DNA of 52,893 bases, taken from the NCBI GenBank assembly GCA_007118045.1, contig SKTG01000068.1, positions 1 through 52,893 of the forward strand. The letters run 5' to 3'. Shown here in pieces: positions 1 to 52,893 of this stretch. This DNA is from Nitriliruptoraceae bacterium (GTDB taxonomy: Bacteria > Actinomycetota > Nitriliruptoria > Nitriliruptorales > Nitriliruptoraceae). The position numbers and the translations under genes were made by a program. Under the pieces are notes generated by a model that had not been told where the DNA came from, did no database searches, and saw nothing but the letters and a program-made list of their open reading frames with translations. Numbering within the stretch: the first letter of the stretch is position 1; each line of letters begins with the position of its first letter.

Positions 1-2088
1 GCGCTGGCGGCGACCCGGCTCGTGACGCTCGTGGGGCCCGGCGGTGTCGGGAAGACGCGTCTGGCCACCGTCGTGGCGCAGGAGCGTTCCCGCACGTCCG
101 AGCTCGGTGTCGCATGGGTGGACCTCGCCACGGCGACCGACCCCGCGGACGTGGCCCCCCTCCTCATCGAATGTCTGGGACTCACGTCACCGGACCGTAC
201 CGCGGCCGACACGGCTGCAACCGCGCTGGCACGCTTCCAGGGCCTGGCGGTGCTCGACAACTGCGAGCACGTGCTCGACCGCGTGGCGGAGATCGTCGAG
301 CTCGCACTCGCGAGCGACGACCGGACCCGGATCCTGGCGACCAGTCGCGAGCGCCTGGACGTGGCCGGCGAGCAGGTCGTCCACGTGCCACCGTTCCAGG
401 TGCCGTACCCCCGGAGCGCGTCCGACGAGGACCCCGCGGTTCGGCTGTTCCAGGAGCGCCTGACGGACACCGGTGGGGACGCCGCGACGGCGGCGCAAGC
501 GGCCGAGGTCGCGGCTGCCGTCGACGGGCTGCCCCTCGCGATCGAGCTCGCCGCCGCGCGGGCGGCGACCGTGCCGATCGAGGAACTCCTCGCTCGCCTC
601 GATCGACACGTCGGTCTGCTCAGCGGCTCGCGTCGCCGGCACGGCGAACGCCACCGGACGCTGGCCAACGTGATCTCGTGGTCCTACGACCTGCTCTCGG
701 ACCGGGACCGAGCGGTGTTCCGACGAGCCTCGGTGTTCGCCTCCAGCTTCCGCCTCGCCGACGCGGAACGGGTCTGCGCAGGAGAGGGCCTCTCGTCCTC
801 CGACGTCGTCGACGCGGTCGCTCGCCTGGTCGAGACGTCCATGCTGACGCGTGTCGGAGCGGGCCGGTACCGGCTGCTCGAGCCCCTGCGCTGGTTCGGC
901 AGGGAACGGATGGGCGAGGGTCGGGAGGCGCAGGCGACGTCGACCCGGCACCGCGCGCTCGTCCTGGCGCTCACCGACCGTGCGGATGCGGAGCTCACGG
1001 GACCGGGGGAGGTCGCGGTGATCTCCGAGCTGGAGGAGGCCCTTCCCGATCTCAGGGCGGTCCACGGCCGGGCCGTCAGCGAGGGCGATCTCGCCACGGT
1101 CGCACGGATGACCGGGCGTCTCCACCGCTTCGCCTACGCCCAGGGCCGGGGGGACGTGCTGGCCTGGGGTGGCCACCTCGTCGAGGGTGATGCGGCGGAC
1201 CTCGACCAGGACGAGCGGCTGCGTGCCATCGCCGCCAGCGTCCCCGCGGCGGTGTGGCACGACGACATCGACGAGGCCGTGCGACGCACACGCCTCTACG
1301 TCGACCGGCTCGACGACCGAGCCGCCGATCCCTGGAGCAGGGTCACGCTGGCGGAGACGCTCGCCGACCTCCACGTGGCACGCGGCGAGCTCGCGGCAGC
1401 GGTCGCCGTCTACGAGCGGGGGGTCGAGCTGGCCCGCCGCTGCGAGCACATCGGCCTCACCTCGTACATGGTCTCGGGCCTGTCGATCGCCGTGGGCTTC
1501 CACGGCGATCGGTCGCGGGCCACGCTCCTCGCCCGGGAGGCCAGCGAACTGGCTCGGACCGCCGGGGCCCCGACCGCTGCCTCGCTCGCGGCCTACGCCC
1601 TCGGTGAGGCTCTCTTCGAGGTCGACCCCGACCAGGCCCTGGAAGCCTTCGAGACGGCCGTGACCACCGCATCGCGTGCCCGCGCACCGTTCTTCGAGGC
1701 GATCGCCCGGACCGCCGACGTGGCGCTCCGCGGTCGGTACGGCGATCCCGCGGAGGCGTTCGTCCGCTACCGGGCAGCGCTGGGGATCTGGAGCGAGACC
1801 GGTGCGGATGGCATGGCCATCACCACCCTGCGCAACCTCGTGGTCCTGCTCTCCCGCACCGGAGCGGACACCGACGCGCTGACCCTGTACACGGCCTCGG
1901 AGCGGCTCGCGTCGCGTCCCAGCTACGGGCCCGAGGCCGAGCGCCTGCGCACCGCCGTGACCTCCGTGCGACGTCGACTGTCCACCACCGAGCGGGAGCA
2001 GGCCGAGCAACGGGCGGCGGCGGTCACGGACGTCGCCGAGGTGATCGGGTTCGGGCTGACGAGCATCGAACGGGCCGAACGACGCTGA
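1..2088 (+). CDS. STAND-type signal-transduction ATPase (NB-ARC-like P-loop + TPR-like C-terminal repeats), 5' end outside the window
   Basis: The reading frame is open from base 1 (ALAATRLVTLVGPGGVGKTRLA, Walker A). LDNCEHVL and GLPLAIELAAAR motifs are typical of AfsR/LuxR-type large ATPases. The helical-repeat C-terminus resembles that of the gene at 6249-9239. Confidence 0.8.
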   Translation, partial: ALAATRLVTLVGPGGVGKTRLATVVAQERSRTSELGVAWVDLATATDPADVAPLLIECLGLTSPDRTAADTAATALARFQGLAVLDNCEHVLDRVAEIVELALASDDRTRILATSRERLDVAGEQVVHVPPFQVPYPRSASDEDPAVRLFQERLTDTGGDAATAAQAAEVAAAVDGLPLAIELAAARAATVPIEELLARLDRHVGLLSGSRRRHGERHRTLANVISWSYDLLSDRDRAVFRRASVFASSFRLADAERVCAGEGLSSSDVVDAVARLVETSMLTRVGAGRYRLLEPLRWFGRERMGEGREAQATSTRHRALVLALTDRADAELTGPGEVAVISELEEALPDLRAVHGRAVSEGDLATVARMTGRLHRFAYAQGRGDVLAWGGHLVEGDAADLDQDERLRAIAASVPAAVWHDDIDEAVRRTRLYVDRLDDRAADPWSRVTLAETLADLHVARGELAAAVAVYERGVELARRCEHIGLTSYMVSGLSIAVGFHGDRSRATLLAREASELARTAGAPTAASLAAYALGEALFEVDPDQALEAFETAVTTASRARAPFFEAIARTADVALRGRYGDPAEAFVRYRAALGIWSETGADGMAITTLRNLVVLLSRTGADTDALTLYTASERLASRPSYGPEAERLRTAVTSVRRRLSTTEREQAEQRAAAVTDVAEVIGFGLTSIERAERR

Positions 2089-2099
2089 CCGTGCGCGAC

Positions 2100-2849
2100 C
2101 TACCGGCTGCGCAGGCCCGTCCAACCCGCCTGCTCCGCGAGGTGTTCGATCGCGGTACGCAGAGCCGTCCGCACGTCGTCGGTGGGGTGGACGACGTCGA
2201 CGGTCACGACGTCGGTGAGACCACCGGGGCGGGGACGGAACGTCAGCACCCCGCACGGCACACCTGCCCGCTCCGCGACGAGACCCGGGAGGCGGGTGGG
2301 ATCCACGAGCTCACCCCCGACCGAGCGGCCCGGGCCGTGCCGGTCCCGTAACAGCCTCGTGACCCACGGACGATCGGCGACCGCGATCTCGCGCACACCG
2401 TCGCTCAACCAGACCGGGACGTCCTCCACCGGCCACACGATGCGGAAGCGCTCGAAGGCGACCTCCAGCCCGTCGGGGTCGGCGACACCCTGCCGCGAGA
2501 AGAAGCGGCGATGGCCCTCCAACCAGTCCTCGTAGGTCCGGTCGTACTCACCCTCGTCCCACGCGAAGGCCGGATCCACCGAGTCCAACCGGCCGAGGCG
2601 CACCTCCGTGGTCTGCATGACGAACCGCCCGACCCCGCGCCCGTCCAGCAGGCCCCACCGCTGGCCCGGTTCGGGCGGGTGCTCGTCCGTGGCGTCGGGC
2701 TCGAGCGACCCGGCCGTCGCCCGCTTGGTGCCCCGCTCGACGAAGGCCAGCAGCTCGTCCGCGAGCTCGGGCGAGTCCCCGAACGCGAAGGCACCCACCA
2801 GCGCGTACCCCGAGCGTCGTTCGAGGGCCTCGACCGGGGATGTGGTCAC
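2100..2849 (-). CDS. ASCH domain-containing protein with a GNAT-like C-terminal region
   Basis: 249-aa ORF. The N-terminus YALVGAFAFGDSPELADELLAFVERGTKRATAG is typical of ASCH (YhfF-like) proteins. The C-terminal ~90 aa looks like an acetyltransferase fold. Confidence 0.72.
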   Translation of the reverse strand: MTTSPVEALERRSGYALVGAFAFGDSPELADELLAFVERGTKRATAGSLEPDATDEHPPEPGQRWGLLDGRGVGRFVMQTTEVRLGRLDSVDPAFAWDEGEYDRTYEDWLEGHRRFFSRQGVADPDGLEVAFERFRIVWPVEDVPVWLSDGVREIAVADRPWVTRLLRDRHGPGRSVGGELVDPTRLPGLVAERAGVPCGVLTFRPRPGGLTDVVTVDVVHPTDDVRTALRTAIEHLAEQAGWTGLRSR

Positions 2850-3000
2850 CGCTCACCTCCCGCGGGTCGACGGGCACTGCTCCCAGCTTCGCTCACGACG
2901 GCCACGGTGTCAGCGGTCCACGGGATGACAGTGAAGCATGCTCGATGCTAGGTTCCTGGCAACAACGGGAGTCCCCGCCGAGGGGGGTCGAAGGAGCGGG

Positions 3001-4014
3001 ATGCTCGGGGACCGGGTCCGTGGCTTGCGCCTGCAGCGGGGGTTGACGCAGGTCCAGCTGGCGGAGCTCGCCGGCGTGAGTCGGCAGCTGGTCGGAGCGG
3101 TCGAAGCCGATCGGCACCTCCCCCGCGTCGATGCCGCGGTCCGGCTCGCGACCGCTCTGTCCACCACGGTCGAGGAGCTGCTCGCGCCGGAGGTCCGCGA
3201 GGTCGAGGGGGTCCTCGCCGAGCCGGCCGAGGGTGCCCTGGTACGGATCGGGCGGGTCGGTGACCGGCTCGTGTGCGTGCCGGCGGCCGGTTCCGGGGAG
3301 GCCTGGGCGACCGCGGACGCGCAGGTCCAACGGGGATCCGTCCAGGTGTTCGACGTGGAGCGGCCGGCCGTGATCGTGGCGGGGTGCGATCCCATCATCG
3401 GCCTGGCTTCGCGCCTGCTGGAGACGACGACCGGGTCGCGCGTGGTGTCCGTGGCGACCTCGAGCGCTGCAGCCGTCGACGTGCTCGCCGCCGGGCGCGC
3501 CCACGCGGTGATGGTCCACGGGCCTGCCGGCCGCCAGGCGGATCCGACGGTGGCGGTGCGACGCTGGCACGTCGCCCGATGGCAGGTGGGCCTGGCCGCC
3601 CCCGCCGATCTGGCCGGCGGCTGGGTCGACGATGCGCTGGCCGGCCGGGTACCCGTCGTGCAGCGCGAGACCGGGGCCGGCAGTCAGGCCGCCTTCGAGC
3701 GGGCCCGCAGCAGCGGGGACGGTGCGGACGGAGCCGTCGACGGACCGCGCGTCAGCGGACACGCGGAGGCGGCCTGGCGTGCCGCGACCGATCGCATGGT
3801 CGCGGTCACGATCGAGCCGGCCGCGCTGGCCATCGGTCTGGCGTTCCATCCGCTGGAGGAACATCTCTCGCATCTCTGGGTCTCGGAGGCCCACGCGGAC
3901 AACGCGCTGATCGGTGCCTTCATCGAGGAGCTGACGGGGGAACGCGTCCATCGAAGGCTCGCGGCGATCGGCGGCTACGACCTGACCGACACCGGGACGG
4001 AGCTCGCGGCATGA
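3001..4014 (+). CDS. XRE-type HTH regulator fused to a periplasmic-binding-protein-like (ModA-like) sensor domain; likely molybdate-responsive regulator
   Basis: The HTH MLGDRVRGLRLQRGLTQVQLAELAGVSRQLVGAVE is followed by a ~250-aa PBP-like domain. The stop overlaps the modA start (ATGA at 4011-4014). ATG 3001 is preferred over the ORF-track start at 2938. Confidence 0.72.
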   Translation: MLGDRVRGLRLQRGLTQVQLAELAGVSRQLVGAVEADRHLPRVDAAVRLATALSTTVEELLAPEVREVEGVLAEPAEGALVRIGRVGDRLVCVPAAGSGEAWATADAQVQRGSVQVFDVERPAVIVAGCDPIIGLASRLLETTTGSRVVSVATSSAAAVDVLAAGRAHAVMVHGPAGRQADPTVAVRRWHVARWQVGLAAPADLAGGWVDDALAGRVPVVQRETGAGSQAAFERARSSGDGADGAVDGPRVSGHAEAAWRAATDRMVAVTIEPAALAIGLAFHPLEEHLSHLWVSEAHADNALIGAFIEELTGERVHRRLAAIGGYDLTDTGTELAA

Positions 4015-4832
4015 ACCCCCGTGGTCGCTCCACCCGAGCCGGCGTCGCGGTCGCCGGTCTCGCGCTCCTGGTGGCCGCCTGTGGGTCCAACGCGCAGGCC
4101 GTGACCGCGGACGAGCCCCTGCTGATCGCCGGGGCGGCCGACCTCGAGCCGGCTTTCGCGGTCCTGGGCGAACGGTTCGAGGAGGCCAGCGGCGAGGAGG
4201 TGGTGTTCAACTTCGGTTCGTCCGGGCACCTCGCCCAACAGCTGATCGAGGGCGCCCCGATGGACCTGTACGCCTCGGCCGACGTGGCGTTCGTCGAACA
4301 GGTGCTGGACGCCGGGGTCGGGGACCCTCGCACCCAGAGCACCTACGCCTTCGGGCGCATCACGGTCTGGGCACCCGATGACGCCTGGCGCGACTGGCAG
4401 GACCTCGACGACGTGGCTGCCGACGACGAGGTCGAGATCATCGCGATCGCCAACCCCGAACACGCCCCGTACGGGGCAGCCGCCGAGCAGGCACTGCGGA
4501 CCGCCGGGATCTGGGACGCCGTCGAACCCGCGCTCGTGTACGGCCAGAACGTCTCCGACGCCCAACGCCTCGCCGCGACGGGCAACGCCGACGCGGCCAT
4601 CGTCGCCCTCTCGCTCGCCATCGCCGCGGACGAGGCCGGGGACGGCGCTTGGACGCTGCTCGACGAGGACCTCCACGAACCGTTGCAACAGGATCTGGTG
4701 GTCACCGCCGAGGATCCCGACCGTGCCGCTCTCGCCAACGAGTTCGTCGAACACGTCAACTCCGAGGACGGCCGCCAGGTCATGCGTCGGTTCGGGTTGC
4801 TGCTCCCCGGTGAGGAGATGCCCGACCGATGA
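4011..4832 (+). CDS. modA: molybdate ABC transporter substrate-binding lipoprotein
   Basis: Lipoprotein signal LALLVAACGS, then LLIAGAADLEPAF...VVFNFGSSGHLAQQIEGAPMDLYASAD, characteristic of ModA. In frame within ORF 3273-4832. Confidence 0.9.
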   Translation: MNPRGRSTRAGVAVAGLALLVAACGSNAQAVTADEPLLIAGAADLEPAFAVLGERFEEASGEEVVFNFGSSGHLAQQLIEGAPMDLYASADVAFVEQVLDAGVGDPRTQSTYAFGRITVWAPDDAWRDWQDLDDVAADDEVEIIAIANPEHAPYGAAAEQALRTAGIWDAVEPALVYGQNVSDAQRLAATGNADAAIVALSLAIAADEAGDGAWTLLDEDLHEPLQQDLVVTAEDPDRAALANEFVEHVNSEDGRQVMRRFGLLLPGEEMPDR

Positions 4833-5494
4833 GCGACGTCGATTGGTTCCCGCTGCTGCTGTCGCTGCGGGTCGCCACCCTCGCCACGCTGGTGACCACG
4901 TTGGTCGGTGTCGCGGGCGCGTACGCGCTTTCCCGGTTCCGGTTCCCCGGGCGAGGCCTGATCGAGGCGATCGCCAGCCTGCCGATCGTGTTGCCCCCGA
5001 CGGTGCTCGGCTACTACCTGCTCGTGACGATCGGTCGCAACTCCCCCATCGGCCGGACCTACGAGGCGGTGTTCGGACAGCAGCTCGTGTTCACCTGGCA
5101 AGCGGCCGTGCTCGCCGCCGCGGTGGCCAGCCTGCCGTACTGCCTGAGGACCGCCACCGCGGCGATCAGCGCCATCGACGCCGGCTACGAGGAAGCCGCC
5201 CGCGTTGCGGGGCTGCACGGCACCCGCCTCGCGTTCGTCGTCACCCTGCCCCTGGCCGCCCGTGGGATCATCGCCGGGGTCTCGCTCGCGTTCGCCCGGG
5301 CCCTGGGCGACTTCGGTACCACGCTCATGGTCGCCGGCAACATCCCGGGGCGCACCCAGACCATGCCCATCGCCGTGTACGACCGGGTCCAGGCCTTCGA
5401 CTACGCCACCGCCGGCGTCCTCGCGGCGGTGCTGTCCACCGTGGCGATCGTGGTGCTGCTCGTCGTACGCCGTCTCGAGCGGACCGCCCTGTGA
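4829..5494 (+). CDS. modB: molybdate ABC transporter permease
   Basis: 221 aa, multi-TM, with the ModB-like segment LPIVLPPTVLGYYLL and the EAA-type loop EEAARVAGLHGTRLAFVVTLPLA. ATGA overlap with modA. Confidence 0.92.
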   Translation: MSDVDWFPLLLSLRVATLATLVTTLVGVAGAYALSRFRFPGRGLIEAIASLPIVLPPTVLGYYLLVTIGRNSPIGRTYEAVFGQQLVFTWQAAVLAAAVASLPYCLRTATAAISAIDAGYEEAARVAGLHGTRLAFVVTLPLAARGIIAGVSLAFARALGDFGTTLMVAGNIPGRTQTMPIAVYDRVQAFDYATAGVLAAVLSTVAIVVLLVVRRLERTAL

Positions 5495-6174
5495 GCCTTC
5501 GTGTCGACGTCCGCGCCCGCGTCGGAGAGTTCCACCTCGACGCACGGTTCGAGCTCCCACCCGGGTTGACCGTCCTGTTCGGACCCTCGGGCGCGGGCAA
5601 GACCCGTCTGCTGCGGCTCATCGCCGGCCTGGACCAGCCGACGGAGGGACGTATCACCCTCGCCGACCGCGCCTTCGTCGACCGCTCGGAGCGGACCTCA
5701 CTGCCCGTCCACGAGCGGGACATCGGCATGGTGTTCCAGCAGCCCTACCTGCTCCCTCACCGCACCGTCGTGGCGAACGTGGCACTCGCCGCCGACGGCA
5801 GGACCCGCCAAGACCGTCGCGCCGCGGCCTGGAACTGGCTCGAACGGACCGGAGCCACCCCCTTCGCCGAGCGGCGCCCTCACCAGCTCTCCGGCGGCCA
5901 GAAGCAGCGGGTCGCCCTGGCTCGCGCGCTCGCGGGTGGGCCGCAGCTCCTGCTGCTCGACGAACCCTTCAACGCGCTGGACCTCGAGCGGCGGCGCCGA
6001 CTTCGACGTCTCGTTCGCGCCCTGGTCGACGAGACCGCCATCCCCACCCTGTTCGTCACCCACGACGTCGACGAGCTCGCCGAGCTCGCGGATCAGGTCC
6101 TCATCGCCGAGCACGGCACCGTCCGTACGGTGGCGGACGTCGCCGCCACGATGCGGTACCTCGGCGACCCGTAG
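5491..6174 (+). CDS. modC: molybdate ABC transporter ATP-binding protein (no TOBE domain)
   Basis: GTG start overlaps the modB stop (GTGA). Walker A GPSGAGKT, signature LSGGQKQRVALARAL and Walker B LLLLDEP are present. Confidence 0.9.
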   Translation: MSLRVDVRARVGEFHLDARFELPPGLTVLFGPSGAGKTRLLRLIAGLDQPTEGRITLADRAFVDRSERTSLPVHERDIGMVFQQPYLLPHRTVVANVALAADGRTRQDRRAAAWNWLERTGATPFAERRPHQLSGGQKQRVALARALAGGPQLLLLDEPFNALDLERRRRLRRLVRALVDETAIPTLFVTHDVDELAELADQVLIAEHGTVRTVADVAATMRYLGDP

Positions 6175-6248
6175 GTCCCGGGTGGCCGCGGCCCCGTCCC
6201 TCCGAACGGCCTGTTCCCTCCGATCGAGCGGTTCCGTACGGTGCGGAC

Positions 6249-9239
6249 ATGCAGCTACGTGTGCTGGGGTCCGTGGAAGCTGCCACCGAGTCCCGGCGGA
6301 CCCGGTTCCCGAGCGACCGGCAACGCACGATCCTGGGGGCGTTGGTGGCGGCCCGGGGCGACGTGGTCCCCACCGACCGCCTCGTCGACGGCCTCTGGGG
6401 TACGCGACGACCTCCCGGTGCACACAAGACCTTGCGGAGCCACGTCTCCAAGCTGCGACGCACGTTGGCGACGCTCGTCCCGGCGGACGTCGACGCGGTG
6501 GTGACGGTGCCGGATGGCTACCGGCTGGACCTCGGCGCCTGCGAGCTGGACGCCTGCCGGTTCGAGACGTTGCTCACGGAGGCCCGCGCGTTCGCCGCCA
6601 CCGATCCCCAGGTGGCCGTCGAACGCTTCGCGGAGGCGGAGGGGCTGTGGCGCGGCCCGGCCTTCGGCGATCTGGCCTCCCACGTCCTGGTGCGAACCGA
6701 GGCACGCCGCCTGGAGTCGCTACGAGCAGCGGCCGCCGCGGACCGCATCGACTGCCAGCTCGCGTCGGGCGGCCACCGTGTCGTCCTCGCCGAGCTGGAA
6801 GCGACCGTCGACCACGAGCCGCTCGACGAGCGGGCGCACGGTCAGCTGATGCTGGCCCTCTACCGCACGGGGCGCCAAGCGGAGGCGCTCGTGACCTATC
6901 GACGTCTCCACGAGCGCCTCGGTGAGGAACTGGGGCTCGACCCCACCGAGGAGCTCCAGCACCTGCACGAACGTCTCCTGCGCCAGGATCCCGACCTGAC
7001 GCGGCCGCCCGAGCCGCAAGGCGAGAAGCGGATCCCGGCCGAGGTCCCCCGCGCCGACCGGGCCGACCCGGGCCACGGGGCCGGAGCCGACGCGGGCCTG
7101 ATCGGGCGGGAGGAGGACCTCGCGGCGGTGGTCGAGCTGGTCGAGACGCCCGGGCTGGTGACCCTGACCGGAACGGGCGGCGTGGGCAAGACCCGACTGG
7201 CGGAGCAGGTCACCGTCGCCGCCACCACCCGGTTCCGTGACGGCACGGTGGTGTGCCAACTGGCCGCGGTCCACGACCCGGCCAGCGTCGCACCCGCGCT
7301 GCTCGATGCCTTCGGCGCCCGCCACCGGGGCGGCCGGCCCGCCGCGGAGACGCTGCTGGCCGCGGTGGGCACGCGACGGCTGCTGCTCGTGCTCGACAAC
7401 TGCGAGCATCTGCTGCAGACCGTGGCACCACTGGCCGAGTCGGTGCTCGCTGCGTGCCCGACCGTCACGGTGCTGGCAACGTCACGCGAGCCGTTGCGTG
7501 TGCCTGGGGAGCGCGTGTGGCAGGTGGCGCCCTTGGCGGTCCCACCGCCCCGAGCCACCGCGGCGACCGTGCTGGCGGCGCCAGCCGGCGCCCTGTTCGT
7601 TCGACGGGCACGGGCGGCCGACCCGAGCTACGCCCTCACCGAGCAGGACGCGTCAGCGACGGGCGAGCTCTGTCGTCGCCTCGACGGGATCCCGCTGGCA
7701 CTCGAGCTGGCGGCCGCCCGCGCACGGGCGCTGTCGCCGGCGGATCTGCTGGAACGCATCGACCAGCGCTTCGAGTTGTTGACCGGTGGTCCCCACCGGG
7801 ACGCGGGACGGCACCGCACCCTGCAGGCCGTGGTCGAGTGGTCCTACGAGACGCTGACCGAGGCGGAGGCTCGGGCGTTCGACCGGTTGTCGGTGTTCGC
7901 GGGTCCCTTCAGCCTCGAGGCCGCCGAAGAAGTCTGCGCGGGTGAGCCGCTCGCCGCCGACGAGGTCGCGGGTCGGCTCGCCGAACTGGTCGACAAGTCG
8001 CTGGTCGTCGTCGAGCGTGGCGACGGGAGGACGCGCTACCGCCTGTTGGACACGCTGCACGCCTACGCGAGGGCCCGCCTGAACAAGACCGGCGAGGCGC
8101 CGCGCTACCAGCGGGCGCACGCGAACCACCACCTGGTGCTCGCCGAGCGCCAGGGCCCCCGGGTCCGCGGCCAGCAGGAACGCGACGCCGTCACGGCGCT
8201 CGACCGGGCGGTCGACGACCTGCGGGTGGCCCACGCGTGGCTGGTCGCCGCCGGCGATGTGGACGGCGCCCTGCGGCTCACGGTCGCGCTTCGCGACTAC
8301 ATGGGCCATCGGCAGCGCGACGAGATGATCACCTGGACCGAGCGCGCTCTCGAGCTGCCGGATGCCACCCTCCACCCGGCCTACCCGGCTGCCCTGGCGA
8401 CCGCGGCCCGGGGCGCCACCCGTCGCGGCGACCTCGCACGGGCCAGCCGGCACGCCGAGGTCGCGCTGCAAGCAGCCGAGCCGACCAGCCTCGCGGCGAC
8501 GTGGGCGACCCACGCCCTGGCGACGGTCGCGCTGTACGAGGGGCGTCTCGACGACGTCCTGACCCTGACCGGAAAGCGGCGACCGCTGATGGAGGAGCCC
8601 GGAGAGGACTACTACCGCGCCATGGCGACCACCCTGCGGGTGCTCGCGCTGCAGTATCGCGGCGAGACCCACAGGGCAGCGGCCCAGGCGGCGGAACTGC
8701 GGACGTTGGCCGAGGCCTCCGGCAACGACACGATGCGAGCCTGGGCGCGGTACTGCCACGGCGAGGCACTGCTGGACACCGATCCGGGCTCGGCTGCCCC
8801 GCTGCTCGTGGCCGCGATCGAGGCCGCCCGGCGGGCAGAGGCCCGCGTCCCCGAAGGCGTCGCGATGGTGTCGCTCGCGTCGCTGTACACACGCACCGGT
8901 GAGACGGACCGCGCGGTCGCTCTCTTCGCCGAGGTCCTCCCCCACTGGCGGCGGCTCGGGGACTGGACGCACCAGCTGACCGCGCTGCGCAACCTCGTCG
9001 ATCTGCTCGTCCGCCTCGAGGTCGACGGACCCGCGGCCACGTTGCATGCAGCCGTCGACGATGCCGCACCACCGAGCTTCGGCGCGGAGGCCGAGCGGCT
9101 CGCCGCCGCCGGGCGGGAGCTCGAGCGCAGGCTCGGTCCAGGACCTCGTGAGGCGTTGGCCGAGCGGGCTCGGTCGTTGTCCCCCGCGCTCCTGGTGGAC
9201 GAAGCCCTGGCGGTACTGGAGGAGCTCGCGTCCCACTGA
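6249..9239 (+). CDS. AfsR/SARP-family regulator (OmpR-type winged helix + BTAD + NB-ARC ATPase + TPR)
   Basis: MQLRVLGSVEA...LVDGLWG...TLRSHVSKLRRTL (SARP DNA-binding domain), a BTAD region (ALYRTGRQAEALVTYRRLHERLGEELGLDP) and the P-loop GTGGVGKTRLA. The upstream part of ORF 5205-9239 overlaps modBC and is not coding. Confidence 0.9.
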   Translation: MQLRVLGSVEAATESRRTRFPSDRQRTILGALVAARGDVVPTDRLVDGLWGTRRPPGAHKTLRSHVSKLRRTLATLVPADVDAVVTVPDGYRLDLGACELDACRFETLLTEARAFAATDPQVAVERFAEAEGLWRGPAFGDLASHVLVRTEARRLESLRAAAAADRIDCQLASGGHRVVLAELEATVDHEPLDERAHGQLMLALYRTGRQAEALVTYRRLHERLGEELGLDPTEELQHLHERLLRQDPDLTRPPEPQGEKRIPAEVPRADRADPGHGAGADAGLIGREEDLAAVVELVETPGLVTLTGTGGVGKTRLAEQVTVAATTRFRDGTVVCQLAAVHDPASVAPALLDAFGARHRGGRPAAETLLAAVGTRRLLLVLDNCEHLLQTVAPLAESVLAACPTVTVLATSREPLRVPGERVWQVAPLAVPPPRATAATVLAAPAGALFVRRARAADPSYALTEQDASATGELCRRLDGIPLALELAAARARALSPADLLERIDQRFELLTGGPHRDAGRHRTLQAVVEWSYETLTEAEARAFDRLSVFAGPFSLEAAEEVCAGEPLAADEVAGRLAELVDKSLVVVERGDGRTRYRLLDTLHAYARARLNKTGEAPRYQRAHANHHLVLAERQGPRVRGQQERDAVTALDRAVDDLRVAHAWLVAAGDVDGALRLTVALRDYMGHRQRDEMITWTERALELPDATLHPAYPAALATAARGATRRGDLARASRHAEVALQAAEPTSLAATWATHALATVALYEGRLDDVLTLTGKRRPLMEEPGEDYYRAMATTLRVLALQYRGETHRAAAQAAELRTLAEASGNDTMRAWARYCHGEALLDTDPGSAAPLLVAAIEAARRAEARVPEGVAMVSLASLYTRTGETDRAVALFAEVLPHWRRLGDWTHQLTALRNLVDLLVRLEVDGPAATLHAAVDDAAPPSFGAEAERLAAAGRELERRLGPGPREALAERARSLSPALLVDEALAVLEELASH

Positions 9240-9334
9240 CCCCAGTCGGAGCCGAACCAGCGCAACCCGTGCCGCAACCGATGCGCAGACGCGCCGCAAC
9301 CACCGCCTGTCACCGTCGCAGCGGCCTCGAGCCC

Positions 9335-9363
9335 GGGGGGACACCGCACCTCAGGTGCCCCCC
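9335..9363 (+). terminator. GC-rich hairpin downstream of the SARP gene
   Basis: GGGGGGACACC-gcacctca-GGTGCCCCCC forms 10 bp with one bulge. There is no U-tract. It lies 96 nt after the stop at 9239. Confidence 0.4.
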
Positions 9364-9394
9364 TCCCGACGACCAGCGACGACAGGGATAGACC

Positions 9395-10468
9395 ATGAGC
9401 ACCGCACACACGACGCTCGATCAGGAGCGCATCGAGGAGTTCCAGGGCCTCGCCGTGACCGAGGCGGCAGCAGCCGAGTCCGCGGCCTGCTGCTACCTCG
9501 GCGACGTCTTGGGCCTGTACGAGGCGATGGCCGGAGCCGGCCGGCTGACGTCCGGAGAGCTCGCAGCACGCACCGGCACACACGAGCGCTACCTGCGCGA
9601 ATGGCTCGCCAACCAGGTCTCCGGCGGCTACCTGATCTACGACGCCGACGACGGCACCTTCGAGCTCCCCGACGAGCACGCCGCCGTCCTGGCCGATCCC
9701 GACAGCCCGGCCTACGTCGCCGGCATCTTCCCGATCATCGCCGCCGCCTGGGCGAGTGCCGACCGTGCCGCCGAAGCCTTCCGGACCGGCGACGGGGTGG
9801 GGTGGCACGAGCACGATCCACGCCTCTTCGAGGGCGTCGAACGCATCTTCGCGCCGCTGTACCGGCACCAGCTCGTCCAGGACTGGATCCCCGCGCTCGA
9901 CGGCGTCCACGAGCGGCTGACCGCGGGCGCGCGGGTGGCCGATCTCGGGTGCGGCCACGGCGCGTCGACCATCGTGCTCGCGCAGGCCTACCCGGCGTCG
10001 CGGTTGACCGGTTTCGACTTCCACGCCGAGTCGATCGCCGCCGCCTCCAAGGCCGCCGCCGAGGCTGGCGTCGGCGACCGGGTCGGCTTCGAGGTCGCCG
10101 CAGCCGACAGCTTCCCAGGTGAGGACTACGACCTGGTCTGCCTCTTCGACTGCCTCCACGACATGGGTGCCCCGGTCGCCGCGGCCGCCCGCGCACGCCG
10201 TGCCCTGGCCGACGACGGCACACTGCTGGTCGTCGAGCCGCAGGCCGGCGACGACCTCACCGACAACATCAACCCCATCAGTCGGCTGTTCTACGCCGGG
10301 TCCGTGTTCCTGTGCACACCGAGCTCGCTCGCTCAAGACGGTGCGACCGGCCTCGGTGCGCAGGCCGGGCCCAGCCGCCTGCTCGAGGTGCTGTCCGACG
10401 CAGGCTTCACCCACCGCAGGATCGCGGCCGAGACCCCGTTCAACCTCGTGATCGAGGCACGTCCCTGA
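9395..10468 (+). CDS. class I SAM-dependent methyltransferase with an N-terminal winged-helix/dimerisation domain
   Basis: SAM motif I VADLGCGHGAS, DLVCLFDCLHDM and GTLLVVEP. Confidence 0.85.
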   Translation: MSTAHTTLDQERIEEFQGLAVTEAAAAESAACCYLGDVLGLYEAMAGAGRLTSGELAARTGTHERYLREWLANQVSGGYLIYDADDGTFELPDEHAAVLADPDSPAYVAGIFPIIAAAWASADRAAEAFRTGDGVGWHEHDPRLFEGVERIFAPLYRHQLVQDWIPALDGVHERLTAGARVADLGCGHGASTIVLAQAYPASRLTGFDFHAESIAAASKAAAEAGVGDRVGFEVAAADSFPGEDYDLVCLFDCLHDMGAPVAAAARARRALADDGTLLVVEPQAGDDLTDNINPISRLFYAGSVFLCTPSSLAQDGATGLGAQAGPSRLLEVLSDAGFTHRRIAAETPFNLVIEARP

Positions 10469-10504
10469 CCACGAGGAGGGCGACGGTGTCCCGCCGGCGG
10501 TGCC

Positions 10505-11236
10505 TCATCCGTCCCGGCTCGCCGGCACACCCCCCGGCGCTCCGTCGGGGGGTCGTCGCCGGAGCCAGTAGGAGGTCTTGGCGACCTGTGCGATCCCCAG
10601 GCGCCGTATGCCGGGGTCGTCCGTGCGCTCGATCGACCGGCGCAGCGGCTCGATCTCGAACACGTAACCCAGGCGGTCCTCGATCTCGCCGGGAGCGACG
10701 ACGAATCCCTTCACCTTCGTCGCGCACCACCCGGGCGACGGGGAACGCGGGGGCCGCGGCAGTTCCCACTGGTACAGGTAGACGCTGCTGCCCTCGCCGC
10801 TCGAGCGCATCAGCCTCCTCGCGTACGCACGTCTGGCCCGCTCGCCGAACAGGCTCATCAACAGGCCGCGGTCCACGATCAGGTCGTACGAGCCGCCCGC
10901 CTCGTCGGGCCTGGTCACGTCGGCGCGACGGAACGCGACCGAGACCCCGGCGGCGTCGGCCTTGACGCCTGCCATCGCGAGAGCGCGATCGGAGAGATCG
11001 ATCGCGGTGACCTCGAAACCGCGCCTGGCGAGTTCGATGGCGTTGTCGCCGGTCCCGCACCCGACGTCGAGCGCTCGGCCCGGCCCCCGGACCCCGCGAT
11101 CGTCGAGGGTCGCGACCAGCACGGGGTCGGCCCCGCCCAGCTCCCACGACGGTGTGCCCCGGTACATGCGATCCCAGAACCGAGACCGAGCCGGGTAGCT
11201 CACGGCCGCTTCTCCCCACGACGACCGGCTCATCAT
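10505..11236 (-). CDS. class I SAM-dependent methyltransferase
   Basis: RFWDRMY...PSWELGG, then ALDVGCGTGDNAIELARRGFEVTAIDLS. ATG 11236 is preferred over the TTG at 11296. Confidence 0.8.
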   Translation of the reverse strand: MMSRSSWGEAAVSYPARSRFWDRMYRGTPSWELGGADPVLVATLDDRGVRGPGRALDVGCGTGDNAIELARRGFEVTAIDLSDRALAMAGVKADAAGVSVAFRRADVTRPDEAGGSYDLIVDRGLLMSLFGERARRAYARRLMRSSGEGSSVYLYQWELPRPPRSPSPGWCATKVKGFVVAPGEIEDRLGYVFEIEPLRRSIERTDDPGIRRLGIAQVAKTSYWLRRRPPDGAPGGVPASRDG

Positions 11237-11302
11237 CCCGGAGCAGGCTCTCCACCGCCGTCGGAACGCGCCTCGGCGAACGGCGAACCGCGCCAACGCA
11301 CG

Positions 11303-12127
11303 TCAGCTGACCGGATGCCTCGGCCGCTCCCACAGGGTGAAGCGGGTGACCGGCAGGAAGCCGAAACGGTGGACGAGAACGGGCCGGCTGTCGTCGCTCA
11401 CGATCGTCACCGAGGGCAGGTCCGGTGCTCGGGCGAGCCGGTCCCTGACCAACGCCGAGTAGTAACCCCGACCGCGCTCCTCGAGGCGGACGCTCGAGAG
11501 CAGCAGCACGTTCGTTCCGGCGACGAGGACCTGACAACCGACAGCCACCGGCCGGTCTCCGACGCGGCCGATGACGAACCGGTAGCGCTCGTCTCCGACG
11601 ACCGCCGGATCGAACAGTCTGCTCGGCGCGTCCACCTCGTCGAGGGGGAACGCGTCCACCACCACGGTGCACCACTCGGCCAGTTCACGCTCCGTCGTGA
11701 CCTCGGAGACCGACAGGTCATCGGGCTGGTCTCGCTGCTCGGGGAGTCCGGCTGGTCGGTACAGCAGCGGTGGGTGGCCCTGCAGCTGCCAGCCACGTCC
11801 GGTGAGGTCGGGGGTCGGCCACGGGGACCACAGCAGGGTGGAGCCCGTCCCCCCGGCGTCGTAGAAGCGTTCGATGCTGCCGACCGTTGCGTCGAAGGCG
11901 TCGTCGCGGACCGGCCGCAGCAACGTGGCGCTGTTGAACAGCCCCGTGGGTCGTCCGAGATCGACGGCGCTGAACCGGTCGTCTCGGTGGAGGCGGGCAT
12001 CACCGAGCTGCCCGGTCGTCTCCCAGGTCGCGGTCATGGCCAGCACACCGAGCCGCAGGAGGCTGTCCTCAGCCGGTGTACCCGGCTCCCATCCCGTCTC
12101 GAGGGCCGGCACGGTCTCGGTGGTCAT
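11303..12127 (-). CDS. GNAT-family N-acetyltransferase
   Basis: 274 aa. The C-terminal half [19 protein letters not shown] matches the acetyl-CoA-binding motif A pattern. It lies immediately upstream (same strand) of the methyltransferase. Confidence 0.78.
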
Positions 12128-12407
12128 CGCAAGCTCCGTGGGTCGTCGGTGCGTTCACGTCCACCGTGTCATGGGGGGTTGCAGGTGGGTTCCAGAGCGG
12201 TTGCCGACGGGCCTGCGCCGAGGTGGAGCCCGGACGTCGTCACGACGCGCGTCCTGCCTGGGCCGTCAGAACGTCTCCGTTCCCGTACCCGTCATGACCC
12301 CCGTCGGGTTCATCGGCACGAGGATGCTCACCGCCGGGCCCTTGGGCCCTGGCGTCCTCGACCGGCAGCCGTCACGGTCGGTGCACGATCTGTGGATCGA
12401 GGACAAG

Positions 12408-13856
12408 GTGAACCTGGACACCGCCTCGCGGCCGCAGCTGGTGGAGGAGTCACCGGTTCGGTGGCGGCTGGAGCGACGCGACGCCATGAGGGTGCCCGGG
12501 CTGGTCTTCGCATCCGAGCGACTGCTCCCGGACGTCCATGGTGACCGCAGTCTCGAGCAGGTCGCCAACGTCGCGACGCTGCCGGGCATCGTGGGAGCGA
12601 GTTACGCCATGCCGGACGTGCATTGGGGTTACGGGTTCCCGATCGGCGGTGTCGCCGCGACGGAGGTGGCGGCCGACGGGGTGGTCTCCCCGGGCGGGGT
12701 TGGGTTCGACATCTCGTGCGGGGTGCGGCTGCTGGCCGCACCGTTCGAGCAGCGCGAGCTCGAGCCACGGTTGGCAGCACTGATGGACGGCCTGGCCGCG
12801 GTGATCCCGCGGGGGATGGGCGGGGGCGGAGTGTGGGGGGATGTCGACGCAGGCGAACTGGAGCTGATCCTGACCGGCGGTGCGGTCTACGCGGTCTCCC
12901 AGGGGCGCGGTGAGCCTGAGGATCTCCAGCGATGCGAGGACGGGGGACAGCTCGCGGGCGCGGACCCGGGGCAGGTCAGCGAGCGGGCATGCCGGCGTGG
13001 GTCGCGTCAGGTCGGGTCGTTGGGGTCGGGCAACCACTTCCTGGAGGTGCAGATCGTCGACCGGGTCCTCGACGAGGCCACAGCCGCCGTGTTCGGACTG
13101 CACGCCGGGCAGGTGTGCGTGATGATCCACTGTGGCTCGCGGGGGCTCGGCCACCAGGTCTGCTCGGACCATGTGCGCACGATGCGGGAGGCCATGCCCC
13201 GCTACGGCATCTCCGTGCCTGACCCGCAGCTGGCGTGCGCTCCGGTCGAGTCCCCGGAAGGCTCCGGCTATCTGGGGGCGTTGGCGGCGGCAGCGAACTA
13301 CGCGCGGGCGAACCGGCAGCTGCTGACCGAGGCGACCAGGGATGCGTTCGCACGGGTCACCGGCCGTCGTGACCTGCGGCTGGTCTACGACGTTTCCCAC
13401 AACCTGGCCAAGATCGAAAGCCACACGCTCGACAGCCGCAGGGTGCGCGTATGCGTGCATCGCAAGGGGGCGACACGGGCGTTCCCGGCCGGCTCCGCTG
13501 ACCTGCCCGAGGACCTGCGGGCCGTTGGCCAGCCCGTGCTGCTGCCCGGCTCGATGGGCACCGCCTCGTACGTGATGGTGGGAGCGAGCCCAGGTGAGGC
13601 CTTCGCATCCACCGCGCACGGTGCCGGTAGGACGATGAGCCGTCACGAGGCCAAGCGCCGCGGGCACGGCGGCGGGGTGCTGCGTGACGAGCTGGCGGCG
13701 TTGGGGATCGAGGTGCGGGCCGGGTCGCTGCGTGATCTGCCCGAGGAGGCGCCCTACGCCTACAAGGACGTCGAGGAGGTGGTGAGCGTGTGCGAGCTCG
13801 CCGGGTTGAGCCGGGCCGTGGCACGGATGCGTCCGGTGGGGGTGGTCAAGGGATGA
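12408..13856 (+). CDS. rtcB: RNA-splicing ligase RtcB (3'-phosphate/5'-hydroxyl nucleic acid ligase)
   Basis: [57 protein letters not shown] and GSMGTASYV. The GTG at 12408 has a GAGGA Shine-Dalgarno 4 nt upstream and gives a typical ~482 aa. An upstream ATG at 12294 is an alternative start. Confidence 0.9.
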
Positions 13857-14281
13857 CCACGACCGCTCCCGAGCGAGGTCACGCGATCCGTGCCCACACC
13901 GCCGACGAGATCCTCGAGGCGTGGGGCCCGACCCGTGAGGCATGCCTCGAGGAGGCCGTGCTCGCGCTGGTCGACACCGTCGCGGCTGTGAGAGGCGTCG
14001 GGTGGTCCTGGCACCGTGAAGTGGAGCTGGCCGGCACCGACGAGGAACTGCTGGTCGCGCTGCTCGAGGAGGTCATCTATCACCTCGATGCCAGTAGCGC
14101 GGTGCCGGTGCGGGTCCGCGTCCGCCCACGTGCCAGCGGCGTGGTCGCCCACCTGTGGCTGACCGATCTCCAACGCGTCACCCCGCGAGGGCCGGCCCCG
14201 AAAGGCGTGTCCTACTCGCAACTGGCCCTGCGAGAGGAGAGCCCCGGTCGGTGGCGTTGCGCGGCCACCATCGACGTGTGA
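13853..14281 (+). CDS. archease (RtcB activator)
   Basis: 142 aa, with [25 protein letters not shown] near the N-terminus, typical of archease. ATGA overlap with the rtcB stop. Confidence 0.86.
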
Positions 14282-14352
14282 TGCGCGACACCCAGGACCC
14301 GTGAGCACGTTCCGGCGGGCTCGAGCCGGTCACTACGGCCCGGACGGGCGAC

Positions 14353-15627
14353 TCACGGTTCGGGCCGGGGCTGGAGTGGGTCCGCGTCGAGGTCCTCGAG
14401 TTCGGTGCCTCGGGTCTCTGGCAGTGCGCCGAATCCGAGCGCCGACAGGGCGACGAGGCCACCGAGCAGTCGAGCGGGGACCGCGAAGCTTCCGGTGATC
14501 TCGGCGAGTGCGCCGAAGGCGCTGAGCCCGAGGACCGCGCCGAGCACCGCGGTCACCGTGAGCCAGCCGGCGACGGTCGCACGGACGGTGGTGGGGACCA
14601 GCTCCGCCGCGAGCGTGCCCTGGGCCGGAGCGAAGGCGCTGGCCAGCAACACGGTGGTCAGATAGCCGACGGCCAGCGCCGCGGATCCACCCGAGTAGGC
14701 GATGGCCACCGCGATCCCGGTGCCGGACATCGCCAGCGCCCCGGTGATGCGGCGCCCGAACCGGTCCGCGCTCCAGCGACCGAGCAGGATGCCGGTCAGC
14801 CCGGCCGGTCCGGCGGCCAGCACGAAGGACGACAGCTGTAACGGTGTCGCTCCCAGCACCCGTTCGCCGTAGACGAACAGGTAGGTGAATCCCGGGCCGG
14901 TCGTGATGGCGATCGCCCCGACCAGCGAGGCCAGCAGGGTGACACGGCCACGTAGATGACGTGGTACGGCACCCGGCAAGCCTCGGGCATGGGTGCGGAC
15001 GACCGCGATCGCCGGCTCCCGGATCCAGCGGGTGAGCAGTGGCATCAGCAGGAGGGGGGCGAGCGCGAACAGGGTGACGACGCGGAACGACGGCTCCCCG
15101 GGCAGTAGTCCGCGGCCGACCGACACCAGCCCCGACCCGAGGCCGTATGCGACGGTGATCAGCGCGATCGCACCGGCGCGGTCGACCGAGCGTGATTCCT
15201 CGGCGGCGACCACGCCTGCCACGGCGTTCACGGTCGACAGGAACGGGCGCGCTATCGCGACCAGGGCCACATACCACCAGAACCCTGGTGATGCTGCGGC
15301 GAGACTGGTGAGCGAGAGTGCCAGCGTGGCGACCGTGAGCAGCAGCCGGCGCCGCCCCAGACGGTCCGCCAGGGCCGCCAGGGGCAGGCTCGCGAGCGAC
15401 GCCAGGCGGATCACTGACAGCGCGATCCCGATCGTGGTCACCGGGAGCCCGAGCTGGAACGGGGTGTCGTCGCTGGCAGGCGGATGGCTGAGGTCGGCAG
15501 CGACGTCGCCGATGACGACCGTGACCCCGAACGCCGAGATCCCGGCGCCGACCGACAGCACCGCTACGGCCAGAACCGGGGCGGTCAGCCACGACCGGAC
15601 GTGATGGTGGCCGTGCTCGCCGGTCAC
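14353..15627 (-). CDS. MFS transporter, candidate lysophospholipid transporter (LplT-like)
   Basis: ~12 predicted TM segments with an MFS loop DRLGRRRLL. The GTG start at 15627 overlaps the stop of the upstream acyltransferase gene (GTGA). Confidence 0.78.
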   Translation of the reverse strand: MTGEHGHHHVRSWLTAPVLAVAVLSVGAGISAFGVTVVIGDVAADLSHPPASDDTPFQLGLPVTTIGIALSVIRLASLASLPLAALADRLGRRRLLLTVATLALSLTSLAAASPGFWWYVALVAIARPFLSTVNAVAGVVAAEESRSVDRAGAIALITVAYGLGSGLVSVGRGLLPGEPSFRVVTLFALAPLLLMPLLTRWIREPAIAVVRTHARGLPGAVPRHLRGRVTLLASLVGAIAITTGPGFTYLFVYGERVLGATPLQLSSFVLAAGPAGLTGILLGRWSADRFGRRITGALAMSGTGIAVAIAYSGGSAALAVGYLTTVLLASAFAPAQGTLAAELVPTTVRATVAGWLTVTAVLGAVLGLSAFGALAEITGSFAVPARLLGGLVALSALGFGALPETRGTELEDLDADPLQPRPEP

Positions 15628-18440
15628 TCGAGAGCCGGCTCGCCGCAGTGGCGCAGGATCTCCGCGCGGGTGGCGGCCTGCAGGTCGACGGCGCCTCTCC
15701 ACCCGGGGTGAGTGGGGGAGAGTGGGGCGGCGATCGTGACCTTGATGGGACCTCGTCGGGGCATGCGACGATCGACCGGGAGGATCCGTCGGGTGCCGCG
15801 CAGCGTCACCGGCACGACCGGGACGCCAGCCTCCGTGGCGACCACGAACGCACCCATGTGGAACGGCTCGAGTCCCACGCCACGTGAGCGGCGCCCTTCA
15901 GGGAAGAACGCGACGACGCGTCCCGATCGCAGGGTCCGGGTGAGCACGCGGCTGTCCTCGACCCCGCGTGCCCGGTCACCGCGCTCGATCAGGTGCGTCT
16001 CCAGCCGCCGCAGGAAGACCCGTGCGAACGGGTTGACAGCCAACCCACCGACCGCCGGGAACACCGCCGGCTCCGGGAGGACGACGGCCAGCACGAGCGG
16101 ATCGAGGTTGCTCGCGTGGTTGGCGGCGACGACGTAGGGCCTGGCCGTGAGCAGATGCTCAGCGCCCTCGATCGACAGGCGGATCCCGCTCAGGTGGAGC
16201 AGTAGCCGGCCGGCCCCGCGCACGATCCGCCATCGACGGCGAGCACCCGGGACGACGGCCACGAGCACCCACACGACCGCGGCCAACGACACGAACAGCG
16301 AACTGGCGTAGAGGCCGTACACCGCTTCGACGCTCCTTCGAGCGGCACGGCTGACCCGGGCGGGCAGGCTGGTGGCCGCGAGTCGGAGCAGCTGCCACCA
16401 CACCGCCTGCCGCGACCCACCGAGCTGGCCGTTCTCGTAGCGCTCCCGGACCTCGGCGCGTCGGATCTTGCCGCTGGAGGTCTTGGGCACCACGCCGGGA
16501 AGGGCGAGCAGGACCTCGTCAGGGGGCGCCCCGACGAGATCGGTCACGGCTTCGTTGACGTGCCGACGGAGGCGGGTCTGGTCCTCCGCCTCGGTCAGCC
16601 GAGTCTCGGCGAGCACCACCAGACGCTCGGTGCCCACCGTCGGGTCGGTGGTCGAGAAGACCGCCACACAGCCTTTGCGCACACCTGGCACCGCACCGAC
16701 GGCCTCCTCCAGCTCGGCCGGGTGCAGGTTCCGCCCGGCCCGGATGATCACGTCCTTGACCCGCCCGGTCAGGTACAGGTCACCGGCGGCCAGGTAACCG
16801 AGATCGCCCGAGTCGAGCCAGTCACCATCGAACAGCCGCCGGGTTGCGGGCCGGTTGCGGAAGTAGCCTGCGGTCGCTGACGGACCCCGGAACTCGACAC
16901 GGCCCTCGACGCGTTCGCCGAGCGTCGTGCCCGCCCGGTCCGCGATCCGAACCTCGTGGCCCGGCAACGCCCGCCCGCAGGCCACGAACCGGGCGGCGGT
17001 CGCATCATCGTGTGCCGCGGGTACCGCCTGGCTCGCCCGGGCCAGCGGCTCACGGGCAACCCGGTCGATGATCACGCCACGTTCCAACGGCGGCACGGTG
17101 AGCGCCACCGCGGACTCCGCCAGCCCGTAGACCGGCGTTATCGCACCGGGCCGGAGCCCCACGTCAGCGAACCGCTTGGCGAACCGGGTGACCGTGGACG
17201 GACTGACCGGCTCGGCGCCACTGAACGCCAGCCGCCAGCTTCCGAGATCCAGACCCTCGAGCTCGTGATCCTCGATCCGGCGCAGGCACAGCTCGTAGCC
17301 GAAGTTGGGCCCACCCGACACGGTGCCACCGTGATCGTGGATCGCCCACAACCAGCGGGCGGGGCGGGTGAGGAACCTCAACGGGGACATGACCACGAAC
17401 GGGATACCGAAGTAGAGGCTGAGCAACCAGGAGCCGATCAGGCCCATGTCGTGGTACAGCGGCAGCCAGCTGACGAACACATCGGTGGGCTGGATGGCAC
17501 CCGCCTGACCCATCGCGCGGATGTTCGCGAGCAGGTTCGCATGGCTGAGCACCACCCCCTTCGGATCACCGGTGCTGCCCGAGGTGTACTGCAGCAGCGC
17601 CGTGTCCGACGGCCCTGGGGTTCCTCGCGGCGGACCGACGGCGGCCGCCCGGAGGTCGCCGACGATCACCACGGCACGCAACGTGGTGATCTGCGGTGCG
17701 ATGAGCCGTGCCAGCTGGCGCGCCTCGGGCACGGTGATCAGAGCCACCACCTGGGCGTTGTCGAGCAGGAGTGCGTGGCGACGCAGATGCTCCCCCAACC
17801 CGGAGGGCCGTCCCGGTGGGTAGATGGGGACCGGCACGCAGCCGGCGAGCAACACCCCGAGGAACGTGACGAAGTAGTCGAGGCCGGTCGGCAGCATGAT
17901 CGCCACCGTGCTGCCGGGCGGTAGCTGACGCTCGCGCAGACCCGCCGCCACCACGGAGGCCTCCCGCCACAGTGCACCGAAGCTCAGGTCCTCGACCGCC
18001 CCCGCCTCACCCAGCAGGCGGACGTGCGTTCGGTCGGGCTGTGCGGTGGCGTGCCACTGCAACACCTCGACGAGGGTGTCGACCTCGCCGGGATCGGGGC
18101 CCGGACCCGCCGAGCTGTCCAGCTGCGACGTCGCGGTGGGGAGCTGTCCGGCACGACCGGGCACCGAGGAGGCCGTGGTCAGGCTCGCCAGCAGATCCCG
18201 TGGCGTCTCGACGCTCGCAAGCAACTCGTCCGGCAACGCCACGTCGAAGAGCTCCTCGACGCGTACGAGGAGCTCGGCGACCGCCAGGCTGTCCAGACCG
18301 AGGTCGGTGTCGAGGCGGGAGTCCAGCCGAACCGAAGAGGTGCCGACAGCGGGACGGACCTCGGCAACGAGCTCCCGGAGGGCCTGGAGCAAGGAGGCCA
18401 CGGTCGGATCCTCGGGCGACGTCGTCGGCTGCTCCTGCAT
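15624..18440 (-). CDS. tri-domain ACP - fatty acyl-AMP ligase - (TM) - PlsC-type lysophospholipid acyltransferase (Aas-like)
   Basis: N-terminal carrier domain with LGLDSLAVAELL. Adenylation motifs LQYTSGSTGDPKGVV, GYFRN, GDLGY and SSGKIRR. Two hydrophobic helices. Acyltransferase motifs ANHASNLD (HX4D) and FFPEGRRS. The start is taken at MQEQPTTS (ATG 18440), not the ORF-track start at 18836. Confidence 0.88.
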   Translation of the reverse strand: MQEQPTTSPEDPTVASLLQALRELVAEVRPAVGTSSVRLDSRLDTDLGLDSLAVAELLVRVEELFDVALPDELLASVETPRDLLASLTTASSVPGRAGQLPTATSQLDSSAGPGPDPGEVDTLVEVLQWHATAQPDRTHVRLLGEAGAVEDLSFGALWREASVVAAGLRERQLPPGSTVAIMLPTGLDYFVTFLGVLLAGCVPVPIYPPGRPSGLGEHLRRHALLLDNAQVVALITVPEARQLARLIAPQITTLRAVVIVGDLRAAAVGPPRGTPGPSDTALLQYTSGSTGDPKGVVLSHANLLANIRAMGQAGAIQPTDVFVSWLPLYHDMGLIGSWLLSLYFGIPFVVMSPLRFLTRPARWLWAIHDHGGTVSGGPNFGYELCLRRIEDHELEGLDLGSWRLAFSGAEPVSPSTVTRFAKRFADVGLRPGAITPVYGLAESAVALTVPPLERGVIIDRVAREPLARASQAVPAAHDDATAARFVACGRALPGHEVRIADRAGTTLGERVEGRVEFRGPSATAGYFRNRPATRRLFDGDWLDSGDLGYLAAGDLYLTGRVKDVIIRAGRNLHPAELEEAVGAVPGVRKGCVAVFSTTDPTVGTERLVVLAETRLTEAEDQTRLRRHVNEAVTDLVGAPPDEVLLALPGVVPKTSSGKIRRAEVRERYENGQLGGSRQAVWWQLLRLAATSLPARVSRAARRSVEAVYGLYASSLFVSLAAVVWVLVAVVPGARRRWRIVRGAGRLLLHLSGIRLSIEGAEHLLTARPYVVAANHASNLDPLVLAVVLPEPAVFPAVGGLAVNPFARVFLRRLETHLIERGDRARGVEDSRVLTRTLRSGRVVAFFPEGRRSRGVGLEPFHMGAFVVATEAGVPVVPVTLRGTRRILPVDRRMPRRGPIKVTIAAPLSPTHPGWRGAVDLQAATRAEILRHCGEPALE

Positions 18441-18674
18441 CCCGCGACCGTCCCTCCCACCACCGGAGGTCACGGTATCGCCGTCTGGGGGACCGAGGCG
18501 GCCGTCCTTCGAGGTACGCGGGTGGGTACCGCCGCATCCCTGCGCGCGGCCGAGGGCGTCCTGACCACGCTCGTCCGGTTCGCTCCCGCAGCCATCGTTC
18601 TCGAGTGGCCGCTGCCGTCGGTGCGGTTGCCGAGATCGAGGACCAACGGCCCTGGTCCCCCGCCTCGTGTCGGC

Positions 18675-18689
18675 GCATCCTAGGGATGC
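18675..18689. promoter_or_regulatory. 15-bp palindrome GCATCCTAGGGATGC in a divergent intergenic region
   Basis: Perfect inverted repeat between the aas-like gene (minus strand) and the riboswitch/PRTase gene (plus strand). Candidate operator only. Confidence 0.3.
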
Positions 18690-18702
18690 GACGTTCGTGT
18701 TG

Positions 18703-18818
18703 TGCGCGGGAGCTGGCGCCCCTTCGACGGAGAGATCGGTCGGAGGCACCCAGCTGAGAGGCCGCGAGAGCGGTGACCGCCAGGACCTGATCCGGACCAT
18801 ACCGGCGGAGGAAGCGCA
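18703..18818 (+). promoter_or_regulatory. TPP (THI-box) riboswitch aptamer
   Basis: Read by eye: UGCGC...GCGCA (P1), GCGGGAGCUGG, a long P3 (GCUGG/CCAGC plus CCUUCGAC/GUCGGAGG), CUGAGAGG, a P3a hairpin CCGC-GAGA-GCGG, UGACCG, and ACCUGAUCCGGACCAUACCGGCGGAGGAAG. It ends 32 nt before ATG 18851. Confidence 0.8.
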
Positions 18819-18850
18819 GCGCGGACGTCGCACCACTGTGTGGGTGAGCC

Positions 18851-20182
18851 ATGCGTTTCGCCAACAGACGTGAGGCAGGTCGCCGACTCGGCGCGAACCT
18901 GGGCCATCTCGTTACGGAGCAGCCCGTCGTGGTCGGGCTACCTCGTGGCGGGATCCCCGTGGCCTACGAGGTCGCACAGGCGCTGGGCGCCCCACTCGAC
19001 GTGCTCGTGGTCCGCAAGCTCGGCTGTCCGTGGCAACCCGAGCTGGGTGTGGGCGCGCTGGGCGAGGGCGGCATCCGGCTTCTCGACGGATCGCTCATGC
19101 GCTCGACCGGCGTCACCACCGCGGAACTGGAGGTGGTGGCCAGCCGTGAAGCCGCCGAACTCGAGCGCCGGGTCCAGCGGTACCGGGCCGCGCGTGACCC
19201 GTTGCCCGTCGCTGGGCGCACGGTGGTCGTGGTCGATGACGGGCTCGCCACAGGTTCGATGGCCCGGGCCGGGATCGAGGTCCTGCGACGTCGCGGCGCC
19301 CGACGGATCGTGCTGGCTGTCCCGGTGGCACCCGCCGGCACCCTCTCGCAGCTGCAGGCCGTCGCGGACGAGGTGGTGTGTCTACACAGCCCCCGCGCGT
19401 TCGGCGCGATCGGCCAGTTCTACGACGATTTCGCGCAGACCTCCGACGAGGAGGTCGCTGGGCTGCTGGCTGCCGAACCGGTGGTCATGGGCGGGGCTGC
19501 GTCGCCGGCTGACGATCCGCCCGAGGACGTGGTGGTCACGGTGAACGGTCTGGAACTCGCCGGGACGTTGCACGTGCCGCCTGGCGCGACCGGGATCGTG
19601 CTGTTCGCCCACGGCAGCGGCAGCAGCCGGCTCAGCCCCCGCAACCTCGCTGTGGCACGCACGTTGAACAGCGGTGGTCTCGCCACCCTGTTGTTCGACC
19701 TGTTGACCCTCGACGAGGCCCTCCACCGCACCCGGGTGTTCGACATCGAACTCCTGGCCGCACGCCTGGTCGGGGCCACCGGCTGGCTCAGGACACGACC
19801 GGACCTCGGGCACCTGCGGGTCGGCTACTTCGGGGCCAGCACCGGCGCCGCCGCCGCGCTGCGGGCCGCAGGGCTACTCCGCTCCGAGATCGGTGCGGTC
19901 GTCTCACGCGGTGGACGTCCCGACCTGGCAGCACCGCACCTCGGCGAGGTCACGGCGCCGACGCTGCTCATCGTCGGCTCCCGCGACGAGGCGGTGTTGC
20001 GCCTCAACGAGCGGGCAAGGCGCCAGCTGCGTTGCCCGAACCATCTGGCGATCGTCCCGGGAGCGACCCACCTGTTCGAAGAGCCCGGTGCACTCGAGAA
20101 GGTCGCTGAGCTCGCGAAGGATTGGTTCGCGCGCCCTCTGGGCGCCACACCCGTACCGAGACAACCATCGACTCTGCGGTAG
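18851..20182 (+). CDS. phosphoribosyltransferase domain fused to a dienelactone-hydrolase-type alpha/beta hydrolase
   Basis: MRFANRREAGRRLG...VVGLPRGGIPVA, the PRPP motif VVVVDDGLATGSM, and a C-terminal FAHGSGSSRLSPRN...GASTGAAAAL...VPGATHLFEEPG. Confidence 0.88.
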   Translation: MRFANRREAGRRLGANLGHLVTEQPVVVGLPRGGIPVAYEVAQALGAPLDVLVVRKLGCPWQPELGVGALGEGGIRLLDGSLMRSTGVTTAELEVVASREAAELERRVQRYRAARDPLPVAGRTVVVVDDGLATGSMARAGIEVLRRRGARRIVLAVPVAPAGTLSQLQAVADEVVCLHSPRAFGAIGQFYDDFAQTSDEEVAGLLAAEPVVMGGAASPADDPPEDVVVTVNGLELAGTLHVPPGATGIVLFAHGSGSSRLSPRNLAVARTLNSGGLATLLFDLLTLDEALHRTRVFDIELLAARLVGATGWLRTRPDLGHLRVGYFGASTGAAAALRAAGLLRSEIGAVVSRGGRPDLAAPHLGEVTAPTLLIVGSRDEAVLRLNERARRQLRCPNHLAIVPGATHLFEEPGALEKVAELAKDWFARPLGATPVPRQPSTLR

Positions 20183-20239
20183 GCAGCGCTGGACGGCCAG
20201 ACGGAGCCGCAGCTCATCTGGTCCGGGAGGATCACGCTC

Positions 20240-21862
20240 ATGGCCGCCTACACGGAGCTGTGCTTCGGCGATGCGGCCCGCACGGCGCTGCTGGCAGGGA
20301 CGTCCGCGCTCGCGGATGCGTTGCGTCCGACCCTCGGGCCGCAGTCACGCGCGGTGCTGATCGAGCGCAAGTGGGGTGTGCCGCTGGTGTGCGATGACGG
20401 GGTGACCATCGCCAAGACCCTCAAGCTGAAGGATCCGGCGCAGGACCTGGGTGCACAGGTACTCAAGCAGGCCGCCATGCGTACCGGGGATGCGGTCGGT
20501 GACGGCACCACCACCTCGACGCTGCTTGCCCACGCGATGCTGGCCGAGGGGATCCGCAACGTGGTCGTCGGGGCGAGTCCGGTCGAGATCAAGCGCGGTA
20601 TGGAGCGAGGGCTCGGGGCCGCGATCGATGCGCTGGCCGGCCTGTCCAGGCCTGTCGAGGGCCGGACCGACATGGCCCACGTAGCCGCGGTCTCGGCACA
20701 TGGGGAGACGGAGATCGGTGAGCTGGTCGCCGATGCGGTCGAGAAGGTCGGCGAGGAGGGCGTCATCGAGGTCGAGGAGGCCAAGGGGATCGAGACCATC
20801 CTCGACGTCGTCGAAGGTATGCAACTGGACGAGGGCTATCTCTCGCCGTACTTCGTCACCGACCCCGAGCGGATGGACGCCGTGCTCAACGAGCCGCTCG
20901 TTCTGCTCCACGAGAAGAAGATCTCCGCGGTTGCCGACCTGCTCCCCCTGCTCGAACAGGCCGTCAACGCCGGACGTCAGCTGCTGGTGGTGGCGGAGAA
21001 CCTCGAAGGCGAGGCACTGGCCACCATCGTGGTCAACAAGTTGCGCGGCACCATCGCCGCCGCCGCGATCAAGGCACCCGGATTCGGTGAGCGGCGCCGG
21101 GCGATGCTCGAGGACATCTCCGTACTCACCGGCGGGACCGTGATCAGCGACGAGCTCGGGCTCAAGCTCGAGAACGTCAAGATCGACGAGCTCGGCACCG
21201 CAGAGCGGATCCTGGTCGACAAGGACACCACCACCATCATCAGCGGCGCCGGCGACCCGGCGGCGATCGAAGGACGCTGCAACGAGCTGCGCCGACAGAT
21301 CGATGAGACCGACTCGGACTGGGACCGCGAGAAGCTGCAGGAACGGCTCGCACGGCTCGCCGGCGGCGTCGCGGTCATCCGTGTCGGTGCCGCCACCGAG
21401 TCCGAGCTCAGACGCCGCAAGGACGCGTTCGATGACGCGATCAGCTCCACCAAGGCCGCCGTCGCCGAGGGCATCGTCCCCGGCGGCGGCGCCGCTCTGG
21501 TACGCGCCATCGCTGAGGTGGAAGCCGCGGAGGTGGGCTGCGACGGCGACGAACGCACCGGCGTACACATCCTGGCCCACGCGTTGCAGGTCCCGGCTGG
21601 TCAGATCGCCGACAACGCCGGCTCAGACGACGGTGTCGTGATCGAACGGATCCGGGCCGGCGACGGGTTCGAGGGCTTCGACGCACGCACCCGCGAGTTC
21701 GTCGATCTCGATACCGCCGGAGTCATCGACCCGACCAAGGTCGTGCGCATCGCGCTGGAGAACGCCGTTTCGGTCGCGGGTGTGATGCTGCTGGCTGCCG
21801 CGACCATGGTCGAACTCGAAGACACCGAGACCCCAGCCTCACCCGAGCCGGAACTCATGTGA
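20240..21862 (+). CDS. groEL: chaperonin GroEL paralog (divergent, no adjacent groES)
   Basis: 540 aa with GDGTTTSTLLA, IEVEEAKG, KAPGFGERRRAMLEDI, VAVIRVGAATE and GIVPGGG. A GGGAGGA Shine-Dalgarno precedes the ATG. Confidence 0.93.
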   Translation: MAAYTELCFGDAARTALLAGTSALADALRPTLGPQSRAVLIERKWGVPLVCDDGVTIAKTLKLKDPAQDLGAQVLKQAAMRTGDAVGDGTTTSTLLAHAMLAEGIRNVVVGASPVEIKRGMERGLGAAIDALAGLSRPVEGRTDMAHVAAVSAHGETEIGELVADAVEKVGEEGVIEVEEAKGIETILDVVEGMQLDEGYLSPYFVTDPERMDAVLNEPLVLLHEKKISAVADLLPLLEQAVNAGRQLLVVAENLEGEALATIVVNKLRGTIAAAAIKAPGFGERRRAMLEDISVLTGGTVISDELGLKLENVKIDELGTAERILVDKDTTTIISGAGDPAAIEGRCNELRRQIDETDSDWDREKLQERLARLAGGVAVIRVGAATESELRRRKDAFDDAISSTKAAVAEGIVPGGGAALVRAIAEVEAAEVGCDGDERTGVHILAHALQVPAGQIADNAGSDDGVVIERIRAGDGFEGFDARTREFVDLDTAGVIDPTKVVRIALENAVSVAGVMLLAAATMVELEDTETPASPEPELM

Positions 21863-22004
21863 GCAGTCCTTGCAGGCATGACGGTCGCCCGATCCATCGG
21901 GAGCGCACGCGACCCATGGTGAACGGCGAGCACGAGCGGGGAGCCGGTCGGAGTGGCCTGCTCGAACTCTCGACACGCGCGCGTGACACCGCGGGAGGAA
22001 CATC

Positions 22005-23135
22005 GTGGCCGAAGGTGCGGTGACCCTGTTCCTGTGCGGCGACGTGATGCTCGGTCGAGGCGTGGATCAGATCTTGGCGCACCCTGGCGATCCCAGGCTG
22101 CAGGAGCGGCTGATCACGGACGCCCGGGACTACGTCGCACTGGCCGAGCGGATCAACGATCCCATCCCCCGTCCCGTCGATGGTTCGTGGCCATGGGGAG
22201 ACGCACTGCCTGTGCTCGACGATCTGGCACCCGACGTGCGCGTCATCAACCTGGAGACCGCGGTGACCAGCTCCGACGACTTCGCCGCGGGCAAGGCCGT
22301 CCACTACCGGATGTCACCTGACAACCTGGCCTGCCTCCTCGCCGTCGAACCGGACGTGTGCGTGCTCGCGAACAACCACGTACTCGACTTCGGGGTGAAG
22401 GGGCTGGAACAGACCCTCGACGTGCTGTCCTCTGCAAGCCTGCGCAGCGTTGGAGCGGGACGTGACGAGGAGCAGGCTCGGCGACCGGCCACGGTCCCCC
22501 TCGAAGGCGGAGGGCGGGTGCTGGTCTTCGCGTGGGGGATGGCCTCGAGCGGCGTCCCCGTGGCGTGGGACGCGACCAGACGGAGCCCTGGGGTCGCGTT
22601 CCTTCGCGAGCCATCGGTAGCCGCCGTCGACGAGGTCGCTGATCACATCTCGGAGTACCGACGCACCGGCGACATCATCGTCGCGTCGCTCCATTGGGGG
22701 TCCAACTGGGGTTACGACATCACCCGAGATCAGGTTCGCTTCGCTCACGCGCTGATCGATGAAGGCGTGGATGTCGTGCACGGCCACTCCTCGCACCATC
22801 CCCGTCCACTGGAGCTGTACCGCGACCGACTGATCCTGTACGGCTGCGGCGACCTCATCAACGACTACGAGGGCATCACCGGCCGCGAGAAGTACCGCGC
22901 CGATCTCAGACTGCTCTACCTGGTCTCGCTTGATGGATCCACCGGCGAACTCATCGGGTTGAGGATGATCCCTATGCGAGCCCGGCAGCTGCGCCTGCGA
23001 CACGCGTCGAGCTCCGACCTGGACTGGCTCAGGGATCGCTTGGACCGAGTGAGCCGGCCCTTCGACGTGCGTATCGATCGAGAACGGAAAGGCGCGCTGA
23101 CGGTCCGGTCCCTACCTCGAGAGGGATCCCCGTGA
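22005..23135 (+). CDS. CapA/PGA_cap-family metallophosphatase-like protein
   Basis: LFLCGDVMLGRGVDQIL, INLETAVT, LANNHVLDFG, SLHWGSNWGY and VHGHSSHHPRP. GTG start with a GGGAGGAA Shine-Dalgarno. Confidence 0.85.
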   Translation: MAEGAVTLFLCGDVMLGRGVDQILAHPGDPRLQERLITDARDYVALAERINDPIPRPVDGSWPWGDALPVLDDLAPDVRVINLETAVTSSDDFAAGKAVHYRMSPDNLACLLAVEPDVCVLANNHVLDFGVKGLEQTLDVLSSASLRSVGAGRDEEQARRPATVPLEGGGRVLVFAWGMASSGVPVAWDATRRSPGVAFLREPSVAAVDEVADHISEYRRTGDIIVASLHWGSNWGYDITRDQVRFAHALIDEGVDVVHGHSSHHPRPLELYRDRLILYGCGDLINDYEGITGREKYRADLRLLYLVSLDGSTGELIGLRMIPMRARQLRLRHASSSDLDWLRDRLDRVSRPFDVRIDRERKGALTVRSLPREGSP

Positions 23136-23162
23136 GGCGTCTCGCTCGGCGATGTCGATCAC

Positions 23163-23183
23163 GCTCGACGGGCCGCGTCGAGC
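23163..23183 (+). terminator. hairpin downstream of the capA-like gene
   Basis: GCTCGAC-gggccgc-GTCGAGC followed by TT, 28 nt after the stop. Confidence 0.45.
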
Positions 23184-23323
23184 TTCGGGAGCGTCGTCGA
23201 TCACGTCGGTACGGCGGGGATGGGCGCCAGCACACCGATGAGGAGACCGCCCGCGCTGACGCGCCGCGGCGGGCATAGACGGCCGGTCAAGTCGCGGTCA
23301 CTGGTGACCGAGCGGTGGGTGGG

Positions 23324-23914
23324 TCACCGACGACCCGTGCCGAGGTGGGGTTGATAGACGGTGAGGGCGAAACGTACGGGGCGGGTGGCGTGGGGCGGGA
23401 TGGCGTAGCCGTGGGGGATGTCGCCCCTGAAGGTGGCGGCGTCACCCGTGGCGAGGCGGTCGGTGTGGTCGCCGACGGTGAGGTCGAGTTGGCCCTCCAG
23501 CACCAGGAGCAGCTCGCTCGTGCCAGGGGTGTGCGCGTCGCTGTGGTGGTGTTCTCCGGGGTGCATCGTCCAGTCCCACAGTTCGACGACGTCGGGTGGT
23601 TGGGTGCCGGCGACCAACGCCGCCCGGCCCCCGTGCTCACCGGTCCAGGGCACCGGCGCCTGGCCGGAGCGGGTGATGACGGAGACGTTGCGCCGTTCGA
23701 CCTCGACGAGTGCTGGCAGTCCGATGCCGAGCGCGTCGCTGAGGCGGAGCAGGGTGGCGATGCTCGGGTTGCCGTCGCCGTGCTCGATGTTGATCAGCTG
23801 TCGACGACTGACCCTGGAGCGGCCAGCGAGATCGTCCAGGGTCCAGCCGCGCTCCGTCCGGCGCTGCCGGACGCGTGCGCCGATCGACTCGCTGACCTCG
23901 CCCGGCTCGCTCAT
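23324..23914 (-). CDS. XRE-family HTH regulator with a C-terminal cupin domain
   Basis: IGARVRQRRTERGWTLDDLAGRSRVSRRQLINIEHG, then a cupin region (HPGEHHHSDAHTPGTSELLLVLEG...GD). Confidence 0.88.
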   Translation of the reverse strand: MSEPGEVSESIGARVRQRRTERGWTLDDLAGRSRVSRRQLINIEHGDGNPSIATLLRLSDALGIGLPALVEVERRNVSVITRSGQAPVPWTGEHGGRAALVAGTQPPDVVELWDWTMHPGEHHHSDAHTPGTSELLLVLEGQLDLTVGDHTDRLATGDAATFRGDIPHGYAIPPHATRPVRFALTVYQPHLGTGRR

Positions 23915-23953
23915 CCCACCCCCTCCAGCTACCGTGCCCTGCAGAGTGCAGCA

Positions 23954-23963
23954 TAGTGCACTA
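23954..23963. promoter_or_regulatory. 10-bp palindrome TAGTGCACTA (with an AGTGCA direct repeat) in a divergent promoter region
   Basis: Lies between the XRE-cupin gene (minus strand) and the PLP enzyme gene (plus strand). Candidate autoregulatory operator. Confidence 0.3.
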
Positions 23964-23977
23964 GGTGTGGAGGTGGC

Positions 23978-25207
23978 ATGGTGACGGACGAACCCAGATC
24001 ACCCGGGCCGGAGCTGCGGGTGGAGACCCGGTTGGCGGTCCTGGGTCGTGGCGAGCATCGACCCGGCCAGCCGCTGAACGTGCCGCTCGTGCCGGCGTCG
24101 AACTTCCGGGCCCCGGCCGATGGCTTGGGCGAACGCGAGTACAGCCGCGACGACGGTACGCCCGGATGGGAGGCTCTCGAGGAGTTGCTCGGCGACCTGG
24201 AGGGCGGTCGAGCCGTCTGCTTCTCCTCGGGCATGGGCGCGATCGCCGCGGTGCTCGAGTTGCTGCCTGTCGGTGCCCGGGTGGTCGTACCGCGTGACAG
24301 CTACGGCGGGCTGCGGGCGTTGCTCGCCGACGGCGGCGACGGGGGCCGCTGGCAGGTGCACACGGTCGACATGACCGACCCCGCCGCGTTGGCCGAGGCA
24401 GTGCCCGGCGCGGATCTGGTGTGGTTGGAAACGCCGAGCAACCCGCTGCTCGAGGTCGTCGACATCGGCGAGGTGGTTACCCGTGCCGCCGAGACCGGCG
24501 CTGCCGTCGCGGTGGACAACACCTTCGCGACCCCGCTGCTGCAGTCACCTCTCGAGCTCGGCGCGGACCTCGTCGTGCACAGCGCGACCAAGTTCATCGG
24601 AGGCCACTCGGACCTGCTCCTCGGTGTCGTCGTCGCCCAGCGCCAGCACGACCACGCACGCCTGGCACGTCGCCGCGGGGTCGCCGGCGCCACCCCCGGT
24701 GCGCTGGAGTGCTTCCTGGCCCTGCGCGGTGCTCGGACCCTCGCGTTGCGGCTGCGCCACGCCCAGGACACCGTCGGCGAACTCGCCCGGCGGCTGCAGG
24801 CACACCCCACCGTCGCCCGGGTGCGCTACCCCGGCCTGCCAGATGACCCCCACCACACCCTGGCCGCGAAGCAGATGGCCGGGTTCGGGGCGGTGGTCAG
24901 CTTCGAAGTGGCTGACGCCGCGACCGCCGACGCCGTGTGCGCCGGCGTCCAGGTCATCAGCCACGCGACCAGCCTCGGCGGCGTGGAGTCCACGATCGAG
25001 CGGCGCGCGAAGTTGCCCGGTCAGGAACACGTTCCCGCAGGCCTCGTCCGGCTGTCGGTGGGCTGTGAACACCTCGAGGATCTCTGGGCCGACCTCGATG
25101 ACGCCCTCGGGCACGCCGCGGGCCCAACCTGGTCACGCCACGGAGCTGGGACGCGACCAGTGATCGATGTCGACTTGCCAGCAGGGCCGCCAACAGATCG
25201 CGGCTGA
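23978..25207 (+). CDS. Cys/Met-metabolism PLP-dependent enzyme (cystathionine gamma-synthase/lyase family)
   Basis: SSGMGAI, LVWLETPSNPLLEVVDI, DNTFATPLLQSPLELGADLVVHSATKFIGGHSD (PLP lysine) and SLGGVES. Confidence 0.88.
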   Translation: MVTDEPRSPGPELRVETRLAVLGRGEHRPGQPLNVPLVPASNFRAPADGLGEREYSRDDGTPGWEALEELLGDLEGGRAVCFSSGMGAIAAVLELLPVGARVVVPRDSYGGLRALLADGGDGGRWQVHTVDMTDPAALAEAVPGADLVWLETPSNPLLEVVDIGEVVTRAAETGAAVAVDNTFATPLLQSPLELGADLVVHSATKFIGGHSDLLLGVVVAQRQHDHARLARRRGVAGATPGALECFLALRGARTLALRLRHAQDTVGELARRLQAHPTVARVRYPGLPDDPHHTLAAKQMAGFGAVVSFEVADAATADAVCAGVQVISHATSLGGVESTIERRAKLPGQEHVPAGLVRLSVGCEHLEDLWADLDDALGHAAGPTWSRHGAGTRPVIDVDLPAGPPTDRG

Positions 25208-25512
25208 CTCGCCTCGGCAGCGACATCCCTTTCGAGCACCGGTCTCTGCGGAATCGACACCCCCGGCCACTGATCGGTGTTCGCTTGTCTTGACTGCAAC
25301 TGAACAGCGGTTGACAGAGCGGAGTGGTGTCGGTGGCCGGACCGTTGGTAGTGGACCGGCTGCGCCTGGAAGGCTGAAGCACAGCCAGACCGCCAGAGTT
25401 CTCGACCCCAGGTCGCCCGAACCTCAACGACTCGGGCCGCGACCGGCAACGCCGACGGCGCCGTGCTCGTCGGGCAGGTCGCGCCTGGACCGTCAGACCC
25501 TCGGGCAGGTCC

Positions 25513-25532
25513 CCTCGGAGGAACTTCCGAGG
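25513..25532 (-). terminator. hairpin downstream of glpX
   Basis: CCTCGGA-ggaact-TCCGAGG, about 47 nt beyond the glpX stop. No U-tract. Confidence 0.35.
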
Positions 25533-25578
25533 ACGTGATCGACCCCGAGGATGTTGGAGCCAGCATCAGCTGCCTCGG

Positions 25579-26619
25579 TCATCCCTGTTCCGCAACGGTG
25601 TCGTGGTCCAGCTCATCGAGGGCGGCGAAACGCGCGATCGTGTTGAACTTGTGGAACGTGTGCTCCGCATCCAGGGTCCGGACCGTTCCCGAACTCGACC
25701 GCATCGACAGCGACTGGGTCGTGGCGCCGCGCCCGCTGAAGCGCACACCGCGCAGCAGCGCACCATCGGTGATGCCGGTGGCCGCGAAGATGGCACGATC
25801 ACCGCGCACCAGATCGTCCTGACTCAGCACCCGATCGAGGTCGTACCCCCCCTCCAACGCTTGATGGCGTTCTGTATCGTCGCGGGGCGAGAGCCGACCG
25901 TAGAGCACCCCGCCGAGGCACTTCATAGCGCACGCGGTGATCACCCCCTCGGGCGTGCCGCCCGTGCCGACGGAGATGTCGACGCCGGTCTGTGGACGGG
26001 CCGCCATGATCGCCCCGGCGACATCACCGTCGATCAGGAACACGATCCGAGCGCCGGCTTCGCGGATGTCGGCCACGAGCTGTTCGTGACGGGGCCGGTC
26101 CAGGACGCTGACCGTCACGTCGCCGACCCGGCCCCCCTTGGCCTTCGCCACGCGTCTCAGGTTCTCGTCGATCGGCGCCTCGAAATCGACCACCTCCGCA
26201 GCGAGCGGTCCGACCGCTAGCTTGTCCATGTACATGCACGGACCGGGATCGAACATCGATCCCCGCTCGGCCAAGGCGATCACGGCCAGTGCGTTCGGCA
26301 GCCCCTTGGCGGTGAGCGTGGTGCCCTCGACCGGATCGACCGCTATGTCGACCCCCGGTGGCGAGCCGTCGCCGATCCGCTCACCGTTGTAGAGCATCGG
26401 CGCCTCGTCCTTCTCGCCCTCCCCGATGACCACGGTCCCGTCCATCGCGATGCCGTCGAGCGTGCCACGCATAGCGTCCACGGCCGCCTGGTCAGCCGCC
26501 TCCTTGTCACCCAAGCCCATCCGGCGGGCAGCAGCCATCGCGGCGGCTTCCGTGACCCGCACCATCTCGAGAGCGAGGTTGCGATCGGAGTCGCCGAGGT
26601 CGTGGTGCTGCGTCATCAT
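25579..26619 (-). CDS. glpX: class II fructose-1,6-bisphosphatase
   Basis: MMTQHH...[13 protein letters not shown]..., [25 protein letters not shown] and [19 protein letters not shown] Shine-Dalgarno precedes the ATGATG. The upstream ORF extension is rejected. Confidence 0.92.
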
Positions 26620-26750
26620 GGCGGCTCCTCCGCGAGGTCTCCCGACCGGCGCCGCTGCCCACCCCGCTGGGCCTCGAGGTGTGTGACGGACCTCCGGCGA
26701 CCACCGTAGGCAGCTCTCGAGATGTGGGTCAACGGTCATCCGCGGGCCCC

Positions 26751-26764
26751 GCACGGATCCGTGC
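26751..26764. promoter_or_regulatory. 14-bp palindrome GCACGGATCCGTGC in the glpX/glpF divergent region
   Basis: Perfect inverted repeat. A second inverted repeat, GCGCAC-N13-GTGCGC, follows about 20 nt later. Candidate operator; no glpR gene is in the window. Confidence 0.3.
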
Positions 26765-26965
26765 TACCAACCATCCTCCGCGCACCCTGCATCCGTTTGT
26801 GCGCACCGGAGGACCCGGGGGCTGGGGCTTCACCTAGGTTCGGCGACGCGAGGAGGTGTCCACCGTGCCGTGCCCGGTCGGAACACTCGGAGGGACTTGG
26901 GATCGCCGCGCTCGCGCGAGGCCCGAGGACGCTGGTTCGGACCGCGGTGACCGAGCCACGCCGAG

Positions 26966-27733
26966 ATGATCGATCTCTACCTCGCCGAGCTGGTCGGAAC
27001 GACGATCCTGATCCTGCTCGGCAACGGTGCCGTAGCCAACGTCGTCCTCAAGGGCTCCAAAGGTGAGAGCTCAGGCTGGATCGTCATCACCACCGGGTGG
27101 GGACTGGCGGTCGCGATCGCCGTGTACACGGTGGGCTGGGTCAGCGGCGCTCACATCAACCCGGCTGTCACCTTCGCTTTGGCAGTGATCGGGGAGTTTT
27201 CCTGGGCCCGGGTCCCCGGCTACGTGGCAGCGCAGCTGATCGGCGCGGCGGTGGGCGCGTTGCTGGTCTACCTCGCCTACCTCCCCCACTGGGAGCCGAC
27301 GGAGGACCCGGATCTCAAGCTCGCCGCCTTCGCCACCACACCGGCGGTCCGGCGTCCCGCGCTGAACCTCGTGACCGAGGCGATCGGTACCGGGATGCTG
27401 GTGTTCGGTGTGCTGGCGATCTTCGCCAACACGGTGCCCATCGAGAGGGCCGGGGAAGTGGACCTCTCCGCGCTGTTCGCGACCGGTTTCGGCCCGCTGC
27501 TGGTGGGCTTCCTGGTCTGGGCCATCGGCCTGTCGCTGGGAGGTCCGACGGGCTACGCGATCAACCCGGCCCGGGACCTGGGACCACGCATCATGCACGC
27601 ACTGCTACCCATCCCTGGCAAGGGCTCGAGCGACTTCGCCTACGCCTGGGTTCCGGTCGTCGGTCCACTGGTCGGCGGGGTGCTCGGCGCGCTGGTGTTC
27701 CGCGCACAGTTCTTGGCCGACCTCGTGTCCTGA
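26966..27733 (+). CDS. glpF: aquaglyceroporin / glycerol uptake facilitator
   Basis: Two NPA boxes (SGAHINPAVT and GYAINPARD) and 6 TM segments. Confidence 0.92.
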   Translation: MIDLYLAELVGTTILILLGNGAVANVVLKGSKGESSGWIVITTGWGLAVAIAVYTVGWVSGAHINPAVTFALAVIGEFSWARVPGYVAAQLIGAAVGALLVYLAYLPHWEPTEDPDLKLAAFATTPAVRRPALNLVTEAIGTGMLVFGVLAIFANTVPIERAGEVDLSALFATGFGPLLVGFLVWAIGLSLGGPTGYAINPARDLGPRIMHALLPIPGKGSSDFAYAWVPVVGPLVGGVLGALVFRAQFLADLVS

Positions 27734-27790
27734 GTCGCTGGAGCCACCTACCGCAGACCGACCGTCGAACCGTTCGAAGACGGAGACATC

Positions 27791-29311
27791 ATGACCGCAT
27801 CGTTCATCGGCGCGATCGACCAGGGCACCACGAGCACCCGCTTCATGGTGTTCGACCACGGTGGCAACGAGATCGCCAAACACCAGCTCGAACACGAGCA
27901 GATCATGCCCCGAGCGGGCTGGGTCGAACACGACCCGACCGAGATCTGGGAGCGGGCGCGCACGGTCATCGAGACCGGGCTGTCTCACGCACGGATGTCG
28001 GCCGAGGATCTTGCCGCACTCGGTGTCACGAACCAGCGCGAGACTACGGTGGTGTGGGATCCGAGGACGGGGCGTCCCTACTACAACGCGATCGTGTGGC
28101 AGGACACCCGCACCGACCGGATCGCCTCCGCACTGGAGCGCGACGGCAAGGGCCAGGTCATCCGGGAGAAGGCCGGCATCCCGCCTGCCACCTACTTCTC
28201 CGGCGGCAAGATCCAGTGGATCCTGGACAACGTCGACGGGGTACGCGTCGCAGCCGAGCGTGGGGAGGCGCTGTTCGGCAACACCGACACCTGGATCCTG
28301 TGGCACCTGACGGGCGGCCGCGACGGCGGCGCCCACGTCACCGACGTGACGAACGCCAGCCGCACCATGCTCATGGATCTGGAGACGCTGGACTGGGACG
28401 ACGAGCTGCTCGGGTTCTTCGGCATCCCGCGCCAGATGCTGCCCGAGATCCGACCGTCCTCGGACCCCACCTTCTATGGCACGACACGACCGAGCGGACC
28501 CTTCGCAGCGGAGATCCCGATCGCCGGGGACCTCGGTGACCAGCAGGCCGCGACGGTCGGTCAGGTCTGCTTCTCCCCGGGTGAGGGTAAGAACACCTAC
28601 GGGACGGGCAACTTCCTGCTCCTCAACACCGGCACGGAGCCCATCCGTTCCGGCAACGGCCTGCTCACGACCGTCGGCTACCGCATGGGCGACGCCGCAC
28701 CGGTCTACTGCCTCGAGGGTTCGATCGCCGTGACGGGATCGGCGATCCAGTGGCTGCGTGATCAGTTCGACATCATCGGCAACGCGGCGGAGACCGAGGG
28801 GTTGGCCGGTTCGGTCGATGACAGCGGTGGCATGTACTTCGTCCCCGCCTTCTCCGGGCTGTTCGCGCCCTACTGGCGCTCCGACGCACGTGGCGCGATC
28901 GTCGGGCTCTCGCGCTTCAACACGAAGGCACACCTGGTCCGAGCCACGCTCGAGTCGATCTGCTTCCAATCGCGTGACGTTGCCGAGGCGATGGAGAAGG
29001 ACTCCGGGGTGCACCTGGAGTCCCTCAGGGTCGATGGCGGCGCGACCGTCAACAACGTGCTGATGCAGCTGCAGGCCGACATCCTGGGCGTGCCCGTGTC
29101 GCGGCCGGTGGTATCGGAAACCACCAGTCTGGGCGCGGCGTACGCAGCCGGGCTCGCGGTGGGGTTCTGGGAGAACGAGGACTCGCTCCGCTCCAACTGG
29201 AACGAGGACCGCCGCTGGGAGCCACGGTGGAGCGAGAACCAGCGGGAGAGCGCGTACGCCGGATGGAAGAAGGCGGTCGAACGTACCTTCGACTGGGTGG
29301 AGGTCGAGTAG
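27791..29311 (+). CDS. glpK: glycerol kinase
   Basis: [42 protein letters not shown] and VDGGAT. Confidence 0.95.
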
Positions 29312-29359
29312 GGGCGGGACCACGTCACGCCAGAGCGTCCGCGGTCGCGCCCCGCCGGC

Positions 29360-31060
29360 TCAGCCGGTCGGTCCGACCCTGACGTCTCGAGCACCCAGCC
29401 GAGCCGCGTCGGCGGTCTGGTCGTCCGGCATCCGCTGGGATTCGACCTCCGCGGCCACGCGGGCCTCGTAGTGCTCGATCTCCCGCGCGACGTCGTCCTC
29501 GTCCCATCCGAGCACCTCGGCCATGCGTCGCGCCGCGACCCTGGCGGCAGCCACGCCCCGATCGAACGTCTCGATCGAGATCCGGGTCCGGCGGGTGAGC
29601 ACGTCATCAAGGTGGCGTGCCCCCTCGTGGCTGGCGGCGTAGAACAGCTCCACCTCGAGGTAGTCATCGGCGCCGTCAACGGGCACACCGAGCTCTGGCC
29701 GGGCCGAGACGAGATCGAGCAGCTCCGTGATCAGAGAGCCGTAACGTCCGAGCAGGTGCTCGATCCGGGTCGGGTGCAAGCCGGACTCCTCAGCGAGCCG
29801 GTGCCGTTGGTTCCGCATCGCGTGGTAGCCCTGGGCGCCGAGCAGCGGCGTGCGGTCGGTGACCGACGGGGTCGCACCCGTTGCGAGGCTACGCAGTGCC
29901 GCATCGACCGCGTCCTTGGCCATCACGCGGTAGGTGGTGTACTTCCCACCAGCGACGGTGATCAGCCCCGCCACCGACTGTGCGACCGCGTGTTCGCGTG
30001 ACAATCTGCTGGTCGCAGCGGACTCGCCAGTGAGCAGGGGGCGCAGCCCTGCTTGCACACCCTCGACATCCTCCTGGGTCAACGGCGTGCTGAGCACGTC
30101 GTTGACGCGATCCAGGAGGTACTGGATGTCGCTGGCCGACGCCGCCGGATGCGCCAGATCGAGGTCCCAGTCGGTGTCGGTGGTCCCGATCAGCCAGTGC
30201 CGTCCCCACGGGATGACGAACAGTACGGACGTCTCCGTGCGCAGGATGATGCCCGAATCCGAGTGGATGCGGTCCCGCGGAACCACCAGGTGGATGCCCT
30301 TCGATGCCCGAACGTTGATCCGTCCACGTCCCGCCATCGACTGGATCTCGTCCGACCAGACACCGGTCGCGTTGATCACCTGCCGGGCATGCACCTCGAG
30401 TTCCCGACCACCCTCGTGATCGATCACGTGCGCGCCGACGACCCGCTCGCCTTCTCGCAGCAATCCGACGACCCGGGTCGAGGTCATCACGGCGGCGCCG
30501 AACGCGGCAGCGGTCCGTGCGATCTCCATCGTGTGCCGTGCGTCATCGACCTGCGCGTCGTAGTAGCGGATGGCGCCGACCATGGCGTCGGCGCGCAGGG
30601 CCGGTGCGAGCTCAGCGATCCCGCGCCGGGTCAGGTGACGGTGCCGCGGCAGCTGCTTCGCCCCGCCGATCGTGTCGTACATGGCGATGCCGGCACCCAC
30701 GTACAGTCGCTCCCATCCCCGATGCTGGAGCGGGTACAGGAAGGAGACCGGTCGCACGAGGTGCGGCGCGAGCTCGTGCAGCAGCAGTCCACGCTCCTTG
30801 AGCGCCTCACGAACCAGGGAGAAGTTCAGCTGTTCCAGGTAGCGCAACCCCCCGTGGATCAGCTTCGACGACCGGCTCGACGTGCCTGCCCCGAGGTCGC
30901 GTTGCTCGACCAACGCCACGCTCAAGCCACGCGTGGCTGCATCCAGCGCGATACCTGCACCGGTGACGCCACCGCCGATCACCAGGATGTCGAAGACCTC
31001 GTCGCTCATCCGGACGAGGTCGGATCGCCGCCGGTCGGGTGACAGAGCGACCGGGTCCAT
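29360..31060 (-). CDS. glpD: FAD-dependent glycerol-3-phosphate dehydrogenase
   Basis: The start MDPVALS has an AGGAG Shine-Dalgarno. FDILVIGGGVTGAGIALDAATRGLSVALVEQRDLGAGTSSRSSKLIHGGLRYLEQ. The upstream 170 codons of the ORF track are rejected. Confidence 0.92.
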   Translation of the reverse strand: MDPVALSPDRRRSDLVRMSDEVFDILVIGGGVTGAGIALDAATRGLSVALVEQRDLGAGTSSRSSKLIHGGLRYLEQLNFSLVREALKERGLLLHELAPHLVRPVSFLYPLQHRGWERLYVGAGIAMYDTIGGAKQLPRHRHLTRRGIAELAPALRADAMVGAIRYYDAQVDDARHTMEIARTAAAFGAAVMTSTRVVGLLREGERVVGAHVIDHEGGRELEVHARQVINATGVWSDEIQSMAGRGRINVRASKGIHLVVPRDRIHSDSGIILRTETSVLFVIPWGRHWLIGTTDTDWDLDLAHPAASASDIQYLLDRVNDVLSTPLTQEDVEGVQAGLRPLLTGESAATSRLSREHAVAQSVAGLITVAGGKYTTYRVMAKDAVDAALRSLATGATPSVTDRTPLLGAQGYHAMRNQRHRLAEESGLHPTRIEHLLGRYGSLITELLDLVSARPELGVPVDGADDYLEVELFYAASHEGARHLDDVLTRRTRISIETFDRGVAAARVAARRMAEVLGWDEDDVAREIEHYEARVAAEVESQRMPDDQTADAARLGARDVRVGPTG

Positions 31061-31185
31061 CGGAACTCCTCGGTCCGGGAACGCGCCACAGCAGCCGTCT
31101 TCGACCCTAGCGTGGTGGTGAAGCTCTGACGAGGGCTCGTTGGTCGGAGCCGGCGCCGAGGTTTCCGGCGGCGCCCTGAGGGGCG

Positions 31186-32682
31186 TCAGACCTCGTGCTC
31201 CGCTGGGAGGCGACCGGCGGCGACCGCCTTGACCAACCTCTCGTGATCGCGCTCGGTCTGGTCGGCGTACGCGCGGGCGAACCGGCTCAGAGCGACGTCC
31301 ACCTCGTCTGACGAGCCGAGGTAGCCCACGATCATCGAGGCGCCGCTCGTACGTGCGTGGCCCTTCGCGAGCAGACGGCCACAGATGCCGGCGTAGTCGG
31401 CCATAGCGTGGGGCTTGATCTTGTGCAGCTTGATCGCGCCCTTCATGTTGCGGAACTGCCGGACGTAGAACTGGCGTCCGTCCACGGTGGTCCAACCGAG
31501 CAACGGGTCGCTGACCGTCTGCAACGCCTGCTGGTACTCGACGACCCGCTCCCCCTGGTGGGCGTGCCATGCCGAGTCACCGTGGATGAACGGAGCGATG
31601 ACCGACCGCCTCGCCTGCTTCAGCTGCAGGAACAGCACGTCGTCCGGGCTGCTGCCCTCCAACAGCGCGACGTAGGCCCGCAACCCGACGCTGCCGACGC
31701 CGACCACCTTGTGGGCGATGTCTACAAGGGTGTACCCGCCGATCACCCTCCGCCAGTGGGGTGACAGGGTCTGCAGGTACCGATCGACCCCTTCCGCCAG
31801 GCTCTCACGTTCCTGCTCCTCCAGGCGGGTGATCAGCGGCGGTTCCTCGACGATCCGGCGTTGTGACCCGTGCTCCTCGGTGAAACGGGGCAGCGCCCGG
31901 TCGCTGGTGCGGCTGCGCGCCCGACTGGAGGCCTTGTCGATGCGTTTGCGCAGCGCCTTGGTCGAGGCCAGCTCCAACAGCTGCTCGCGGTCGAGCCACT
32001 GGAACGAACGGTCGAGCAGTGGTTGCTCGTAGAGCTGCCACAACTGGTCGCGGTAGGACGCACAGCAGGCGACGACGGCATCCTCGCAGGCATCCTCGTC
32101 CGCACCGTTCTCGCGTCCGGCCACCCACACGCTGGCGCTGAGACGCCGTAGGTCCCACTCCCACGCTCCGGGATGCGCCTCGTCGAAGTCGTTCATGTCG
32201 AGCACGAGCTGTTGCTCCGGCGACGCGTAGAAGCCGAAGTTGCCGAGGTGGGCGTCGCCGCCGATCACCGGCGTGATCCCCGTCGCCGGAAGGCCCGCGA
32301 GGTCCCGGGCCATCACGCCTGCCGAGCCTCGCAGGTACCCGTACGGCGATGCCATCATGCGACCCACGCGAAGAGGCACGAGCCAGTCGATGCGCCCCTC
32401 GTGGATCGTCGCCAGCTGGTCGATCGGATCGGGACGGTCCGGCGGCTCGCCCCATTCCCCGAGCGACGACCGTGGGGTTCCCTTCCGCAGCGCCTTCCCC
32501 AGGGTGCGTCGCTGCTCGCGCGGGATGGGTCGGTCCCGCACGGATGCGTACGGGGCGCCTTCGGCGGTCGCGAGGACGACGTGACCTTCGTCGCCCGCGT
32601 CGGGCTCGAGCTCCTCGGCTACGTCACCCACCGTGCAACCTTCCCACCCCACACGCGCGCGCCCGTATGCGGCCTCGCCCAT
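31186..32682 (-). CDS. DUF2252 domain-containing protein
   Basis: SPYGYLRGSAGVMA, GDAHLGNFGFY, LDMNDFDEA and VRQFRNMKG are typical of DUF2252. The start is taken at MGEAAY. Confidence 0.8.
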   Translation of the reverse strand: MGEAAYGRARVGWEGCTVGDVAEELEPDAGDEGHVVLATAEGAPYASVRDRPIPREQRRTLGKALRKGTPRSSLGEWGEPPDRPDPIDQLATIHEGRIDWLVPLRVGRMMASPYGYLRGSAGVMARDLAGLPATGITPVIGGDAHLGNFGFYASPEQQLVLDMNDFDEAHPGAWEWDLRRLSASVWVAGRENGADEDACEDAVVACCASYRDQLWQLYEQPLLDRSFQWLDREQLLELASTKALRKRIDKASSRARSRTSDRALPRFTEEHGSQRRIVEEPPLITRLEEQERESLAEGVDRYLQTLSPHWRRVIGGYTLVDIAHKVVGVGSVGLRAYVALLEGSSPDDVLFLQLKQARRSVIAPFIHGDSAWHAHQGERVVEYQQALQTVSDPLLGWTTVDGRQFYVRQFRNMKGAIKLHKIKPHAMADYAGICGRLLAKGHARTSGASMIVGYLGSSDEVDVALSRFARAYADQTERDHERLVKAVAAGRLPAEHEV

Positions 32683-32953
32683 GGTGTCGGGCGACCGTAG
32701 CAAGCAGGATCCACCTACGTTCGTGCCACCTCGTCGGCCAGCACCGGCTCTCGCGCTGCACCCCACGAACGCTTGACGGACCGTCCGAGCCGTGGTCTGG
32801 TCGACCGGGCTGGAGGCCCGGAGATGTCGAGACCGACGAGGTTCAGGAGCCGCTGTTGGTGGCCTCGAGACGAACCGTGACCGGCCGTGCCCACCGTGGT
32901 GAGCACTGGCAGCACCCGATCATCGGTGCGCCGGCGATCGGGCGGGTGGGCCG

Positions 32954-34372
32954 TTGAGCCGCGACGTTCCACTCGAGGCCATCCTGGCGTCCCTGTCCGG
33001 ACCGATCGCCGAGTACCTGACGTCGCTCCCGTCGCGTGCGGTGTGGAGGGACGTCTCCCCTGAGGAGATCCGCCAGGTCCTCGACCGAGCACTTCCCGAC
33101 GCGCCCACGAACGCGGTCGACGTCGTCACGGACCTCGCCGCCGAGCTGGAGCCGTTCGTGACGGCACACGCGTCGGGCCGGTACTTCGGGTTCGTCATCG
33201 GGGGGCTGCATCCAGCGGCCTACGGTGCGGAACTGCTCGCGGCGAGCTGGGACCAGAACGCGGGCTTGTTCGCGCTCGCCCCCGGAGTGATGATCGCGGA
33301 GGAGATCGCCGCCCGGTGGATAGTCGAGTTGCTGTCCCTACCCGAGGAGAGCTCGGTCGGGTTCGTCACCGGGGGGCAGATGGCGAACTTCACCTGCCTC
33401 GCGGCGGCGCGGGACCACGTGCTGCGTGCGTCCGGTTGGGACGTCGAGGCGGAGGGTCTATCGGGCGCACCGAGACTCTACGTGGTGGCGAAGACCGGCG
33501 TCCACGCCACCGTGCCCCGGGCGCTGCGCTACCTCGGACTGGGCGAGCGAACCATGATCGAGGTCGCGAGCGACGATCAGGACCGCATCGTCGTCACCGA
33601 GCTCGACCGGGTCCTCCACGACCTGGATGGACCGACCATCGTCTGTGTGGAAGCCGGCAACGTCAACACCGGCGCGTTCGACGACTTCGAAGGCGTCGCC
33701 GATGCCCTCGATGCGCACCGACGGCGTGGCCATCCCAGCTGGGGTCACGTCGATGGAGCAGTGGGGCTGCTGGCGGGAGCCGTTCCCGGATACGCCACCA
33801 CGACCGCGGCCCTGGCACGACTGGACTCGTGGTCCACCGATGGTCACAAGCTCCTGAACGTGGCCTACGACTGCGGTGTCGCGATCACCCGTCACTCCGC
33901 GGCGCATCGCGCCGCGATGAGCGTGCATGCCGACTACCTGGTGCGCGACGAGGACCCGGTCCGCGAAGCGCTCGACTGGAACCCGGAGTTCTCACGCCGC
34001 GCACGTGGCCTGGGCGTGTACGCGACGTTGCGCTCGCTCGGACGCTCCGGCGTCGTCGAGGTCGTCGAGCGGACGACCCGACTCGCCCGGAGGTTCGCGA
34101 AGCTCCTCGGCGACAGTGGCTACGCCCAGGTCGTCAACGACGTGGCGTTCAACCAGGTGCTGGTGCACTGGCCACCCCCGCCAGGATGGAGCTCGGACGC
34201 GTGGAACGACGAGATCATCGCTCGGGTACAGCGTGACGGTACGGCCTTCTTCAGCGGCACGACCTGGCGCGGTCAGCGGATGATGCGGATCTCGGTATCC
34301 GACCACGCGACCGATGAACCCGATGTGGACCGTGCTGTGGCTGCGCTCGTTCGTGGCGTCGAGGCGGGTTGA
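32954..34372 (+). CDS. group II pyridoxal-dependent decarboxylase family protein
   Basis: FVTGGQMANFTCL, VEAGNVNTGAFDD, HVDGAVG and DSWSTDGHKLLNVAYDCG (PLP lysine). TTG start at 32954. Confidence 0.85.
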   Translation: MSRDVPLEAILASLSGPIAEYLTSLPSRAVWRDVSPEEIRQVLDRALPDAPTNAVDVVTDLAAELEPFVTAHASGRYFGFVIGGLHPAAYGAELLAASWDQNAGLFALAPGVMIAEEIAARWIVELLSLPEESSVGFVTGGQMANFTCLAAARDHVLRASGWDVEAEGLSGAPRLYVVAKTGVHATVPRALRYLGLGERTMIEVASDDQDRIVVTELDRVLHDLDGPTIVCVEAGNVNTGAFDDFEGVADALDAHRRRGHPSWGHVDGAVGLLAGAVPGYATTTAALARLDSWSTDGHKLLNVAYDCGVAITRHSAAHRAAMSVHADYLVRDEDPVREALDWNPEFSRRARGLGVYATLRSLGRSGVVEVVERTTRLARRFAKLLGDSGYAQVVNDVAFNQVLVHWPPPPGWSSDAWNDEIIARVQRDGTAFFSGTTWRGQRMMRISVSDHATDEPDVDRAVAALVRGVEAG

Positions 34373-34502
34373 CTTCCGTGTACGGGGTGTGACGGAGCAG
34401 TGGTGGGACCGCGCCGAGCTCGAGACGGCACCACTGTCCCCAGGCCAGGGTGGGGGCTTTCCCGGGCGCTGGCGTGCTGTTCGCACTCGTGGCCTTCGGT
34501 GA

Positions 34503-35731
34503 GTCCGAACTGGGCTGGACCGCCTGATCGCGGTCGATGACGGCAGCACCGTCTCGGCCCGTCAGCTGGTGCTCGCCACGGGGCTGGTCGATGAGCTCCC
34601 CGATGTCGACGGCCTCGGCGACCGGTGGGGCCGGGACGTCGTGCACTGCCCCTACTGCCACGGCTGGGAGATCCGCGACCAGGTCATCGGCGTGCTGGCC
34701 ACCTCACCGATGGCCCTCCATCAGGCCGCGCTGTTTCGGCAACTCAGTGACCGCGTGCTGTTGCTGCGTCACCAGGTGGATCGGTCGATGCGGACCGCCT
34801 CGAAGCGTTGACGGCGCGGGCTGTCGAGGTGGTCGACGGCGAGGTGGTCGCGCTCGAGGTGCACGACGACCGCCTGTCAGGCGTCCGCCTCGCCGAGGGG
34901 ACCGTGGTGGCGCTCGACGCGCTGGCGGTCGCCAGCCGGGTCGCGGTACGCGACGAGTTGCTGGGCGGGCTCGGTGTCGCCACGGCCCAGCACCCCTCGG
35001 GGATGGGGCAGCACGTCCCGGCCGACTCCATGGGCCGGACCGACGTCGAAGGCGTGTGGGTGGCGGGCACCGTCACCGACCCGTCGGCGCAGGTCATCGT
35101 GGCCGCCGCCCAGGGCAACCGCTGGGACGCCTTCTACGCCGGGAACGGGGACGGCGCCACGCTGTGGTCGGGCAGCCCAACGGCAGCCTCGTCGCCGAGG
35201 TCGGCGACCTCGCACCGGGCAGGGCGCTGGACGTCGGGTGTGGAGAGGGAGCGGACGCGATCTGGCTCGCACACCGAGGATGGAAGGTCACGGCCCTCGA
35301 CCCGTCGGCTGTGGCCCTCGATCGTGCCGCGACCGCTGCCGCCGAGGCGCAGGCCACGGTCGTGTGGATGCACGGTGGGTTGATCGGGAGGGCGGGCGAG
35401 CTGGACACGTTCGACCTCGTGTCCGTGCAGTACGGCGTCCTGCCCTCGGACACCGAGTCGACGGCGATCCGGCTGCTGTGCCGTGCCGTTGCCCCGGGCG
35501 GGAGACTGCTGGTCGTCCATCACGAGCTCGAGCTCGCGCGGGACGGCCACGCCTCGTTCGATCCGGCCAGCCGCCTGATGCCCGACGACGTCGCCCGCCC
35601 TCCTCGGAGACGAGTGGCAGATCGAGACCCACGAGCGACGCCAGCGACCGGGCGCGATCCCGACCGAGGTGCGAGACGTCCGTGACATCGTGTTGCGGAC
35701 CCGTCGACTCGGTGAACTGCCGACCGCCTGA
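34503..35731 (+). pseudogene. decayed bifunctional thioredoxin-reductase-like FAD oxidoreductase / class I SAM methyltransferase (5'-truncated, three frameshifts)
   Basis: The homologous sequence runs across three frames. LVLATGLVDELPDVDGLGDRWGRDVVHCPYCHGWE is followed by a shift at ~34775. ARAVEVVDGEV...GVWVAGTVTD...RWDAFYAGN..LWSG is followed by a shift at ~35170. QPNGSLVAEVGDLAPGRALDVGCGEGADAIWL...LLVVHH...DDVA is followed by a shift at ~35597, then LLGDEWQIETHERR...VLRTRRL and a stop at 35729-35731. The N-terminal FAD GxGxxG region is absent. Confidence 0.7.
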
Positions 35732-35865
35732 TGGGCTCCGAGTCGACCACTACCCGGCGCGACTTGGCCAGTCGTGCAGGGCAGCCCCGGGGTCGATGGC
35801 TGGCGTGATCGGGCGGGTCGGGGACATCGGCCGATCCCCGATGCTCGCCTGGCTGCGTTGCTCGT

Positions 35866-36447
35866 TCAGCGGTCGCGTAAGCCCTTGCCGTCGAGGATCC
35901 GCGAGATGATGCCGTCGACGCGGCGCTCACGGGTGCTGGCCTGCTTCGCGTTCGAGACGTGCAGGTTGTACTCACGCTGGCGACCGGGTGTGAGATCGTC
36001 GAAGGCAGCGGCCAGCTCCGGATCGCGCGCGAGTCGTTCCTGCAGTTCCTCGGCCAGGCCTTCCTCGGCGCGGGGCGGCAGCGCGGTGCCCGCCTTCTCG
36101 ACGGCCATGGCCTCGGAGACGTAGGCGGTCACGACCTCAGCGGACCGCTTCACCTCGTCGGCGGAGCGGAAGGTCATCCGTCGGGCAGCGTGCGAGTTGG
36201 GGCCATGCTGCTCGAGAACGCCCGCCGGATCTTCCAGGAGGATCCCCTTGAAGAACATCAGGGCGAGGTGATCCGCGAACTCCTGGATGAGTGCGACGTT
36301 GCGGCCCCCCAAGGCGTAACAGGGCTTGCCCCACTTGATGTGCTCGTCCAGTCCGGCGTCGAGCAGCAGCGGCCGCAGCGCGGCGATCACGTCGGGCCAC
36401 TGATCCGATGCCTCGAGGTAGGCATCGACGTCGGAGAATTCCTGCAC
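35866..36447 (-). CDS. DUF1801 (YdhG-like) + YdeI/OmpD-associated family protein
   Basis: Intact 193-aa ORF with VDAYLEA...IKWGKPCYALGGRNVALIQEF and the C-terminal PGRQREYNLHVSNAKQASTRERRV. Confidence 0.78.
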   Translation of the reverse strand: MQEFSDVDAYLEASDQWPDVIAALRPLLLDAGLDEHIKWGKPCYALGGRNVALIQEFADHLALMFFKGILLEDPAGVLEQHGPNSHAARRMTFRSADEVKRSAEVVTAYVSEAMAVEKAGTALPPRAEEGLAEELQERLARDPELAAAFDDLTPGRQREYNLHVSNAKQASTRERRVDGIISRILDGKGLRDR

Positions 36448-36472
36448 GCTGCGCTCCGTGGGGTCGTCGCGG

Positions 36473-36990
36473 TCAGCTCGAGATGTAGGCCTCGAGCTTG
36501 TCGAGGTACTGCTTGTAGCCGTACTTCATCCCGACGGCAGCCATCTTCGCGCCGGAGCCGATGTCGGTGACGCTGATGGTGAGGCTCAGGCTCGTCCCTG
36601 CCCCGGTGTCAGCGAGCACCAGTTCGTTCACGTGCTCGATCGTGGTCGCCTCCTGCTGGTCATCCTGCCACGAACGTGCGGCGTAGACGAGCCGGAGTGG
36701 CTGCTCGACCTCGGTGAAGGTGCCCTCCATCGGCCAACGGGTACCCGCGTACTTGCCCATCGCCTCGGTCGCCTGCATGACGATGAAGATCCTGCGCCGG
36801 TCCGAACATCGATCTCGCAATCGGTCACGACGGTCCTCTCCGGCCCCCACCACTCACGGACGGCGTCGGGACGGGTCATGGCGTCCCACACGGCCTCGAT
36901 GGGCACGGCATAGGTGCGCTCGAAGGAGAGGACGTCGTCCTTTCCCAACAGCAGCTTGAGTATCGCTGATCCTGTCGTGGTCGTCGGCAT
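36473..36990 (-). pseudogene. SRPBCC/AHSA1 (activator of Hsp90 ATPase homolog-like) protein with a single frameshift
   Basis: The N-terminal part FERTYAVPIEAVWDAMTRPDAVREWWGP...CEIDVRTG is in one frame. The C-terminal part IFIVMQATEAMGKYAGTRWPMEGTFTEV...KYGYKQYLDKLEAYI is in another. The junction at ~36795 is consistent with a 1-nt loss (GGCGGC to GGCGC). Confidence 0.68.
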
Positions 36991-37013
36991 CGCCGGAGGA
37001 CGAAGTAGGGCCT

Positions 37014-37339
37014 TCAGTCGTTCCGTGCCGTCGGGTCGGCATCGTGGTCGAGGCGATCGAGGTAGGCGTCCAACGAGTCGAGACGCGTCTCCCACAGCGA
37101 CCCGAACGAGTCGACCCAGTCCGCCAGCTCCTCGAAGGGCTCCGGTCGCAGCCGGTGAACCAGACGTCGTGCGTCCCGCTCGGCACTGACGACTCCGGCC
37201 TCGCGCAGGACCTGCAGGTGCTTGGACGCCTGGGGTTGGCGGATGGCGAGGGTCTCGCAATGCCCACCTCGTGAGCATCCATGACCTGCGACCGAGCCCC
37301 GCCGCTCCATCGGGTCGATCGCCGGATGCGCGCCACGGG
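37014..37339 (-). CDS. ArsR/SmtB-family HTH regulator; the N-terminal third looks aberrant (possible paired frameshifts)
   Basis: Clear recognition helix and wing: LAIRQPQASKHLQVLREAGVVSAERDARRLVHRLRPEPFEELADWVDSFGSLWETRLDSLDAYL. Upstream, the in-frame sequence is Gly-rich nonsense (GSVAGHGCSRGGHC), while an alternative frame reads RSQVMDAHEVG. Confidence 0.5.
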
Positions 37340-38178
37340 TCAGGGTCGGTCGATCGGCTCCACGGTGGGGAGACGCCACGTCCCGTCGAGGATCTCCGGT
37401 TGGGGCCGGTAGAGCCGAACCGTGTAGTTCCACCCCTCCATGATGGGGACGCAGTTGATGCTGTACGCCGCCGGCTCGTTCGGCTCGAAGAAGCCGTCCG
37501 CGTTGTAGACAGAGACCGACCAGAAGCCGTCGACCGGCCTCGCCGACGGTCAGTCGGTACTCCCCGACGGGCAGACGGGGTTCCACGATGAGGTAGATCG
37601 CCTCTCGCTCCGGCAACCCGCCCCATCCGGCAGCCGCGCCCACCAGATGGTGGACCGGATCGACCTCGTCCGGGGCGCCGAAGGTTCCCTCAGAGCTCGT
37701 CGAGTAGCGAGCCAGGTCCTTCAGCGCCGAGCGCACACCATCGAAGCTGGTCTTCCCGTAGGGCGGCATCACGAAGGGCTCCGCCGACGGTGCCTGAAGA
37801 CCGAACGCGTCCTGGAGCCTCGCGACGGCGTCGAGATCGGCGGGGATCTGCTACCGACGACGTTCATGTCGAGCTCGTACTGCCCCGCATCGTGGAGGAC
37901 GTCGGTGATGTAGTGATCCTGGCTCACCACCACGACCGACAGGTAGCGCTCACCGGCATCCGACACGGTGACGGTCGCCCCCTCACCCAGGTCCACGACC
38001 GCGGTGTTTCAGAGGGTGTCACGGTTCATCCGGACCACCACCTGATCATCGACATCCGCGGGCTCACGGCATGCCGCCAGCGTTGATACCGCCGGCGGAA
38101 GCCATGATGTCGGCTCGCGAGCACGCGATCGGACTCGGCGCGGACGAAGTTGTCGACGCTGACGGGGATGCGTCCCAT
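37340..38178 (-). pseudogene. decayed DUF1254/DUF1214 family protein (four frameshifts plus one in-frame TGA)
   Basis: Family-typical segments are scattered over three frames. They are MGRIPVSVDNFVRAESDRVLAS, ADIMASAGGINAGG, REPADVDDQVVVRMNRDTL followed by TGA (38009-38011) and NTAVVDLGEGATVTVSDAGERYLSV, then IPADLDAVARLQDAFGL...DPVHHLVGAAAGWGGLPEREAIYL...YRLTVGE, then [21 protein letters not shown]...[17 protein letters not shown] and a stop at 37340-37342. Confidence 0.7.
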
Positions 38179-38211
38179 CGATGGCCTGACGGTCGGGAAG
38201 CTTCGGTGAAC

Positions 38212-38646
38212 CTACGGCAACCACGTCGGTGGGCTGACTGCGGGGCCCGGAGACGGGCCTTGCCTGGAACGGTCGTCCGACACGGCCACGCGCCGAACCT
38301 CGAGCACCGTGAAGCCCAGCATCGACAACCTCGCGAGGATGCCGGACAGTTCCTCAGGGTCGCGGGCAGCCCCTACCAGGACCGCCCCGTCGCGCTCGGG
38401 TTGCAGGCGGCGCAACTCCGTGAACAACCCGCTGAGCAACTCCTCCGACAGGTCCTCGGCGAGATGGAGATGGTAGGTCGCGCAGGTTCGACATCCTCCC
38501 GAGGCACCGTGGCTCGCGTCCGGGGGGCGAGGCGACGGCGATCCACCCCCTCGCCGGTGGGCTCCTCCGGCTCCCTCACCTGCTTGCACCGTGCCTCCGA
38601 ACCCTCCGTCTCCCAGCTCGGCGCGGCCTGCCAGCGCCCTGGTCAT
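38212..38646 (-). CDS. small conserved actinobacterial protein (YHLxL... ACT/ferredoxin-like fold family); start uncertain
   Basis: The C-terminal ~75 aa, TYHLHLAEDLSEELLSGLFTELRRLQPERDGAVLVGAARDPEELSGILARLSMLGFTVLEVRRV, resembles small proteins often found next to actinobacterial regulators. The Gly-rich N-terminal 60 aa has poor codon bias. The rest of the 502-aa ORF 38212-39720 is a shadow of the LuxR gene. Confidence 0.45.
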   Translation of the reverse strand: MTRALAGRAELGDGGFGGTVQAGEGAGGAHRRGGGSPSPRPPDASHGASGGCRTCATYHLHLAEDLSEELLSGLFTELRRLQPERDGAVLVGAARDPEELSGILARLSMLGFTVLEVRRVAVSDDRSRQGPSPGPAVSPPTWLP

Positions 38647-38877
38647 GGATGATCCCAACCCTGGGATGATCCCGACACCGATGCTACGTCCGGTGGCCTC
38701 ACCGTCATCACCCACCGTGGGGGACCCGGATCGAAGTGCGCCCATCCACCGCGGCCGAGGCGACGAATAGTGCGTCGGGGGATGCTGCTTCCCCGCGATC
38801 CATCGGGAACGAGACCGATGCCTATTCTCGCTAGGGTGACCGCGGATCGAGGCGACGCACGGGCCCCGAGGGACAGC

Positions 38878-41511
38878 ATGAGCGCATCCAGCGACCCGCG
38901 GCTGTCGGCAGCGGCTCCACGGCCTGCGCCAGGTGAGCTCCTCCGCCCACGGGTCCACGCCCTTCTCGACGACGCTTGCAGCGATTCGCCGTTCGTGGGG
39001 ATCATCGCTGGGGCAGGGTTCGGGAAGACGACCGCCCTGGCTGCCTGGGCCCGCGAGACGGATCGCGACGCGGACGTGATCTGGATCGATGCCGGAGAGG
39101 CCGCTACCGCACCCGGCGGTCTGATGGAAGCCATGTGGTCGGCGCTGGAGACCACCGACCTCCCTGTCGAACCCACCGGAGCTGCGTCCGCTCGTGTCGG
39201 AGGACCCAGCCCTCGCTCGCTGGACCGGATGCTGGCCGAGCGCCCTCGAGAGTTGATCCTGATCCTCGACGACCTCCAGGAGGTTCGATCGCGGCTCTCG
39301 TTGTCCTTTCTCGACCGACTGATACGCCTCATGCCGTCCACCGCGACACTCGTCATCGCCTCGCGGTGGGAGCCTCTGCTGCATCTCAACCGGCTGCGCG
39401 CCGAGGGCGGGATGCCCGAGCTCGGTCCCACGGACCTCGCGATGACGCCGGAGGAGATCCGACTCCTGTTCGAAGCTGGCGGCATCCCGTCGGATGAGCA
39501 GCAACTGGCGAACCTCGTCGAGGTGACGGAGGGATGGCCGGTGGCCGTCCGCCTCGCCCACAGCGCCGTCGCAGCCGGTGGGGACCTCGACGACGTCCTC
39601 GGGGGAGGCGGACCGGTCGGTCGGATCGCCGGGCGCTACCTCGCCGACGAGCTGTTCGACCGCCTCCCCGCGGCACACCGGGACGTCCTGGCCTGCATCA
39701 GCATCCTGGACCAGACCCACGCGGGCCTCGCTGAGGAACTGTCCGGCAACGACCTGGCCCCGGCGATCCTCGAAGAGGTCGCGGCGCGTACCGGGCTGTT
39801 CACCCAGCTACCGAGCGCTCCGGGCTGGCTTCGCCTTCACCGGCTCGCGCAGGCGTACCTGCGCACGACGCTCGAGGCCGACGGACCCCAGCGGGTGGCG
39901 GACCTGCACGACCGCGCCGCCCGATGGTTCGCCGGCCGTGGCGACCTCGCGACCGCTGTCCAGCACGCTGTCAGGTCCCGGAACGGGGCGACGATCCGGT
40001 CGATCGTCGAACAGACCGGGCTCCTCGCGCTGCTGTGTTCGGACGAACCCGGTATCCGCATCGCCAGCGAGATCGCGGCGGCTCCACGGGATGCGTGGCC
40101 GAACGGTCGGCCGCTCGTCCTGGCGGTCGCGGTCCTGGCCAGCGCGGATCCGCCCGCCGCCTCCGCCTTGCTCGAGACGGTCGATCCGGCCGCGCTGCCG
40201 TCCGAGGAGGACCGTCGACTGTTGGCGGTGGCCCGCTGCAAGGTGCTGCGCAACCAGGCCCGCATGGAGGAGGCGAGGGCGGCGCTCGCCTCCGCCTCGT
40301 GGCACGGAGCGCAGCCGACGGAGATCGCGCTCCACGACAGCGAGTTCGCCCTCGCGGGGATCAGCGACGAGAGCTACGAGCAGCTCACGCAACGTGCCGA
40401 GAACGCCTTGAGGCTCGCCCGGAGCGTCGGCGCAGATCGGCCCGCGCTCCACCTCCGAGTCGCGCTCAGCGTGCTCAGCCTCGCGCGAGGCGAACCCCGC
40501 GACGCGAAGGAGCACGCTCACGCAGCCCTCTCCCTCGGCAACCTCTTCGGTCCCGAGCTGGAGCTGGAGCTCGCGGAGGCCCGGGTCGCGTGTGACGCAG
40601 CGACGCTCGAGCTCGGGGAGGGCGCCGACCATGACCTCTGCTGCACCATCACGAGCCCCTGGACCGAGCCTGGCGCGCCCGTCCACCTCCTCGTGGCAGG
40701 TACGACGACCAACCTCCACCATCTCTGGCGAACGGGTGAGCCGCCGCGTCCGCTCCTCGATCGAGTCGATCGTGTGCTCGGTTCGATCGATCTGGCCGCT
40801 GTCTACCCGGCGATCCTCTTCGGAGCGGCACATCTGGAACTGCGGCTCGCTGAGGCGTCGCAGGACCTTCACCGGGTGCACCGGGCCGCGAGCAGGCTCC
40901 CCGACCGTTACACCGGGACCGCAGAAGCCCACGTGCTCCGCGCACAGGTGCAGCGCGTGCGACGCGCGTACCGGTCGGGACGGGACGAGCTGCGTCCGGT
41001 GATCCGCGGCGAGGTCCCGACCTTCTGGGGTGCTAGCCGCCTGCTGGTTGTCGCTCTCGATGGTGTCCTGGCTCACCTCGACGACAGTCCCGACACCGCA
41101 AGCCTGCAGGAGGCCGTGGAACTTGCGAGCGCAACCGGGCGGCGAGGGCCGTTCCTCGACCTCGGCGCGCAGATGCACCAGGCCTTGGTCGCACGCCGCG
41201 CCGCTCTGCCGTCCCATGGCGGTTTCGTCGAGGATCTCATCCAAGACCTCCGAGAACGCGATCCGATGCGACTCCCCGAGCCACTGACAGGCGCCGAGAT
41301 CCGGGTGCTCCGCCACCTCGATTCCATGGCGACGCTGCAGGAGATCGCGACCGGGCTCAACCTCAGCCGCAACACGGTCAAGACGCACGCGGCGGCGGTC
41401 TACCGCAAGCTCGACGCGCCGACGCGCCGAGAGGCGGTCACGCGTGCGCGAACGATCGGCATCCTCGGAACGCACCTGCGGCCCAGCCACGAGGACGATG
41501 CGCCCACGTGA
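38878..41511 (+). CDS. LuxR-family large ATP-binding regulator (LAL/MalT-like)
   Basis: Walker A IIAGAGFGKTTALAAW and Walker B LILILDDLQE, a long helical-repeat region, and a C-terminal LuxR HTH LTGAEIRVLRHLDSMATLQEIATGLNLSRNTVKTHAAAVYRKL. ATG 38878 has a GAGGGA Shine-Dalgarno. Confidence 0.88.
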   Translation: MSASSDPRLSAAAPRPAPGELLRPRVHALLDDACSDSPFVGIIAGAGFGKTTALAAWARETDRDADVIWIDAGEAATAPGGLMEAMWSALETTDLPVEPTGAASARVGGPSPRSLDRMLAERPRELILILDDLQEVRSRLSLSFLDRLIRLMPSTATLVIASRWEPLLHLNRLRAEGGMPELGPTDLAMTPEEIRLLFEAGGIPSDEQQLANLVEVTEGWPVAVRLAHSAVAAGGDLDDVLGGGGPVGRIAGRYLADELFDRLPAAHRDVLACISILDQTHAGLAEELSGNDLAPAILEEVAARTGLFTQLPSAPGWLRLHRLAQAYLRTTLEADGPQRVADLHDRAARWFAGRGDLATAVQHAVRSRNGATIRSIVEQTGLLALLCSDEPGIRIASEIAAAPRDAWPNGRPLVLAVAVLASADPPAASALLETVDPAALPSEEDRRLLAVARCKVLRNQARMEEARAALASASWHGAQPTEIALHDSEFALAGISDESYEQLTQRAENALRLARSVGADRPALHLRVALSVLSLARGEPRDAKEHAHAALSLGNLFGPELELELAEARVACDAATLELGEGADHDLCCTITSPWTEPGAPVHLLVAGTTTNLHHLWRTGEPPRPLLDRVDRVLGSIDLAAVYPAILFGAAHLELRLAEASQDLHRVHRAASRLPDRYTGTAEAHVLRAQVQRVRRAYRSGRDELRPVIRGEVPTFWGASRLLVVALDGVLAHLDDSPDTASLQEAVELASATGRRGPFLDLGAQMHQALVARRAALPSHGGFVEDLIQDLRERDPMRLPEPLTGAEIRVLRHLDSMATLQEIATGLNLSRNTVKTHAAAVYRKLDAPTRREAVTRARTIGILGTHLRPSHEDDAPT

Positions 41512-41584
41512 GGTCGTGGCGATCCGGGTCGGGGCTGAGCCGCCGACCCGGGCCCGCCGTTCCGCCTTCGCCGGACGGGAACGC

Positions 41585-42071
41585 TCACTCCGCCGCGAAG
41601 ACCTCGCGGAGCGCCTGTTCCTCCTCCGAGTTCAGGTTCGTGTGGATCAGCTCGCCATCCCTCGGAACGCGCTCGGCCACCTTGTCGACGACCGCCTCCT
41701 GGGACAGCAGGAAGAGGGCCGACGTGCCCGGGGTGATGGCGTCACGGGTGCGTCGGATGAAATCATCATCGATCCCGACATCGCTCAGAGAGCCGCTCAG
41801 CGCACCCGTCGCAGCGCCCACGACCATCCCGAGCAGGGGGCACGAAGAAGATCAGACCGAACAGCAGCCCCCAGAAGGAACCGCTCAGTGCGCCAGCTGC
41901 GGTCAGGTTGTGCAACTGTCGGGTCTTCGGCTTCTTTCGGGACGGATCCCACTCGACGATGGCAGCATCGACGATCTGGATCAGTCCCTCCTTCTGCAGT
42001 TCAGCCAGGGTGTCCTTCGCCCGCTCTGCGCCAGCGGCGTCGTCGTACTTCCACACGGTCATGGTTGCCAT
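41585..42071 (-). pseudogene. DUF1269 membrane protein interrupted by a +1 frameshift in a G5/C5 run
   Basis: MATMTVWKYDDAAGAERAKDTLAELQKEGLIQIVDAAIVEW...NLTAAGALSGSFWGLLFGLIFFVP is in one frame, and (LLG)MVVGAATGALSGSLSDVGIDDDFIRRTRDAITPGTSALFLLS... is in the next. The junction is at the homopolymer at 41836-41840. Confidence 0.68.
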
Positions 42072-42250
42072 AGGAGCTCGCCCTTTCCCACGGTCGTGAC
42101 GTTCCACGGTCGTCCAGGTCGATCGATCGAGGCCGGGACGAGATGACGGGCGGCGCAGGCGTCAACGCTTCGGCCCACGCATACACCCGTAGCCCTCGAC
42201 CCGATCGGCGTGACGACGCGGAGGGTTCCTGAGCCGGGCGGGATGAGGCC

Positions 42251-42267
42251 TCACCCATACCGGGTGA
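42251..42267. repeat. palindromic element copy C: TCACCCATACCGGGTGA
   Basis: Inverted repeat TCACCC-N5-GGGTGA followed by CGCAGG, about 240 nt upstream of ATG 42508. Confidence 0.6.
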
Positions 42268-42323
42268 CGCAGGTGCGGCTCGCGAGCCTGGTCGGGAGGA
42301 CGCCGTCTCCGCCAGCTGTCGAT

Positions 42324-42349
42324 GTCCGTCTCACCCATCGCGGGTGACG
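42324..42349. repeat. palindromic element copy A: GTCCGTCTCACCCATCGCGGGTGACG
   Basis: Matches 25 of 26 nt of the element at 46947-46972. The core is TCACCC-ATCGC-GGGTGA, 161 nt upstream of the catalase-related gene. Confidence 0.7.
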
Positions 42350-42507
42350 TCGAAGGTACGAGGGCGGGTGACGCTGTCGGCCGCTCTGACCTGACCGGGC
42401 TGGCCCCAGCCCATCGTGATCGACCGGTGAGGGGTCGAGACGGAGGTGCACCGAGAGCGTCACAACCTGGAACGGGTGGGTGACGGAACCAGGAGGAACG
42501 AAGCGCG

Positions 42508-43644
42508 ATGCCACAGGATCTCGTGAAGTACTCGCCCGACGTCGAGCGACCAGAACCGGACTTCGACGAGCACCTCGAGACGGTCATCGAGGCGACCAAG
42601 GCATACATCGAGCGATCTGTCGAGAGCGAGGGGGTGGGTCGAGCCACACGCGATGCACACGCGAAAGGCTTCGGGCTGGCGCGGGCGGAAGTGGACATCC
42701 TGGACGACCTGCCCGCCGAGTACGCCCAGGGCATCTACTCGGAGCCCGGGCGGCACGAGGCGCTGATCCGCTTCTCCAACGGTTCGGCCCACTCGGGGTC
42801 TGACGCAGCGATCGGCGACGTCGTGATGGGCATGGGCCTGAAGATCTTCGGGATCGAGGGCGGGAAGCTGCTCGACGACGAGCCGCACTGCACCACCTTC
42901 GACTACGCGATGATCAACGCACCGATCTTCTTCTGCAACACCGTGCGGCACTACGTGTTCATACAGAAGCTGTTCCTGAGCGCCGGCGATTACTTCGCCA
43001 GGGGTCGGCCGGGCCTGCACGATTTCCTCTACGACTGGGTGACGGGCGAGGGCACGCTCGAGAAGGAGGATTGGGCCTGGGACGAACTCGCGGCGATCCT
43101 GTCGTACGTCCGGGTGCAGCCGGTCAACCTGCTGCTGTCCACCTACTGGACGATGGGTGCCCAACGCCACGGAGACTACGTGGCAAAGATCCGAGTGGCT
43201 CCCACCCCAACGGCCGCCGAGACGGTGGTTCGGCGCCATCTCGACCCGAAGACCGACATCGAGGTGTTCCGTCCCGCCCTCGTCGCAGAGCTTCGGGAAC
43301 GACCGTATGAGTTCGATATCCAGGTGCAGCTCTGCGCGGACCTGAAGAGGATGCCTGTCGAGGACCTCACCGTGCAGTGGCCGGAGGGGCTCTCCCCGTT
43401 CGTGACGGTTGCGAAGGTGCGCTTGCCGCAGCAAGACATCTCCGGAGATGACATCCAGGAGGCGATGGATGCCACGTCGATCACGCCGTGGCGTTCCACC
43501 GAGGAGCACCGTCCGTTGGGCAACCTCCAGCGTGCGCGCAGGGAGGTGTACCGGCAGTCGTCGATGCTGCGTCATGCACTGAACCATCAGGCTCGTAAGG
43601 AGCCCCGCACCCTTGCCGAGGTGTTCGGCGGCGCACCGGATTGA
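42508..43644 (+). CDS. catalase-related small heme protein (catalase-family peroxidase-like)
   Basis: 378 aa. Distal-site-like GRATRDAHAKGFG and proximal-Tyr region PLGNLQRARREVYRQSS. AGGAGG Shine-Dalgarno. Confidence 0.82.
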   Translation: MPQDLVKYSPDVERPEPDFDEHLETVIEATKAYIERSVESEGVGRATRDAHAKGFGLARAEVDILDDLPAEYAQGIYSEPGRHEALIRFSNGSAHSGSDAAIGDVVMGMGLKIFGIEGGKLLDDEPHCTTFDYAMINAPIFFCNTVRHYVFIQKLFLSAGDYFARGRPGLHDFLYDWVTGEGTLEKEDWAWDELAAILSYVRVQPVNLLLSTYWTMGAQRHGDYVAKIRVAPTPTAAETVVRRHLDPKTDIEVFRPALVAELRERPYEFDIQVQLCADLKRMPVEDLTVQWPEGLSPFVTVAKVRLPQQDISGDDIQEAMDATSITPWRSTEEHRPLGNLQRARREVYRQSSMLRHALNHQARKEPRTLAEVFGGAPD

Positions 43645-43681
43645 TGGTGCCCGCCTGGCCTCCACGCCTCACGAGGCGAGC

Positions 43682-44662
43682 ATGACGCCGCGCCGAGTGG
43701 TGCTCATCCTGTTCGCGATCGCCCCCATGCTGATCCTGAGCGCGACGGCGTGGTCGGAGAACGCCACGTTGTTCTATCTCGGCATGCTTCCGGCAGCGGT
43801 CGGACTGTCGATCAGCGTGCGCGTGGCGGCAGTGGGTGGCGTGCTGACCGGGGTACTGATGATGCTGGCCGTCCCCTTGCGCGAGGAACCGCTCGCGGGA
43901 GCCTTGTTCATGGCTGCGATCGGCGCGGTGGTCGGGCTCTCGTCGATGCGCGGATGGCACGGTCTCGGCGGCTACGCAGGGCCTCAAACGTCCTTCGCCT
44001 TGCTCGGAGCACCGATGGTCACGATCGTGTCGGGGACCGTCGCGATCGATTCGTCGTGGACTGCGACGACGACGATGGGTGGTTCGGTCGCAGCGGGGGG
44101 CCTGTGGATCGCGTTCATCGGCTGGCTGGCTCGTCATGAGCTCCCGACCCACGAGCCACACATCGTGCCGAGGGTCGTCGCGCAGTACTTCGCCGGCGCG
44201 TTGGCGGCCCTCGTCGGGATCGGGGCCTTCGTGGTGATGCAGTGGTCCACCTCGTCCGACGCATGGTGGCTCCTACTCACGCTGTTCGTCGTGGTCCAAC
44301 CGTTCTACAGCGCGACACTGCAACGCAGCACCTATCGGGTGCTCGGGACGGTAATCGGTGCGGTGATCGCAGCACTCGTCGCCGAGCTGCTCGGGGAGCT
44401 ACCGGTCGTCGTCGCGATCGTGACCCTGATGGTCGTGGCAGGAGCGGTTTGGGCTCAGATGACGCAGCCGTACTGGGTGTACGTGACGTTCCTGACACCG
44501 GCCGTGATCCTCCCGACGTCGAGCCAGACCGAGGCGGTGTTGTTCGCCGACGTTCAACGGGTTGCGTTCACCGTCTGCGCAGCTGCGGTCGCCGTCGGCG
44601 TGCTGACCATCGGCCACCGCCTCGTGACGCGACATCAGCCGCAGTCGTCCACTCGTCCGTGA
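43682..44662 (+). CDS. FUSC/ArAE-like integral membrane protein
   Basis: ~326 aa, highly hydrophobic, with WWLLLTLFVVVQPFYSATLQRSTYRVLGTVIGAVIA typical of fusaric-acid-resistance-like domains. Confidence 0.68.
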   Translation: MTPRRVVLILFAIAPMLILSATAWSENATLFYLGMLPAAVGLSISVRVAAVGGVLTGVLMMLAVPLREEPLAGALFMAAIGAVVGLSSMRGWHGLGGYAGPQTSFALLGAPMVTIVSGTVAIDSSWTATTTMGGSVAAGGLWIAFIGWLARHELPTHEPHIVPRVVAQYFAGALAALVGIGAFVVMQWSTSSDAWWLLLTLFVVVQPFYSATLQRSTYRVLGTVIGAVIAALVAELLGELPVVVAIVTLMVVAGAVWAQMTQPYWVYVTFLTPAVILPTSSQTEAVLFADVQRVAFTVCAAAVAVGVLTIGHRLVTRHQPQSSTRP

Positions 44663-44741
44663 CCGATGGTCTCGTGGACTCGGATGCTCCCAGCCCCACA
44701 GCCTCGGAAGAACGCTGAGCCCCGAAGGAAGAGCCAACCTG

Positions 44742-46121
44742 ATGAAGAAGCGCCAGCCATCCGCCGACCCTTCCGTCGTGCTCCCGGCTTTCACCGAGAG
44801 GTTGAGTACCGACCCGATCCCCAGCCTCCGTCTGTCGGACGATGGCGCCGACCCCGAGGTCGCGTATCGGTTCATCCACGACGAACTGATGCTCGACGGG
44901 AACTCACGGCTCAATCTCGCGACGTTCGTGACGACCTGGATGGACCCCCAGGCCGAGCGGCTGATGGCCGAGACCTTCGACAAGAACATGATCGACAAGG
45001 ACGAGTACCCGTCGACCGCAGAGATCGAGACGCGCTGCGTCAATATCGTCGCGGACCTCTTCCACGCGGAGGGTCTGTCAGAATCCGATGCCACCTCCGC
45101 AACTGGCGTGTCCACTCTCGGTTCGTCCGAGGCCGTGATGCTCGCCGGGCTGGCGATGAAATGGCGCTGGCGGGCAGCTCGAGAAGCTGCAGGTGAGGAC
45201 GCATCGAAGCCGAACTTCGTGCTGGGCTCCAACGTCCAGGTCGTATGGGAGAAGTTCTGCCGCTACTTCGACGTCGAGCCCAAGTACCTGCCGATGGAAC
45301 CGGGTCGCTACGTCGTCACACCCGAGCAGGTTCGCTCGGCGGTGGACGAGAACACCATCGGCGTCCTCGCGATCCTCGGCACGACCTTCACGGGGGAACT
45401 GGAGCCGATCAGCGAGATCGCGGCGGTTCTCGACGAACTCGCCGCGGGAGGACTGGACGTCCCCTTGCATGTCGACGCAGCAAGCGGTGGGTTCGTCGTG
45501 CCCTTCCTGCATCCCGAACTCGAGTGGGACTTCCGCAACCCACGCGTCGCGTCGATCAACGTGAGCGGACACAAGTACGGGCTCACCTATCCGGGCATCG
45601 GCTTCGTGATCTGGCGCTCGAAGGAGTATCTACCTGAGGACCTGGTCTTCCACGTCAACTACCTCGGTGGCGACATGCCCACCTTCACGTTGAACTTCTC
45701 GCGACCCGGTAACCAGGTGGTCGGCCAGTACTACAACTTCGTTCGACTCGGCTACCAGGGGTACAGACGGATCATGGAGTCACTGCGCGATTCGGCGACG
45801 ATGCTCTCCGAGCGGATCGCAGCGGTCGACGGCCTCAACGTGATCACCGACGGCAGCGCGATGCCGGTGCTGTCGTTCAACTGTAGCGACGACCTCGATC
45901 TCACCGTGTTCGACATCTCACACGAGTTGCGCGCACGTGGCTTCCAGGTCCCGGCATACACCATGCCCGCTGATGCGCAGGATGTCGCCGTCCTACGGGT
46001 CGTGATCCGCGAGGGCTTCAACCGCGACATGACGTTCAAGCTCGGCGTCGCGATCGAGGAGGTCGTGGCCAAACTGAAGGCCGAGTCGTCGCCGACTCGA
46101 CCCAGTTCCTTCGCACACTGA
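44742..46121 (+). CDS. gadB: glutamate decarboxylase
   Basis: ELMLDGNSRLNLATFVTTWMDPQAERLM, NMIDKDEYPSTAEIE, SSEAVMLAGLA, HVDAASGGFV and SINVSGHKYGL (PLP lysine). Confidence 0.93.
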   Translation: MKKRQPSADPSVVLPAFTERLSTDPIPSLRLSDDGADPEVAYRFIHDELMLDGNSRLNLATFVTTWMDPQAERLMAETFDKNMIDKDEYPSTAEIETRCVNIVADLFHAEGLSESDATSATGVSTLGSSEAVMLAGLAMKWRWRAAREAAGEDASKPNFVLGSNVQVVWEKFCRYFDVEPKYLPMEPGRYVVTPEQVRSAVDENTIGVLAILGTTFTGELEPISEIAAVLDELAAGGLDVPLHVDAASGGFVVPFLHPELEWDFRNPRVASINVSGHKYGLTYPGIGFVIWRSKEYLPEDLVFHVNYLGGDMPTFTLNFSRPGNQVVGQYYNFVRLGYQGYRRIMESLRDSATMLSERIAAVDGLNVITDGSAMPVLSFNCSDDLDLTVFDISHELRARGFQVPAYTMPADAQDVAVLRVVIREGFNRDMTFKLGVAIEEVVAKLKAESSPTRPSSFAH

Positions 46122-46139
46122 CCCTCCACTGGAGCGACC

Positions 46140-46808
46140 GTGTCCGTGACCTCGGCCCCTCGGGATGGTCCCCACCCCCCGTGGTCGATCGCTCCGACAC
46201 TTCGGGGGCAGTCCTGGTCGTTCATGATCGGCTCGGGCTTGTTCGCGTTGGGGTCGGCTCCGTGGCTCGGCGACCAGCTCGGGACGGTTGGAGCGAACGT
46301 CGCCTTCTTCGTCGGGGCGTGGTTCTTCACCGCTGGCGCGTTCATCCAGCTGGCGTTGAGCGGGCCGTACCGAAGTGAGGCTCCTGGCCACATCGGGCTC
46401 CGGGCGGCATGGCTCGCAGCCGCCGTGCAGCTTCTGGGCACCCTGCTCTTCAACATCAGTACCGGGGCAGCCCTGCACTCCCAGTCCGTACGTGCCGAAC
46501 GCCTCGATGTCTGGGTGCCGAACGCCGAAGGGTCGGTCGCCTTCCTGATCAGTGCCTGCATCGCCATGATCCCCATGCTTCGCGACGGGCAGTACTGGCG
46601 TCCGACATCGCCCGGCTGGTTGAGCACGTGGTTCAACATGCTCGGCTCGATCGCCTTCGGCGTCTCATCAGTTGGCGCGATCATCCTGACGAACGGGGAA
46701 CTGCTCAACGCCACGTTGGCGTCCGCTGGCACGTTCGTCGGGGCGCTCTTCTTCCTCGCCACCAGTGGGGTGATGCTGCCAACGGCACACACCGGACGTC
46801 ACGCATGA
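46140..46808 (+). CDS. YrhK-like multi-pass membrane protein (internal duplication)
   Basis: 222 aa with ~6 TM segments and a repeated GS-x-F-hydrophobic pattern (IGSGLFALGS..FVGAWFFTAG and EGSVAFLIS..LGSIAFGVS..FVGALFFLAT). GTG start with a GGAG Shine-Dalgarno, 18 nt after gadB. Confidence 0.62.
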   Translation: MSVTSAPRDGPHPPWSIAPTLRGQSWSFMIGSGLFALGSAPWLGDQLGTVGANVAFFVGAWFFTAGAFIQLALSGPYRSEAPGHIGLRAAWLAAAVQLLGTLLFNISTGAALHSQSVRAERLDVWVPNAEGSVAFLISACIAMIPMLRDGQYWRPTSPGWLSTWFNMLGSIAFGVSSVGAIILTNGELLNATLASAGTFVGALFFLATSGVMLPTAHTGRHA

Positions 46809-46946
46809 GGGATCGTCAAGACATGACCCGCCCGAGCGCACCGTCGCCACTGGAGTCGGCCAGGTCGATCCGCAGGCTCTAGTCGTCGCCACCACCGTGC
46901 GGTTGCAAGCGTCGGGGCGCGAATGACGGCTCGCGCCGGAGCAACC

Positions 46947-46972
46947 GTCCATCTCACCCATCGCGGGTGACG
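46947..46972. repeat. palindromic element copy B: GTCCATCTCACCCATCGCGGGTGACG
   Basis: Near-identical to 42324-42349. Lies 188 nt upstream of ATG 47158. Confidence 0.7.
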
Positions 46973-47157
46973 CTGCACGGACGACGCTGAGCGACCCTGC
47001 CGATCGTCCTGATCCGAGCGCTGATGCCGTCCGTAGGGGAACCCGACGGCGAGAACGTCAGGTCAGGTGGATCGGCCGTTCGGAGCTTCTGTGGAGAGCG
47101 GGGAGACATCTGCCGGCCGAGTGACGAGGCGATCCTCAACCGAAAGGAACACCGAAC

Positions 47158-47769
47158 ATGAGTCACGACTCGAGCATCGCCCCCAAGCTTGAGGAGATCA
47201 AGCAAGAGATCGACCAGGCGCTCCCGAACGCTTCACAGGAGGCGAAGGACACGCTGTTAGGGGGTGTGGAGGCACAGCTGCGTTCGGGCCAGGTGGAACC
47301 CGGCACGACGAGCGCTGGAAGGGTCGGGAGCCGGGCCGGGAAGGTGTCGGAGCTCACGGTCATCGCTCCGCTCAAGCCGGGCGGCGCCGACCGGCTCCGC
47401 AGTCTCTTCAAGCTCATGAACGGATACTTCGGTGCGGCCGACCGGGTCGGCACCGTCCATGACATGCGCTTCGTCTTCTTGCCAGGGGACGAGCAGATGC
47501 TCTTCGCCACCGCCTTCGACGGCGACTGGGACTCCTACATCGACGATTTCGCGACGCAGATCCCGGTCGAGATGGACCTTCTCTTCTCCGAGGTCGAGGG
47601 CTGGCCAGGGATCCATGATCCCTCGGTCAAGGACTTCATCGTCGAGTACCAGCACACTGCGGAGGGCTGGTACGTCGCCAGCCCGGATCTGACCGTCGCC
47701 GACACCCGACGCGCTCAGAAGAAGGCGGAGATCGTCGACGAGTTGCTGGACAAGGTCGGTTCTCTGTGA
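47158..47769 (+). CDS. conserved hypothetical protein, co-oriented with and 44 nt upstream of the DyP peroxidase
   Basis: 203 aa. AAAGGAA Shine-Dalgarno and good codon bias after a hydrophilic N-terminal 60 aa. The core is TVIAPLKPGG..RLRSLFKLM...VGTVHDMRFVFLPGDEQMLFATAFDGDWDSYIDDFATQIP. I cannot name the family. Confidence 0.68.
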   Translation: MSHDSSIAPKLEEIKQEIDQALPNASQEAKDTLLGGVEAQLRSGQVEPGTTSAGRVGSRAGKVSELTVIAPLKPGGADRLRSLFKLMNGYFGAADRVGTVHDMRFVFLPGDEQMLFATAFDGDWDSYIDDFATQIPVEMDLLFSEVEGWPGIHDPSVKDFIVEYQHTAEGWYVASPDLTVADTRRAQKKAEIVDELLDKVGSL

Positions 47770-47813
47770 AGGTCGGCGAGATGCACGTCCACCGCAGCCC
47801 GCACGGGTAGATC

Positions 47814-49148
47814 ATGGTGGATGCGACCGACGCGATCGACCTCGACGACCTGCAGAGCCTCATCGTGTTCCGCCGACCTGCGCCCTACTGGGGCAGTTTC
47901 GTTCTGGCCCGTTTCGGCGGCGCGGCGCAGGGACGAGCAGCGCTGCGGGGATTGGTCCCGCACGTCGTCTCGGCGGCGGAGTGGGGAGCTGGTCGGCGCA
48001 ACCTCAGCGTGGCGGTCGGCTTGACCTACGAGGGCTTGGCTGCCCTGGGCCTGCCGGCCGAGTCACTGGACGGCTTCCCCGTTCAGTTGCGTGACGGGAT
48101 GGCAGCACGCGCAAGCCGCCTCGGCGATCTCGGCGATAGCGCGCCGGACAACTGGCAGTCCCCGTTCGGTACGGGCAGCGTCCATGCGCTCGTTCTGATC
48201 ACGGCAGACAGCGAAGCGTTGTGGCGTGAGAGTCTTGCCGCAGCGGGCAGGGCCATCGACGAGGCTGGGTTGCAGATCCTGGGACGCCAACATGTTGCTG
48301 CCCTTGCCGGCGCCCGAACCACCTTCGGGTACCGCGACGGCATCAGCTTCCCCAACATCGCCGGCCTTCCCGAATCGCCGTTCACCGCGCCCGAGCGGCC
48401 GATCGCCACCGGGGAGTTCCTGTTGGGCCATCCCAGCGAGAGCGGAGCGGTACTCCCGATGCCACAGCCCGACGTACTCGGCCGGAACGGGATCTACGCC
48501 GGTGTCCGCAAGATACACACCCGTGTTGCGGCCTTTCGAAGCTTCCTGAAGGCCAACTCCCAAGACGCTGCTGGCGAGGAACTCCTCGCCGCGAAGATGG
48601 TCGGACGCTGGCGTAGCGGAACGCCGCTCAGCCTCGCACCCGCGGCCGACGATCCTTCATTGGTGACCGAACCCGATCGGCTGAACGATTTCACCTACGC
48701 AGACGATCTCCAAGGACTCATCTGCCCGCACGGGGCGCACATCCGGCGGATGAACCCGCGCGACAGCTCCCTGGCCACGCTCGCCGACCCTCGTATCCAT
48801 CGGATCATCCGCCAAGGAGCCGTCTACGGTCCGGCGCTCCCCGACGACGTCCTCGACGACGACGGCGCTGAGCGAGGCCTGTTCTTCACCTTCATGAGCG
48901 CTCGTGCTGACGCGCTGGAGTTCCTGAAGCGAGAGTGGATCGATGACGGCAACACCTTCAACCTCGGGTCCGAGCGAGACCCGATCGCTGGTAACAACGA
49001 TGATGACGGAGCCACGTTCACAATCCCGGCGCGACCCGTGCGCCGACGTCTTCGCGGCCTCGAACGGTTCACCGTCACCAGAGGGGGTGAGTACGCCTTC
49101 GTGCCCAGCCTGACAGCACTGCGTTGGCTGGCAGATCCCGAACCGTGA
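47814..49148 (+). CDS. DyP-type heme peroxidase
   Basis: The GXXDG motif FGYRDGISFP, the proximal His region CPHGAHIRRMNPRD, the distal Arg region HRIIRQGAVYGP, and RGLFFTFMSARADALEFLKREW. No Tat signal or encapsulin-type tail is evident. Confidence 0.88.
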   Translation: MVDATDAIDLDDLQSLIVFRRPAPYWGSFVLARFGGAAQGRAALRGLVPHVVSAAEWGAGRRNLSVAVGLTYEGLAALGLPAESLDGFPVQLRDGMAARASRLGDLGDSAPDNWQSPFGTGSVHALVLITADSEALWRESLAAAGRAIDEAGLQILGRQHVAALAGARTTFGYRDGISFPNIAGLPESPFTAPERPIATGEFLLGHPSESGAVLPMPQPDVLGRNGIYAGVRKIHTRVAAFRSFLKANSQDAAGEELLAAKMVGRWRSGTPLSLAPAADDPSLVTEPDRLNDFTYADDLQGLICPHGAHIRRMNPRDSSLATLADPRIHRIIRQGAVYGPALPDDVLDDDGAERGLFFTFMSARADALEFLKREWIDDGNTFNLGSERDPIAGNNDDDGATFTIPARPVRRRLRGLERFTVTRGGEYAFVPSLTALRWLADPEP

Positions 49149-49293
49149 GGCGGGAGCAAGCCGGGAGGCCGCAGGAACCTGTCAGGTATCTGCCCAACGT
49201 CGAACGACCGGGACCGAACCCCTTGGAGGTAGCCATGCCCCACCGTCGTGGGCTCCGTGATCGCACGGCGTGTCAACCTACGGCGCGCTTCCG

Positions 49294-50559
49294 ATGAGCG
49301 AGCCGCAACCGACCATGCTCGTCAAGAACGTCCAGGTGTTCGACGGGGTCGGTGCCGACCTCATCGAGGGCCACGTCGTCGTGAGCGGCAGCAAGATCGC
49401 GGACATCTCCGATGCATCGCCGACCATCACCGACGGCGTTCAGGTCATCGATGGTGACGGCCGAGTCCTGATGCCCGGTCTCACCGACGCCCACTGTCAC
49501 GTCATGATGATGTGCCACTCGATGGAGGAGATGACGACCGCCGACATCGGCTCGGTCTATGCGAACACGATCGCGGCAGCGAACCGCACGCTGATGCGCG
49601 GCTTCACCACCGTGCGCGACGCCGGTGGGCCGATGTTCGGCATCCAGCAGGCGATCGACCAGGGCGTGATCCCCGGCCCACGCATCTATCCGAGCGGGGC
49701 GATGATCTCCCAGACGTCCGGCCACGGTGACTTCTCGTTGGTCTACGACGTCGCCACGGCTCTCGGGGGTACTCCACCTCGCGGCGAGAACGTCGGGATG
49801 ACACTGGTCGCCGACGGTCACGATCGGGTCCTCGCCGCGGCCCGTGAACAGCTCAAGAAGGGCGCCACGCAGATCAAACTCATGATCGGAGGTGGCGTCA
49901 CCTCGCCGTACGACCCGCTGGAGACCGTCCAGTTCACGCCTGAGGAGATCCGTGCCGCAGTGAGAACGGCGAGAGACTACGGAACCTACGTGCTCGCACA
50001 CGTCTACAACGTCGAAGGCATCCACCGAGGGATCGAAGCTGGCGTGCGTTCGATCGAACATGGACACCTCGCCGACGAGGACACGGTGAGGTTCATGGCC
50101 GGCAAGGACGTCTGGTTGAGCACGCAGCCGTTCGTGGTCCACGATCACCATTTCGATGACCCTCGAGCCCAAGCCAGGCACGAACAGGTCGCCTCGGGCA
50201 CCAGCAACCTGTACGAATGGGCCAAGAAGTACGGAGTCAACACCGCGTTCGGCACCGACATCCTCTTAGAGCCTGACAAGGAGTTCCACCAGATCGTGAT
50301 GTTCGCCCGCCTCGCGGAGTTCATGGAACCGATCGAAGCGCTCCGGATGGCAACGTCGGTCAACGCCGAACTCTTCCGGATGTGCGGTTTCCGCGACCCC
50401 TACATCGACGCACCGCTCGGTGTGATCCAGCCCGGCGCGTGGGCCGACTTCCTGCTCGTCGACGGCGATCCGACGACCGACCTCAGCCTCTTCAACGACC
50501 CTGACGCGAACATCCGGGTGATCGTCAAGGACGGTTTCGCCCACAAGAACTCGCTGTGA
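49294..50559 (+). CDS. amidohydrolase-family metal-dependent hydrolase
   Basis: MLVKNVQVFDG..., VLMPGLTDAHCHV (HxH metal site), IKLMIGGG, AHVYN, IEHG and FGTD. The start is ambiguous (GTG 49270, ATG 49294 or ATG 49315). Confidence 0.84.
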   Translation: MSEPQPTMLVKNVQVFDGVGADLIEGHVVVSGSKIADISDASPTITDGVQVIDGDGRVLMPGLTDAHCHVMMMCHSMEEMTTADIGSVYANTIAAANRTLMRGFTTVRDAGGPMFGIQQAIDQGVIPGPRIYPSGAMISQTSGHGDFSLVYDVATALGGTPPRGENVGMTLVADGHDRVLAAAREQLKKGATQIKLMIGGGVTSPYDPLETVQFTPEEIRAAVRTARDYGTYVLAHVYNVEGIHRGIEAGVRSIEHGHLADEDTVRFMAGKDVWLSTQPFVVHDHHFDDPRAQARHEQVASGTSNLYEWAKKYGVNTAFGTDILLEPDKEFHQIVMFARLAEFMEPIEALRMATSVNAELFRMCGFRDPYIDAPLGVIQPGAWADFLLVDGDPTTDLSLFNDPDANIRVIVKDGFAHKNSL

Positions 50560-50954
50560 CCGGTGCCTGTCCACTCTCAGCACCGCAGTTGCTGGGCATC
50601 CGACGTCGCCCCGCCGCGGTGCGGGTGACGCAGGCAAGGTTCGCCAGCACTGGGCTGGGGGCCGCCGCGCCGCCCGCCCCGGCGCATCGCGATCGACCGG
50701 AGCGGGGGTCGGACCGGCGTGCGCCGAGGGCGACGTGCCGCGGAGCCATCAGGTTGGTGGCCCAAGGAGGCTCGCGCCGGTCATGAGGATCGGTGTAACC
50801 AGCAGTGCGGCGCTCCGAGCATCCATGCGAACACGACGTCGTGTCGTCGTTCCTGCGCAGGATCGTCGCCCATCCCAGCTGCCGTCGAACCGGTATCGGC
50901 TGGACGCTGGTCGAGCATCTCGAGGCCACGCCTGACGTCGAGCTAGCGGGCCAC

Positions 50955-50983
50955 GCTGGGCGCCCCAGTCCAGGGCGCCCAGC
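50955..50983. terminator. perfect 11-bp-stem hairpin (GCTGGGCGCCC-cagtcca-GGGCGCCCAGC)
   Basis: Lies 28 nt beyond the stop (51011) of the minus-strand 5'-nucleotidase gene. Could terminate transcription from either direction. Confidence 0.55.
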
Positions 50984-51010
50984 GATGTCTCGGTCTCGAC
51001 CGCGAACGGC

Positions 51011-52893
51011 TCACTCTACGAGGATCGGCTCACCTTCGAAGGTGTGCACCCAGTTGTGGATGCGCCAATCGTCAGCGGGGTCGATGACCTCGTTGTCCTG
51101 CACCCACTCGACGAACAGGTCCGGTGGGTGCTGGAACTCGCTGTAGACGACCTCCAGGTCAGGAAGCGGACCACCGCCGCCACCGTTGATGTTGTAGTTG
51201 GTGGTGGCCAGCACGAACTCGTCGTCCCCACCGATCGGTTCACCCTCGAACGCGGCCTTGGCAACCCGCTCGCCGGGCTCCTGACCGAGGTCGAACTCGA
51301 TCTCCAACGGGTAGGTGGGGGCGAAGTACCACTGGAGCCCACCGATCGACTCATGCGGTCCGGCGTGATCGAGCGTGTCGTGGAAGCTCACGCTCCACTC
51401 GAGGTAGTCGATGACGTCCTCACCGCTGGCCTTCACGGCCTTGAGCACGTTGTTCTCGTAGTTGTAGAGACCGAAGACGTCACGGATCAGGAGTTCACCC
51501 TCCTCCAAGCCGAGGTTGGTGTTGAGCGGCGGCGAGGCCGAGAGCACGGGCAGGTCCTCGTGCTGGCTGCCTTCCAGCGCCTGCTCGACCTCCTCCTGCT
51601 GCACGATGTCCATCCAGTCCGTCGCAGCGACGTCCTCGATGAGCGAACGCTCGAGCGGGAGATCCTCGGTGGCCTCACCGATCGGGGTGTCGAGCCAGTC
51701 CCGCACCGTCTGGACGTCGTCCTCGACGAGCTCGACAACCGCGGCATCCTCCTCGTAGTTCCCGGCGTCGACCTCCTCATGGGCGATGTCGCTGATCGTC
51801 CACTGGCCGCGAACCTTGGTCAGGTCCAGATCGATGATGCTGCTCCAGGTGCCGTCGGTGCCTTTCATGGCCACCAGCACGTCCTCGCCGGTTTCCTCGT
51901 TCTCGATCCACGCGCTGCGTTCGCTGGTGTGCCCGGCGAGCACGATGTCGATACCGGCAACCTGCTCTGCGAGAGGTGCACCGAACTCGTCCACACCGGC
52001 ATGGACGCCCACGAGGACGACGTCGGCCTGCTCCTCGAGCTTCGGGACGTACTCCTGGGCGGTTTCGACAGGATCCAGGAACTCGACCTTGCCCGCGACG
52101 TGGTGGCGGTCCCACACGGCAGACTCTGGATGGGTCAGCCCCAGAAAGGCGACATCGATCGGCTTGTGGCCCCTCATCTCGACCCGGTGGGTGGAGTACG
52201 GCTCGTACATCGGCTCGCCGGTCTCGACGTCGAGCGCGTTGGCTGCGAGCATCGGGGCTTCGACCTGATCGGCGAACGCATCCAGCACGTCGATACCGTA
52301 GTTCCACTCGTGGTTCCCGGTCGACCACGCATCCCACCCCACGTGGTTGACGACCTTGGCCATCGGGTGCATCTCACCCGTCTCGTGGAAGGGCTCATGC
52401 ACCTGGAAGTAGTGGGTGAACGGCGTGCGCTGGATCGTGTCACCGGTGTCGAACAGCAGCGTCTGCTCTTCGCCCCGGTCCTCGCGGATCTCGTTCATCA
52501 TCGTCGAGATCCGCGCGACACCACGTTCCTCCCCCTCCGGGAAGGGCTCGTCCGCACGCCAGTCCAGGTCGATCGCCTTGCCGTGCAGGTGGCCGGAGTT
52601 GACGATGGTCAACTGCGCAACCGCCGCATCGCTCGCAGCGAGAACGAGCGAGGCTGCCTGGTCACGCTGGAGCATGCCGCGTGGGGCGTAGGTCGTGGGT
52701 GTGGTCCCGTTCACGATGCCGAGGTCGTACAAGGCGTTGATGTTGGGGGCGTGGACGCTGTCGGCCGAGACGTCCTCGAACGGCCCGTCGGCGATGCCCT
52801 CCACGTCCAGCCAGCCGGCGAGCACCGAGGCCGTCTGGGCACGACTGATGGACGCGGACGGTCGGTAGGTGCCATCCCCGAACCCGCTGATCA
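51011..52893 (-). CDS. SLH-domain-anchored bifunctional metallophosphatase/5'-nucleotidase (UshA/CpdB-like), 5' end outside the window
   Basis: The frame is open to the window edge. SLH-like repeats (FEDVSADSVHAPNINALYDLGIVNGTT...YAPRGMLQRDQAASLV). Metallophosphatase motifs (NSGHLHG, DTGDTIQ, GNHEWNYG, GHTSE). A C-terminal 5'-nucleotidase substrate domain (ATTNYNINGGGG). Confidence 0.87.
   Translation of the reverse strand, partial: ISGFGDGTYRPSASISRAQTASVLAGWLDVEGIADGPFEDVSADSVHAPNINALYDLGIVNGTTPTTYAPRGMLQRDQAASLVLAASDAAVAQLTIVNSGHLHGKAIDLDWRADEPFPEGEERGVARISTMMNEIREDRGEEQTLLFDTGDTIQRTPFTHYFQVHEPFHETGEMHPMAKVVNHVGWDAWSTGNHEWNYGIDVLDAFADQVEAPMLAANALDVETGEPMYEPYSTHRVEMRGHKPIDVAFLGLTHPESAVWDRHHVAGKVEFLDPVETAQEYVPKLEEQADVVLVGVHAGVDEFGAPLAEQVAGIDIVLAGHTSERSAWIENEETGEDVLVAMKGTDGTWSSIIDLDLTKVRGQWTISDIAHEEVDAGNYEEDAAVVELVEDDVQTVRDWLDTPIGEATEDLPLERSLIEDVAATDWMDIVQQEEVEQALEGSQHEDLPVLSASPPLNTNLGLEEGELLIRDVFGLYNYENNVLKAVKASGEDVIDYLEWSVSFHDTLDHAGPHESIGGLQWYFAPTYPLEIEFDLGQEPGERVAKAAFEGEPIGGDDEFVLATTNYNINGGGGGPLPDLEVVYSEFQHPPDLFVEWVQDNEVIDPADDWRIHNWVHTFEGEPILVE

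Follow-up and report, generated by a model that had tools for sequence, protein, structure and literature searches.

A predicted TPP-class aptamer in the 5′ leader of a phosphoribosyltransferase-hydrolase gene from uncultured Actinomycetota

The fused enzyme gene, its neighbors and its leader

The locus lies within a 52,893-nucleotide stretch of DNA from a Nitriliruptoraceae bacterium, referred to below as the window, and centers on a gene for a two-domain enzyme that is preceded by a structured leader and followed by two further genes. The features are as follows.

18637 to 18654, plus strand: Dev-box-like operator CGAGGACCAACGGCCCTG, with the core AGGAC-N4-GGCCC, proposed from conservation and enrichment
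18676 to 18681, plus strand: −10-like hexamer CATCCT (CAYNNT in all lineages), proposed from conservation
18688 to 18831, plus strand: predicted TPP-class aptamer, from an RF00059 match of 48.5 bits, the predicted MFE fold and conservation in seven lineages
18831 to 18850, plus strand: putative minimal expression platform, a hairpin sequestering the Shine-Dalgarno (SD) sequence, from conservation and local folding
18851 to 20182, plus strand: gene for a 443-residue type-I phosphoribosyltransferase (PRTase) fused to an alpha/beta (DLH-like) hydrolase, from PF00156 and structure matches
20240 to 21862, plus strand: GroEL paralogue, passing the TIGR02348 equivalog cut-off
22005 to 23135, plus strand: CapA/PGA_cap-like gene, from a domain match

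An earlier note on this DNA had described the first gene as a PRTase joined to an alpha/beta hydrolase, and both domains were recovered. The Pribosyltran domain (PF00156) spans residues 22-192 with 54.3 bits (cut-off 26.3), and in structural comparison of the protein, for which the AF2 model has a pLDDT of 87, the N-terminal half is closest to 1wd5 (TT1426; residues 1-207, 46% identity, target TM-score 0.84) and the C-terminal half to 2o2g (residues 224-431, 60% identity, target TM-score 0.89). TT1426 and the Anabaena 'dienelactone hydrolase' of 2o2g are uncharacterised structural-genomics entries that stand alone as single domains, and the window protein is a fusion of both. The PRPP loop of the PRTase domain is VVVVDDGLATGS, in which D129, D130, G131, T134 and G135 are invariant (alignment A1), as are the nucleophile motif GASTG (S330) and H407 of the hydrolase domain.

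By sequence the protein is a member of the Rv0571c/TT1426+2o2g family of PRTase-hydrolases, with over 8000 homologues. In Mycobacterium, full-length homologues with both domains and about 443 residues are common; the window protein is 56% identical over residues 3-426 to that of a Mycobacterium MAG (locus L092), relatives of which are present in M. haemophilum, M. malmoense, M. scrofulaceum and others among the matches listed, and M. tuberculosis is absent by name from the best 120 matches of the bridge search. Rv0571c presumably has the two-domain architecture and a length of 443 residues. The literature places it in the DosR regulon as a putative PRTase whose function awaits characterization (PMC5309233), and this description, together with the mycobacterial homologues, lends indirect support to the comparison with Rv0571c made in the earlier note. 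PADLOC gave no hits that would suggest a defense role for the PRTase-hydrolase, GroEL or CapA.

The three genes are separated by gaps of 57 and 142 nt that contain neither a terminator-like site nor a Dev-like box, and GroEL and CapA may be co-transcribed with the PRTase-hydrolase. The GroEL paralogue passes the equivalog cut-off and is therefore regarded as a true GroEL; its nearest named relatives, a mixture of Acidimicrobiia and Myxococcota MAGs, are only 65-69% identical and give no guide to its taxonomy. The genes downstream of the PRTase-hydrolase vary among carriers of the aptamer (GroEL and CapA, GroEL and PspC, a GH65 phosphorylase, or a convergent HSP20) and the PRTase-hydrolase alone is constant, which argues that this gene is the target of the aptamer and disfavors the GroEL/CapA chaperone module put forward in the earlier note. 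Neighbors at loci of the family include RtcB, archease, CapA, GroEL, HSP20, S30AE/HPF, Usp, PfkB, GH65 and PspC, and such families match those given for the DosR regulon (PMC5309233, PMC3177182). Both the family described for Rv0571c and the RtcB, archease, CapA-like, HSP20, S30AE, Usp, PfkB and GH65 neighbors thus liken these loci to the DosR/DevR regulon of M. tuberculosis, for which the same two accounts describe no riboswitch.

Sequence analysis confirms that the 5′ UTR of the PRTase-hydrolase gene holds a TPP-class aptamer on the coding strand. In a relaxed scan of the leader, the Rfam TPP model RF00059 aligned to 18696-18830 on the plus strand over model positions 1-105 of 105 with 48.5 bits and an E-value of 1.1e-8 in the 351-nt search, or about 2e-6 when scaled to the whole window. 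As this score lies below the Rfam gathering score of 54.3 bits, the default Rfam scan of the whole window is silent, with zero matches; an E-value near 1e-8 with a full-length alignment indicates that the match is not due to chance. The earlier note had held that a hit under threshold or on the wrong strand would speak against an aptamer: strand, length and E-value came out in its favor, and the score technically did not. The shortfall can be traced to visible departures from the model: P3 has gained 28 nt, P3a has lost one base, the fourth pair of P4 is non-canonical, and J4/1 reads AA instead of the highly conserved GA.

All of the THI-box motifs listed in that note were found in place on the coding strand, and GCGCA, the 3′ strand of the P1 core, runs to 18818, which agrees with its figure of 32 nt before the ATG at 18851. 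Its 5′ strand of P1 (UGCGC) required correction, since the register that fits P2 and the model pairs UGUGC (18701-18705) with GCGCA. P1 extends outward into an 18-bp helix (18688-18705 with 18814-18831), so that the structured element stops 19 nt 5′ of the ATG. Within it lie P2, a long P3 (apical loop GAGAG, invariant), CUGAGA, P3a and a P4/P5 arm of the form ACCUGAUCCGG-ACCAUA-CCGGCGGAGG. The three-way junction of P1, P2-P3(-P3a) and P4-P5 is the predicted MFE fold of the window leader (z = −3.1) and also the MFE fold in six of the seven carrier lineages. The resemblance to TPP riboswitches (RF00059; E. coli thiM and thiC, actinobacterial thiC leaders) covers the P1-P5 three-way junction, the CUGAGA pyrimidine-sensor arm, the pyrophosphate-sensor arm ACCUGAUC...GCG.AGG and the coding-strand location within a 5′ UTR, whereas the sub-threshold score, the 18-bp P1, the AA of J4/1, and the 28-nt extension of P3 with its GAGAG loop set it apart. 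The ligand-pocket sequences CUGAGA (J3/2) and ACCUGAU...GCG.AGG (J4/5, J5/4) are present in the window and invariant in all seven lineages. From the thiM and thiC structures, the nucleotides contacting TPP are presumably CUGAGA in J3/2, CCUGAU in J4/5 and GCG in J5/4, and we infer that TPP is the ligand of this aptamer.

The target is atypical for the class. Surveys of TPP-riboswitch regulons list only genes of thiamin biosynthesis and transport as targets (PMC3766115), and no thiamine gene was found in the window or in any related locus inspected. The earlier proposal that the controlled gene lies outside the known regulon, in that it does not belong to thiamin biosynthesis, salvage or transport, is thereby upheld. 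A search of the literature for TPP riboswitches paired with a PRTase, a dienelactone hydrolase or RtcB returned nothing relevant. At an unrelated locus (L013), a second, different TPP aptamer lies between archease and RtcB and is independent of the one described here.

Conservation and distribution of the aptamer

The same aptamer occurs 5′ of the PRTase-hydrolase gene in seven lineages whose proteins are 73-99% identical, bearing out the expectation that orthologues would carry it. In the six lineages other than the window, the homologous aptamers score 42.1-51.7 bits against RF00059 and end 19-30 nt 5′ of the start codon, and every carrier aptamer remains below the gathering score (42.1-51.7 bits vs 54.3). 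CUGAGA and ACCUGAUCCGG..CCGGCG.AGG show no change in any carrier, and all carriers share AA in J4/1 and CCAU in L5 in place of the consensus GA and UAAU. Leader identity between carriers (0.913) exceeds that at codon positions 1+2 (0.863), compared with 66% at codon position 3 and 47% in flanking DNA, and leader distances follow protein distances. Conservation of the aptamer and its co-inheritance with the PRTase-hydrolase gene are both evident from these alignments.

Base pairing is kept in 98.3% of cells over the seven distinct sequences, against 34-49% when partners are slid. Three double-sided compensatory pairs and 13 extra pair types were found, with a covariation score above that of 499 of 500 shuffles for a set of only seven distinct, closely related sequences with a mean column identity of 95% over the aptamer. 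These compensatory changes are confined to P3, its extension and P3a; the core of P1 and helices P2, P4 and P5 never vary and, being invariant, say nothing for or against the structure through covariation.

All carriers fall in one clade, in which L001 is the basal carrier and which also contains five aptamer-less lineages. A subgroup model (R1) scores 153-173 bits and finds these seven lineages only; at the remaining loci the aptamer is absent by motif search, Rfam scan and R1 (148 loci with at least 170 nt upstream), as it is in at least 130 more distant homologues. Matches of a regular expression for the THI core 5′ of homologues in Kutzneria (L127), Streptomyces (L145), L066 and L034 were rejected as chance, with no Rfam match at E ≤ 1. 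At two loci, gene callers have swallowed the aptamer into the coding sequence.

Upstream operator and expression platform

Upstream of the aptamer, the operator positions GGACC-N3-G-N-CCCTGG are invariant in all seven carrier lineages within flanking DNA that cannot be aligned (alignment A3). The consensus (A/G)GGAC-N4-GNCCC is 33-fold enriched upstream of genes of the family (0.54 per kb vs 0.016 per kb elsewhere), and perfect Dev-box palindromes occur upstream of three homologues (L011, L081, L138). The distance from box to ATG is 51-80 nt in relatives that lack the aptamer and grows to 210-222 nt in carriers, a difference which indicates that an aptamer of about 144 nt was inserted into an older promoter/UTR; the conserved box and the geometry of the insertion are both apparent in the alignments, and the older promoter was probably of DosR type. 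G5 and C7, which are essential to DevR binding (PMC3177182), are present in both half-sites of the window box. The box ends 33-34 nt before the predicted transcript start; if transcription does begin at about 18688, this spacing would equal that of the proximal Dev box of known promoters, which have two or more tandem boxes and in which that box sits 33-34 nt from the start (PMC3177182). In these respects the window box resembles those of DosR/DevR promoters, and it may be bound by a DosR-type regulator. It differs from them in being degenerate, with eight of ten core positions of GGGAC-N4-GTCCC, and in that no clear second tandem box appears in alignment A3.

The transcript start is predicted near 18688, the first base of the 18-bp helix. 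The C, A and final T of the −10-like hexamer are invariant (alignment A3), and it lies 7 nt 5′ of the first conserved base of the RNA; a sigma-70 consensus scan found nothing at this position. No Response_reg+GerE regulator or DosR orthologue was found among the window ORFs scanned, and at L163 a HisKA_3 kinase and a Response_reg-GerE regulator form a pair adjacent to the locus. Dev-like sites are only weakly enriched 5′ of other dormancy-type genes, where one further good site was found (9/10 positions, before HSP20 in L179) and the others stood at background; a role for the box as a regulon-wide operator was rejected on these results.

Between the aptamer and the start codon, CACC (18831-18834) can pair with GGUG (18843-18846), which is followed by AGCC and the ATG. 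This weak SD hairpin, CACC(U)/(A)GGUG, is found in six of the seven lineages, with energies between −4.6 and −6.4 kcal/mol and loops that vary in sequence and length, and in L169 an 11-nt insertion brings its own CACCU. In L162 the best local fold reaches −3.0 kcal/mol and lacks the CUCU-AGGG pairing, an alternative seen there by inspection alone. The hairpin was not found in the UTRs of aptamer-less relatives and is specific to carriers. With no terminator-like site in the leader and a short SD hairpin after the aptamer, the arrangement is like that of translational TPP riboswitches in Gram-negative bacteria and actinobacteria.

Folding of the leader, suggested in the earlier note as a way to find the expression platform, yielded this hairpin and no ligand-dependent alternative at equilibrium. 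When the aptamer core is blocked, the 18-bp helix still forms and the predicted SD accessibility is the same, and a switch based on the opening of P1 was dropped for this reason; blocking the 5′ strand of P1 yields alternative pairings that are not conserved. Three anti-sequestor candidates noted by eye (GGAGG of P4 with the CCUCU linker, the GAGAG loop of P3 with the CUCUC linker, and GUGCGC of the start-codon region with the 3′ strand of P1) were discarded, as every one of them either breaks down in one or more lineages or would lose out to the 18-bp helix. The window leader is thus unlike TPP riboswitches in having no identifiable pairing that competes with P1, and also in its Dev-box-like promoter upstream.

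Alternative explanations and significance

Of the explanations considered, it appears reasonably probable that a dormancy-type gene acquired a TPP sensor in the ancestor of one uncultured Actinomycetota clade, through insertion between an older Dev-box-like promoter and the ribosome-binding site. The evidence leans towards recruitment to a stress or dormancy gene because the Dev-box-like promoter appears older than the aptamer, the neighbors belong to dormancy families, the aptamer is limited to one clade of a family of over 8000 members, and L013 has a second TPP aptamer, on RtcB. Under this explanation, transcription would start at about 18688 under the control of a box-binding regulator, and the nascent leader would fold into the three-way-junction aptamer, closed by the 18-bp helix. 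When TPP is plentiful, the bound aptamer and the adjacent CACC/GGUG hairpin would hide the Shine-Dalgarno sequence and keep the enzyme off; when TPP is scarce, translation would go ahead. The gene would then be on only when an active dormancy or stress regulator coincides with low TPP. The leader probably represses translation, and translational control with OFF polarity is what we infer for it.

Cobalamin riboswitches also control non-biosynthetic genes, such as those of the B12-independent isozymes metE and nrdDG, and a recruited TPP sensor would resemble them as a cofactor sensor wired outside the synthesis and uptake pathway of its own cofactor. Unlike the window or the RtcB case at L013, the logic of the cobalamin examples, in which a cofactor-dependent enzyme is replaced, is understood. 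A wider and more tentative proposal, which is possible though doubtful, is that TPP availability may act as a checkpoint for dormancy or growth arrest in some uncultured Actinomycetota, with TPP riboswitches recruited independently at least twice onto DosR-regulon-type genes (the PRTase-hydrolase of the window clade and the RtcB of L013). Each aptamer would sit downstream of a stress-regulated promoter, and repair and dormancy functions would need an active stress regulator plus a shortage of vitamin B1.

Alternatively, the PRTase-hydrolase could be an unrecognised enzyme of thiamin or precursor biosynthesis or salvage under ordinary feedback control, for example one that couples a PRPP-dependent reaction to ester or amide hydrolysis in the manner of PurF, itself a hydrolase and PRTase. 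In line with this idea, all catalogued TPP-riboswitch targets serve the biosynthesis or transport of thiamin (PMC3766115). The enzyme keeps both catalytic motifs intact and without variation, its family has no assigned function, and the aptamer accompanies the gene in four different neighborhoods. New salvage genes such as oarX have reportedly been proposed from riboswitch association, which would be a further precedent. Such an enzyme is nevertheless unlikely, given that the aptamer occurs in only one small clade of the large family, that relatives of 70-83% identity lie inside unrelated operons without it, that a thiamine gene is near none of the loci inspected, that the neighbors and upstream box are of dormancy-regulon type, and that the TPP aptamer of L013 precedes RtcB, an RNA ligase without a plausible thiamine role.

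A change in specificity, by which the RNA would be a TPP-like variant sensing a precursor or a damaged form of thiamine, or else a metabolite connected with the substrate of the enzyme, is improbable. Variants that change ligand and keep the fold occur in other riboswitch classes, and the sub-threshold score of all members, the off-consensus AA of J4/1 and CCAU of L5 in every carrier and the atypical gene association would all suit a variant, but the TPP-contact nucleotides are all present and invariant, and the peripheral insertions in P3/P3a account for the score deficit. A ligand-independent leader, in which a helix-locked 5′ structure would stabilize the mRNA or direct RNase processing and no switch would exist, is highly improbable. 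It agrees with the formation of the helix whatever the state of the core, with the constant predicted SD accessibility and with a predicted transcript start on the first base of the helix; set against it are the invariance of the pocket and both sensor arms while synonymous sites are down to 66% identity, which a plain 5′ stem-loop would not require, and the carrier-specific SD hairpin, which hints at a platform. Chance resemblance or a riboswitch relic decaying after rearrangement, as the score under the Rfam threshold and the missing downstream thiamine gene might suggest, is effectively refuted by a full-length match at E of 1e-8 and by retention in seven lineages with compensatory changes and an identity above that of protein-constrained codon positions.

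Recruitment of a TPP sensor to a dormancy-type gene would have consequences at several levels. The TPP-riboswitch regulon, the most widespread of the riboswitch regulons, is extended to a family without a known thiamine link, and the data suggest that some uncultured actinobacteria tie a dormancy-type gene to their B1 status. The whole subgroup scores 42-52 bits, below the Rfam value of 54.3, and annotation pipelines therefore miss the aptamer, which constitutes a blind spot. The leader also offers an example of regulatory tinkering, in which a sensor of about 144 nt, slotted in after an older operator/promoter and ahead of the ribosome-binding site, is predicted to form a two-input gate. Riboswitch links have repeatedly led to the discovery of gene function, and the aptamer provides a clue to the uncharacterised dormancy family of Rv0571c. 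If TPP availability does act as a checkpoint, the case would be the first in which a cofactor riboswitch feeds into a dormancy regulon, and a DosR-regulon gene without a function since the regulon was defined would gain its first physiological clue.

The leader aptamer and its gene

The leader 5′ of the ATG at 18851 carries every THI-box element listed in the earlier note, which proposed a TPP riboswitch from sequence alone. A relaxed Rfam scan of 18550-18900 places a full-length RF00059 (TPP) match on the strand of the gene (model positions 1-105 of 105, E 1.1e-8), at 48.5 bits and hence below the gathering score of 54.3; run across the entire window at default settings, Rfam gives no matches. 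In the alignment, the shortfall is explained by P3, which gains 28 nt, by P3a, which lacks one base, by a G·G where the fourth P4 pair should be, and by J4/1, which reads AA rather than GA. Both pocket motifs, CUGAGA and ACCUGAUCCGG...CCGGCGGAGG, are preserved. MFE prediction folds the leader into the aptamer (z = -3.1), with P1 extended to an 18-bp helix in the register UGUGC/GCGCA and not UGCGC/GCGCA as first read. The distance to the start codon originally given, 32 nt, holds for core P1, whereas 19 nt separate the end of the structured element from the ATG. The apical loop of P3, GAGAG (18730-18736), is invariant across all lineages and unusual for an apical loop.

Features of the window
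12294-14281 (+), RtcB and archease pair
14353-18440 (-), MFS transporter and ACP/fatty-acyl-AMP ligase (FAAL)/acyltransferase fusion
15624-18440 (-), the fusion gene itself, divergent (as called in contig L159, 99% identical)
18640-18655, conserved block GGACC-N3-G-N-CCCTGG
18676-18681, CAYNNT hexamer, 3′ of the block
18688-18705 with 18814-18831, predicted 18-bp helix
18696-18830 (+), RF00059 match
18851-20182 (+), 443-aa PRTase and alpha/beta hydrolase
20240-21862 (+), GroEL, above the TIGR02348 equivalog cut-off
22005-23135 (+), PGA_cap/CapA-like protein
25579-31570, glycerol utilisation cluster: glpX-type FBPase (-), MIP/GlpF and FGGY glycerol kinase (+), GlpD-like FAD oxidoreductase (-)

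The window RNA has the structure and sequence that define TPP riboswitches but lies below the curated score cut-off and outside the usual regulon; in surveys, the targets are thiamin biosynthesis and transport only (PMC3766115). It is distinguished by the 18-bp P1, the extended P3 and the sub-threshold scores. The class identity is well supported; ligand, polarity and mechanism are inferred.

The gene at 18851 encodes the predicted architecture, PF00156 at residues 22-192 with a C-terminal alpha/beta hydrolase, and the absence of a downstream thiamine gene extends to the entire window. A profile of 17 homologues strongly matches only two structures, 1wd5/TT1426 (residues 1-207) and 2o2g (residues 224-431), both uncharacterised structural-genomics entries, which are again the best folds for the AF2 model (pLDDT 87), followed by generic esterases. 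The homologue alignment shows no variation in the PRPP loop, at the GASTG serine or at H407. The GroEL that follows is 65-69% identical to its nearest named relatives, which outside its own clade are Acidimicrobiia and Myxococcota MAGs, and looks like an accessory paralogue associated with dormancy-type islands; GroEL also lies 3′ of the aptamer-led gene in locus L169. On the other side, about 410 nt separate the PRTase gene from the divergent three-domain fusion, which adjoins the RtcB-archease pair together with the MFS transporter; its mechanical ORF of 1070 aa overruns the aptamer, and the real start is near 18440. The glycerol cluster appears unrelated to the riboswitch.

Conservation and distribution of the aptamer

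The PRTase-hydrolase family has at least 8000 homologues, from which 179 loci (numbered with L) were collected. The aptamer precedes the gene in six further lineages, each with a full-length RF00059 match of 42.1-51.7 bits, 19-30 nt before the start codon (protein identity to the window 73% in L001, 82% in L162, 75% in L169, 76% in L171, 79% in L175 and 75% in L176). The genes 3′ of the carrier gene vary (GroEL and CapA, GroEL and PspC, a GH65 phosphorylase, or a convergent HSP20), so the PRTase-hydrolase gene is the constant partner of the aptamer, and the suggestion of a GroEL/CapA chaperone module as its conserved target is not supported.

Across the seven distinct leaders, the named structure is paired in 98.3% of cells versus 34-49% with partners slid, and of 500 shuffles, 499 score lower for covariation. 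Three pairs have compensated changes on both sides, and 13 further pair types occur; every compensatory change falls in P3, the P3 extension or P3a, and the remaining helices are invariant. Mean pairwise identity is 0.913 in the leader, 0.863 at codon positions 1+2, 0.660 at codon position 3 and 0.47 in upstream DNA outside the box, and leader distances track protein distances among carriers. The RNA has therefore been inherited vertically with the gene, changing more slowly than protein-constrained positions. The leader feature is real, conserved and selected.

Five close lineages (L163, L164, L165/166/167, L168 and L179; 70-83% identity) have no aptamer and lie directly behind other genes. 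Among the 148 loci with at least 170 nt of upstream sequence, no aptamer was found at non-carrier homologues by motif scan, by Rfam on regex candidates or by a covariance model built on the carrier aptamers; this subgroup model scores 153-173 bits in the seven carriers and never above 23 bits upstream of the remaining homologues. In an NJ tree, the carriers and these five lineages form a single clade with L001, a carrier, at its base, a pattern compatible with a single gain and, later, several losses or leaderless duplications. At 4001-4186 of L169/L170, the public gene call (P0011, 499 aa) starts about 62 codons early and translates through the aptamer, an annotation artefact that hides the riboswitch; the start of P0010 (505 aa) is probably also called too early.

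Candidate promoter and expression platform

The block at 18640-18655 lies about 30 nt 5′ of the first conserved RNA base and is invariant in all carriers, within otherwise unalignable DNA. Upstream of family genes its density is 33 times that elsewhere. Box and ATG are 51-80 nt apart in aptamer-less relatives (56-63% identity) versus 210-222 nt in carriers, a difference that matches the 142-144-nt aptamer plus linker, and the aptamer was therefore inserted into a pre-existing UTR. The Dev box, the DosR/DevR operator, is an 18-bp palindrome with half-site G3-G4-G5-A6-C7, of which G5 and C7 are essential, and its proximal copy lies 33-34 nt from the transcript start (PMC3177182). The window box conforms to these sequence rules, as each half keeps G5 and C7 and 8/10 core positions match the consensus, and is a candidate operator; at the same spacing the transcript would start at 18687-18688, where the long helix begins. 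Homologues L011, L081 and L138 have a perfect GGGAC-N4-GTCCC 52-84 nt upstream, and Dev-like sites of at least 9/10 occur in 19/143 upstream regions versus 3/141 control windows inside CDS. Evidence for the box as a mark of a wider regulon is weak: one good copy was found, before HSP20 in L179, and the rest are at background level. The box could be served by a candidate DosRS-like system, a NarL-type Response_reg and GerE regulator with a HisKA_3 kinase (L163 5392-6444, -), encoded some 3 kb away from a member of the clade that has no aptamer. In L009 (499-804) and L010 (745-1050), 55%-identical homologues, the spacing from a Dev-like box to the start codon is 305 nt rather than 51-80 nt; Rfam gives no match to this long leader at E <= 0.1, and it may contain a small ORF or a different, as yet undescribed element.

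The leader has no terminator-like site. Right after the helix, a predicted CACC(U)/(A)GGUG hairpin with variable loops covers the SD in six of seven carriers (-4.6 to -6.4 kcal/mol), L169 supplying its own CACCU through an 11-nt insertion; in L162 the best local fold reaches -3.0 kcal/mol with CUCU left unpaired with AGGG, a pairing seen by inspection only. In relatives without the aptamer the hairpin is absent and the SD is a plain GGAGG. Together, these features favour a translational OFF switch, in which the hairpin following the 18-bp helix would cover the SD. Folding the leader, proposed earlier to locate the expression platform, yields this helix and hairpin but no relay: with the aptamer core blocked in silico, the helix still forms and the predicted accessibility of SD and AUG stays the same. 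Several candidate alternative pairings each fail in at least one lineage. The relay is possibly kinetic, tertiary or steric, or Rho-coupled. In six of seven lineages (L001, L162, L169, L171, L175 and L176), 4-5 bp could form between the GAGAG loop and the linker 3′ of P1, which is rich in pyrimidines (CUCUC, CUCU or UUUUC), as a pseudoknot that could link the aptamer to the SD region; the window linker has no such complementarity.

Dormancy-type neighbourhoods and a second aptamer

The flanks of aptamer-led genes belong to the same families as DevR-regulon genes; the table of DevR promoters includes HspX (Rv2031c), Rv2623, Rv2006/otsB and the Rv2628-Rv2631 operon (PMC3177182). Full-length two-domain homologues are present in Mycobacterium species.

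Dormancy-type neighbours
Window: RtcB and archease, CapA, GroEL
L171, L176: PfkB, SurE, GH65, Usp
L175: S30AE, RtcB, archease
L162, L169: HSP20, HerA
L179: S30AE, HSP20, PspC, CapA

Through the subgroup model, a second RF00059 match was found at L013 2670-2819 (-; 39.6 bits, E 2.2e-5); its P3 differs, its P3a carries an insertion of 23 nt, and its AGGGA is canonical. It lies between archease (2955-3401, -) and RtcB (start near 2617, -), about 50-65 nt before the RtcB start codon, with a CBS gene after RtcB (1165-1587, -) and a convergent PRTase-hydrolase gene (51% identical); the RtcB frame is apparently interrupted in this contig. It is a single instance, the sole TPP core beyond the carrier subgroup in 1.29 Mb of DNA examined. 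That the PRTase-hydrolase itself has a thiamine-related activity is improbable. A purely thiamine-enzymatic explanation is hard to reconcile with a TPP aptamer before RtcB; recruitment of TPP sensing to dormancy-type genes fits the L013 arrangement. The literature searched holds no TPP riboswitch paired with the PRTase-hydrolase family or with RtcB. What is new is a TPP-class aptamer before an uncharacterised gene of dormancy-regulon type, 3′ of a Dev-box-like promoter, and, tentatively, TPP may act there as a dormancy checkpoint signal.

Follow-up and report, generated by a model that had tools for sequence, protein, structure and literature searches.

Gene organization of the locus

The window (the whole 52,893-nt stretch of DNA that was analysed) contains a gene cluster with the members given below. 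Gene calls attributed to L100 are those of a metagenome contig that is 99.4% identical to the window.

38212–38646, minus strand: small ORF of 144 aa, divergent from the LAL gene; predicted target of the box at 38708
38878–41511, plus strand: MalT-type LAL regulator of 877 aa (NCBIfam MalT, E=4e-46; Pfam GerE)
41585–42071, minus strand: DUF1269 membrane-protein gene (six-frame reading; weak Pfam DUF1269 match)
42508–43644, plus strand: catalase-related heme protein of 378 aa (profile match to PDB 3e4w)
43613–44662, plus strand: FUSC_2-family membrane protein (Pfam FUSC_2, E=5e-13; start codon uncertain)
44742–46121, plus strand: glutamate decarboxylase (TIGR01788, E=3.5e-193)
46140–46808, plus strand: YrhK-like membrane protein (weak Pfam YrhK match; L100 gene call)
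47158–47769, plus strand: 203-aa protein, conserved together with the catalase-like and DyP proteins
47814–49148, plus strand: DyP-type peroxidase (TIGR01413, E=3.7e-24; Pfam DyP_N)
49270–50559, plus strand: amidohydrolase, Xaa-Pro dipeptidase-like (Pfam Amidohydro_1; NCBIfam NF051886)

The LAL protein consists of a STAND NTPase, a MalT winged-helix domain, a helical sensor region, and a GerE/LuxR HTH domain, with GAGFGKT as Walker A and ILILDD as Walker B; protein P0001, which is identical to it, has PF25873 (WHD_MalT) and PF00196. The small ORF has its counterpart in a 144-aa JGI gene call of L100, and small divergent ORFs of 87–124 aa share its position in the related contigs L094, L095, L097, and L099. 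A base-by-base list of the differences between the window and L100 places an extra G at 41836 of the window, which shifts the reading frame of the DUF1269 gene; L100 carries the intact 161-aa gene. The FUSC_2 gene is called by JGI in L100 with a 326-aa product.

No Pfam or NCBIfam match was obtained for the catalase-related protein. A profile of 13 homologs, in which RDAHAKG, IRFSNGS, and R-x3-Y-R-x-S are invariant, matches PDB 3e4w (E=7e-4), a structure named "putative uncharacterized protein" by its depositors that we take to be a mycobacterial catalase-related protein. The 203-aa protein also has no Pfam or NCBIfam family match, and of 31 loci from across phyla, 18 have its gene adjoining that of the catalase-like protein, that of DyP, or both. 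The catalase-like, 203-aa, and DyP proteins form a widely conserved triad, of which the two heme-peroxidase loci of the original prediction are the halves.

A palindromic box in the intergenic regions

The 26-mers GTCCGTCTCACCCATCGCGGGTGACG (42324–42349) and GTCCATCTCACCCATCGCGGGTGACG (46947–46972) are identical at 25 of 26 nt; a third copy, TCACCCATACCGGGTGACGCAGG, occupies 42251–42273, and GGGTGACG is found at 42366, 42478, and 50623. Every sequence quoted in the original prediction is where it had been placed. The core is a 17-bp inverted repeat, TCACCC-N5-GGGTGA, which is perfect at 42251, 42331, and 46954, and the ends of the latter two palindromes lie 161 nt and 188 nt ahead of the ATG codons at 42508 and 47158, respectively. 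The perfect pattern has 3 matches in the 52,893-nt window against 0.01 expected, 3 matches being reached in 0 of 100 shuffles, and allowing up to one mismatch gives 4 matches against 0.19 expected, the extra one being at 38708. All three perfect sites are intergenic and lie within one 12-kb cluster; four boxes and one stump fall within these 12 kb, and the remaining 40 kb of the window hold no copy. The boxes and the associated hexamers are as follows.

38708–38724: one-mismatch box, TCACCCACCGTGGGGGA, in the intergenic region that separates the LAL gene from the small ORF
42251–42267: perfect box, TCACCCATACCGGGTGA, assigned to the leftward DUF1269 promoter
42331–42347: perfect box, TCACCCATCGCGGGTGA, at the catalase-like operon promoter
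42370–42375, plus strand: predicted −10-like hexamer GACGCT, +23 from the box end
46954–46970: perfect box, TCACCCATCGCGGGTGA, at a predicted internal promoter before the 203-aa/DyP/amidohydrolase unit
46993–46998, plus strand: predicted −10-like hexamer GACCCT, +23 from the box end
50623–50634: stump of a fifth box, GGGTGACGCAGG, with the left arm and spacer missing

The half-sites noted at 42366 and 42478 are not independent elements. The former overlaps the predicted −10 hexamer, and the latter is located in the 5' leader; of the orthologous upstream regions, only that of L094 has its GGGTGACGGAAC stretch as well. Comparison with L100 reveals that a box has been truncated at the 50623 "half-site"; in L100, the fifth box is intact with the full TCACCCATACCGGGTGACGCAGG at 22065; the window is approximately 330 nt shorter than L100 at the stump.

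The likeness of the two main copies (42331 and 46954) extends over approximately 74 nt at 73% identity, and the copy at L100 22065/window 50623 is a mosaic made up of sequence from around the DUF1269 promoter. Box-bearing promoter segments have been copied within the cluster, which would suit a generic dispersed repeat of the REP or MITE type. This explanation, together with its variant in which the palindrome is part of the −35/−10 of an alternative sigma factor, is very improbable. The other 40 kb of the window are free of copies, target-site duplications and terminal structure are absent, and a scan of 185,579 genomes with the exact pattern gave, at most loci, single matches with unrelated flanks, presumably in about the number that chance predicts by a rough estimate. 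A 22-nt gap to the −10 exceeds what a sigma factor promoter would have, and such a promoter would leave the conservation of the left arm unexplained.

Promoter geometry

Of the 27 sites, which come from 11 loci, 26 have an nAnnnT (−10-like) hexamer 22–24 nt beyond the box on the gene side (+23 in 19 sites, +22 in 4, and +24 in 3); other offsets have 0–3 sites, and the side away from the gene has 1 at +23. The spacer is 5 nt throughout the 27 sites of 11 loci, and likewise in 20 of 20 perfect sites from 12 loci, with spacers of 1–4 or 6–9 nt in none. The hexamer at +22 to +24 indicates a predicted start approximately 34–35 nt from the box end, and its fixed offset places the box centre near −43 relative to that start. 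Transcription of the catalase-like operon is predicted to begin near 42382, giving a leader of approximately 126 nt, and that of the 203-aa/DyP unit near 47005. The G, A, and T of the catalase-like −10-like hexamer are invariant in 7 of 7 aligned upstream regions.

Boxes are found in both orientations with respect to their target genes. At the 42251 box, AACCCT is present at +24 in the window, and the orthologous second boxes L094 7289 and L095 4424, which lie in the same divergent intergenic region, have CAAGAT and GAACAT, respectively, at +23 toward DUF1269. At the 38708 box, the hexamer TAGCAT (38681–38686, minus strand), 22 nt from the box, faces the minus-strand ORF and not the LAL gene; since the nearest box faces the divergent ORF, autoregulation of the LAL gene is not indicated.

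The promoters have no recognisable −35, their −10 hexamers are weak (G/T-A-n3-T), and a consensus promoter scan of the region gave no match. A box overlapping the −35 could equally serve a repressor, and the bound protein, whether the LAL or another, might block the −35 until a signal arrives, with the box and its position as proposed here. The overlap with the predicted −35 region, a position that repressors use too, and the empty promoter scan are compatible with such a block. However, the missing −35 and the weak −10 are typical of activator-dependent promoters, and repression is quite unlikely. As a rule, LAL proteins, MalT among them, act as activators. In addition, the Actinoplanes homolog with equal geometry has been experimentally shown to be an activator (PMC7567727).

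The geometry also bears on the 5'-UTR hairpin that the original prediction had offered beside an operator. A 6-bp stem with a 5-nt loop is possible (−9.3 to −12.7 kcal/mol), and read-through from the upstream operon would transcribe the 46954 copy. Nevertheless, an RNA hairpin in the 5' leader, acting in stability, attenuation, or as a protein-binding stem-loop, is highly improbable: transcription is predicted to start approximately 35 nt downstream of the box, folding gives z-scores of only −1.4 to −2.2, and Rfam returns 0 matches at E<=1. The arms are sequence-invariant without compensatory change, and the conserved variants GGGCGA, GGGGGA, and TCACCT break the pairing; moreover, the boxes appear to work in both orientations relative to the target gene. 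We read the palindrome as a promoter element; neither an RNA hairpin nor a generic repeat describes it.

Conservation in relatives and linkage to the LAL gene

The orthologous catalase-like gene is preceded by boxes in L055/L103, L094, L095, L096, L097, and L099; the 42331 box aligns with those of L055, L094, L095, and L096, and the boxes of L097 and L099 are at the matching position. In the relatives, boxes also precede DUF1269, small ORFs, and a SulP gene, with 3–5 boxes each in L094, L095, and L096. A one-mismatch box lies at the place matching 38708 in four contigs (L094 3770, L095 1061, L097 2512, and L099 794). The internal box 46954 has an ortholog at L096 4952, and L094, L095, and L103 are without it, their YrhK-to-203aa gaps being only 51–82 nt. 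A scatter of the motif irrespective of gene context, or its absence upstream of orthologous genes in relatives, had been named beforehand as counting against the original prediction; no context-free scatter was seen, and the motif does precede the relatives' orthologous genes.

Every orthologous cluster contains a MalT-type LAL gene with Walker A/B, the MalT winged-helix domain, and the GerE HTH, in addition to boxes before DUF1269, the catalase-like operon, and other units. LAL orthologs of 62–75% identity are located inside the orthologous cluster in every contig examined. In L103, the most divergent relative, the cluster proteins are 76–93% identical, whereas the LAL that adjoins the cluster is a paralog of only 32–35% identity, which indicates that regulator and targets do not strictly co-evolve. 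LAL homologs found by protein similarity alone have boxes alongside in L086, L088, and Micromonospora L102, and L051 has a LuxR-TPR gene with three perfect boxes around it. In a Pseudonocardia MAG (L064), the mixed half-sites TCATCC...GGGTGA and TCACCC...GGATGA, which bridge the present box and that of Actinoplanes MalT, lie around the catalase-like/DyP pair of that genome, at 161 nt and approximately 1.7 kb upstream of the catalase-like gene.

The half-site sequence alone cannot name the binder because BldM, another GerE-type protein, uses identical half-sites, as seen in its footprinted homodimer box TCACcCgnncGgGTGA (PMC4125116). The box might be bound by an unlinked GerE-type protein, such as an orphan response regulator of the BldM kind, with the adjacent LAL as a bystander, and the distant paralogy of the L103 LAL would fit this arrangement. 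It is unlikely, however, given that a 4-nt spacer is found in none of the perfect sites, that the annotated parts of the window and related clusters contain no response-regulator gene, and that a MalT-type LAL is the only regulator that all clusters share. The box also agrees exactly with the Actinoplanes MalT box in its 6-5-6 spacing and in its predicted distance to the transcription start.

Proposed regulation of the cluster

The 17-bp palindrome is probably bound, as its DNA box, by the MalT-type LAL activator encoded in the cluster itself (38878–41511). From sequence comparison, we infer the LAL as binder, the LAL as activator, and the start positions. In the proposed mechanism, a ligand and ATP would switch the STAND protein on, and two GerE-type HTH domains would bind the two hexamers of a box centred approximately 43 bp upstream of the start, in the usual −35 place. 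The bound LAL would then recruit RNA polymerase to promoters with only a weak −10 (nAnnnT), which would constitute class II activation. Four units would be switched on: the small ORF 38212–38646; DUF1269; catalase-like/FUSC/glutamate decarboxylase/YrhK; and 203-aa/DyP/amidohydrolase.

The analysis supports the predicted protein-binding operator for a dimeric regulator and a putative common regulon of the catalase-like and DyP loci, both of which had been suggested originally, and the neighbouring LuxR/LAL protein that had been named for testing is the present best candidate binder. A specifically peroxide, heme, or redox regulon is not borne out, since the predicted targets include DUF1269, the small ORF, and FUSC/glutamate decarboxylase/YrhK and, in relatives, small ORFs and a SulP transporter.

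The regulon prediction is solid but fairly ordinary, and the arrangement of boxes at the −35 in one conserved cluster is already described in Actinoplanes. Box-bearing LAL/LuxR-type loci are found in Nitriliruptoraceae-like bacteria, a Streptosporangiales MAG, Micromonospora, and unclassified MAGs, and boxes flank the catalase-like/DyP pair in the Pseudonocardia MAG. It is tentatively suggested that TCACCC/GGGTGA-box LAL regulons may be a widespread, unrecognised stress/dormancy circuit of Actinomycetota, which here would have captured a three-protein heme module and glutamate decarboxylase. If so, the captured module (catalase-like, 203-aa, and DyP) would be an uncharacterised one spanning phyla, and the LAL sensor domain would point to its physiological signal and substrate.

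Comparison with known systems

The palindrome had been said to resemble no known operator, which is not borne out: it has exactly the half-sites of the Streptomyces BldM box (PMC4125116), and it shares the 6-5-6 layout and 5 of 6 bases per half-site with the Actinoplanes MalT box (PMC7567727). The BldM group I box of Streptomyces venezuelae is 16 bp long with a 4-nt spacer (PMC4125116). Like it, the present box is a palindrome with the same hexamers and a GerE-type HTH homodimer as (candidate) binder. However, the BldM box is bound by a small developmental response regulator of the orphan type and not by a LAL, and the identical arms are separated by 4 nt in 0 sites here against 5 nt in 20.

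The MalT box of E. coli and Klebsiella is GGGGA(T/G)GAGG (PMC7567727, citing Richet and Raibaud 1989 and Vidal-Ingigliardi et al. 1991). The LAL protein and E. coli MalT share a domain plan made up of a STAND NTPase, a sensor region, and a GerE HTH, and the core hexamers GGA(T/G)GA and GGGTGA agree at 5 of 6 positions. The promoter-proximal box of E. coli MalT, an activator, overlaps the −35, as is predicted for the boxes here. In contrast to the asymmetric decamer of E. coli with its core-hexamer repeats, the sites here are single symmetric inverted repeats, and the target genes are unrelated to maltose.

Lux boxes are 20-bp dyads near −42.5 that replace the −35 and are bound by a GerE-type HTH dimer of an acyl-homoserine-lactone receptor. 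The present box is similarly a dyad-symmetric site that would replace the −35, with proposed class II activation, but its sequence is different and its candidate binder is a STAND ATPase rather than an acyl-homoserine-lactone receptor.

In Actinoplanes sp. SE50/110, MalT (ACSP50_3915) is encoded in a maltose-regulated large genomic region and activates 40 of the 51 genes of this contiguous region, including three DUF1269 genes; its box, TCATCC-5nt-GGATGA, overlaps the −35, with the 3' end 34.4 ± 1.0 nt from mapped transcription starts (PMC7567727). The half-site has C/G here and T/A there, and the host here is a Nitriliruptoraceae-like actinobacterium known from metagenomes only. The targets here are the catalase-like/203-aa/DyP triad and glutamate decarboxylase, and the size is approximately 10 genes with 4–5 boxes versus 51 genes with 17 boxes; the Actinoplanes system is established by experiment, and the present one is predicted from sequence comparison. 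Both boxes are nevertheless inverted repeats of the form hexamer-5 nt-hexamer (TCAYCC/GGRTGA); the overlap with the −35 is predicted here, and the 3' end lies approximately 34 nt from the start, mapped there and predicted here. In both cases, many boxes are spread over one contiguous region that contains a MalT-type LAL gene, and DUF1269 membrane proteins and dipeptidase-like enzymes are among the targets, predicted here.

An inverted repeat in the intergenic regions of the cluster

The sequences quoted in the original prediction are all present in the window where it had placed them: the 26-mers at 42324 and 46947 are identical at 25 of 26 nt, and their core, TCACCC-N5-GGGTGA (hereafter the box), forms an inverted repeat without mismatch at 42251, 42331 and 46954. 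These three perfect matches in the high-GC actinobacterial DNA of the window compare with 0.01 expected from 100 dinucleotide-preserving shuffles. A fourth site at 38708, TCACCCACCGTGGGGGA, appears when one mismatch is allowed (0.19 expected in the whole window), and two mismatches add window matches at chance level only. All four boxes are intergenic, and the likeness of the 42324 and 46947 copies extends over approximately 74 nt at 73% identity. The genes of the cluster are as follows.

38212-38646, minus strand: small ORF with no assigned function
38878-41511, plus strand: MalT-type LAL regulator with Walker A (GAGFGKT) and Walker B (ILILDD) motifs, a MalT winged-helix domain and a GerE HTH
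about 41585-42071, minus strand: DUF1269 gene, frameshifted
42508-43644, plus strand: catalase-related protein
43613-44662, plus strand: FUSC_2 membrane protein, start codon uncertain
44742-46121, plus strand: glutamate decarboxylase
46140-46808, plus strand: YrhK-like membrane protein, start codon uncertain
47158-47769, plus strand: 203-aa protein with no family match
47814-49148, plus strand: DyP peroxidase
49270-50559, plus strand: amidohydrolase

The "catalase-related" label for 42508-43644 holds at the level of profile and motif comparison. A profile of 13 catalase-like homologs matched PDB entry 3e4w (deposited as "putative uncharacterized protein") at E=7e-4, and the motifs RDAHAKG, IRFSNGS and R-x3-Y-R-x-S are invariant among these homologs; an exact-sequence look-up of the protein returned no record. 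Elsewhere in the window, positions 1-9239 encode two large STAND-type regulators with sequence blocks in common, namely an NB-ARC/TPR protein that runs off the window start (1-2088) and a 1344-aa SARP-type protein (BTAD + Trans_reg_C + AAA + TPR; 5205-9239); the repeat families D12, D16 and D17 consist of segments that are paralogous between the two. Approximately 5 kb upstream of the cluster, 31186-34372 contains a DUF2252 gene and the gene for a second PLP-dependent decarboxylase, and the TCACCC-N10-GGGTGA found inside the DUF2252 gene at 31743 is probably due to chance.

Box anatomy and promoter geometry

In all 20 perfect inverted repeats from 12 loci the spacer is 5 nt, and the same loci contain no perfect inverted repeat with a spacer of 1-4 or 6-9 nt. 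The spacer sequence varies freely between genomes, whereas the arms do not. Where an arm deviates, only one of the two does so, and the deviation is kept in orthologs (for example GGGCGA or GGGGGA at the LAL-proximal box); no compensatory arm changes are present in the sites compared. An RNA hairpin, which the original prediction had offered as one reading of the palindrome, is very improbable: the two 26-mers fold with only -9.3 kcal/mol (z-scores of -1.4 to -2.2), an Rfam scan of 41500-51500 at E<=1 gave no match, and the predicted transcription start is downstream of the box.

A gap-free alignment of 27 boxes, each oriented toward its presumed target gene, reveals the hexamer nAnnnT starting 23 nt after the box in 19 sites, 22 nt in four and 24 nt in three. 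At other offsets the hexamer occurs in 0-3 sites, and at +23 on the side away from the gene in one. Because at least nine of the aligned promoters are mutually unrelated, shared ancestry fails to explain this pattern. If the hexamer occupies -12 to -7, the box is predicted to span approximately -51 to -35, with its centre at approximately -43. A -35 consensus is absent from the box promoters, and a sigma-70 consensus scan of 41400-47300 detected no promoter. The sequence at 42366, originally taken for an additional half-site, is the predicted -10 region of the promoter of the catalase-like gene; the G, A and T of its hexamer are invariant in the upstream-region alignment. At the 38708 box, TAGCAT lies at +22 on the minus strand, the strand opposite to the LAL gene. 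Autoregulation of the LAL gene from this box is thus unsupported and is not claimed, because the box faces the divergent small ORF.

The box is best read, with considerable confidence, as the class II activator box of the MalT-type LAL encoded in the cluster. That the same site serves as a repressor operator, as the predicted position overlapping the -35 region might be taken to mean, is quite unlikely. Reading the palindrome as a dispersed repeat or a sigma-factor promoter is hardly probable. Scanning the genome collection for exact matches to CTCACCCATNNNGGGTGACG returned 54 loci, nearly all with a single match and with unrelated flanks, a count that is about chance level by a rough estimate; only L007, with two boxes, and L051, with three, stand out. 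A promoter of SigB/SigF type, in which GGGTGA would be a GGGTAY-like -10, was rejected: no conserved -35 is found 14-16 nt upstream, both arms are equally conserved, and a distinct -10-like hexamer follows 22 nt further downstream. An ECF-type promoter (GTCC...CGTC) was discarded as the flanks are unconserved in orthologs. The core of CsoR/RicR-like operators is ACCC-N5-GGGT; such an operator was also set aside, as no CsoR-family gene is present in the annotated parts of the window and loci. On the sequence comparisons, the palindrome is a real, conserved cis-regulatory element.

Conservation of the cluster and its boxes

Within the species collection the closest genome is that of a Nitriliruptoraceae MAG (L055; extended, L103), in which the cluster is syntenic and the catalase-like protein is 90% identical to that of the window. 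LAL orthologs in the protein database show 100, 75, 73, 72, 67, 63 and 62% identity, and a search of the genome collection for the LAL yielded only relatives of at most 46% identity over short segments. Contigs were taken for all seven orthologs but the 67% one, and in each the same cluster is present over the stretch that the contig covers; several related loci are short metagenome contigs, and L098, L099 and L101 stop before or inside the catalase-like gene. The LAL gene is upstream in L094, L095, L097/L098, L099 and L100/L101, and downstream of the amidohydrolase gene in L096. L103 encodes a full-length LAL paralog of 32-35% identity on the opposite strand, just past the amidohydrolase gene. 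After the cluster in L103 come a one-mismatch box (11351), a duplicated amidohydrolase fragment (12232-12468) and this distant paralog (12733-15630), which stands in place of the orthologous LAL in what looks like a possible regulator replacement.

All seven lineages have a box that is perfect or has one mismatch upstream of the catalase-like gene. Such boxes are also found in that half of the divergent intergenic region which adjoins DUF1269 (window, L094 and L095), between the LAL gene and the divergent small ORF (window, L094, L095, L097 and L099) and, past the amidohydrolase gene, in front of small ORFs and of a gene for a SulP transporter (L094, L095, L096 and L103). Between the YrhK and 203-aa genes they occur only in the window with its near-identical contig L100 and in L096. 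The 46954 copy is therefore at most partly lineage-specific, since L096 has the orthologous internal box, which is absent from L094, L095 and L103.

In a Pseudonocardia MAG (L064), three box-like sites, two with one mismatch and one with two, separate a divergent FUSC_2 gene from a catalase-like/DyP pair, and a fourth with one mismatch lies further upstream. Two of the one-mismatch sites in this MAG have mixed half-sites, TCATCC...GGGTGA and TCACCC...GGATGA. Boxes also adjoin LAL homologs found purely by protein similarity (L086, L088 and Micromonospora L102), and no box accompanies the catalase-like gene in Arthrobacter, Streptomyces or non-actinobacteria. In L102 (LT607753.1), one-mismatch boxes at 9921, 13891 and 14678 flank a LAL of 33% identity and neighbour BON-domain, AhpC/redoxin-like and DsbA-like genes; this cultured Micromonospora could be a tractable model for this box type. 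In L051, the perfect boxes and extra hexamers surround a LuxR-TPR gene, DUF7144 and DUF1269, and no ATPase domain was detected in the LuxR-TPR protein. The divergent region adjoining that gene (2424-2520) is packed with TCACCC/GGGTGA hexamers; besides an everted pair, it contains a palindrome without a spacer, TCACCCGGGTGA, and a perfect 6-5-6 box that lacks a -10-like hexamer at +23 in both directions.

A putative catalase-like/203-aa/DyP module

Among 31 loci collected by catalase-like similarity, at least two of the three genes (catalase-like, 203-aa and DyP) are together in 20, and the 203-aa gene is among the grouped genes in 18. The neighbourhood is conserved in Chloroflexota, Acidobacteriota, Verrucomicrobiota, Myxococcota, Pseudomonadota and Actinomycetota (L056-L082). 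This suggests that the three proteins form an uncharacterised heme module.

In the clade of the window, the FUSC_2, glutamate decarboxylase and YrhK genes separate the catalase-like gene from the 203-aa/DyP pair. L094, L095 and L103 have one box for the whole stretch and gaps of 51-82 nt before the 203-aa gene, and here the stretch from the catalase-like to the DyP gene is probably one operon. In the window/L100 and L096, a second, internal promoter copy is located in a gap of approximately 340 nt. Given this arrangement and the association of the three genes in many phyla, the common box would reflect one module under one regulator rather than a pair of separate loci that each respond to peroxide; nothing in this analysis shows peroxide, heme or redox state to be the signal. 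The two loci are parts of a conserved triad without assigned function, and the cluster of an uncultured soda-lake-type actinobacterium gains a candidate regulator, a box consensus and predicted promoters.

Copying of box-bearing segments

The contig L100, with 99.4% identity to the window, has an intact DUF1269 gene (161 aa). The window carries a single extra G at 41836, so that the frameshift would reflect either a true pseudogene or an error of assembly. L100 has a complete box at 22065, identical to the 42251 box over 23 nt, just downstream of a RelE-like gene fragment and within a mosaic copy of the DUF1269 promoter region (approximately 22016-22160; sources at window 42071-42113, 42250-42273 and 42403-42437). 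The window is without approximately 330 nt of L100 (21745-22074) at 50622/50623 and keeps only GGGTGACGCAGG at 50623; the absent piece comprises the RelE/ParE-like gene fragment (...YRIVYE...) and the left arm of the box. These differences indicate that box-bearing promoter segments were copied and trimmed within the cluster.

The two promoter copies were also compared within the window (42324-42349/46947-46972) and L096 (329-355/4947-4973). Copies in the same genome have a common spacer (ATCGC in the window; ACGGC/ACCGC, 4/5, in L096) and common immediate flanks. The spacers differ between the two genomes, and the outer flanks group by type (catalase or 203) across genomes. Local gene conversion between the promoter copies may, tentatively, account for this pattern.

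Comparison with known boxes

The GerE-type response regulator BldM of Streptomyces gives a footprint on TCACcCgnncGgGTGA (PMC4125116). The half-sites of the BldM box are identical to those of the window box, whereas its spacer is 4 nt (PMC4125116) rather than the 5 nt of window-type boxes; an unlinked BldM-like protein is an unlikely binder.

The closer counterpart of the proposed LAL box is found in Actinoplanes sp. SE50/110, where MalT (ACSP50_3915), a LuxR/MalT-type regulator, activates 40 of the 51 genes of a contiguous region (PMC7567727). Seventeen mapped promoters contain TCATCC-5nt-GGATGA overlapping the -35, with 34.4 +/- 1.0 nt between the 3' end of the motif and the transcription start, and the authors connected this motif with GGGGA(T/G)GAGG, the box of E. 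coli (PMC7567727). The regulon includes three DUF1269 genes and dipeptidases, and the table of that paper places a DUF2252 gene in the corresponding region of A. missouriensis (PMC7567727). Neither box type was found in the Actinoplanes sp. locus L090, taken by HTH similarity. The window box has the same 6-5-6 plan, five of six bases identical per half-site, the same distance to the start (here predicted) and a regulator of like kind encoded within the cluster. The Actinoplanes box is the single experimentally studied actinobacterial MalT box; the sites compared here would add to it a second half-site variant, and distant lineages as well. On this comparison, MalT-type LAL activators may in general be marked by 6-5-6 GGRTGA boxes at -43, a signature that could help to annotate the many orphan LAL regulators in actinomycetes, among them those of biosynthetic clusters.
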